Source: Candidatus Eiseniibacteriota bacterium (GTDB taxonomy: Bacteria; Eisenbacteria; RBG-16-71-46). Taken from it: 35,422 bases of DNA. A program made the position numbers and the translations under genes. Positions 1 through 35,422 of the stretch are shown one piece after another. Position 1 is the first letter of the stretch; the number at the start of each line of letters is the position of its first letter. The notes beneath the pieces are model-generated. The model ran no database searches. It saw only the letters and a list, made by a program, of their open reading frames with translations, and was not told the origin of the DNA. Where the stretch lies: contig JANLOX010000447.1 of the NCBI GenBank assembly GCA_031366795.1, forward strand, positions 1 to 35,422, written 5' to 3'.

Positions 1-540
1 CGCGCGCTGCCCCATGCCGATCGGGCACAGCAGGTCGATGATGCGTGTCTCGATGCAGCGGTCCTTGGACTCCAGCATCAGCTTGCGCTCGGGATAGAGC
101 GGCGTGAGGTTGTCGAACAGGACCTTGGCCTTGCCGATCTCCGGGCTTTCGAAGTTCACGGCCTCGACGCGCAGCAGCGCGAAGTAGCGCTCGCCTTCCT
201 TGGGCGGCCGCACCTGGCCCGACACGGTGTCGCCGGTGTGCAGGTCGAAGCGCTTGATCTGCGAGGGCGACACGTAGATGTCGTCCGGCCCCGGCAGGTA
301 GCTGTAGTGTGGCGAACGCAGGAATCCGTAACCCTCAGGCAGGATCTCCAGCACCCCCTGGGCGAAAATCAGGCCGTTCTTCTCGGTCTGCGCCTCGAGG
401 ATCTTGAACGTCAGCTCCTGCTTGCGCAGCCCGCTCGTGCCCTGGATCCCAAGATCCTGTGACACCTGGAGCAGCTCAGCCATGGTCTTGGTCTTGAGCT
501 CCTGGAGCTCCATCGTGGTCTGGATGGTCTGGCTTTCCAT
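1..540 (-). CDS. rho: Transcription termination factor Rho (5' part; runs off window start)
   Basis: Manual translation from ATG at 540: [24 protein letters not shown]...[62 protein letters not shown]...[10 protein letters not shown]...[14 protein letters not shown]. These are the Rho RNA-binding and ATPase-start motifs. GAGAGG SD at 551-556. Absent from the ORF track because the stop lies outside the window. Confidence 0.98.
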
Positions 541-843
541 CGCGAATGCGCCTCTCGAGGGGCTGTTGGGTCTGCCGGCTCGCGGTCCCGTGGTGAGAGA
601 GACCGCCTTGGATTTTAAAATCCTGAGGATGTCCGGGCCCGTGGGGTGTGGGTCGCCGGGATAACAAACTCGATTGGGTCGAGCGTGATTAAGAAGGAGT
701 TTGGGAAACTCTCTTTTGGAACTGGAAATCCGGACTCTGAGCGGAGTCGTCGGAGGCGGCGAAGCCCGGGGTGTTGGAGCACGAGGGGCTGCAGACTCTT
801 GGCTGGGCGGCGCGAAGCGCTGCGCCCAATACCTACTATACTA

Positions 844-872
844 AGGCTAGGGGGAGACCTTCAGGCTGTCAA
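844..872 (-). promoter_or_regulatory. Sigma-70-type promoter for rho
   Basis: Minus strand TTGACA (867-872), 17-nt spacer, TAGCCT (844-849); implies a ~300-nt leader. Confidence 0.7.
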
Positions 873-942
873 GGGGGTAGTCTCGAATTTGGCGCCCAAA
901 ATACATCACTCCGCCCCGGGCCATGGGTTCGCGGCGGCCGGC

Positions 943-2192
943 TCAGGGCCGGAGCGAAATGGGCTCGGAGCTCTGCCGGTGCACGTAACGCCATATCCCG
1001 AGCGGGTCCAGCCAGACCGTGACCTGGCTGCGATGCATATTTTGGAGGCCCGAATTCTGCGCCTGCGGAATATGCGCGTCGTCGTACCGCGCGCCGCCCA
1101 GTGACCCCAGCGGCAACGCCACGCCCCAACCCCAAGTGTCCCCGTCGATCTGTCCCTCGAGATCTTCATAGTGGCCACGCCGGTAGGTGAGCACGTTGGC
1201 GATCGTGATCTCGCCGCCCGAGCCTTCGGTGTGGTAACCGATAACGTGCAGTGCCCCGATGTCGTCAACGTCGGCGGATCCCGAAACGCTTACCCATGGT
1301 GTAAGTCCCGCGATCAACTCACGCTTCAGTTTGCCATGAGTGGCACGCGGCTCCCACGGCCAGTGCCCAGCATCGATGCGACCCGCGGTGCCATGCCGGT
1401 GCTGACGCGTCACGGGGGACGCTTGATCGGCGCTGATAAACGTGACAATCGCATCATCGTTGTAGCTCAACACCGATTTTCCGTAGGCCACATCGATCCG
1501 GATCGGCGGAGCGCCCGGGCTCCGGAAGCCATCATACGGCGTCACGCGCGCGTGGAATCCCCAGTCGCGGGCATCCGTACTGCCTGTCCCATAGGCAGAA
1601 CTCGGCGCCAGCGAGATAAGGACGTGTTTGAGATTGCCCCCGAACGAGGCATCGGCGTAGCGGCTCAGGTCAATATGCGGCTCAGGTCAATATCGCGGCC
1701 GTGGCCAATGCGCACCAGGCTTTCCAGCGTGCGCGCGACACTCACTCCCGCGCCGATCGACCTAACGCGCTCCCACGCATTGAACGTACCGGTGAAGTTG
1801 CCGGCCTCATCGCGCCCTTCGCTCGGGCCATAATCGAGCCGGACTCCACCCCCGCCCGCAGGCTTACCCGAGAGCACGAGGCCAGCACCACCGCCACCGA
1901 GCTCCAGTACATTGCTATTGAGGAACACATGATCGGACAACCCCGGCACGAGCTGCGTGTGCGTGTGGACGTAGCGCACGCCTTGCGCGTATCCCAACAG
2001 CGCGGGGTTGCCCCAGTAATTCAGGTCACCCCAGCTGAGCGCGTTGGATGCGCCACCCATCGCGGCGGAGCGGATCGAGAGATCGATATCCATGGAGCGG
2101 CCCGTGCCCTGCGCGCTCGCGAGCGGGGCGCTCGCGAACAGCACTACCGCCGGAACGAGCGCCAACGTGAACAGCAGGCGCAAGCGTTTCAT
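943..2192 (-). pseudogene. PorV/UPF0164(FadL-like) outer-membrane beta-barrel gene, frameshifted by a 17-bp tandem duplication
   Basis: N-terminal ORF 1665-2192 has a signal peptide and the family motif SIRSAAMGGA...NYWGNPALL. Removing one copy of the duplicated 17-mer joins it in frame (…DIDLSRYADASFGGNLKHVL…DWGFHARVTPYDGF…) to ORF 943-1545, giving 410 aa. Confidence 0.85.
1660..1693. repeat. Exact 17-bp tandem duplication (gcggctcaggtcaatat x2)
   Basis: Copies at 1660-1676 and 1677-1693 read directly from the sequence. Confidence 0.97.
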
Positions 2193-2201
2193 GCGCGCCT
2201 A

Positions 2202-2866
2202 CTAGTGCGCCACGCGCGAAATGGGCACGCGCACCGTGACGACCGGCGGATCCATCGTGCAGCCCACCAGGGGGCTGGTGGGTGCTGCCGCGACCTTCAG
2301 CGTGTCGTGCCCTGCCTCGAGCTTGATCGTCGCGAGCCGGATGCTGTCGAGCTTCGCCACGACCGCGCGCGGCCCGCGCACGTGAATGAAGGCAGGGCTC
2401 GCGGCCCATTCGCCACTCCACTGCGACCCCGCCGGCAGGCCACCGTCGATGCGCGCGGCGACCGGCACGTCGCGCTGGCCAATGCGGTCGATCTGCAGCT
2501 CGAGCATCTGCGGACCCTGGAAGCGCGACACCTCGAGCCCGACCTGTGCGACCATCGGCAGGTCCTGAACGGTGAGCCCACGCTGGAAATGCCCGGGGCC
2601 CACGCCGGCGAGCGACACCACGAGGCTGGGCTCCGCGATGCGCAGGCGGATCAACTGTTTGCCCGTGCCCTTGAGTTCAGCGGTTACGACGGTGGGTGAC
2701 TGCGACACCACGGCCAGTGAGTCGTCGAGATGTGCGACCTTTACCGGGAACGACATCGTCAGCGTGGCGGGCCGGTCGGTGTAGACATGCAGGTACACAA
2801 CGAGCGCCAGCAACAGCGCCACGAGCTTGAGCCCCACGTTTTCGAACAGCAGGCTGCGTATGAGGT

Positions 2867-2870
<4 letters not shown>
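2202..2870 (-). CDS. CdaR/YbbR-like domain membrane protein
   Basis: N-terminal ENVGLKLVALLLALVVYLHV anchor followed by two YbbR-like repeats (VTAELKG..., FIHVRGPRAVV); ATGA overlap with the upstream regulator. Confidence 0.8.
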
Positions 2871-4302
<1,432 letters not shown>

Positions 4303-4303
<1 letters not shown>

Positions 4304-5607
4304 CACTCCTTCACGCGTGGCAACCGCACCGTGCACGTCGTGCCGCATCCTTCACTGCTCTCGATCGCGAGCGTCCCACCCGCCGATTGCGCCAGGCGCC
4401 GCGCCAGGAACAACCCGAGACCCGAACCCTGGGGCTTGGTCGTCACGAAGGGTGTCGCGAGCCGCTGCAACAGTTCCCTGGGGATTCCTAAGCCCTCGTC
4501 CGCGATCTCGATTTCGATGAAACCCAAGGCGCTCCGGTCGGCAACCCGCACGCTGCCCCCCTCCGGCATCGCCTCGATCGCGTTGAGCAGCAGGTTCAAG
4601 TACACCTGCTTGAGCGACTCGGGATCGAGCCGGACAGTAGCCGAACCATCGCCCCCGCGCGAGCGTTCGAGCGTCACGCGGCGGGCGCGGAATTCTTCTT
4701 CGAGCAGCGCCAGCGTGGCCTCGAGTGCAGCCAACGCATCGCCATTTTCTCGCGGCGCCTGCTCGCCGCGCGCGAACTCGAGATAACGCGCGACGGTGCG
4801 CGAGAGGCGGTCGGATTCCTCGATGACGAACTGCGCCATCCGCTGCTGCTCGGCATCGCCGCGCTGCAGCCGCTCGGCGGAACCGCGAATGATGGCGAGC
4901 GGGTTCTTGATCTCGTGCGCCAACGTCGCCGTGAGTTGGCCCATCGCCGCGAGGTTCTCGGCGCGCGACAGGCGCCGCTCGAGCCGCGCAGCGGCGAAGG
5001 CGTTGCGCACCAGCAGTGCCGCGAACCCGGCGATGGCGGCGAGGCTCAGTAGCGCGATCAGCGAGAGACGGCGCGCCAGCGATTCGAGCGGGCCTAAGTA
5101 CGCGGGCTCGGCCTCGACGGCGATGACGGCGATGGCGCGGCCGCCCTCGAGCACCGGGGCGAGTGCTGCGCGCAGCGTGACTCCATTATGCACGTATGCC
5201 GGCGATATCATCGCTTGCCCGCGCAGGGCGAGCGCGAGCGTGGGGCCTGCGAGCGTGTCGAGCGCGCTGGGGAAGCGCTCCGAGTCCTCGGCGAGCCGGG
5301 CATCCACCAGGGTCATGCGCGTGGTGTCGATCAACGAAGCGTTGGCGAGCCCGGTCGCGCTGCTCAGCGTCACCAGTTGCACCTGCACCGCGAGGTAGCC
5401 GCTGCCGTCTTCGCCCAGCAGGCGCGCGTCCGCGACGGTCTCGGGCGAGATCTGCGAGGCCGCGGTGCGCGCGACGCGGCCCAGCCGCGCCTCGAACTCG
5501 CCGGCCATCGCGTCATGCACGCGGACCCACGCCAGCCAGCACGCCGTGACGGTGACGATGGCAGTGGCGGCGGCCAGCAGCAGCGTGGTGAGAATGGTTC
5601 GCCTCAG
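4303..5607 (-). CDS. Membrane sensor histidine kinase (probable CTG start at 5607)
   Basis: H-box LAHEIKNPL, N-box NLLLNAIEAM, G boxes DEGLG and GSGLGL. The first TM helix (TILTTLLLAAATAIVTVTACWLAW) lies upstream of the track start at 5520. GGAGG sits 6 nt before CTG. Confidence 0.9.
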
Positions 5608-5655
5608 CGTCGCCCTCCCTGCGCCCCGTGACTGCGGGGCCTCGAGGCGGACACG

Positions 5656-6399
5656 TCAGCGCTCGAGGCGGCCGATGACGACGGTGATGTTGTCGTTGCC
5701 GCCGCGCTGGTTGGCCAGCGCGATGAGCTGCTCACACGCAATGTTGAGATCGGGGCCCGAGGCGATCCGGGCGATCTCATCGTCCTCGACGAGCGTGTGC
5801 AAGCCGTCGCTGCATACCACCAGCGTGTCACCCGTCCGCAACGGGTCATCGACCTGCGCCACGTCGACATCGACTTCAGCAGCGACGCCGACACTGCGCG
5901 TGACGACATTGCGGCGCGGATCGACCTTCGCCTGCGCAGGCGTCAGGTGCCGGTGCTCGACCAGCTGCGCCACCAGCGAGTGATCGTGCGTGAGCTGCTC
6001 GATCGCACCCTCGCGCACGCGATAGGCGCGGCTGTCGCCGACGTGCGCGAAGAACGCGGCTTCGCCCTGCACCACGACGGCGGTGCAGGTGGTGCCCATG
6101 CCGCGCATCTCGGGATGGGCGCGGCTGTGCTCGTGAATCACATGGTTGGCGGTCTCGACCGCGTGTTCGAGATCATCGAGCACGCTGTTGCCGCCCTCGC
6201 GGTAGGTCTCGAGCACGCAATCGATGGCGAGCTGGCTGGCGACCTCGCCCGCCTGCGCGCCGCCCATGCCGTCGGCGACCACGAGCAGCACGCCGCGCGC
6301 CTCGGCATCGGGGTCATCAGGCCTCCACACCGCAAAGCGGTCCTCGTTCTGCGACCGCTTGAGGCCGACGTCAGTACCCGCGCCTACGCGAACCGGCAT
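5656..6399 (-). CDS. PP2C-family Ser/Thr protein phosphatase (PrpC/Stp1-like)
   Basis: Motifs TDVGLKRSQNED, VADGMGG, GTT, HVGDSRAY, LTHDHS, CSDGL, GGNDNIT; ATG at 6399 with GGAGA SD. Confidence 0.95.
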   Translation of the reverse strand: MPVRVGAGTDVGLKRSQNEDRFAVWRPDDPDAEARGVLLVVADGMGGAQAGEVASQLAIDCVLETYREGGNSVLDDLEHAVETANHVIHEHSRAHPEMRGMGTTCTAVVVQGEAAFFAHVGDSRAYRVREGAIEQLTHDHSLVAQLVEHRHLTPAQAKVDPRRNVVTRSVGVAAEVDVDVAQVDDPLRTGDTLVVCSDGLHTLVEDDEIARIASGPDLNIACEQLIALANQRGGNDNITVVIGRLER

Positions 6400-6487
6400 G
6401 CGGCAGTTCTCCGGAATCAGGAATCCACGCCGGCCGCGGTTGAGCGGGGTCGCCAACGCGAACCCTGCCACTCTCCCACCCGCCGGA

Positions 6488-9400
6488 TCAGTTGAGCGCG
6501 ACCAGGCGTCGAGTGAACGTCCGGCCCGCGACCTCAAGACGATAGTAGTAAACACCCGCGCGAACCAGTGCACCGGTTTCGTCGCGCAGGTCCCACGCCG
6601 TCGCGTGAACTCCCGCAGCCTGCGTTCCGCTGACCAGCGAGCGCACGCGCCGCCCGCCCACATCGTAGACGGCAAGGTTCACCAGGCCGTCCACGGGCAT
6701 CGCGTAATCGATGCGCGAGCGCGTCGCCGCGGGGTTCGGCGCACCGGCACCGAGCGCGTACTCGAGCGGTTGCACTGCGACGCCAAGCGGTGGCGTGCCG
6801 TTGACGACGATCTGGAGGAAGCCCGCGGCACCCCAATTGCCGAGCGCGTCGCGGCCGCGCACCCACAGCCGGCGGTTGCCCAGTGCGAAGTTGGAAGTCG
6901 TGAGCGCGGCGCTGACCGCCACCGTCGGCGTACCGAAGCTCCCGCTCATCGCCGCACCCTGACCGGCCACGGCGGGCGAATCGCCGTACGACCACTCGGC
7001 GGCGACGACCGCGGCGCCGCCACTCTTGGCATCGCTCACCGTCGCCGACAAGGTCGCGGCCTGCGTGACATCGATGGGGTTGGGCACCGAATGCACCGAG
7101 CCGGCGACTACCACCGGCCCTGCCACGTCAGCGCCCGCGCGATTGAGGGTGAACACCGCATCGCTCGGATCGGTGGTCGACAGGTTCGGCGTGCCGGCAT
7201 CGGTGACGCGAACGCGCACCAGCGCCTGCGACGAGTTGGGCACTGACGCAAGGCTCCAGGTGTAGGGCGAGACTCCCGGGGCGGCGGTAATCGGGGTCCA
7301 CGATGCGCCGCCGTCCAGCGAGTACTCGATCGCGCGCGAGGCCACGCCACCGGGCACCGTTTCGGTCCAAGCGATGTTCACACTGCTCGAGGTGACGACT
7401 TCGCCGCCATTCGGTGAGGTTACGGCGACCGTCGGCTTGTCGCGTCCGATCAGCCATACCAGCGTCTTCTGCAGAATGTCGTTGCGCAGGGCCGAGGCCT
7501 CGTTGGCATTGTCGATCATCGCCCACTCGAAGTAGTTCGTGGCGAGCCGCGAGGTCTGCCCGCCCCACACACCTTGCGCGGCGCTGCCGAGTGGCGAGCC
7601 GCTCTCCCACCGGAAGCCGCAGTTGTCGGGGACGGGACTCCCGCTGATCCAGTCGTAGCTGGCGGTGCCGCTGCCCGGAATGGATGCCACCTCGTCACCG
7701 GCAGCACCCGACCGGTAGGGCGTGTAGGACAGCCCGCCGGCGTAGGCGCCACTGATGGGATCGGCAGCGATGCCGGTCAGGTCAGTCCACGCCGAAGGAT
7801 CGGTCAGCCATTGTGTATGCAGGGTGCCCTGCACCCAGGCATCCGCCGCGGCGGTGTAGTAAGGGGAGCTCGGATCCGAATTCGCCCAAGCGACGTCGTG
7901 CCCGTTTACCGTGAGGCGGCCACCGCCATTGAGGTATGCGGTGATCGAATCACGCGCGGCGTCGGAGAACGGCGGGTAGTGATCGATACCGTTCTGCCAC
8001 CACACCGCGCGGTAGGAACGCATTCCGTTCGTGTTGTTGCCGAGTTGCGGTGCCGCCGAAAGGTTGCCCGACCACAGGTCGTAGCTCCATCCCGTCGCGG
8101 CGAGCGCATTGGCATAGCGTGAGGCGCGCTCGTAGGAGTTGCCGTCATAGACGAGCAACAGGTCGGCGTGCACGCCGGGCGTGAAGCGGTAGTGGACCCC
8201 ACCGTTGTCATCCCGCGTAACGTTGCCATTCAGGTCCATCGATTCGACATCGAAGTAGTACAACTGGTTCGAGAGGAGCCCGGTGATCACCTCCGAGTGC
8301 GACAGCACGGCGAGCAGGTCAAGCGTGGTGTATTGCCCGAGCGCCGGCGTCGTGCCGTAATAAATGGTCGAGTTGGCGCTCACGTTCGTGGTCCAGGTCA
8401 CCACGGCCGCGCCGAGCCCCGCGCCCTGGGCGAACACATTGGTGATCATCGGCGGCTCGAGGCCCACCATCGCCTTGGCGACGATCGTGGCGCTCGGAGA
8501 GGCATCCATGTAGGTCGCCGTGATCTGGTCGCCGTTGGACACCTTGAGGATGTGATCCCCGACCGTGCCCGACTGCGGCGACAAGCCGATCGATCCGTTG
8601 AAAATCCCGTTCGATCCCGAAAGCACCACGGTCTCGCCCGCGGGCTCGGTGGGTGAGGCGATGTTCACGTTGAGCGGCCCGCTCGCGTTGGTATCGGTCA
8701 CGCGCAGGTGCACGATGTTGCCCGAACCGTACGAGCCCTGGTCGAGCGCCAACGCGCCCGCGGTGCTGCCGAGCCCGCCCGTGATCACCAGCGCGTAGGC
8801 CTGCGGTCCCGCCGGGATGCTGGTGCCATTGACATGCACTGTCCATACACCCGTCGCGGGCGAAGTGATGCGGACGCACTCCTCGACATTGCGGTTATCA
8901 GCCGAGCCACCAGCGACCGAGACGCCGCCGGTGAATGCGTTGCCGATGAAGGCCGTGACCCCTTTGCTGACGGTGAGGTCGAGATTGTTCACCAACTGAA
9001 CCGCGGCCAGCGGGCTGCCGGGATAGTCGGTCCACACCAGCGAGATTTTAAGCGGCTGGCTCGCATCGGTCACGTTGATGGAGTAGTCGATCGCCTGGCC
9101 GTTGCCGATGCCCAGCGTCTGGTCGATGAGCAGCAGACGGCGCGTGTCGCCCGAGAAGTACAGCACGCTGTCGGCATCGATACGGCCCCAGCCAATGTTG
9201 ACATCGGGCGCGTTGAAGCCCGTCATCACATTGTTGCCAGAACCCACCACCATCGCCTTGAGCAACGCCGCCGAAGGCGCGAATGCATTGGCCGGCACCT
9301 TGGTACCCGTCGGGTACCAGCCTTCGGTCAGGTACTGGCGCATCAACGCGGCGCAACCTGCCGAAGCAGGGCACGCCATCGAAGTGCCGCTGAGCGAGGC

Positions 9401-11218
9401 GTAGGTCGAGTCGCCGGTCGTCGAGGAGACCACGCCGTTGCCCGGGGCGACGATGGTCGGTTTGGTGCGCCCATCGGCGCACGGGCCGCGGCTCGAGAAC
9501 CCGGCCAATGAAGTGGACGAGGCACCGTTGCCGCTGGCGCCGACGCTGACGATGTTCTTAGCACTTCCCGGCGAACCCACCGTGGTGGCGCTGGGGCCGG
9601 CGTTGCCATTGGAATAGAAGATCAGGAAGTCGGGGTGGTTCCACATGAACTGGTCCACCTGCTGCGATTCCATTGTGTACGCGCCGGCGACGTCGCTGCC
9701 CCACGAGTTCGAAGCGATGCGCGCGGCGCCACCCGCGTTCCCGGCGTAGCCGGGCTGGAACAGGTCGTTGAGATCGGGTGGCGTGAGCAGGCCGGTGCCG
9801 AGCGCCGGCCCCGACATGTCGGTGAACCACAGCTTGGCGTTCTTCGCCATGCCGTCATTCGTGCTGGTGCCGTAGGCGTCGTTGTTGCCCGCCGCGGTTC
9901 CGGCGGTGTGGCTGCCATGGAAGGCGCCGTGATCGCCGAATGCAATCGTCACGTCATTCGTCGAGCGACCGTAGGCCAGCAACTTGCGGTGCGTGGGGTA
10001 GCTGCCGAAGGTGTTGATCGGCACCAGCGGATCTTTAAAGGCGATGTGCTGCGTGTTCAGGCCGGAGTCGGTGGTCATCACCACCTGGCCCTCTCCCTTG
10101 ATCCCGAGGTCCCACAGGCGGCGGTTGTTGAGCACACCCGTCTGCACAATGCCCTGCGCGCTGGCGTTGTCCGTATGCGGCCCGACGAACGGCTCGATCC
10201 ACGCCACGTCGCTGTCGAGCGACAGCGCGTCCACGCCGGCGCGCGTCAATTCGAGGCGCATCACTTTGTTGATGCCATTGTCGGACGATGCGAGGACGGT
10301 CGCCCCCGCCGCGCGCGCCGCAACCAGAGCCACCGTGAGGTCGGCGTCCGGAAACAACAGCACGCTGACGGTTTGGCGTGCGGTGGATTCGGTGGCGATG
10401 CGATTGCTCAACTTGTACGCCGGCTGGTAGGCGCCCACCCACGCGCCGGGAAGAGCGAGCGTCAAGGCACCGGCTGCGTTCATGCGCACGAGGAAAGTGT
10501 GGTCAGGCAGGTAGCTCACGACCTGTCCGCCCGAGGCGAGAATCGACCGGCTGGTCTGCGAGGGATCGGCATCGTCGTAGTAGACGAGATAGCTCTGGCG
10601 CTCGAGCGCCGCGGCAGCCGGCAGGCGTTTGGAGGCGGGCAGGGCAGGCTCGCCCTGTGCGGGATCGATGTCGTAACCGGAAGCCAGGTGCACCATGCGA
10701 TGCGCCGAGGGCTCGGGCATGGCTCGACCGATCGTCGATACCGCTACCAGCGGGGACTGTTCCGACTGGTTCGAGAAGCGATGGATCACGAAGGCCGTGC
10801 GCACCGCGGACATGGTGGTACGGCCCGACTTGGGATCGCGGTCGGCGGCGGCCCACCACAGGCGCGTGTCGGAGGACAGGCTCTTGCCCAGATCTGACCA
10901 TGCCACGACCGGCGACTCCGCGCGCACGACCCGCACGACTCCGGAAGCCGGAACGCTCGTCCAGCCAGTGGGGTCGAAGGGCTGTTCGGAGACGAGGAGA
11001 AAGTGTTCGCTCGTGCCGGGTGCCGGCGTCCAGGCGAACGTCAGACCCGCTTCGCTCAGCGTCGCGTCGCCATTCGGGGCGATCAGTTCCGCGCGATTGG
11101 AATCCGGTAGCGGGCGCGCTTGGAGCAGCGCCGGGGTGAGCAGCAGCAGCGCGATGACGAACAACGCCCACGGCCGCCCTGCATGAACGGCCGGCGCCGG
11201 CTTGCGCACAAACACCAT
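6488..11218 (-). CDS. Large secreted S8 (subtilisin-family, KP-43-like) serine peptidase with Fn3/Ig modules and a FlgD/T9SS-like C-terminal domain
   Basis: Signal peptide; catalytic D (TTDSG), H (HGSHTAG) and S (GTSMA), oxyanion N (SNGN); LKISLVWTD beta domain; C-terminal PNP...YDVGGRRVRSL...WDLRDETG...GVYYYRL. AGGAGG SD before ATG 11218; 1576 aa. Confidence 0.93.
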   Translation of the reverse strand: MVFVRKPAPAVHAGRPWALFVIALLLLTPALLQARPLPDSNRAELIAPNGDATLSEAGLTFAWTPAPGTSEHFLLVSEQPFDPTGWTSVPASGVVRVVRAESPVVAWSDLGKSLSSDTRLWWAAADRDPKSGRTTMSAVRTAFVIHRFSNQSEQSPLVAVSTIGRAMPEPSAHRMVHLASGYDIDPAQGEPALPASKRLPAAAALERQSYLVYYDDADPSQTSRSILASGGQVVSYLPDHTFLVRMNAAGALTLALPGAWVGAYQPAYKLSNRIATESTARQTVSVLLFPDADLTVALVAARAAGATVLASSDNGINKVMRLELTRAGVDALSLDSDVAWIEPFVGPHTDNASAQGIVQTGVLNNRRLWDLGIKGEGQVVMTTDSGLNTQHIAFKDPLVPINTFGSYPTHRKLLAYGRSTNDVTIAFGDHGAFHGSHTAGTAAGNNDAYGTSTNDGMAKNAKLWFTDMSGPALGTGLLTPPDLNDLFQPGYAGNAGGAARIASNSWGSDVAGAYTMESQQVDQFMWNHPDFLIFYSNGNAGPSATTVGSPGSAKNIVSVGASGNGASSTSLAGFSSRGPCADGRTKPTIVAPGNGVVSSTTGDSTYASLSGTSMACPASAGCAALMRQYLTEGWYPTGTKVPANAFAPSAALLKAMVVGSGNNVMTGFNAPDVNIGWGRIDADSVLYFSGDTRRLLLIDQTLGIGNGQAIDYSINVTDASQPLKISLVWTDYPGSPLAAVQLVNNLDLTVSKGVTAFIGNAFTGGVSVAGGSADNRNVEECVRITSPATGVWTVHVNGTSIPAGPQAYALVITGGLGSTAGALALDQGSYGSGNIVHLRVTDTNASGPLNVNIASPTEPAGETVVLSGSNGIFNGSIGLSPQSGTVGDHILKVSNGDQITATYMDASPSATIVAKAMVGLEPPMITNVFAQGAGLGAAVVTWTTNVSANSTIYYGTTPALGQYTTLDLLAVLSHSEVITGLLSNQLYYFDVESMDLNGNVTRDDNGGVHYRFTPGVHADLLLVYDGNSYERASRYANALAATGWSYDLWSGNLSAAPQLGNNTNGMRSYRAVWWQNGIDHYPPFSDAARDSITAYLNGGGRLTVNGHDVAWANSDPSSPYYTAAADAWVQGTLHTQWLTDPSAWTDLTGIAADPISGAYAGGLSYTPYRSGAAGDEVASIPGSGTASYDWISGSPVPDNCGFRWESGSPLGSAAQGVWGGQTSRLATNYFEWAMIDNANEASALRNDILQKTLVWLIGRDKPTVAVTSPNGGEVVTSSSVNIAWTETVPGGVASRAIEYSLDGGASWTPITAAPGVSPYTWSLASVPNSSQALVRVRVTDAGTPNLSTTDPSDAVFTLNRAGADVAGPVVVAGSVHSVPNPIDVTQAATLSATVSDAKSGGAAVVAAEWSYGDSPAVAGQGAAMSGSFGTPTVAVSAALTTSNFALGNRRLWVRGRDALGNWGAAGFLQIVVNGTPPLGVAVQPLEYALGAGAPNPAATRSRIDYAMPVDGLVNLAVYDVGGRRVRSLVSGTQAAGVHATAWDLRDETGALVRAGVYYYRLEVAGRTFTRRLVALN

Positions 11219-11466
11219 GACTCCTCCTGAGCGGTGGATAGCAGGAAGCACTGGGAGTAGCGGACAGTGAGGATGGCATCGCGACGGCCGAACGGCCCCG
11301 TAAGGCAGGGAGTTCCGCCACGCCCGAGAGGGGGAAGCGTACCCGTTGAAGTATCTCAAACCTGCATGGCGACCGAAACCCAAAATCCCGGCTTGCCCCA
11401 CGGGCGGCCGGGACTCGGGCTACATCCAAAACATCACAACCCGGGCAATCGCCCCATTGCGGGCTA

Positions 11467-12891
11467 TCAGCGGACCGCCGCTTTGGCCTCCTGGCGCATC
11501 AGGTGGATCGCGTAGCCCTCGGCATCCTCGGCGGCCTCGCCGATCGTCTCGGCCACCGTCGGGTGCGCGTGAATGGCCTGAGCGAGCGCCTGGATATCGA
11601 GATCGGCCGCGATGGCGAGCGACACCTCGTGAATGATCTCGCTGGCCTTGGCCCCGATGATATGCGCGCCCAGCACCTGGTTGGTCGAGGCATCGGCGAT
11701 CAGCTTCACGAACCCGGCGGTCTCGCCATCGGCAATGTTGCGGCCATGGGCGCGGAACGGAAACCGGCCGATCTTCAGCTCGCGGCCCTCGGCCTTCGCC
11801 TCGCGTTCGGTCAGGCCGACGCTGGCGATCTCGGGATTGGTGAACGTGGCCGCGGGCACCGCGCGCCAGTTCGTCTGCGCCGGATGCCCCGTGATGATCT
11901 CCGCGGCGGCCTTGCCCTGCGCCGAAGCGAAGTGCGCGAGCTGCTTGATGTCGGTGACGTCGCCGATGGCGTAGATGTTCGGCACCGAGGTCTGTAGCCG
12001 GTCGTTGACGACGATCTTGCCGCGATCGCCGCGCGCCACCCCCACGCTCTCGAGCCCCATGTCGGACGAGTACGGCTTGCGCCCCGTCGCCACCAGCACG
12101 CAATCGACCTCGATCGACTTGCCGCCGGCCAGCACCAGCGTGACCGCGTCGCCGGGTCCGTCCTTCACGCCCTCGACCTTGGTGCCGAGGTTCAAGTCGA
12201 TCTTGTGTTTCTTCATTTCGCGCTCGAGCGTCTGCGCGATTTCATCGTCCTCGTTCGGCAACAGGCGCGGCAACATCTCGATCAGCGTGACCTGCGAGCC
12301 GATCGAGGCGAAGAAACTGGCGAACTCGGTGCCCACGACACCACCGCCGAGCACCGCGAGCCGCTTGGGCTGCGCCTTCAAGTCGAGCGCTTCCTGGCTC
12401 GTGACGATGCGCGTCCCATCGATCTTGAATCCGGGCGGCACACTCGAGGTGGCGCCCGTGGCGAGCATGATCGTCGTTGCCGACAGCTCGGTGCTGCCGC
12501 CCGCCGCTTGCGCGACCACCATGCGCGTCGCCGAAGTGAGTCGCGCCGTGCCGCGGAAGATCTCGATACCGCGGCCCTTGAGCAGGACGCCTACGCCACT
12601 GGTCATCTGCTTGACGACCTTGTTCTTGCGCTCCAACAGCCAATCCCAGCGGATCTTCGGCTCACCGACTTCGATGCCGTACTCCTTCGCGCGCTTGATC
12701 TGCTCGTACAAGTGCGCCGACACGACCCATGCCTTGGTGGGAATGCAGCCCCAGTTGAGGCAGGTGCCGCCGAGTTCGTCCTTTTCGACGACGGCGGTCT
12801 TGAGGCCAAGCTGCGCGGCGCGGATCGCGGCGACGTAGCCGCCGGGACCGGTGCCGACGACGATGAGATCGAAATGCTGGACGTCAGGCAT
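11467..12891 (-). CDS. lpdA: Dihydrolipoyl dehydrogenase (E3)
   Basis: GTGPGGYVAAIRAAQLG, redox disulfide GGTCLNWGCIPTK, NAD site GGGVVGTE, C-terminal HAHPTVAE. Confidence 0.96.
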   Translation of the reverse strand: MPDVQHFDLIVVGTGPGGYVAAIRAAQLGLKTAVVEKDELGGTCLNWGCIPTKAWVVSAHLYEQIKRAKEYGIEVGEPKIRWDWLLERKNKVVKQMTSGVGVLLKGRGIEIFRGTARLTSATRMVVAQAAGGSTELSATTIMLATGATSSVPPGFKIDGTRIVTSQEALDLKAQPKRLAVLGGGVVGTEFASFFASIGSQVTLIEMLPRLLPNEDDEIAQTLEREMKKHKIDLNLGTKVEGVKDGPGDAVTLVLAGGKSIEVDCVLVATGRKPYSSDMGLESVGVARGDRGKIVVNDRLQTSVPNIYAIGDVTDIKQLAHFASAQGKAAAEIITGHPAQTNWRAVPAATFTNPEIASVGLTEREAKAEGRELKIGRFPFRAHGRNIADGETAGFVKLIADASTNQVLGAHIIGAKASEIIHEVSLAIAADLDIQALAQAIHAHPTVAETIGEAAEDAEGYAIHLMRQEAKAAVR

Positions 12892-12949
12892 GGAGGAGAG
12901 CTCGCGTTGGGGTCTTTAAACGATGAGGGATCACCCGCTTGGATGCCCG

Positions 12950-12979
12950 ACTGTAGGAACGGTGCCGAAGTGGTGTCAA
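12950..12979 (-). promoter_or_regulatory. Sigma-70-type promoter for lpdA
   Basis: TTGACA (12974-12979), 18-nt spacer, TACAGT (12950-12955) on the minus strand. Confidence 0.6.
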
Positions 12980-13094
12980 TGGGCCGCCCTTTGCTGAAAT
13001 TTGCGCGATTTGGCGGGCGGTTCAGGGTGTAGCCTTGGGCCGACGCGCCTGCCCCGCCGCACTCCCTCGGGGCGAACCCCCTCAGGAGGCCTCC

Positions 13095-15548
13095 ATGTCG
13101 CCACGACCCAAGGCATTGATTGTTTGGATTGCCGTCGCCTGCCTGTTCGCATTCGCCACTGCGGTCTCCGCGAACTGTCCGCCCGGGCAACTGTATCCCA
13201 ACTTCACGCTCCAGACGGCCGGCAACAGTCCCTTCGGCGTACTGGTGGCGGATCTCAATCGCGATGGGATCCCCGACATCGCGGCGGTCGACAATGGCTC
13301 GGCGGAGGTCGGCACCCTGCTCGGCGTCGGCAACGGGGCTTTCCAGACGGTCCGCACCTTCAGTGTCGGGCCGGGACCAGGACACGTCGCCGCCGCGGAT
13401 TTCAATGGTGATTCGATTCTCGATATCGCCGTCAACAGCTCAGGCGGTGATGCGATCAGTGTGCTCCGCGGCAACGGTGATGGCACATTCCGTGTCCGCA
13501 CGTTGGTCCCCGCCGGGCATGCGCCCTACGGTGTGGCTGCGGGCGACTTCAACTCCGACGGCAAGATGGATCTGGTGTCGGCGAATTTCCTCGGCAACAA
13601 CGTATCAGTAATGCGAGGGGATGGCGCCGGGGGGTTCTCCCTCCCCGATTCGTTCCCGGCAGGGATCCACCCGTACTTCATCGCCACGGCGGACTTCAAT
13701 GGCGACGGCATCCTCGACCTGGCCGTCACGAACCAGGATGGCAACGACATCTCGATCCTGCTCGGCAATGGCAGCTCCCGCCACGGCAACGGCACATTCG
13801 GCGCAGCGGTTCACTACAACACGGGCTTCTATCCCTACTCGCTGGCGATCGGCGACTTCAATGCCGACGGCATCGCCGACCTGGCCGTCGCCAACGGCGG
13901 TAGCGGCGACATTGTCGTGCTACGCGGCCTTGGCGCAGCGGGAGCCGGCAATGGCAGCTTCGCCCCGGGACTGAGCTATGGCACCGGCGGACAACCGCGC
14001 TCTGTGATCACGGGTGATTTTGACGGCGATGGCGTGCTCGATCTTGCCGTCGCCGACTACGGCGGTCTGGTCGAGGTGTTGCCCGGCCTGAAGACAGCAG
14101 GCGTCGCGAATGTCACGTTCGACCTGGCCCAGGTATACGGCGCCGGCAGCGGCGCGACGTTCCTCGCCCAGGGCGACTTCAATCGCGATGGCCTGCCCGA
14201 TCTCGCCGTTGCCAACTACGGCACCACGGCGGTCGCGGTCTTGCTGCACGGCTGTGGCGCTCCGCCCCCGCCTCCGCCGCCGCCGAGTTCGCACGCGCCC
14301 ACGTTGACGCGCGTGCGTGATGTTCCCAACGACCAGGGCGGCAAGGTGTTCGTCACCTGGCTGCACAGCGATCTCGACAGCACGGGCTTAAGCACCATCA
14401 CGGGCTACCGCGTGTGGCGGCGCATCATGCCGGAGTCGTCCTCGGTGACTATCGGCGCGCCACATGGCGCACCCCTGTCGCTGCGTCCATTAACCCTGCT
14501 GACGCTCGCGCAGAAATCCGGGAACTCCACGACGGTCACGTTTTGGGAAGCGCTCGTGACGCTGCCGCCCGAAGCATTGCAGGGCTACGGCTATACCGCG
14601 CCGACGACACAGGACTCCATGGCGAGTGGCAACCCTTACACCGCGTTCTTCGTCACGGCGCTGACCCAGAACCCGGCGGTGTTCTACCCGTCCAACATCG
14701 ACAGCGGGTTCTCCGTCGACAACCTGCCGCCCGCGGCACCCGGTGGCGCGAACGCGACCTTCACCCCGACGGCAACTTCGCTGCGCTGGAACTCGAATCA
14801 CGAAGCCGATCTCGCCGGCTACCGCATCTACCGCACTCCCCACTCCGGGGGTGGCAACACCGTGTTGCTGCTGCCGCTCGCATTCACCAGCGACACGGCC
14901 TACTTCGATGCGAGCGGCGGGACGTCCTATTCCTATGGAGTGGCGGCCGTGGATCTCCACGGCGGCGAAAGCGCGCGCATCGTGCTGACGCCGTCGCTGG
15001 TCACGGAAGCCCTTGCCACGATCGCGTTGACGGAAGTGGATCCGAGTTGCGTGCATCTCGAGTGGTCCGGTAGTGCCGTCGCGGGCAGGCAGGGCGCGGT
15101 GTTCAGAAGTGAAGGCAATGACGCGTGGAGCCCTGTCGGAACCGCGACCGCCGCGGCAAACGGCCGGCTCACCTTCGATGACCGCAGCATCGTCGCCGGA
15201 CGCCGCTACGGCTACCGGCTCGACCTGGCCGGCGGCGGGCTCGTCACTTCGGAAGTGTGGGTCAACGTGCCGCTCGGCGCCCTGGCGCTCGCGGGTGCCC
15301 GTCCCAATCCCTCGCGCAGTGGCGCGCTGAGCGTGGCGTTCTCGCTCGCCTCGGATGCTCCCGCATCGCTCGAGTTGATCGACATGGCGGGGCGACGCGT
15401 ATTGCGGCGCTCGCTCACGGAACTTGGGCCTGGGCCACACGTCGTGGCCATTGAACGCGAGTCCCCGCTGCCGGTCGGGGTCTACGCGATCCGCCTGTCG
15501 CAGTCGGGCAGGACGCTGTCGACGAAGGCGGCCGTGGTAATGCGCTAG
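13095..15548 (+). CDS. Secreted FG-GAP/VCBS-repeat beta-propeller protein with Fn3-like module and FlgD/T9SS-like C-terminal domain
   Basis: AGGAGG SD, signal peptide, seven DxNxDGxxDLAV-type repeats, poly-Pro linker, RDVPNDQGG domain, C-terminal PNPS...IDMAGRRV...GVYAIRL. Confidence 0.9.
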   Translation: MSPRPKALIVWIAVACLFAFATAVSANCPPGQLYPNFTLQTAGNSPFGVLVADLNRDGIPDIAAVDNGSAEVGTLLGVGNGAFQTVRTFSVGPGPGHVAAADFNGDSILDIAVNSSGGDAISVLRGNGDGTFRVRTLVPAGHAPYGVAAGDFNSDGKMDLVSANFLGNNVSVMRGDGAGGFSLPDSFPAGIHPYFIATADFNGDGILDLAVTNQDGNDISILLGNGSSRHGNGTFGAAVHYNTGFYPYSLAIGDFNADGIADLAVANGGSGDIVVLRGLGAAGAGNGSFAPGLSYGTGGQPRSVITGDFDGDGVLDLAVADYGGLVEVLPGLKTAGVANVTFDLAQVYGAGSGATFLAQGDFNRDGLPDLAVANYGTTAVAVLLHGCGAPPPPPPPPSSHAPTLTRVRDVPNDQGGKVFVTWLHSDLDSTGLSTITGYRVWRRIMPESSSVTIGAPHGAPLSLRPLTLLTLAQKSGNSTTVTFWEALVTLPPEALQGYGYTAPTTQDSMASGNPYTAFFVTALTQNPAVFYPSNIDSGFSVDNLPPAAPGGANATFTPTATSLRWNSNHEADLAGYRIYRTPHSGGGNTVLLLPLAFTSDTAYFDASGGTSYSYGVAAVDLHGGESARIVLTPSLVTEALATIALTEVDPSCVHLEWSGSAVAGRQGAVFRSEGNDAWSPVGTATAAANGRLTFDDRSIVAGRRYGYRLDLAGGGLVTSEVWVNVPLGALALAGARPNPSRSGALSVAFSLASDAPASLELIDMAGRRVLRRSLTELGPGPHVVAIERESPLPVGVYAIRLSQSGRTLSTKAAVVMR

Positions 15549-15599
15549 TTCTTACCTTTCATGAAGCAGGTCCGACTCCGCCCGGCGGGGAAGTTACCG

Positions 15600-16367
15600 C
15601 TACTTCCCTGCCGGGGCGGACTTCTGGGCCATGCGCTGCATCGCGGCGGTGATCGTGGCCTTGAACTCATCGCTCGGCGCATTCTCGAGCGCGTCGCGAT
15701 AGTACTTCTGCGCCACCGCCGTCTCGCCGCGGCGATCGCTGACGATCCCCAGGTTGAACAGCGCGATCGGCTGGCGCGGGTCGATGCGCAACGCCTGGTG
15801 GAACAAGGCCTCGGCGTCGCGCGCGGCGCCGAGGTTGTAGTAGCAGACGCCCAAGTCGACCATCGGCGCCACCCGCGTCGAGTCGCGGCGCAATGCCGCC
15901 TTGTAGTGAATGATCGCCTCGTCCCAGTTGCCCGTGTCATAGAGCACGTTGGCGAGCGCGATCTGGGCGCCGATGTTCGTCGAATCGGCGGCGAGGGCGG
16001 CGCGCGCGGAGTCGGCGTACGACTGCTGTTGGGGATTGGAGCCGGCGATCGCGTGGGTCTGGATCTGGTTGCGGTCGCGGAATGATTGGATCCCCGTCCA
16101 GACCAGGATGCCCGCGGCAAACGTGCCGAACAGCAACCACAGCCAGACCGACTGGCCCTGCAGGGGCGAGCCGCGACGTTGTGGCCGGCGCAGCGTGTTG
16201 GGCCGCGGGAACTCCGTCGACCCGGCCGGGCCCGGGGCGCCGGACGGCCGGTCGGCGGCAGCCGCTGCGAGCGGCGGGAGTTCGAGCGGGAAGTTGCAGG
16301 AGTCGCAGGCACTCGCGCCGCCGGAATTCCGGTAGCCACAACTGGGACAGATCACGTCTTCGAGCAT
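15600..16367 (-). CDS. Zinc-ribbon, single-TM, TPR-repeat membrane protein
   Basis: CPSC-x10-CDSC at the N-terminus, TM helix (WLWLLFGTFAAGILVW), three TPR-like repeats; GAGG SD. Confidence 0.85.
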   Translation of the reverse strand: MLEDVICPSCGYRNSGGASACDSCNFPLELPPLAAAAADRPSGAPGPAGSTEFPRPNTLRRPQRRGSPLQGQSVWLWLLFGTFAAGILVWTGIQSFRDRNQIQTHAIAGSNPQQQSYADSARAALAADSTNIGAQIALANVLYDTGNWDEAIIHYKAALRRDSTRVAPMVDLGVCYYNLGAARDAEALFHQALRIDPRQPIALFNLGIVSDRRGETAVAQKYYRDALENAPSDEFKATITAAMQRMAQKSAPAGK

Positions 16368-16407
16368 CGATGCCTCACGGGGTGCGCACGGTCGCGGCAG
16401 GACCGCG

Positions 16408-16437
16408 ACTATAGAGAGCGGAAGCGGCGATGCTCAA
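16408..16437 (-). promoter_or_regulatory. Possible sigma-70 promoter for the TPR gene
   Basis: TTGAGC-N18-TATAGT on the minus strand. Confidence 0.4.
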
Positions 16438-17495
16438 GCGCGCTTCGTCGCTGCCGCCTTGACCGGCCCGGTGAACTGTCCGATCAGCGATTGCACGACC
16501 GCCGCACCCGGCAGCGCGAGCAGCGCGCCCGCGGGCCCGAGCAACTGTGCGCCGGCGAGCACACTGAAGGTCACCACGAAGGGGTGCATCTTGAGGAACC
16601 GCCCCATCACCCGCGGCGTGATGAAGGTGCCGATGGTCCAGTTGATCACCACATAGGTCAGCACGCCCGTCAACGCGGTCGGCGGATCGACGCTCAGTCC
16701 CGCGAGCGCGAGCGCAACGAAGGCGACCATGAATCCAAGGTAGGGGATCAGTTCGGCGACACCGGTCAGCAGGCCCAGCAGCATTGCTGCGGGATAGTGC
16801 TGCAGCGACAGCGCTACCCCCACCGCGGCGCCGGTCACAAGGCACACGATGGCCTGCCCCCGCACCCAGCCGCGAATCGCGTGATCGACGGACGTGCCCA
16901 TGCGCGCGAGGTCGGGTTGCGCCGCGACGGGCACGAAGCGGAACACACTCGCACGCACTTCCGCCGAGTCGGCAAGCAGGTAGAACGCGAGCAGCGGCAA
17001 CAGGGCCACCCCCAGCAACTCGCCGATGCTGCCGAACAACTTTCCTGCCACTGTGGGAAGCAGAGCACCCAGGTTGCCCAGCCAGTGCGAAGCATTGGTG
17101 CGCGCGCTCTCGACGAGCGGGTCGAGCCACGAGCTCAAGCCATGGCTCACGCCGTACAGCCGCAGGGTCTCGGCGAGGTGGCCCAGGGTCGCGGGAGCGA
17201 TCGAGGCGAAGTGAACGAGTTCGGTCGCCAGGCGCGGAATGGCCAGCGCGAGCAGCCATGCCACCAGCCCCACCAGCGCGAGCACAATGGTCGCGGCCGC
17301 GATGTGGCGCGGCAGTTGGGTGCCGCGGGGCCCACGAATGTGCTCGAGCGCACCCACCAACGGCGACAGCGCGTAGGCCAGCAACACCGCATAGCCCACG
17401 AGGATCGCCAATCCGGGCATCGTCCAGATGAAAATCGCAACGATGGCGGCGAGTCCCAGCAGCGTCGTGCGCGTCGAGGCCAGCGGAGTGGTCAT
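16434..17495 (-). CDS. AI-2E (PerM/UPF0118) family transporter
   Basis: Polytopic membrane protein with LAYALSPLV, FYLLAD, WVRGQ, ELIPYLG, PRVMG...MHP and LLGPAGALLALP signatures; start position approximate. Confidence 0.9.
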   Translation of the reverse strand: MTTPLASTRTTLLGLAAIVAIFIWTMPGLAILVGYAVLLAYALSPLVGALEHIRGPRGTQLPRHIAAATIVLALVGLVAWLLALAIPRLATELVHFASIAPATLGHLAETLRLYGVSHGLSSWLDPLVESARTNASHWLGNLGALLPTVAGKLFGSIGELLGVALLPLLAFYLLADSAEVRASVFRFVPVAAQPDLARMGTSVDHAIRGWVRGQAIVCLVTGAAVGVALSLQHYPAAMLLGLLTGVAELIPYLGFMVAFVALALAGLSVDPPTALTGVLTYVVINWTIGTFITPRVMGRFLKMHPFVVTFSVLAGAQLLGPAGALLALPGAAVVQSLIGQFTGPVKAAATKRA

Positions 17496-17591
17496 GGTAG
17501 TCAGTGTCCCTCCTTGAGGTACGCCGCGGACCATACATCACTTGCGGGCCGGTCCCCCGCCGCGCGGGCTGTTCACAGTGCCATGACAGCG

Positions 17592-17620
17592 TTGCCGGTG
17601 CTGGGCGTGGGTGCTAGCGT
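17592..17620 (+). promoter_or_regulatory. Sigma-70 promoter with extended -10 just upstream of the nucleotidase ATG
   Basis: TTGCCG-N17-TAGCGT with TG at 17612-17613; -10 ends 9 nt before ATG 17630; no SD. Confidence 0.5.
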
Positions 17621-17629
17621 TGAAAGACT

Positions 17630-20600
17630 ATGCGCATACCCTCCATTGCCACACTCGCCCTGCTGACGTTGAGCCTCGCGGTGCCCGCCCGGGCTGAATA
17701 CACGCGTCTGTTGATCGCCCACACCACCGACCTCCATGGGTCGCTGACGGGCTGGGACTACCTTGCAGACCGCGCCGCACCGCGCGGTTTAGTGAAGATC
17801 GCCACCACGATCGACTCGCTGCGCGCCACGGGTGTACCGCTGCTGTTGCTCGATAACGGCGACACTATCGAGGGAGCGGGCATCGAGACGGTGCAGCATC
17901 TGAAGAGTGTCTTAGGCAGCGACCCGATGATCGGTGCGATGTCGAAGCTTGGCTACGACGCCATGTCGGTGGGCAACCACGAGTTCGATTTCGGCCGCGA
18001 GGTGCTGGAGCGCGCGCGCAAGCAGGCGAGCTTCCCCATGCTGGCCGCGAACATCGTGAACGCCCCCGATGGCACCGCCGCGTTCACGCCCTCGCTGGTC
18101 AAGGTCGTGGGCAGCGTGCGCATCGGCGTCGTGGGGCTGTGCACTCCCGCCGTGCCGCAGATGACGGATCCCGCCAACGTCGCGGGGCTGCGCTTCATCT
18201 CGCCCATCGAGGCGGCACAGCGCGAAGTGGCGCGGTTGCGCACGGTCGAGCATTGCGACGTGATCGTGCTGCTCGCGCACACCGGCATGGAGCGCGACAC
18301 CGTCGAGGTCGCCGCCACCATCGCCGTCAACGCGAGCTACAAGGCGCCCACGCCCGATGAAAACTGGGGCTACCGCCTGCTGACACAGGTGGCGGGCGTC
18401 GACGCCGTGATCCTCGGCCACACACACACCACGCTGGCACTGGTGCGCGGCGACGTCGCGTGCGGGCAGGCGGGCAAGAATGGCGAAGCGCTGGGCGTCA
18501 TCGATTTGAGCCTGAGCCGCGGCGCTCCCACCGAAGCGTGGCACGTGACGAATCGCAGCGTGAGCAACTCACCGACAACGATGCGACTGGCCGACCAGCC
18601 CGCGATGGCCGCGATGGCAGCACCCGTTCACGACGCCACCGAGCTGGCACTGGCGCAGACTATCGCGAACACCGCACATGCGTTGGCCTCGCCGTTCGGG
18701 CGCGCCGCGGACAGCCCGGTGTGGGACCTCGTGCATCGCGCGCAACTCGAGGCCTCGGGCGCCGACGTTTCGCTGGCGGCGCTGTACGACGCGGACGTGC
18801 GCATCGAGCCGGGCCCGATCACCTTGCGGCAAGTGCTACGCGTCTACCCGTTCGACAACACCCTGGTTTCCGTTCGCCTCACGGGTTCCCAGTTGCGTGA
18901 CGTGCTTGAGTACTCCGCGCGCCAGTTCGCGCCCTACGAGTTCAAGTTCAGCCGCTCCCTCTTCATGCCGGGTGCGGTCGGCTACAACTTCGACGCCGCG
19001 CGCGGTGTGACCTACGCGATCGACATCACGAAGCCCGCCGGCAGCCGTATCGTGAACCTGCGGCGTAACGGCCTGCCGCTCGCCGATGGGGATTCGCTGA
19101 CGGTGGTCACGAACAGCTATCGCGCCGGTGGCGGCGGCGGCTTCCCGTGGCTCGCGGCAGCACCCCGGGTCTGGAGCACCGCGCGCCGCGCGCATGAAGT
19201 GATCGCCGACTACCTGCGCAAGCACGCGCCGCTCGAGCAAAATTTCAAACCCGGCTGGCGGTTGTCGCCGAACTACGTCGCAACGCCCGAGCGCCCGCTG
19301 GTCGAACGACTCGTCAAGGCGGGCCTGCTCTCGCAGACGGAAGCCGCCTCACTGGATGCGACCACTCAGGCCACGCGCGGCGACATGGCATATTGGCTGT
19401 CACGCTCCTTCGGCTGGCGCTCCGCGAAGCTCACGCAGGCGTACGCGGGTGTCCCCGACTCGCTGGTGCCGTGGCTCGACGGGCTGCTCAAGCGCAAGGC
19501 GCTGGGCGCCACGATGACGTTCAAGACGCTACAGCCTTCGCAATCCCTGCAACTGCGCACCGCCCTCGACTGGAGCGAACGCACCGCTCGCAGCGCCGGC
19601 TACTCGCTGCGGCCGGTGTCGGACCCGGCGTACCGTGCGAGCCTGATGCAGCGCATCAAGCTCGCAGACGACGCCACGCTGACGCGCGCCGATATGCTGG
19701 GCATCATCGCGAACCTGCGCTACCCGGAACTGCGCATTCTGGAGACCACCGACTTCCACGGCTTCATCCTCGGCGGCAGCAAGGACCGCCGCAGCGGCCG
19801 CCAGCTCGGCGGCTCCGCCGTGCTCGCGGCGTGGATCTCCAAGCTGACCGCCGAGAACCCGACGGGAACGGTGCTGATCGATGGCGGCGATTGCTTCCAG
19901 GGCACGATGATCTCGAACCTCCAGTTCGGCCGCCCGATCGTCGAGCAGATGAATGCCATCGGCTACTCCGCCATGGCGATCGGCAACCACGAATTCGACT
20001 GGACCGCCGACACGCTCGCCGCGCGCATTCGCGGCATGAGGTTCGCAGCACTGGCCGCCAACATGGTCGAGCGCAAGACGCACAAGCTGCCCCGCTGGGC
20101 GCGACCCGACACCGTGGTCTCGCGCGCCGGTATCAAGGTCGGCATTCTCGGCATGGCCTATCGCAACACGCCCACCGTGACGCTGGCGAAGAACGTCGCG
20201 ATGTTGAGTTTCGAGGACGACTCGGCGACCGCAGCGCGCATCGTGCCCGAGCTCCAGAAACGCAGCGATATCGTGATCAGCATCGGCCACACGCCCGCCG
20301 AGACCGACTCGAACCGCGTCGCCAGGAGCGGCGACCTCGTGCGGCTCGCCAAGGGCGTCCCCGGCGTCTCCGCGTGGTTTGGCGGCCACAGCCATAACCA
20401 GATCGCCGATCGCGTCAATGGGGTACCCGTAATGATCGCCGGCGCGCACGGCGAAGTCGTCGCTGTGTGCGACCTGACGGTCGACCCGATCGCCAACCGC
20501 GTTATCGACTCGCGCTACGACCTGGTCAAGACGTGGGCCGATGAAGTCACCCCCGACTCCGCGATGGCCGTCCGCGTAACACGCTGGAACGCCACGGTCT

Positions 20601-21205
20601 CGGAACTCGCCGGCAGGAAGCTCGGCACGCTCGCGACGCCGCTCAAGCGCAACCGCGGCGGCGAGGGCCTGATCGGCGACATCGTCTCCGATGCGATGCG
20701 CGCAGGCTCCGGCGCCGATATCGCACTCGCCAACAGCGGGGGACTCCGCGCCGACATGGATCCCGGCGACATCACGCGCGGCTCGATCTACGAAGTGATG
20801 CCGTTCGACAACACCGTGTTCACGATGGGCCTGACCGCGCGCGAAGTACGCATGGCGCTCGAACAGGCGCTCAAGTTCGGCCGCGTCACACAGGTCAGCG
20901 GCATTCGCTACCGCTTCGATTCGAAGCGCCCCGCACTGGATCGCGTGCTCGAACTCACCGACGCCAAGGGCGCGCCGCTCGATTCGACGAAGACCTTCAA
21001 GGTCGCGGTCAACGACTTTATGGCCACCGGTGGCGACAACTACGACGTGCTTTCCGGCGGCAAGGACCGCCAGCCCACGAGCCTGCTGGTGCGCGAAGCA
21101 CTCGAGACCTACGTGAGCGGGTTGGGCGCGGAGGGACCGCTGTCGCTGACGCTGGATGGCCGCATCAAGCGCGAGGGCGGCGGGGATTCGGGCGGCGGGG
21201 AGTAG
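17630..21205 (+). CDS. Secreted tandem 2',3'-cyclic-nucleotide phosphodiesterase / 5'-nucleotidase (CpdB + UshA modules, YfkN-like)
   Basis: Two full metallophosphoesterase motif sets (TTDLHG/DNGD/GNHEFD/GHTH and TTDFHG/DGGD/GNHEFD/GHSH), each followed by a 5'-nucleotidase C-terminal domain (YPFDN, MPFDN); signal peptide. Confidence 0.93.
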   Translation: MRIPSIATLALLTLSLAVPARAEYTRLLIAHTTDLHGSLTGWDYLADRAAPRGLVKIATTIDSLRATGVPLLLLDNGDTIEGAGIETVQHLKSVLGSDPMIGAMSKLGYDAMSVGNHEFDFGREVLERARKQASFPMLAANIVNAPDGTAAFTPSLVKVVGSVRIGVVGLCTPAVPQMTDPANVAGLRFISPIEAAQREVARLRTVEHCDVIVLLAHTGMERDTVEVAATIAVNASYKAPTPDENWGYRLLTQVAGVDAVILGHTHTTLALVRGDVACGQAGKNGEALGVIDLSLSRGAPTEAWHVTNRSVSNSPTTMRLADQPAMAAMAAPVHDATELALAQTIANTAHALASPFGRAADSPVWDLVHRAQLEASGADVSLAALYDADVRIEPGPITLRQVLRVYPFDNTLVSVRLTGSQLRDVLEYSARQFAPYEFKFSRSLFMPGAVGYNFDAARGVTYAIDITKPAGSRIVNLRRNGLPLADGDSLTVVTNSYRAGGGGGFPWLAAAPRVWSTARRAHEVIADYLRKHAPLEQNFKPGWRLSPNYVATPERPLVERLVKAGLLSQTEAASLDATTQATRGDMAYWLSRSFGWRSAKLTQAYAGVPDSLVPWLDGLLKRKALGATMTFKTLQPSQSLQLRTALDWSERTARSAGYSLRPVSDPAYRASLMQRIKLADDATLTRADMLGIIANLRYPELRILETTDFHGFILGGSKDRRSGRQLGGSAVLAAWISKLTAENPTGTVLIDGGDCFQGTMISNLQFGRPIVEQMNAIGYSAMAIGNHEFDWTADTLAARIRGMRFAALAANMVERKTHKLPRWARPDTVVSRAGIKVGILGMAYRNTPTVTLAKNVAMLSFEDDSATAARIVPELQKRSDIVISIGHTPAETDSNRVARSGDLVRLAKGVPGVSAWFGGHSHNQIADRVNGVPVMIAGAHGEVVAVCDLTVDPIANRVIDSRYDLVKTWADEVTPDSAMAVRVTRWNATVSELAGRKLGTLATPLKRNRGGEGLIGDIVSDAMRAGSGADIALANSGGLRADMDPGDITRGSIYEVMPFDNTVFTMGLTAREVRMALEQALKFGRVTQVSGIRYRFDSKRPALDRVLELTDAKGAPLDSTKTFKVAVNDFMATGGDNYDVLSGGKDRQPTSLLVREALETYVSGLGAEGPLSLTLDGRIKREGGGDSGGGE

Positions 21206-21230
21206 CGCGGTAGAAATTTTATTTCCCGCG
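21206..21230 (+). terminator. Hairpin right after the nucleotidase stop, in a convergent intergenic region
   Basis: CGCGG-TA-GAAAT-ttt-ATTTC-CCGCG; no U-tract, so termination function is uncertain. Confidence 0.3.
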
Positions 21231-21434
21231 GCAACATGCTCACTCAACGCGAAGCGGTCGCCACCATCGCAACTGTCCGCGCGGACACCTGATCGCCGAC
21301 CGGATTCCCAACTGTCCCCGCCTGACGATTCATGGACAATCGCGAGCGGTGTGACGGGCCGCGCGTGGCGACCATCAGTTCGCGACGGCGCGACTCGCGC
21401 CGAGCCGTGCCACAGCCCAGCAGCGCTCCGCTCC

Positions 21435-22820
21435 CTAGCGCACCGCTTCCGTATCCCCGCCCGCGGCGGGGCTCGTCATCAGCCCCACGCCCGCGCGCTC
21501 GAAGTAGGTCTTCACGCCCTCGGCGAGTTGCTTGCCGATCTGGCGTTGGAAGTCGGGGTTGGCGAGCATCTTTGCTTCGACCGGGTTGTTGATGAACGCG
21601 GTCTCGACCAGCACCGACGGGAATTCCACCGACTTGAGCACGGCGAATCCTGCCTGCTTCACGCCACGCTGTTCGAGGCGGCGTTCGGTGCCGAGGTGAT
21701 TCAGCAGGGTCTCGGCCAGCAACTGGCTCGATTGCAGCGCCGAGGTGCGCTTCACGTCATAGAGAATGCTGACGAGATCATCCTCCGCGCGCGCGGGGAC
21801 TCCGCCGATCAGGTCGGCGGCGTTTTCGGTGTCGGCCAGATCCTGCGTGGACTGGTCACTGGCGCCGCGTAGGGAAAGGAAATACACCTCGGTGCCGCTG
21901 CCGCTGCCCCGGCGACGTGACGAGTTCGCGTGGATGCTGATGAACAGGTCGGCCTTCATGCGCTCGGCGGCGCGGTAACGCTCGCGCAGCGGGATGAAAT
22001 AATCACCATCGCGCACGAGTGCCGCCTTGATGCCGGGAATGTCGTTCATCGCATTCACCAGTGCGCGCGCCACGCCGAGGTTCGTGTTCTTCTCGAGCAG
22101 GCCACGCGGGCCGTGGGCTCCCGTGTCGTCGCCACCGTGGCCGGCGTCGACGGCAACGAGCCGCACGCGCTGCTGCTTCTTGGTCGCGGCGAGGTTTGCG
22201 AGGCGCGCGTCGAGCGCGGCTCCGCCGCCGGGACGCACGACATCGACAACGATGCGGAACGGCTTGTCGGTCTCGCTCGGAACCATGAACACACGGAAGC
22301 GCGTGGTATCCGCGAAGGCGAACACGAAGCGCCCGCCGTCAGGCGTCGATTCGACGGACACCGAGTCGATCGCGCCATCCATGACGCGCAGCAGTGCGGG
22401 CACATTGGCGCCGCGCGCGATGGGTTCGCCGGGCAGCGTGTTCGCGAGGCGGTTGGTGACACCCGAATCGGGTGCCACGGGATTCACCTGGCCTGAGAAA
22501 TCGAACACCACGCGCGTGCTGGTCGGAGCGGACCACGAGCGCAGCCCCGTCAGCGTGACGGAGCCGGCGGCGGTCAAACCGCCCGAGCTGACCGCGGAGG
22601 CAGGCGCGTAACTTGCGCCGCCCGCGGTAGCAGGCGCAGAACTCGCGCCGCCGACGAGCGCGGGGTTCTTGCTCATGACGTGAACCACTTTAGCGTGCCT
22701 GACGCTGTGTGTGGTGCGCCGCTTCGCATGCTTCGTCGAGCCTTGGGCGAGCAGTGGCGCCGTCAGGCAGACGAGCGTGAAGCTCAACATCAACAATCGT
22801 GACGGGATGCGAGATGTCAT
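21435..22820 (-). CDS. N-acetylmuramoyl-L-alanine amidase (AMIN + Amidase_3, AmiC-like)
   Basis: DAGHGGDDTGA, EKNTNL, FISIHANS, SVLVETAFINNP; AMIN-like TRVVFDF...RIVVDV; start uncertain (22820 or 22859). Confidence 0.92.
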   Translation of the reverse strand: MTSRIPSRLLMLSFTLVCLTAPLLAQGSTKHAKRRTTHSVRHAKVVHVMSKNPALVGGASSAPATAGGASYAPASAVSSGGLTAAGSVTLTGLRSWSAPTSTRVVFDFSGQVNPVAPDSGVTNRLANTLPGEPIARGANVPALLRVMDGAIDSVSVESTPDGGRFVFAFADTTRFRVFMVPSETDKPFRIVVDVVRPGGGAALDARLANLAATKKQQRVRLVAVDAGHGGDDTGAHGPRGLLEKNTNLGVARALVNAMNDIPGIKAALVRDGDYFIPLRERYRAAERMKADLFISIHANSSRRRGSGSGTEVYFLSLRGASDQSTQDLADTENAADLIGGVPARAEDDLVSILYDVKRTSALQSSQLLAETLLNHLGTERRLEQRGVKQAGFAVLKSVEFPSVLVETAFINNPVEAKMLANPDFQRQIGKQLAEGVKTYFERAGVGLMTSPAAGGDTEAVR

Positions 22821-22908
22821 AGGGAATCGCGGCCTTCCATGGCCGGCGGGGCGGCTCATCGCCGCCCCGCCCAGCCGTCGTCCTGGCACCCGAAGCAGGT
22901 GCGCGAGC

Positions 22909-24423
22909 TTATTCAGACAGGTTCAATGCGACAAACTGCGCGCGACCCTCATGGTACACGAGCAGTGCCGCATGCTTCTTTGTGGCCTTGGTTTCCTTGA
23001 GCATCTTCATCAGCGACACGGCCGAGCTGACGGGCTTTCCGCCGACCTGCTCGACGATGTCGCCCGTCGCGATCCCGGCTTCCTCGGCAGCGCTGCCATC
23101 CGCCACGCCGGTCACCAGCACGCCGCTGCTCACCTTCGAGCTCGCCTTCTCGTCCGCGGTGAGTTCGCGCACCGTCAGTCCGGAGACCGACGCCGGCGCG
23201 TTCTCGTCATCGCCGCTCTGCGGCTTCGCATCCGCGACGCCATCCTGCGGGCGCTCGGTGAGCGTCACCGTGACGGGGATCCGCTTGCCATCGCGCAGCA
23301 CGGTCAGCGGCACGGGGGAGCCCACCTTGGTATCGGCAACCTTGAGGCGGAACTTCGGCAAATCGCTGACCGACTGGCCGTCGTATTCGACGATCACGTC
23401 GTTGCGCTTGAGGCCCGCCTTGTCGGCCGGGGTCCCGGCAATCACGTCATTCACGAGAATGCCGCGCTGTTCGCTCAGGCCGAAGCCTTCCGCCAGCTCG
23501 GGCGTCAACTCGGCGAGCTGGATACCCAGCCACGCGCGCTTCACCTTGCCCGAGGCCATCAACTGGTCGGCGACGTGACGCACGAGATTGATCGGGATGG
23601 CGAAGCCGATGCCCTGGCCACTGGTGTTGATTGCCGTGTTGATGCCGATCGCCTCGCCGTTGATGTTGCACAGCGGACCGCCCGAGTTGCCGAAGTTGAT
23701 CGAGGCGTCCGTCTGGATGAAGTCCTGGTAAGACGGCGTGCCGCCCCAGATGTTGAGGTCGGTGCGGCCCTGGGCGCTGATGATCCCCACGGTGACCGAG
23801 CCGCGCAACTGGCCGAGCGGATTGCCGATCGCGATCGCCCAATCGCCGACGCGCAACTGGTCGGAATCACCGAGCGGCAGCACCGGCAGGCGATCGCCCA
23901 CGATCTGGATCACCGCGACGTCTGTCTCGGGATCCGCGCCCACGACCTTCGCCTTGAATGTGCGCTTGTCGTTGAGCGTGACCGAGATGTCGTCGGCGTC
24001 ACGCACGACGTGGTTGTTCGTGAGGATGTGGCCCTGGGTATCGATGATGAATCCCGAACCCGAACTGGGCTGGGTGCGCTGCTTCTGCTGCGGCGCCTGG
24101 TTGCCGTTGTTGCCGAAGAAGCGGCGGAACAGTTCTTCCTGCGGGTCATCCGAGCTGCCGGCTGCGACCTTCTTGCGCACGTCGATGAACACGACGGCCG
24201 GCAGCGCCTTCTCGACGACGCTGACGAATGGACTCTGCAGGTTGGAACTGGTGGCGGCCATCGCGCGGGTACTCGCGGCGACGGCCTCGACGCCGCCGAC
24301 CGGCGAGTGACTGGCATTCAGGGTGGCGCTGACACCCAGTCCGATGAGCGTTCCGACGAGGATGAAGATGGATGCCCCAACGAAGTAACCACGCGGGCGC
24401 GGATCGGTGAACGGGTTCTGCAT
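22909..24423 (-). CDS. DegP/DegQ (Do family) serine endoprotease with two PDZ domains
   Basis: GSGFII, LTNNHVV, DVAVI, IQTDASINFGNSGGPL and two PDZ domains. Confidence 0.96.
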   Translation of the reverse strand: MQNPFTDPRPRGYFVGASIFILVGTLIGLGVSATLNASHSPVGGVEAVAASTRAMAATSSNLQSPFVSVVEKALPAVVFIDVRKKVAAGSSDDPQEELFRRFFGNNGNQAPQQKQRTQPSSGSGFIIDTQGHILTNNHVVRDADDISVTLNDKRTFKAKVVGADPETDVAVIQIVGDRLPVLPLGDSDQLRVGDWAIAIGNPLGQLRGSVTVGIISAQGRTDLNIWGGTPSYQDFIQTDASINFGNSGGPLCNINGEAIGINTAINTSGQGIGFAIPINLVRHVADQLMASGKVKRAWLGIQLAELTPELAEGFGLSEQRGILVNDVIAGTPADKAGLKRNDVIVEYDGQSVSDLPKFRLKVADTKVGSPVPLTVLRDGKRIPVTVTLTERPQDGVADAKPQSGDDENAPASVSGLTVRELTADEKASSKVSSGVLVTGVADGSAAEEAGIATGDIVEQVGGKPVSSAVSLMKMLKETKATKKHAALLVYHEGRAQFVALNLSE

Positions 24424-24730
24424 GGTGTTTGTGTCCCCCTTGTCGGCCCCTGCCCCAGACCTCCGCACAGGCGGAGCGGGCCTAGGCGAGATATCGTGTC
24501 CCTGTACTTTAGGTTATCGACCAGTACCCTAGGTCTGTCACAGTGCCGTTAAATATGCCCGGACAGGCGCCCAGCGGCCCCGATCGCGATACGACCGCGG
24601 CGTGCCCTAGGTTGCGGTGCCTGACCCAGCGGGAGTTTCGCGATCGATCCTGACCATCAGACAGCCGTAACTGATTGGGGGTTGGGGTCCAACTGCAATC
24701 GACAGGTCAATTCCACTATGCTGGCCCGGC

Positions 24731-25492
24731 ATGCCCGCCCCCACCGTGGTGTTCCTGTCCGACGTCCATCTAGGCATCGAGTCCCGCGAGCGCGAGGCGG
24801 CCCGGGAGGCGCGCCTGCTGAGCTTCCTGCGTTCCCTTCCCGGCAGGGCGAGCGATCTCTACATCGTGGGCGACCTGTTCGAGTTCTGGTTCGAGTACGT
24901 CACCGCGATCCCCCGCCGCTACTTCGGGCTGCTGCGAGCATTGGATGAGATTCGCGAGCAAGGGGTCCGCATCACCTGCCTGACCGGCAACCACGACTTC
25001 TACCTCGGGCGCTTTCTCCCGGACGAGCTCGGGATCCACACCGCCGAAGGGCCGCTCGCCGTGGAGCACCAGGGCCGGCGCATCTGGCTTCACCATGGCG
25101 ACGGGCTGATGCGCGGCGATCTCGGCTACAAGGTGCTGCGCCGCGTATTGCGAAGCCCATTGAGCATCGCCGCCTACCGCTGGGTGCATCCCGATGTGGG
25201 CATCCCGTTCGCTCACTGGGCCTCGCGCTGGTCGCGCCATTCGCGTGGGTACCGCCCGCTCGAAGGCGAGCGCATGTTCCAGGCGATCGCGGTACCCCGC
25301 TTCGCCGAGGGCTTCGATGCGGTAATGGTGGGTCACTTCCACCACGTGTTCGAACGCCGCGAGGGCGCCCGCGTGTTCTACGTGCTGGGCGATTGGTTCG
25401 ACAGCTTCAGCTACGTCGAGCTCGGCAACGGCGAGTTCACGCAGCAGAACTGGCCCGCTCCCCCGCTTGCAGCGGTCGCGACGCGCGCTTAG
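24731..25492 (+). CDS. lpxH: UDP-2,3-diacylglucosamine diphosphatase (LpxH-like)
   Basis: LSDVHLG, GDLFEFW, GNHDF, HGD, GHFH and LGDW motifs. Confidence 0.85.
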   Translation: MPAPTVVFLSDVHLGIESREREAAREARLLSFLRSLPGRASDLYIVGDLFEFWFEYVTAIPRRYFGLLRALDEIREQGVRITCLTGNHDFYLGRFLPDELGIHTAEGPLAVEHQGRRIWLHHGDGLMRGDLGYKVLRRVLRSPLSIAAYRWVHPDVGIPFAHWASRWSRHSRGYRPLEGERMFQAIAVPRFAEGFDAVMVGHFHHVFERREGARVFYVLGDWFDSFSYVELGNGEFTQQNWPAPPLAAVATRA

Positions 25493-26403
25493 AAATGCGC
25501 GTTGAAGCCGAAGCGATGGGTGTCGCCGAGATCATCCTTGAGCGGCACGAAGGCGTAGTCGAACGAGAACGCCTGCATGGCGTAGCCCGCGCCGAAGCTC
25601 ACCGACGTCGCGGTGTCATTGACGCGCAGCCCCATGCGCAGGGCCGCACCACTGGCGTCGCCGACTTCGGCGCCGAGCAAGCCCAAGCCGTTGCGACCGC
25701 GCACCGCGCGGCCCTCGAGGGCGCCCAGCACATGCAGTCGCGTGCCCACGGGGCGCTCGTAGGAGACACCGCTCTGGAACGCCGCGGGCAACTGGACCGG
25801 CAGCCCGTCGGTGCCCTCGATCGAATAGTGCGCCGCGGCGCCGACGTTCTGGCCGCCCGCCGCCACGCGCAGGCCCGGCAGCATCGCGGGCTCCCACGTG
25901 GCGCCGAGGCCGAACGAGTAGGTCTGCGCGGCGAGATTCGAGATGCGCTCGCGCACGATCGCCGCCGAGCCACCAAGGCTCACGCCCGAGCCCAGCGAGT
26001 GGCCGTAGCCCAGGCCCAATTCGAGGTCGTGCGAGCCGAAGCTGCCGACGAGATTGCCCACGTCGTCGCGTTCGTCGATCGGTTCGGAGTACAGCGCGCG
26101 AATCGAGGCCGCGATGCCGCCACCGAACATGTGACCGCCCACCGCGAAATAATCGTGGCGGAGCTTCTCGAACAATTCGGAATGCCCGCCGGCGATTTCG
26201 AGACTCTTGGTGGTGGTCAGGCGCGAGGGATTCCAGTAGGCAGACTCGACGCCCCTGGTGAGCGACGAGTAGGCGCCACCCAGGGCAGCGGCGCGCGCGC
26301 CCGTCGGCACTTCGAGGAAGGCGAATCCCGGGGGAGCCGCGTACGCCACGGCGGCACAGCCCAACACGCACACCGCGAGTCCCAAGCTCAACTTCAATCG
26401 CAT
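25489..26403 (-). CDS. PorV/PorQ (UPF0164) family outer-membrane beta-barrel
   Basis: Signal peptide, FLEVPTGARAAALGGAY...YWNPS, C-terminal FDYAF...LGDTHRFGFNAHF ending in Phe. Confidence 0.85.
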   Translation of the reverse strand: MRLKLSLGLAVCVLGCAAVAYAAPPGFAFLEVPTGARAAALGGAYSSLTRGVESAYWNPSRLTTTKSLEIAGGHSELFEKLRHDYFAVGGHMFGGGIAASIRALYSEPIDERDDVGNLVGSFGSHDLELGLGYGHSLGSGVSLGGSAAIVRERISNLAAQTYSFGLGATWEPAMLPGLRVAAGGQNVGAAAHYSIEGTDGLPVQLPAAFQSGVSYERPVGTRLHVLGALEGRAVRGRNGLGLLGAEVGDASGAALRMGLRVNDTATSVSFGAGYAMQAFSFDYAFVPLKDDLGDTHRFGFNAHF

Positions 26404-26526
26404 GCGGATCTCCGAAGCAGACGCAAAGCGGGCCGCGTGATTCGCGGCCCGCCTCGAAGGGACAAGACCAGAAAACAGACTATCGGGCTCGACGGTGCTT
26501 CTCAACTCGACGCTGCTCGATGGGGC

Positions 26527-28062
26527 TTACGGATTCCAGTTGCCGCTGCCTTTGTGCCTGGGCCGGTCCGTCGACTCGGGTGGCGGTGATTGTTGCTGCG
26601 AATCGTCAGAACGCGGCTGCTCCGCCTCACGGTCCGGGCGTTGCGCGCCACGGTCAGGATTGCGCGGGGCCGGAGCCTCCTGCTTTGGCTGCGGCTGCGG
26701 CCTCGGCGTCCAGCGGCCCGGATCGGGGGCAGGCTGCTGCTGGCGTGTTTCGCGGCCGCCGCCACTGGGCGGCGCGGATCCGTTGTCGTTGCCGGGATTG
26801 TTGCCACTCCTGCCGGAGCCATTGTTGCCCTGGTCCCAGCCACCACGGCGGCTGCGTCCCGACTCGGGCGCAGGCGCCGGAGTGGGCGTCGCCGACGAAC
26901 CGCCGCCTGAACCGCCACGCGTACGCCATTCGCGTGCCCCACCACCGCTGCCGTCCGAGGGCGCGCCACCGACGCGTTCGCGGCGAATGCCGCTCGGCTG
27001 GCCACCGCCCGGCTGGCTCGTGCGATTCCAACGGTCGTGCGCGCTGGCGAAGTATCCCGGCGGCAACGTCGAGCCACCGCCATCACTATTGCCCGCGCCA
27101 CGTCCGGCCGTGCGTCCGCGCCAATCGGCAGGCGCCACATAGCCGGCCGGAGGGGGAGTCTTATAGCGGCGCAGCGGGCCTCCCCAGGTCGTGGTCCAGC
27201 GCTTCCAGCCATCCCACGATGAATACCAGACGCCCCCGCGCGAACCCTGCGGCCGGTAACGCGGCGGGCAATCCGTGCGGTAGACGTAGGCGTAATAGGG
27301 CACGTAGCCCGACCAGTACGTCGGCCCCCACCACCAGTTCGAGTTCACGCGGAACTCGAAGGCGCTGCAGTTCGCGTAATACGGGTCGAAGCCATCCCAC
27401 CACGAGTAGTAGCCCGGGCGGTGGCAGTCATTGCACAAGTAGCGTGGGTAGCGCACTTCGTTGTGCACGTAATACGAGGTGTAGGCCGTCGCGAAGGTGT
27501 GCGAGTTCACGCCTTCGGCGAGCACTGCGCGGCGGATGCGTTCCATGGCGACGAACGGGTCCCCGACGATCTTGCCGTCTGACGTCACGCCCTCGCTCTC
27601 GCGCTCGTCACTCGAAGTGTAGCCGAGCTCCTGGGCGCGCGGATCGGGCGGGCGCAGGTACCACGGCAGCTGGCGGAACGGTTCGTCGGAAGCGATCGCC
27701 ACGATGAAGCCCTCGCCCACCGGGCCCTCGACCACCATTTGCTCATCGTTGCTCTCGGGCAGCTGGAGTGCCGTGCCGCCATCGATGCTGGTGTCGTTGC
27801 CCTCGGTGGGAAACAACACGTGCACCGACCCCTCAGCGTCGATCTCGTAGACGATGAGGTTGGCGTCGCGGTTGGTCTTGACGCTCAGGCTGATGGCGTC
27901 GCCCGGCTGGTAAACGGCGCCGTCGCCGCGGTTGGAGCGGATCTTGACGTTGAGCGTCTGGGCGCCCGCCGTCACCGCCGTGGTCGCGACACAGGTCGCG
28001 AGCACCAGCAGGAACAGCGCGAGCCCTGCCCCCTGCCGGTTCAGCTTCTGGATGCGTGACAT
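26527..28062 (-). CDS. Exported DUF4384-domain protein with CxxCH motif, Trp/Tyr-rich segment and disordered Gly/Arg/Pro tail
   Basis: AAGGAG SD, signal peptide, YQPGDAI...YEIDAEGSVHVLFP...GPVGEGFIVAIAS (DUF4384-like), LCNDCH at 27421-27435. Confidence 0.75.
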   Translation of the reverse strand: MSRIQKLNRQGAGLALFLLVLATCVATTAVTAGAQTLNVKIRSNRGDGAVYQPGDAISLSVKTNRDANLIVYEIDAEGSVHVLFPTEGNDTSIDGGTALQLPESNDEQMVVEGPVGEGFIVAIASDEPFRQLPWYLRPPDPRAQELGYTSSDERESEGVTSDGKIVGDPFVAMERIRRAVLAEGVNSHTFATAYTSYYVHNEVRYPRYLCNDCHRPGYYSWWDGFDPYYANCSAFEFRVNSNWWWGPTYWSGYVPYYAYVYRTDCPPRYRPQGSRGGVWYSSWDGWKRWTTTWGGPLRRYKTPPPAGYVAPADWRGRTAGRGAGNSDGGGSTLPPGYFASAHDRWNRTSQPGGGQPSGIRRERVGGAPSDGSGGGAREWRTRGGSGGGSSATPTPAPAPESGRSRRGGWDQGNNGSGRSGNNPGNDNGSAPPSGGGRETRQQQPAPDPGRWTPRPQPQPKQEAPAPRNPDRGAQRPDREAEQPRSDDSQQQSPPPESTDRPRHKGSGNWNP

Positions 28063-28191
28063 GGTGTGAGGCTCCTTGGGGCCGGGGACCCGCCTTTCCG
28101 GCGGGGCGCTCCGGTGTCCGCTGCGTGATGGTCTACCCCGCATGGGGTAATCGTGCTCCCGTAACCCTGCTCGATCAAGCGCCCCCGCCTA

Positions 28192-29022
28192 CTAAAGCGC
28201 TCGCAAGGCGTCCCACACGGCGGGCCGGCGTACCCTGTTGGATGCGGGATTCAGCTCAGGGCGGGCCTTCAATTCGCGATTACCCGCCGCCACCTGGTAG
28301 GCCCAGTCCATCACCACGTGGCCGCTGGTGAGCGAACTCACCCGGAACTTCGCGTAGTGGTTGTCCTGGGTCCACACCACGTAGCAGTGGCCCGTGATCA
28401 GCTCGACCGTGCCGCTGGGCGACCAGCCGGCCACAGGGGCGAAATCGACGGCATCGAGCGTTGCACCGTAACCGGCGTCCTGGATCTCGGTGTCGGCGAA
28501 CGGCGCGATCATCAGATTCTGGCCCCCGGCGGCGCCGTAAAACACGTCGACCTGGCTGTTGCGGTAGGGCAGCACCGAATACGTCGAGAAGTCATAGCCC
28601 GCATGCAGCGAGTCGAACGCCGCGTTGCCCAGCGTCAGCCCGAAGCCTTCGGGACGCGGCGTGTCGTAGATCGTGTCGTAGGACAGGTCGCTCTCGTGAC
28701 CGTCGCGGTCGATGGCGGCGACCGCGTAGTACTCGGTCTGGCCGTTGGTGAGACCGGTGACCACGTACGAAGTGGTGGAGGTCGAGCCGATCGGAGTGTA
28801 GGAGCAACTCGCATCCGGGCACGGGCCGGTGTAAACGCGGTAGGCCACGACGTTCTTCTCGGTATTCTTGAGCCAGCTCAGGTACACCGCGTGATCGCCC
28901 GTGACCGTCTGCAGGCCGCGGGGTGCAGCGGGAAGGACCAGCGCGCGTGGCGCCACGACCGTGCCGTCGTTGCAACCGGCGAGCAGCAACACACCGAGCA
29001 TCAAAGCAAGAACCTTGCGCAT
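28192..29022 (-). CDS. Lipoprotein with fibronectin type III domain and HmuY-like C-terminal region
   Basis: AGGAGG SD, lipobox LLLAG-C, Fn3 (PAAPRGL...LSW...YRVY...GLTNGQTEYYAVAA), C-terminal YVVWTQDNHYAKFRV. Confidence 0.8.
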   Translation of the reverse strand: MRKVLALMLGVLLLAGCNDGTVVAPRALVLPAAPRGLQTVTGDHAVYLSWLKNTEKNVVAYRVYTGPCPDASCSYTPIGSTSTTSYVVTGLTNGQTEYYAVAAIDRDGHESDLSYDTIYDTPRPEGFGLTLGNAAFDSLHAGYDFSTYSVLPYRNSQVDVFYGAAGGQNLMIAPFADTEIQDAGYGATLDAVDFAPVAGWSPSGTVELITGHCYVVWTQDNHYAKFRVSSLTSGHVVMDWAYQVAAGNRELKARPELNPASNRVRRPAVWDALRAL

Positions 29023-29078
29023 GGGGACCCTCCTGTTCGATCCGCGAAGCCGACGAGACAAAGCGTGCGATCATGTAG

Positions 29079-29095
29079 CGCAACGCGCATGCCAG
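29079..29095 (-). promoter_or_regulatory. Sigma-54 (-24/-12) promoter for the lipoprotein-DUF4384-PorV operon
   Basis: Minus strand CTGGCATGCGCGTTGCG matches TGGCAC-N5-TTGC with exact GG-N10-GC spacing, ~57 nt upstream of ATG 29022. Confidence 0.8.
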
Positions 29096-29309
29096 TGAGG
29101 GCGCGCGGTTAGCCAGGGTGGGATTCGCGAAATTCAGGCTGTTTTCACCGTATTCACAGGCAATTGCGGTAGTTCCGTGGTGGCGGGGCGTGCGGCGGCG
29201 ATACAACTGTGCCGATCTTGCCGCACCTGAGGGGACGCTGGAGCGTTCGGGGGCTCGCTCTGGCGTGCGTTCGCGCGGGCTCGCGCGGATCGCTCACTCG
29301 CCAGCGGGC

Positions 29310-29397
29310 AAGAAAAAGGACACCGGCCGTGAAGCGAATCCGCATTTCAGCCGAGACATCCCCCAATGCTGGCCAATCTGCGAAGCGACCGGTGCCC
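29310..29397 (-). terminator. Terminal stem and U-tract of the putative ncRNA
   Basis: GGGCACCGGUCG (29386-29397) pairs with CGGCCGGUGUCC (29318-29329) over 12 bp, followed by UUUUUCUU (29310-29317). Confidence 0.6.
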
Positions 29398-29508
29398 TGC
29401 AACCTGGGATTGCCCGCAACACGGCCCGACGGGAGGCAGACACCACCGGGCCTGCCAATGAACACGTCGACACTTGTGTACGTGCAAACCCCAGGAACTC
29501 GTCACTGA

Positions 29509-29586
29509 GTACTTGGGAAATCGTTTGGGTTACGAACTCTGCTGACTGCTGCGTGCCTGGGAAATCGTTCGGGTTGCGATCTCTGC
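29509..29586. repeat. Two 34-bp imperfect direct repeats (29/34 identical, 10-bp spacer)
   Basis: gtacttgggaaatcgtttgggttacgaactctgc (29509-29542) and gtgcctgggaaatcgttcgggttgcgatctctgc (29553-29586). Confidence 0.92.
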
Positions 29587-29767
29587 CTTTGCTAACTTCA
29601 AGATCTGGTTTTGAAGCTCCAAGCTAGCCGGTCGTAGAACGTGGCGCTGTCGTTAGACTGGGGCTCGTACCCTGGCCAAACTCTACGGAACCGGCTAGCC
29701 CAGATGCCTGTCCGGCTTGCCTCACCGGACCGTTTTGGAGGTCCCCCCCCTCCGGCTGATATGTAAG

Positions 29768-29784
29768 AGCATCCCGCGTGCCAG
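29768..29784 (-). promoter_or_regulatory. Sigma-54 (-24/-12) promoter with no downstream protein gene
   Basis: Minus strand CTGGCACGCGGGATGCT: perfect TGGCACG, GG-N10-GC spacing; predicted TSS ~29757. Confidence 0.75.
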
Positions 29785-30101
29785 CGTCCGGGATTGGTCA
29801 GGCATTTATTTGTATCCGTCACAGTTGCAATACGTTATCGGAAACAATGAGTTCAATCGACGGGGGCCAAGCTGGGCCCAGAGGTGACAGAAACCATTAA
29901 GAAGATGATTAGATTTTGGATCGATCCCGTAAGCCGCTGCAATCGCGTGGCATAGCTGGTAATAAAATTTACAGCAACACATGAAACATATTTTATAGCA
30001 GGCGCGTTACATTCCGAGTCAACGCCGGACATGGCGAGGCCACGTTTGGGGACCCGGAAACGCTGCGTCGTGGCGGGGCGAACCCGCCGAAGGAACGCCA
30101 G

Positions 30102-33100
30102 CTACTCGGCGATCGCCGACTTTTCGATCCGCAGGGAGCGGATGCGGCCCAGCAGCGTGGGATAGCTCATCCCCAGCTCGCGGGCAGTGCGCGCACGGTT
30201 CCAGTGATTGCGCTCGAGGGCCTGCGCGATCATGCGCCGCTCGAGTTCGGAGACGTTGCTGCGCAGCGTGAGGCCATTACCCGCGGCCGTCGAACCATTG
30301 CCGTTACCGTTGCCATTCCCACTGCCATGGCCATTGCTGTGGCCATTGCCGTAACCGTGGCCATTGCCGTGACCCTCCGCGCGCGCATTAATGCTGTCGG
30401 TCATGTCGGGCGGCAGCAGTTCGGGGCCCAGTACTCCCCCCTCATCCGCCAGCACCACGAGACGCTTCACGGTCTTCTCGAGCTCGCGCACATTGCCGCG
30501 CCATTCGTGCTCCAGGAAGATGCGCATCACCGACGGCGCGATACCGTGCACACGCTTTTCCATCTGGCGCGAGTACACGTCGAGGAAGTGCTGGCACAGC
30601 AGCGGAATGTCTTCACGCCGTTCGCGCAGTGACGGCACGCGCACGGTGATGTCGTTCAATCGGTAGTAGAGATCCTCGAGGAAGCGGCCGTCCTTGATGC
30701 GTTCGCGCAGGTCCACGCCCGTGGCACAGATGACGCGCGCATCGACGCGATGGCTGCGCGTGGCGCCGACAGGGCGGATCTCGCCGCGGTCGAGCACATG
30801 CAGCAGCTTGGCCTGCACGGTCTCGGGCACCTTCTCGATTTCATCGAGGAAGATCGTGCCGCCGGCGGCCTCTTCGAACAGCCCCGTCTTGTCGCGCACC
30901 GCACCGGTGAAGGCGCCATGCACGTAGCCGAACAGTTCGCTCTCGAGCAGGTGCTCGGGCAGCGCAGCGCAATTGACCTGCACGAACGGGCGGTCGCGGC
31001 GATTGGAGATCTCGTGCACGGCCTGGGCGAGCAGGCCCTTGCCCGTACCGGTCTCACCCATGAACAGGATCGTCGCCGGGCTATCGCCCACCTTCTGGAG
31101 CAGCAGGGAAATATTCTGCATCTCGCGCGACTGCGTGATGATGCGATTGAGGCCCGGGCTGGGCTTGAGCTTGTCGCGCAGTTCCTTGTTCTCGGCGAGC
31201 AGCAAGGATCGCTGCGCCTCGACGATGGCGACCGCGGCGCTGTTTGCCAGCACGGCGAGCAGGTTCAACTCGCGCTGGCGGAAGGCGCCGAGCAGGCTGT
31301 CGTTCAGGCGATCGACGTAGACGAGCCCCACCGACTGTGAGGGGAAGTTGAGCGGCACGCACACCAGCGAGCCGACACCTTCGAGCGCATCGACGACGGC
31401 GCCGCTGAAGCGCGGGTCGGCCGTCACGCGGCTCGCGAATACCGGACCGCTCTCGGCGATCTTCTGCCCCGCCGCCTGTTCGATGACGCGCAGGATCTTG
31501 CGGGCGCGGTCGCGGCCGAGCCCGTGTTGGGCAACGACATCGAGCCGGCCACTGCCGTTGCTGAAGGCGACGAAGCCGCGATCTCCCCCCGAGTGTTCGA
31601 CCGCGAGCCGCACCGTCTGGCTCAGCAGGCCTTCCATGTCGGCGGTCTCGCGGAACAAGCGGTTCGCCTCTTCGAGCGCGCGGAATTCATTGCAGGTCGA
31701 CAGCGACACCGCGACGTACTGGCGCTCGAGTTCGCGGCGCAGCGCTTCGGCGCGTTCTTCGGTCGCGGGATCTCCCGCTTCAGAGAGCCACCGCTCCGCC
31801 TGCTCGAGCAGCGTCAGGGCCTGGTCAAAGTGTTCGCGTTCGGATTCGAGGCGGGCGAGTGTCAGCAACGCTTCCGCGGCCGGCGGCATAACGCCGAGCT
31901 GGCGGAACAACGTCGCGGCACGCTTGGCGGCCTCGGCCACGGGCTCGAGATCGACGCGCAACCGCGCGCTCGAGGGCAGTAGGAGGAGGCACTCCGCCCA
32001 AGCCGCGAGCGTGGCGCCGAGTTCATAGGTTTCGCACAGCGCTTCGAACACATGCGCGGAGCCGCGGATGCGCATCTCGACCGAGGCGGCGTTGCCGCGC
32101 AGTGCGTCGAGTCGCGCCAGCGCGCGCTCGGCGAACGCCTGCTCGATGCGATCGCCCAGCTTCTCGGAGATCATCGAGCCCGCGAGCAGCTTCTGCTGCG
32201 CGGCGTCGAGCTTCCCCGCGAGCAGGTAGGCGAGTCCCAATCGCGTCTGGAGTTCGGCGGCCATGTCGCCCTCGGGCGCCAACGCCATCGCCTCTTCGAG
32301 CGCCGGTTCGAGCAGCGAGATCGCTCCCGCCACATCGCCGCGGTCGAGCGCCAACTCACCGAGGAACTCGCGCGCCAGCAGCGCCTCGCGCGTGGCCCCC
32401 GCCTGCAGCGCCAACTGGTGGCCGCGGCGGTAGTGTTCGTCGGCGCGTTCGAGTTGGCGCCGCCTGCGGCAGAGCATGCCGAGCGCCAGCAAGCTGCTCG
32501 CTTCGCCCTGAACGTGGCCCGTTTCGCGGGCGATCTTCAGCGACTGGCGGAAGTTTTCCTCGGCGAGATCCCACTGGCCCAGGCGGTAGCGAATGAGCCC
32601 CAGGTTCTGGAGTCCCGGGCGCATGCGGGCATACAGCCCCGCGCGCTCGTCCAGACGCAACGCCTGCTCGAGGAAGCGTGTCGCCTCGCGCCACTCGCGC
32701 AGGTTCTTGTAGACTAACCCCAGGTTATTGAGGGCATTCACCAGCCCATCGACGTCATCGATCCGGCGGAACGTGGCGGCGGCGGACTGCAGCCAGTCGA
32801 TAGCTTCCTGCGACTTGCCGCGCCGCGCGCAACAGAACCCCAGCGTCACGCTCAGCTGCGCCACCGTGCGGTGATCGTCGGTGTCGCGGAGCACCTGGTA
32901 CGCCCAGCCCGCATAGCGCATCGAGGCGTGATAGCGGCCGAGCTCTATATAGGTGTTGGCGAGCCGCGCGGCGATGCCGGCGTTCAGGCGACGGTCGTCG
33001 AGGCGCCGCGCCAACTGGCGCGCGTCGCGCAGCACGCCGATGGCGGCGTCGAAGCGGCTGCGGGCGAATTCGGCTTCGGCGATCTTGCGCAGCACCCGCA

Positions 33101-33278
33101 CCCTGTCCAACACCGCCTCGTCACCGAGGCGCTGCAGGGCCAACAGGTACTGCTCCACCGCGCCGCCGAAGTGATCGGCTGCGAAGTGAAGGTCACCAAT
33201 CGACTCGCAATGCTCTGCAGCACCCTGTGAAGGGACAGAGCGATCACGAGCTTGATCGGGGGGGATCAATCGCTGCAC
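30102..33278 (-). CDS. TPR-GAF-AAA+ sigma-54 enhancer-binding protein with Fis-type HTH
   Basis: About 500 aa of TPR-like helical repeats (e.g. ALNNLGLVY, LQNLGLIRYRLGQWDLAEENF), GAF (SLVCVPL...GLVYVD), GETGTGK, GAFTGA, FLDEIE, WRGNVRELE, HTH (NRARTARELGMSYPTL). Start probably GTG 33278; the track extends it to TTG 33368. Confidence 0.92.
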   Translation of the reverse strand: MQRLIPPDQARDRSVPSQGAAEHCESIGDLHFAADHFGGAVEQYLLALQRLGDEAVLDRVRVLRKIAEAEFARSRFDAAIGVLRDARQLARRLDDRRLNAGIAARLANTYIELGRYHASMRYAGWAYQVLRDTDDHRTVAQLSVTLGFCCARRGKSQEAIDWLQSAAATFRRIDDVDGLVNALNNLGLVYKNLREWREATRFLEQALRLDERAGLYARMRPGLQNLGLIRYRLGQWDLAEENFRQSLKIARETGHVQGEASSLLALGMLCRRRRQLERADEHYRRGHQLALQAGATREALLAREFLGELALDRGDVAGAISLLEPALEEAMALAPEGDMAAELQTRLGLAYLLAGKLDAAQQKLLAGSMISEKLGDRIEQAFAERALARLDALRGNAASVEMRIRGSAHVFEALCETYELGATLAAWAECLLLLPSSARLRVDLEPVAEAAKRAATLFRQLGVMPPAAEALLTLARLESEREHFDQALTLLEQAERWLSEAGDPATEERAEALRRELERQYVAVSLSTCNEFRALEEANRLFRETADMEGLLSQTVRLAVEHSGGDRGFVAFSNGSGRLDVVAQHGLGRDRARKILRVIEQAAGQKIAESGPVFASRVTADPRFSGAVVDALEGVGSLVCVPLNFPSQSVGLVYVDRLNDSLLGAFRQRELNLLAVLANSAAVAIVEAQRSLLLAENKELRDKLKPSPGLNRIITQSREMQNISLLLQKVGDSPATILFMGETGTGKGLLAQAVHEISNRRDRPFVQVNCAALPEHLLESELFGYVHGAFTGAVRDKTGLFEEAAGGTIFLDEIEKVPETVQAKLLHVLDRGEIRPVGATRSHRVDARVICATGVDLRERIKDGRFLEDLYYRLNDITVRVPSLRERREDIPLLCQHFLDVYSRQMEKRVHGIAPSVMRIFLEHEWRGNVRELEKTVKRLVVLADEGGVLGPELLPPDMTDSINARAEGHGNGHGYGNGHSNGHGSGNGNGNGNGSTAAGNGLTLRSNVSELERRMIAQALERNHWNRARTARELGMSYPTLLGRIRSLRIEKSAIAE

Positions 33279-33374
33279 GGGGGTACCCTTTCCCCCGCGC
33301 ACCGGGGTAGTCCGCGACGCCGCTACGAGACGGTCGCCGAGAACCCCGAAGCGCGGGGTCGGGAACAAATCTAG

Positions 33375-33695
33375 TTAGAAGCCAATTCCGATCGCTCGCT
33401 TCACCCAGATGAGGCTCGTCCAGCCGACCACGCGAATCGCGCGAATCGAGAACTGGGCTGCGCCAGCAGAGTTGGGTTGAGCGGTCGGGCTCGTCGCCCG
33501 CGGACGGGTGCTCCCAGCATCCGGCTCACCGGTATTGGGATCGTGGTTGACGGGAGGCGGCACGTACGGCGGCGAAACCGGCTCCGAGGCAAAGCCTCGA
33601 GCAGCCGCATTCGACACGCCGGGGCCTCCCATAACCGCTGTCCCAACAGCGACCGTCAGCAGGATGCTCAGGAGCGATCTGCGAAGTTGCTGCAT
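33375..33695 (-). CDS. Small (106 aa) exported Pro-rich protein, possible signalling-peptide precursor
   Basis: AGGAG SD, ATG 33695; signal peptide MQQLRRSLLSILLTVAVGTAVMGGPGVSNAAA; Pro-rich core with NTGEPDAG; hydrophobic/basic C-terminus. Confidence 0.7.
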   Translation of the reverse strand: MQQLRRSLLSILLTVAVGTAVMGGPGVSNAAARGFASEPVSPPYVPPPVNHDPNTGEPDAGSTRPRATSPTAQPNSAGAAQFSIRAIRVVGWTSLIWVKRAIGIGF

Positions 33696-33858
33696 GTGAT
33701 TATCTACTCCTCTTGCCAAAAAGCGCGAATGTTGCCCGTCGCGCATTCGGGCGGTCGAGGGGGGACTCGCGTTGCGGCGCCGCACGGATGCATGAGCTGG
33801 AGTTGCGAGTAGCTCCGCTGCGGGAAGTATCCGCCTCATGTTTTGACAAGGTCAACGT

Positions 33859-34845
33859 CTAAGTTTGGGAATCGCTCGCGACGGGCTTTTGCGGGCCGGC
33901 CCCATTGCCGGCTTCCTCGGCCGCCAGGCGCGCCAAACCGTAGCGCAGCCCCTGGGTCGAGCAGTGCAGTGCCCCGCTGGGGAAGCGCGCCACGAGTTGC
34001 CGCACCACGAGCACGCCGGCCACTATGATGTCGGCGCGGCCGTCTCCCATGGCGGGCCAAGCCCGGCGCTGGTCCACCGAGGCCGAGACCAGCCGGTCCG
34101 CCAGTGCGGCGAAGCGGTCAGGGCCGATCGCCCAGCCCTCGATCAGGGCCGGGTCATAGTGATTGAGCCCGCGATCCATCAGGGCGAGCACGGTGATGGT
34201 CCCTCCCACACCCGCCAGGATCGGGGTGCGGTCTGGGAATAATGCACAGTCGCGCATAAGATGCTCATTCACATGAGCCTCGAGCGCCTCGCATTCGGCC
34301 GGCACCGCCGGATTGGACTGGAGATAGCGCTCGGTCAGCGTCACCGCTCCGAATGGCAGGCTGGTCCAGCGGCCGGGGCTGGTGCCGAGCCCGCTCACGA
34401 CTTCCGTGCTGCCGCCACCCAGGTCGAACACCACGCAGGCGCTGCGAAGCGCGCTGCCGCCGAGCCCTGTGACGACCGAGCGGTAGATGATCTGCGCCTC
34501 GTCCTCGCCGCTCAGGATGCGCACCGGGACGCCGCAGGCGTTGGTGATCTCCGCCGCGACTTCCACGCCATTGCGCGAGTCGCGCAGTGCCGCGGTGGCA
34601 CCCGCGACGACGTGCGTGGCGCCAAGTGCTCGGGCGCGCTGGGAGAACTCAGCGGCCAGTTCGGCGGCGCGGTGCGACAGTTCGGGAGCGATGCGCCCGG
34701 TCTCGCCCAATCCCTTGGCCAGGCGGCATGGCTCACCCGCCCTGGCTATGGTCCGGATCGAGTATTCGCCGGCCTCCGAGCGGCTTGCATCGCCGACCAG
34801 CAGCCGAATGGAGTTGGACCCAATATCTATTGCAGCAACACGCAT
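33859..34845 (-). CDS. Ppx/GppA family phosphatase (exopolyphosphatase, single domain)
   Basis: AAIDIGSNSIRL, ATAALRD, ILSGEDEA, FDLGGGSTE, GVGGT, RADIIVAG and GLRYG motifs. Confidence 0.93.
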   Translation of the reverse strand: MRVAAIDIGSNSIRLLVGDASRSEAGEYSIRTIARAGEPCRLAKGLGETGRIAPELSHRAAELAAEFSQRARALGATHVVAGATAALRDSRNGVEVAAEITNACGVPVRILSGEDEAQIIYRSVVTGLGGSALRSACVVFDLGGGSTEVVSGLGTSPGRWTSLPFGAVTLTERYLQSNPAVPAECEALEAHVNEHLMRDCALFPDRTPILAGVGGTITVLALMDRGLNHYDPALIEGWAIGPDRFAALADRLVSASVDQRRAWPAMGDGRADIIVAGVLVVRQLVARFPSGALHCSTQGLRYGLARLAAEEAGNGAGPQKPVASDSQT

Positions 34846-34875
34846 AGGATTGATTTCCGAGGACAAGCGGGTGAA

Positions 34876-35422
34876 TCAGAGCAGGTAATCTTCGAGTTCC
34901 CGGGCGGCATCTGCTAGGGCGCCTGGGTACTCGGGCGCCGCATCCTCACGGTCGGATGGGAAGTCCGAGTGCGTGGGGAGGTCCGTTGCCACCTCTGTCG
35001 TGGTTGCGACAATGGGTACTTCATTCGGGCGCGGGCCGCCAGCGGCCGGCACCAGCGACAGGTCGGTGATGTCGTGACGGGGCCCGCGCGCGGGAACGCT
35101 GCCGCTGCTGCGGGGTGATGCTGCGGCGCGCGGCACAAGCGTGGGAGGCGCGCTCCGGGGCTGCGCGGACTGCGCATCCAATGGCCGGCGCACCAACAGG
35201 AGTTCGAGCACACGGATCAATTCGGGGTCGTCGTGGCGGATGCGGAACAACACTCGCTTACCTTCGCGGGTTCGCGATAGGACGCCCGCGCGCTGGAGGT
35301 TCTGCAGGTGCCGCGTCGTGCAGGACTGCGACAGGCCAATGCGGCGGGCCAGGTCGGAGACGCAGCAGTCGCGCTCCGCCAGCACGCCGACGACCTTCAG
35401 CCGGGAGGGGTCGGCGAGGCTG
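34876..35422 (-). CDS. ArsR/SmtB-family transcriptional regulator with long disordered C-terminal tail (5' end outside window)
   Basis: Frame is open to the window end: ...SLADPSRLKVVGVLAERDCCVSDLARRIGLSQSCTTRHLQNLQRAGVLSRTREGKRVLFRI. Confidence 0.88.
   Translation of the reverse strand, partial: SLADPSRLKVVGVLAERDCCVSDLARRIGLSQSCTTRHLQNLQRAGVLSRTREGKRVLFRIRHDDPELIRVLELLLVRRPLDAQSAQPRSAPPTLVPRAAASPRSSGSVPARGPRHDITDLSLVPAAGGPRPNEVPIVATTTEVATDLPTHSDFPSDREDAAPEYPGALADAARELEDYLL

Follow-up and report, generated by a model that had tools for sequence, protein, structure and literature searches.

A structured non-coding RNA gene lies on the minus strand of the window, a stretch of 35,422 nucleotides from a Candidatus Eiseniibacteriota genome (assembly GCA_031366795.1, contig JANLOX010000447.1). 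Directly upstream is the gene of a TPR-GAF-AAA+-HTH sigma-54 activator, which shares an operon with a small ORF. Downstream lie the genes of a lipoprotein, a DUF4384 protein and a PorV/PorQ-family protein. The RNA and the lipoprotein operon each have a sigma-54 promoter motif, and the activator operon is predicted to be driven by a sigma-70-type promoter. Table 1 lists these features.

Table 1. Features of the RNA locus and its surroundings, with positions in the window
Feature	Position	Strand	Remarks
Lipoprotein, DUF4384 protein and PorV/PorQ-family protein operon	25489-29022	minus	Under the second sigma-54 promoter
Second sigma-54 promoter	29080..29094	minus	For the lipoprotein, DUF4384 and PorV-family genes; separate from the RNA
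Non-coding RNA gene	29310..29757	minus	Predicted +1 at 29757; U-tract 29317-29310
3' domain, long hairpin	29318..29397	minus	Apical loop GGGGGAUG at 29364-29357 is the second G-rich loop
Hypervariable middle	29398..29617	minus	Twin 38-nt repeats 29586-29549 and 29542-29505; semi-conserved CCCGGW motif
Domain II, three-way junction closed by a long stem	29618..29704	minus	GGG-UACGAG-CCC hairpin (29672-29661) and GUC/GAC hairpin
P2, variable hairpin	29710..29730	minus	Covarying pairs; missing in some relatives
P1, 5' hairpin with G-rich loop	29737..29753	minus	Predicted seed; sole element common to the whole phylum
Sigma-54 -24/-12 promoter of the RNA	29769..29783	minus	TGGCAC-N5-ATGC
Two AT-rich imperfect palindromes	29956..29998	.	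Predicted activator binding sites, 29998-29980 and 29974-29956
TPR-GAF-AAA+-HTH sigma-54 activator gene	30102..33278	minus	Predicted activator and target; domains from Pfam; GTG start 33278 from conservation
Target site 1, UCCCCCCC	33258..33265	minus	Activator codons 5-7; loop of a small GAUC/GAUC hairpin
Small ORF, 106 aa	33375..33695	minus	First gene of the activator operon; unannotated
Target site 2, GUCCCCCCUC	33757..33766	minus	Operon leader; complementary to P1
Sigma-70-type promoter, TTGACC-N18-GATACT	33826..33855	minus	From sequence; predicted driver of the small ORF and activator operon

The RNA gene and its parts

A sequence-only reading had proposed a novel, highly structured RNA at this place, transcribed from its own sigma-54 promoter. 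Comparative analysis confirms from sequence that the locus is a real, conserved, structured non-coding RNA gene on the minus strand with a sigma-54 promoter motif. All six helices listed in that reading are found on the minus strand where it had placed them. This strand folds with a z-score of -2.47 (2 of 100 dinucleotide shuffles are as good) and is favoured over the plus strand, which reaches only -1.06. The promoter motif is present as claimed and sets the predicted start of the RNA. A DNA search finds the element in 35 of 36 genomes of the same family. The family alignment has frame-breaking indels throughout, and the three sense frames hold no ATG-led ORF of length. A reading as mRNA or leader peptide was rejected, as there is no conserved ORF within the element.

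The claimed novelty is supported too. At gathering score, Rfam 15 gives no match in the window and none in six distant loci; at E<=10 it gives three matches only, at chance level. ARAGORN reports no tRNA or tmRNA at the RNA locus, and no RNase P, tmRNA, 6S RNA or SRP model matches there. RNase P RNA, tmRNA and 6S RNA are each found on other contigs of the genome. The small SRP RNA has no match at the locus and none in the genome among the 150 of 333 candidates that were scored. Two RNase P RNA matches occur in the genome (G000:C361:8800-9189 and G000:C421:562-921), perhaps through bin contamination. A mimic of tRNA or Y RNA was considered and rejected: the T-loop-like UACGA is kept in family f1 only and varies in f2, f3 and f13, a gene for the Ro60 (TROVE) partner was not found in the genome, and ARAGORN found nothing. 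No description of such an RNA in Eisenbacteria was found in a literature search that covered mainly open-access papers. The family is real and apparently undescribed, and it is likely new to print.

The loop of P1 is open in the full-length fold. When parts are folded separately (60 shuffles each), z is -3.96 for the 5' 140 nt, -4.01 for the 3' 90 nt and -0.4 for the middle 218 nt. This middle cannot be aligned across the family and differs even in a genome of the same genus. The twin repeats noted earlier are real (2 x 38 nt, 84% alike) but lie inside this non-conserved insert, and several of the listed hairpins, including two in the middle, are likewise present but belong to a lineage-specific insert. 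A second CCCGGW-type motif is seen at 24 of 38 loci. The proposed length of about 450 nt fits the RNA of the window and is long for the family, where 29 of 30 loci have 319-491 nt and most have 320-380. Judged by eye, the RNA is roughly 110-190 nt long in f8, f10, f11 and f18. A terminal stem with U-tract is also there, but as an 80-nt long hairpin that was not scored as a classical terminator.

Covariation, which had been suggested as a check of the fold, is above shuffles in both domain II and the 3' hairpin. Domain II (64 sequences) has 86.7% of cells paired and both-side changes in 115 cells against 44 in shuffles. The 3' hairpin (59 sequences) covaries more strongly: 91.4% of its cells are paired, both sides have changed in 18 of 25 pairs, and 0 of 500 shuffles reach this value. 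Because each structure was drawn from the very sequences on which it was tested, and related sequences have a common history, the shuffle counts should not be read as probabilities. A covariance model of domain II has matches in 4 of 27 genomes tested, in families f1, f2, f3 and f13. Given its sequence-invariant stem and the repeated CCCGGW motif, domain II most likely binds a protein.

The apical loop GGGGGAUG of the 3' domain recurs in f1, f3, f4, f5, f6, f7, f9 and f16. A search of this genome for a separate target of this loop gave 12 candidate matches. A correlation of the loop with csrA was not seen, and the loop pattern also gives matches off the locus. Long-range kissing between this loop and CCCCAGU of domain II was rejected, since it shows no covariation and the loop keeps its GGGGG where the C-run is altered.

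Other complementarities and motifs occur within the RNA. In f15 (L168, L169, L171), a AUCCCCCC run in the 3' part could pair with the RNA's own P1, and GAGCCCC of domain II can do so with the P1 seed in f13. In most family members, the activator ribosome site GAGGGUUCGA looks similar to the RNA segment GAGGGUACGA (29661-29672). This ribosome site is also complementary to the invariant CGAGCCC, and the mRNA side varies with no corresponding change. The f14 RNAs (L193, L207, L208, L213, L215, L218) have a conserved internal loop of their own, of the CAGCAGCGGGUAG type.

Distribution and neighbouring genes

The pattern of promoter plus GGAGGGGGG, the G-rich P1, is found in 164 of 206 genomes of the phylum, while a reversed control gives 3 matches. 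It occurs once per genome except in one genome. Families missing GGAGGGGGG mostly have a variant hairpin at the same place. A genome-wide pattern scan yielded at least 54 true homologues and 65 chance matches among the 119 matches listed. The named records among these homologues are mostly Candidatus Eisenbacteria. Two differently labelled records have activators 66% and 71% identical to that of the window and are probably mislabelled; three more homologue records carry other taxon labels. Among 120 metagenome stretches, most are chance matches.

Gene order is also conserved. The TPR-GAF-AAA+-HTH activator is directly upstream of the RNA in 45 of 46 oriented loci, the lone miss having a flank of 319 nt. 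The lipoprotein gene with its own sigma-54 promoter is downstream in 43 of 46, and the synteny misses are short contigs. At three f14 loci the lipoprotein gene is present with neither activator nor RNA beside it. In f10 and f18 (L177-L182), a short RNA form of about 110 nt is followed at short distance, without an intervening U-tract, by another conserved ORF inserted ahead of the lipoprotein gene. This short form may be an mRNA leader.

A small ORF of about 100 aa precedes the activator in nearly all loci compared. Its product has a signal-peptide-like start, a low-complexity linker, a G[DE]PD motif (sometimes doubled) and a C-terminal amphipathic or hydrophobic helix. It matches no NCBIfam family, and its Atlas clusters are unnamed. 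The product may serve the TPR activator as a ligand or act as its regulator. The downstream lipoprotein is encoded in 189 of 206 genomes of the phylum and has no Pfam family; its operon points to type IX-like export controlled by sigma-54.

The palindromes upstream of the RNA promoter are likely the site of the activator. Their pattern is found at 60 of 80 loci against 2 of 48 downstream regions and 0 of 80 coding windows, although it was derived from the same loci in which it was counted and the coding control is GC-richer. Palindromes of the GTGT-N-GCACAC type occur between the RNA and the second promoter (29208-29226, with equivalents in L004-L030); the strict pattern is met in only 5 of 48. 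They are unlike those upstream of the RNA promoter and are possibly the site of a different activator.

Metatranscriptomes give a weak hint of expression. Three RNA libraries from three studies hold one contig each, of 151-188 nt and with 1-3 letters differing from the window. These contigs match 29304-29478, 29315-29501 and 29328-29478. They are unstranded, come from runs selected by shared words, and leave the uncovered parts of the RNA uninformative. Their outer ends lie close to the 3' end that had been predicted. Among the pieces listed, the flanking genes have no equally close contig.

Complementarity between the RNA and the activator operon

P1, the predicted seed, is complementary to the start of the activator gene. 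In the family of the window, this gene begins GTG CAN MGA GCG ATC CCC CCY GAT. Across 30 family members, one proline codon of target site 1 is CCC in 30 of 30, and the other is CCC in 27 and CCT in 2, so that the sole change is C to T. CCG is used at these codons in 0 of 59 cases, against 278 of 475 in the other 16 proline columns. Folding places the C-run in a hairpin loop (mean unpaired 0.68), not on the gene's own SD.

The match extends beyond this family. In 57 of 80 loci, drawn from 17 families, the best contiguous helix between a locus's own P1 and its activator start (-45..+66) ranks in the top decile, where the decile background consists of start regions of this one genome with rough gene calls. 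The same holds for 10 of the 17 families, which are not independent of one another. Outside the family of the window, 27 of 50 loci reach the top decile, and 23 of 50 have no top-decile match there. Controls reach the top decile in 10 of 71 cases for the neighbouring lipoprotein gene, in 42 of 720 activator coding windows and in 5 of 80 windows just upstream; the pairing windows and the leader site described below were picked after inspection of the sequences. L050 and L083, two loci of the family in which the activator frame is frameshifted, were left out of the pairing tests. Among 12 later metagenome loci, one of them a duplicate of an earlier locus and one lacking a start candidate, a top-decile match is found in 6 of the 11 with such a candidate, and the misses fall in lineages that had missed before.

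The position of the site near the activator start changes with lineage, from -38 to +53. Perfect matches of 11-15 bp are seen at L175, L176, L183, L209 and L212, and several matches cover the SD or the spacer. In f13 the match is partly plain anti-Shine-Dalgarno, and the f13 seed has a possible partner within the RNA as well. One genome of the same genus has a shortened C-run and an unchanged RNA. Taken by itself, this genome places the activator start 134th of 3097 in duplex energy and 410th once accessibility is included, so the case for the activator as target rests on conservation. The predicted net binding of P1 is -4.2 kcal/mol at the activator start and -11.8 at the leader.

In many loci whose activator start has no match, there is one 330-530 nt farther upstream, in the leader of the small ORF. 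The same promoter arrangement as in the window is present in most relatives shown. Of 63 leaders in which a promoter can be called, 36 match the locus's own P1 better than every coding control; for the reverse strand the figure is 15 of 63. In the family of the window and in f3, the leader site is mostly 5-20 nt past the predicted transcript start and about 100 nt before the first start codon. Most f14 loci have no good P1 site at either the activator start or the leader. Their RNAs possibly have a different target.

Some altered hairpins are accompanied by a matching change in the target: f17 (11 bp, both loci), f7 L196 (11 bp), f12 (13 bp at the activator start) and f16 L172 (9 bp). In a swap test, a locus's own P1 is the best partner in 5 of 13 variant loci, where chance among 8 types would give about 1.6, and in 16 of 24 standard loci. 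The 8 variant failures are all four f13 loci, both f8 loci, L197 and L214.

A matching change of both copies would also follow from altered specificity of a DNA-binding factor. GGAGG-N-CCTCC could be a DNA operator placed after both promoters, with P1 merely stabilising the 5' end of an RNA that has another job. Such a near-palindrome lies just past the predicted start of the RNA, and the operon has the inverse element in the corresponding place; reverse-strand matches beat the controls in the 15 leaders mentioned above; and in f10 and f18 the element precedes an ORF, lacks a U-tract and is possibly a leader. An operator is nevertheless hard to reconcile with a half-site spacer that varies within one family (6, 7 or 8 G) and is far shorter in the leader copy. 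Extra copies occur at several positions, coding sequence included, all in complementary orientation, and the changes in the proline codons are C to T, which G-U pairing tolerates. This explanation is considered very improbable.

Three other roles for the pairing were rejected. Activation by freeing the activator SD does not fit, as pairing between C-run and SD has a mean probability of 0.05 and SD access is 0.37 either way (30 loci). The downstream lipoprotein gene as target fits in the window by eye but is matched in only 10 of 71 loci overall. Global repression of mRNAs for exported proteins shows no enrichment among 997 genes (p 0.55-0.64). Further targets besides the activator operon are likely.

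Proposed mechanism and comparison with known systems

The favoured explanation, held with guarded confidence and a little above even, is a small RNA that acts by base pairing: the activator would switch it on, and it would in turn lower the activator, giving a negative feedback loop. Both the base pairing and the sign of regulation are inferred from sequence. The adjacent activator would drive the RNA promoter via the upstream palindromes. The open G loop of P1 would then nucleate on the unpaired mRNA C-run, which is a hairpin loop in the family of the window, and the CCUCC strand of P1 would lengthen the duplex. Where this happens near the activator start, in codons 3-7 in the window and over the ribosome-binding site in several other families, ribosome loading would be blocked. 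The leader site and the second G loop may provide extra contacts, making pairing possible without Hfq. The Hfq family was found in 0 of 206 genomes of the phylum, as against 5 of 14 in the control, which would fit pairing that is initiated by a loop through strong G-C contacts at more than one site.

The sign of regulation is read from where the sites lie. Repression is favoured because sites fall over the ribosome-binding region or the first codons. Pairing at the leader site has no predicted sign, because blocking it leaves predicted SD access unchanged (0.33 vs 0.32, 28 loci); it could affect stability or termination in either direction. The pairing might thus be real but positive, stabilising the operon mRNA or blocking Rho on the C-rich leader, and the result would be positive feedback and a bistable switch. 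The position of the leader site near the transcript 5' end in the family of the window and in f3, far from the ribosome site, is in keeping with this. Pairing at a 5' end that stabilises or antiterminates also occurs in other small RNAs. Positive feedback is thought unlikely, though, in view of the sites over the ribosome-binding site or first codons in f1, f3, f5, f6, f9 and f16, which fit blocking, and its anti-antisense version fails, since SD access is the same with or without C-run pairing.

Alternatively, the RNA may be mainly a sponge or scaffold for CsrA or another RNA-binding protein, as CrcZ or CsrB are, with the mRNA matches secondary. The invariant stem and the repeated CCCGGW motif would suit such a role, csrA is present in 179 of 206 genomes, and the GGAUGU at the end of the 3' loop, with its ACA/UGU stem, resembles the CsrA consensus. 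The gene layout is the same as that of cbrB-crcZ, with a similar role of the activator (PMC8871633). A sponge would, however, predict copies of the mRNA motif and not complements of it. The 448 nt hold 6 GGA and 0 A(N)GGA. No csrA was found in f10 (0 of 8), f13 (0 of 5), f6 (0 of 1) or f4 (0 of 1), yet f10 and f6 retain the standard P1, and f6 and f4 the 3' loop; nor was Hfq found in the phylum. Eisenbacteria CsrAs are seldom predicted to be functional by a hag reporter model, a result that, according to its source, does not imply inactivity (PMC13443453). A protein sponge is regarded as distinctly unlikely. Membership in the CsrB/RsmY type was rejected on the same absence of A(N)GGA and on the presence of the RNA in families in which no csrA was found.

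The negative feedback could be part of a larger circuit, which is put forward as doubtful. In it, the secreted G[DE]PD protein would give a signal for the TPR domain of the activator, the activator would make the RNA, and the RNA would shut down the operon without Hfq. Kissing of the G loop with the C loop, together with a protein-bound domain II, would silence the operon of signal and activator, and the circuit would gate the PorV-linked export operon. If true, it would be a phylum-wide system resembling quorum sensing, built from parts unrelated to any known one.

The closest comparison can be found in LuxO-Qrr of Vibrio. Qrr RNAs are about 100 nt long. They also need Hfq, whereas the Eisenbacteria RNA occurs where no Hfq was found. 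The latter has 320-490 nt, is multi-domain in the family of the window and carries its seed as a G loop in a 5' hairpin. The Eisenbacteria activator has TPR and GAF domains but no receiver domain. Alike in both are a sigma-54 promoter with its cognate activator, predicted for the Eisenbacteria RNA from motif and synteny, and a conserved complementarity to the activator mRNA. Qrr RNAs are made under a sigma-54 activator (PMC10162802), and they repress luxO by base pairing in a negative feedback loop (PMC3262071). By analogy, the RNA would work most like LuxO-Qrr, and repression of the activator is predicted from its sites. Membership among the Qrr RNAs was rejected, as there is no sequence match to them and no Hfq was found.

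Other systems share single features. In PxrR-Pxr of Myxococcus, the gene of an NtrC-like activator is immediately upstream of the small RNA, for which a sigma-54 promoter and an enhancer region are predicted (PMC5684412). It differs in that pxrR, according to that source, is not among the predicted targets of Pxr, and the Eisenbacteria RNA has no Rfam match. In CbrB-CrcZ of Pseudomonas, the RNA gene is downstream of a sigma-N activator, with conserved synteny (PMC8871633). CrcZ, in contrast, sequesters Hfq/Crc, and the Eisenbacteria RNA is highly paired; membership in CrcZ/CrcY was rejected, there being no Hfq to sequester (0 of 206).

Loop pairing through homopolymer-like tracts is known from two RNAs. 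RNAIII of Staphylococcus aureus uses several loops and makes two loop-loop contacts on rot (PMC8383071). RepG of Helicobacter pylori targets a G-repeat in a leader (PMC8295292). The polarity here is reversed, with the G-rich loop on the RNA and the C-tracts on the mRNA, and there is no sequence relation to either. Pairing of a small RNA with the operon of its regulator is described for NfeR1 (PMC10746234). The RNA belongs to none of the systems compared.

The comparison suggests that the feedback design of Vibrio, with activator, sigma-54 and small RNA, arose independently from different parts and without Hfq. A G-rich loop is found here where known loop-pairing RNAs have C-rich ones. The family also offers a natural experiment, in which a constant 15-nt seed is carried on bodies of about 110 to 490 nt and the target sites have shifted among leader, ribosome site and coding sequence. 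With it, an uncultured phylum gains a conserved family of regulatory RNA for which a target is predicted and a seed can be put to the test; few RNAs known only from genomes offer as much.

Follow-up and report, generated by a model that had tools for sequence, protein, structure and literature searches.

On the evidence of its sequence, a cassette consisting of a mini-protein gene, a gene for a TPR-containing sigma-54 activator and a structured non-coding RNA is a regulatory unit that occurs almost throughout two uncultured phyla. The cassette is kept in Ca. Eisenbacteria and in a second uncultured phylum, the TPR family of the activator being present in 205 of 206 genomes of the former and in 118 of 121 sampled genomes of the latter, and an orthologue of the activator itself was found in 59 of 61 genomes. 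In the window, i.e. the whole 35,422-nt stretch of DNA analysed here, the mini-protein, the activator, the spacer with its promoter and the RNA all lie on the minus strand, followed by a further promoter and an envelope operon, which bears out the proposal of an earlier note that four co-oriented elements adjoin one another. The features are as follows.

33375..33695, minus strand: mini-protein of 106 aa, an open reading frame with a basic N-terminus and a hydrophobic stretch
33519..33530, minus strand: GEPD core of the mini-protein, candidate ligand
30102..33278, minus strand: sigma-54 enhancer-binding protein (activator) of 1058 aa with TPR, GAF, AAA+ (GAFTGA) and HTH domains
31644..33221, minus strand: TPR superhelix sensor region of about 13 helix pairs (AlphaFold2 model, pLDDT 94)
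29974-29956 and 29998-29980, minus strand: two enhancer-like palindromes from a de novo motif, candidate activator sites
29768..29783, minus strand: sigma-54 (-24/-12) promoter 1 with GG-N10-GC spacing
29310..29756, minus strand: RNA1, a structured non-coding RNA of about 450 nt, its ends inferred from promoter spacing and a U-tract
29079..29094, minus strand: sigma-54 promoter 2 with GG-N10-GC spacing, ahead of the envelope operon
25489..29022, minus strand: envelope operon of three genes, encoding a lipoprotein-like protein (29022-28192), a DUF4384 protein (28062-26527) and a PorV/PorQ-family outer-membrane protein (26505-25489)

The predicted architecture of the activator, a protein of about 1058 aa with the order TPR-GAF-AAA+(GAFTGA)-HTH, agrees with the domain matches on the open reading frame 33278-30102. 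The GAF domain covers residues 547-685, the Sigma54_activat domain including the GAFTGA motif residues 713-879 (PF00158, E 3e-64) and the HTH_8 domain residues 1010-1045 (PF02954), so that both the AAA+/GAFTGA module and the C-terminal HTH are present; none of the NCBIfam equivalog cut-offs was reached. The TPR part alone comprises about 520 aa and contains conserved Asn, Arg and Lys residues. Its model found its best fold matches in LGN/Pins-peptide and TONSOKU-histone complexes and thus resembles binders of extended peptides of the peptide-groove type; the fold matches listed include no RRNPP receptor. The homologue search and the 1.8-billion search returned family members and generic TPR proteins, none of them characterised, and L149 (Dokdonella) was rejected as a relative, being an unrelated kinase-TPR protein.

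The 4.18-Mb genome encodes rpoN and contains 14 matches to the strict GG-N10-GC-spaced sigma-54 pattern, two of which are promoters 1 and 2. Promoter 1, anticipated near 29768, is correctly spaced at 29783-29768 and precedes the RNA in relatives, too. A palindrome motif was detected de novo 189-193 nt upstream of it in 30 of 33 genomes, and the two cassettes described below are each accompanied by a palindrome of their own at constant spacing. A -24/-12 promoter, an upstream palindrome and rpoN are therefore all in place at the sequence level, and the palindromes are likely, as putative sites, to be bound by the activator. The AT-rich spacer of the earlier note is recognizable as a bin of 52% GC (29501-30000), every other 500-nt bin of the window having 62-72%. 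The second promoter that had been proposed ahead of the envelope operon lies at 29094-29079; at 26 of 30 loci, the strict pattern recurs 700-1010 nt downstream of the activator, and promoter 2 is followed by a similar lipoprotein gene in both phyla. A de novo motif search upstream of promoter 2 picked up the RNA sequence itself. IHF-like sites are not claimed; a loose pattern with no control was matched by 15/33 and 15/35 spacers.

The mini-protein, for which no Pfam or NCBIfam family was found, is composed of a predicted Sec signal peptide (approximately residues 1-30), a G/S/P/T-rich linker, the GEPD core and a C-terminal amphipathic Trp/Arg helix. The earlier note had described a 106-aa frame with GEPD beside the activator, and such a frame (33695-33375) indeed has a signal-peptide-like N-terminus; export is predicted and likely, a hydrophobic N-terminal stretch being present in 95 of 97 mini-proteins. 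Mini-proteins with a G[DE]PD-type core lie upstream of the activator at 97 of 105 loci, separated from it by an intergenic gap of about 100 nt, and 89 of these 97 carry G[ED]PD. The core is kept amid hypervariable flanks, mean column identity in a 38-aa window around it being 18%, and most of the proteins end in a basic, amphipathic tail (moment at least 0.5 in 71/97); in some proteins of the second phylum, the amphipathic helix precedes the core instead of following it. The two cassettes of one cell differ in their cores, which are GEPD-x-G (E 27/33, G 22/33) and GDPD-x-P (D 33/33, P 32/33), respectively. A signal-peptide mini-protein is found at all 37 second-phylum loci, while the other neighbours change. 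Because all four extra paralogous activators without promoter and RNA retain it, the mini-protein appears to go with the TPR protein and not with the RNA; a paralogue devoid of the GAF domain also keeps it. Thus, the co-occurrence check named in the earlier note, the failure of which was to refute the idea, favours the cassette: homologous activators keep the small signal-peptide frame as well as the promoter and RNA in two phyla. Look-alikes in the Atlas belong to unnamed clusters, the commonest taxon being Eiseniibacteriota.

RNA1 is divided into the following parts, which are listed together with a candidate target in the activator mRNA.

29737..29753, minus strand: 5' hairpin with a G-rich loop, a pattern matched in 56 of 59 further genomes, a few of these matches being off-target
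29617..29704, minus strand: domain 1, a branched stem
29660..29674, minus strand: small hairpin with a 15-nt complement to the RNA of the sister cassette at a single site
29505..29586, no strand assigned: a pair of 38-nt repeats within the variable central part, lineage-specific
29318..29397, minus strand: domain 2, a long hairpin followed by a U-tract
33258..33264, minus strand: C run spanning codons 5-7 in the mRNA of the activator, likely target (by codon bias) of the G-rich loops of RNA1

That the output of promoter 1 is a structured non-coding RNA, as had been supposed, is upheld by three observations. The stretch behind the promoter folds better than 100 of 100 shuffles (z -2.49); both-side changes occur in 6 of 26 base pairs of domain 1 (alignment A3, 37 sequences) and in 16 of 24 base pairs of domain 2 (alignment A4, 41 sequences); and a protein-coding reading was rejected, as no conserved open reading frame of at least 40 aa follows promoter 1 on its strand. 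The apical loop of domain 2 (29364-29360, minus strand) is G-rich and invariant, whereas the 38-nt repeats are absent from relatives outside the genus. Rfam yielded no match for RNA1 apart from one chance match far below threshold, none for seven further loci including RNA2 (see below), and no model of Qrr, Pxr, CrcZ, GlmY or CsrB matched RNA1. At least three uncatalogued families of structured RNA are added by the cassette. Contigs from three RNA studies match the 3' part of RNA1 with one to three letters different, and one RNA run contains near-identical pieces of both RNA1 and RNA2; the shares are 0.04-0.27, and such contigs carry neither strand nor expression level.

A paralogous sister cassette on contig C48 encodes the second RNA, RNA2, with which RNA1 is likely to pair; neither this cassette nor the feedback pairing described below features in the earlier note. 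A perfect complement of 11-17 nt at one site was found in 60 of 67 genomes, compared with shuffle means of 8.1-9.4 nt for the longest complement, single shuffles reaching 13 and 15. Two genomes (G010 and G033) have one extra base in both RNAs, a compensatory insertion that counts as one event since they form one clade, and in a further genome the pairing is kept via G-U. The RNA2 site is missing in family f3, where the RNA1 loop drifts (0/7), and it is weakened in 7 of 67 genomes; the RNA1 loop is unchanged in six of these seven, which suggests that it is under another constraint as well. Minimum-energy co-folding, a method blind to loop-loop contacts, formed a duplex at this site for only 2 of 12 genomes. 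Of the marks of an RNA sponge, extended complementarity between two sRNAs is thus present in 60/67 genomes, with one compensatory insertion, while dependence on Hfq is not, hfq (PF17209) having been sought without success in the genome, which is 96% complete.

RNA1 is also likely to damp the mRNA of its own activator by pairing with the first codons. Proline codons 6-7 of the activator are CCC in 69 of 74 cases compared with 358/1075 (33%) elsewhere in the same genes, one locus without the codon pattern (G002) being excluded from the count. The RNA of the second phylum is unrelated in sequence, and its first loop is a perfect 9-10-nt complement to codons 3-6 of its own activator at 7 of 11 loci, which share one sequence (shuffle maxima 9-12); nothing comparable was seen at 3 of the 11. 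The invariant 3' seed of RNA2 matches the ribosome site of its own activator at 22 of 33 f1 loci and at 0 of 7 f3 loci. When the regions around start codons, as given by crude gene calls, were scanned across the genome for sequences complementary to seven RNA motifs, both activators were recovered, the remaining hits being indistinguishable from chance. Pairing of the middle motif of RNA1 with the activator leader is not claimed, the matches being inconsistent (6-11 nt).

Taken as a whole, a scheme in which a peptide-fed TPR activator drives RNA1, which in turn represses the activator mRNA and anneals to RNA2, appears to us slightly more probable than not. The mini-protein would be exported by means of its signal peptide; the G[ED]PD core would be cut out, brought back in by an ABC importer for peptides (the genome encodes four family-5 ABC binding proteins) and bound in the cytoplasmic TPR groove; and the activator, positioned on the palindrome about 190 nt upstream, would fire promoter 1, as fixed spacing and the general biology of enhancer-binding proteins suggest. 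The G-rich loops of RNA1 would then pair with activator codons 5-7 in a negative feedback, for which codon bias and the second-phylum parallel argue, and the complementary hairpins would join RNA1 and RNA2 in the window's family, so that each channel would titrate the other and their ratio would be what the cell reads. The input is probably a short acidic peptide from the mini-protein, which may act as a re-imported signal, a view that rests indirectly on adjacency, the signal peptide, an acidic core amid hypervariable flanks, cassette-specific cores and a TPR groove with Asn/Arg. The boldest version, a near-universal two-phylum family in which every mini-protein supplies its own activator with a G[DE]xD peptide, every activator makes a large RNA that silences that same activator, and the RNAs of two channels eliminate one another by Hfq-independent kissing hairpins, the cell computing the ratio of the two peptide signals, is doubtful. 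We infer from outer-membrane genes that the organism is two-membraned; if the scheme holds, intracellular sensing of re-imported peptides, described for Firmicutes, extends to sigma-54 wiring in such bacteria and raises the question of how a peptide re-enters the cell. In RNA1 and RNA2, nature supplies two sRNAs whose hairpins match, together with a variant pair that already carries a compensatory change.

The core itself counts against a peptide signal, since its invariance is unlike kin-specific quorum peptides and over two phyla better fits a fixed internal signal; the two membranes, which complicate re-import, count against it too. Instead, the mini-protein could bind the TPR region while still in the cytoplasm and awaiting export, the activator reporting whether the export or envelope machinery keeps pace, with the RNA layer unchanged, a logic for which FlgM and ExsE are models. 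This reading requires no re-import, co-transcription across the gap of about 100 nt would bring both partners together, and the downstream operon encodes a lipoprotein and a PorV-family protein; we nevertheless consider it unlikely, as Sec precursors are usually short-lived, different cores in two cassettes of one cell would be superfluous for a general export sensor, and the amphipathic helix changes sides of the core in some second-phylum proteins. Still less probable is mere co-regulation, with the mini-protein acting outside as a membrane anchor, protease substrate or sorting signal and the activator sensing a small molecule (GAF) or a protein (TPR): the GAF domain and the amphipathic, basic tail speak for it, but the GAF-less paralogue retains the mini-protein, as do the four solo paralogues and the 37 second-phylum loci in spite of changing neighbours. 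At the RNA level, GGA stands at the end of each of the two invariant loops of RNA1, csrA is present and hfq was not found, so that the RNAs might titrate CsrA in the manner of CsrB/RsmZ, mRNA and RNA-RNA matches being secondary. Such RNAs, however, carry many GGA loops as compared with just two here, and codon bias, the second-phylum parallel and the co-insertion favour base pairing. Only a low share of Eisenbacteria CsrA proteins is predicted to be functional in a flagellin assay (PMC13443453), although they may still bind other RNAs; protein titration seems to us improbable. The peptide-fed scheme with RNA pairing remains our preferred reading.

Sigma-54 activators with a neighbouring or dependent sRNA are known from CbrB-CrcZ and GlrR-GlmY, GlmY being a decoy; these are receiver-domain activators without a mini-protein, and their RNAs titrate proteins, whereas the activator described here is of the TPR-GAF type with a mini-protein and RNA1 has no Rfam match. 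Searches of open-access text on Eisenbacteria, on RRNPP systems with sigma-54 and on sRNA-sRNA pairing with enhancer proteins listed nothing on the cassette, and no print record on regulation in the two phyla was found in that text. On the input side, the nearest relative is NprR-NprX of the RRNPP group, where a small secreted precursor adjoins a cytoplasmic TPR protein, the same arrangement as here (with export predicted). NprR binds an internal Asp-bearing heptapeptide via Asn and Arg, the active form of NprX being SKPDIVG (PMC3763537), and an internal Pro-Asp-bearing core and conserved TPR Asn/Arg recur in the present system. The RRNPP definition asks for a propeptide of 10-100 aa (validated ones have 21-50 aa) next to a TPR receptor of 250-500 aa in Firmicutes and their elements (PMC10075063). 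In that group, the propeptide leaves the cell through Sec, and its matured form returns to bind the TPRs. The cassette shares the TPRs and the direct gene neighbourhood (97/105 loci, 37/37 in the second phylum), but the mini-protein narrowly exceeds the size range with 106 aa, the activator has 1058 aa, and the organism belongs to Ca. Eisenbacteria. Further differences are the GAF, AAA+ and HTH domains for sigma-54 and a precursor that has an amphipathic helix and an invariant core and is about 100-125 aa long. Rap proteins match the activator at the level of generic TPRs (E ~1e-11), more weakly than eukaryotic TPRs do.

On the output side, PxrK/PxrR-Pxr of Myxococcus xanthus resembles the present locus in that an sRNA gene, for which a sigma-54 promoter and an enhancer region are predicted, immediately follows the gene of an NtrC-like activator (PMC5684412); there, the input is a two-component system, Pxr is not predicted to target pxrR, and RNA1 has no Rfam match to Pxr. 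In Vibrio cholerae, LuxO drives Qrr1-4, which lower LuxO translation, and QrrX, which depends on a second regulator, pairs with Qrr (PMC9732341); the likeness lies in an activator-driven RNA with predicted feedback on the activator and a second RNA complementary to the first. The Vibrio input is a phosphorelay, QrrT is of the LysR type and the RNAs depend on Hfq, for which no gene was found here, whereas each RNA of the present system follows one of two paralogous sigma-54 activators, which come with mini-proteins of their own, and both RNAs are 300-500 nt long with several stems.

The locus lies on the minus strand and comprises the following features.

Features of the cassette and its surroundings (window coordinates)
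Minus strand, before the mini-protein ORF: ArsR-type gene, then ppx/gppA
33695-33375, minus strand: mini-protein ORF, 106 aa
33278-30102, minus strand: activator ORF, 1058 aa, TPR-GAF-AAA+-HTH with GAFTGA (domain search)
Between activator ORF and promoter 1, minus strand: AT-rich spacer, 320 nt
29783-29768, minus strand: -24/-12 promoter 1
Between promoters 1 and 2, minus strand: about 450 nt without conserved ORF (RNA1)
29094-29079, minus strand: -24/-12 promoter 2
After promoter 2, minus strand: three envelope genes, the last of the PorV/PorQ family

The co-oriented set described in the earlier note (106-aa ORF, 1058-aa activator, AT-rich spacer and promoter 1) is present in full, as is the second sigma-54 promoter that had been placed ahead of an envelope operon. 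The product of promoter 1, which had been taken for non-coding, contains no conserved ORF, and part of its base pairs have changed on both sides. In a profile search, the activator remained below every NCBIfam cut-off. The genome encodes RpoN, CsrA and four family-5 ABC binding proteins; hfq was not found in it. The AAA+ lid is joined to the HTH by a low-complexity stretch rich in His, Gly and Asn (30280-30400), which is longer in the window than in most relatives.

Activator matches were obtained in 59 of 61 genomes. A profile of the TPR region hit 205 of the 206 phylum genomes, usually two to five times each; in a second phylum, entered via locus L148, it hit 118 of the 121 genomes sampled. 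Judging by the name of one member of a related cluster, this second phylum is probably Krumholzibacteriota. That homologous activators keep both neighbours, on which the earlier reading depended, was borne out: a short ORF bearing the acidic core motif lies upstream at 97 of 105 loci examined, and the RNA1 5' hairpin pattern recurs in 56 of the 59 other genomes searched, a few of the matches being off-target. The eight loci without a detected ORF comprise one duplicate of the paralogue locus, four loci split or cut by a contig end, one split activator gene, one mini-protein seen on inspection but not by the script, and one (L032) where none was found. Four extra paralogues have a mini-protein, but no promoter or RNA behind them.

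RNA1 opens about 12 nt past promoter 1 with its 5' hairpin; next come domain 1, which is branched, a middle part that varies, and the long hairpin of domain 2 ahead of a U-tract. Both sides have changed in 6 of 26 pairs of domain 1 and in 16 of 24 of domain 2; many stem pairs never vary and are hence uninformative on pairing. The RNA is smaller or divergent at class level, and Rfam gave no match for RNA1 or for seven further loci, RNA2 among them. A palindrome located 189-193 nt ahead of promoter 1 in 30 of 33 genomes is placed as expected of an enhancer, and the activator very probably fires this promoter. Metatranscriptome contigs from three studies span 29304-29501 with one to three other letters, a weak hint of RNA1 expression; pieces over the activator gene are short and divergent. 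No full RNA follows promoter 1 and its hairpin at L039 (G056), where they lead directly into a protein-coding gene. At L029 (G029), an ORF for a small, Cys-rich secreted product, provided with a separate ribosome site, sits between domains 1 and 2, giving a transcript of about 960 nt, and the RNA2 pairing site is absent from the same genome.

The cores of the 97 mini-proteins are GDPD (62), GEPD (27) or other (8). A hydrophobic N-terminal stretch is present in 95, and the tail contains Trp in 89, is amphipathic in 71 and is hydrophobic enough for a membrane span in five; column identity over 38 residues around the core is 18%. In the second phylum, a signal-peptide ORF lies 109-225 nt upstream of the activator at 37 of 37 loci, with 34 cores fitting the search pattern (mostly GDAD, GDPD and GDGD) and three reading GDTD or GDDD. 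In some mini-proteins of this phylum (L258, L261, L263, L270-L274, L276-L282, L284-L285), the aromatic amphipathic helix precedes the GDAD core rather than following it, and is thus a movable module, not a C-terminal sorting signal. The TPR model (pLDDT 94) has a fold like that of the LGN/Pins and TONSOKU peptide complexes, and Rap proteins match the region weakly. Nearly invariant positions of the aligned region include N165, N166, N206, K172 and six Arg. NprR holds an internal heptapeptide by means of several Asn and a contact between Arg and Asp (PMC3763537); the resemblance to the conserved TPR residues offers a lead. Of five published RRNPP criteria (PMC10075063), two apply to the cassette and two do not; what bears on the fifth, Sec secretion of the propeptide, is the hydrophobic N-terminal stretch in 95 of the 97 mini-proteins. 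The mini-protein is fairly likely to be the ligand of the TPR region; if so, it would rather act as a re-imported peptide than as a cytoplasmic precursor, with reasonable likelihood.

Two G-rich loops of RNA1 would pair with a stretch of C among the first codons of the activator mRNA. CCC is used in 69 of 74 cases at proline codons 6-7 of the activator, against 358 of 1075 elsewhere (37 loci; G002, in which the pattern is absent, was dropped). The RNA of the second phylum is unrelated to RNA1 in sequence. At 7 of 11 loci, these seven being kin, its first loop nevertheless complements codons 3-6 of the cognate activator perfectly over 9-10 nt; a further locus pairs at these codons through another loop. 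Shuffled sequences come close to these lengths (means 7.3-8.3, maxima 9-12); what counts is rather that the same two places recur in other letters. Repression of the activator mRNA by RNA1 is likely. By eye, the loop of a hairpin in the 100-nt leader of this activator (L004-L030) complements the ribosome-site spacer in many genomes of family f1, a possible pseudoknot, the window's own leader being different; the ribosome site also resembles the pairing hairpin of RNA1 and is nearly complementary to the RNA2 site.

A sister cassette on another contig of the same genome (C48) consists of a GDPD mini-protein, a GAF-less TPR activator, a promoter whose 16-nt core is identical to that of the window, and a different RNA with a terminator (RNA2). 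It has an enhancer palindrome of its own and was matched in 44 of 61 genomes; in f1, the mini-protein cores differ between the two cassettes. The ribosome site of the sister cassette's activator is complemented by an invariant 3' seed of RNA2, over up to 12 nt; the target motif is present in 22 of 33 leaders in f1 and in none of seven in family f3. A 7-nt C-rich motif occurs twice in RNA2 (3' domain, L031:575-610) and once or twice in RNA1 (middle, domain 1) from f1 to f3; because it is invariant in f3 though the leader match is gone, it has another target or binds a protein. G014 carries two complete sister-cassette copies (L072, L102) with similar RNAs.

RNA2 also contains the reverse complement of a small RNA1 hairpin (29674-29660). 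Among 67 f1 genomes (26 genera) holding both RNAs, 60 have a perfect match of 11-17 nt at this site, at least 12 nt in 58, whereas dinucleotide shuffles (35 genomes) gave means of 8.1-9.4 nt and single maxima of 13 and 15. G010 and G033 have one extra base in both RNAs, and G015 has it in RNA1, retaining 12 pairs, two of them G-U; since all three fall within a single clade (support 1.0), the insertion counts as one event. A second, loss-type event is f3, where the RNA2 site is absent, the RNA1 loop varies freely and the complement is found in none of seven. Against pairing, the RNA2 site is weakened in six f1 genomes while the RNA1 loop is unchanged, and minimum-energy co-folding gave the site duplex in only 2 of 12 genomes, the RNA1 site forming its small hairpin in all 12. 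By eye, the RNA2 site could also pair with the 5' end of RNA2 itself or with the ribosome site of the window's activator. A 167-nt contig from an RNA run (X1) is identical to RNA2 across the pairing site and occurs alongside an RNA1 piece. On balance, pairing of RNA1 with RNA2 in f1 appears somewhat likely.

The nearest published wiring is that of LuxO-Qrr with the QrrX sponge (PMC9732341) and of PxrR-Pxr (PMC5684412); the cassette differs in coupling such wiring to an RRNPP-like input. A literature search of open-access text found no description of it. The cassette, whose anatomy, conservation, complementarities and codon bias are established here, brings familiar types of logic together with new components; should peptide import and titration of the RNAs by each other prove true, it would amount to a new kind of system.

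Tandem TGT-N-ACA-type sites, recognized by eye between RNA1 and promoter 2 (29130-29230 and equivalents), are common to many relatives and differ from the first enhancer, so that promoter 2 may obey another activator. A 1637-aa subtilase (6488-11401) bears a C-terminal FlgD-Ig domain, which together with a PorV-family gene (25489-26505) indicates a type IX-like export system. The window further contains a second sigma-54 activator, of the receiver type, with a histidine kinase (2867-5520), and a tandem-duplicated 5'-nucleotidase (17630-21205).
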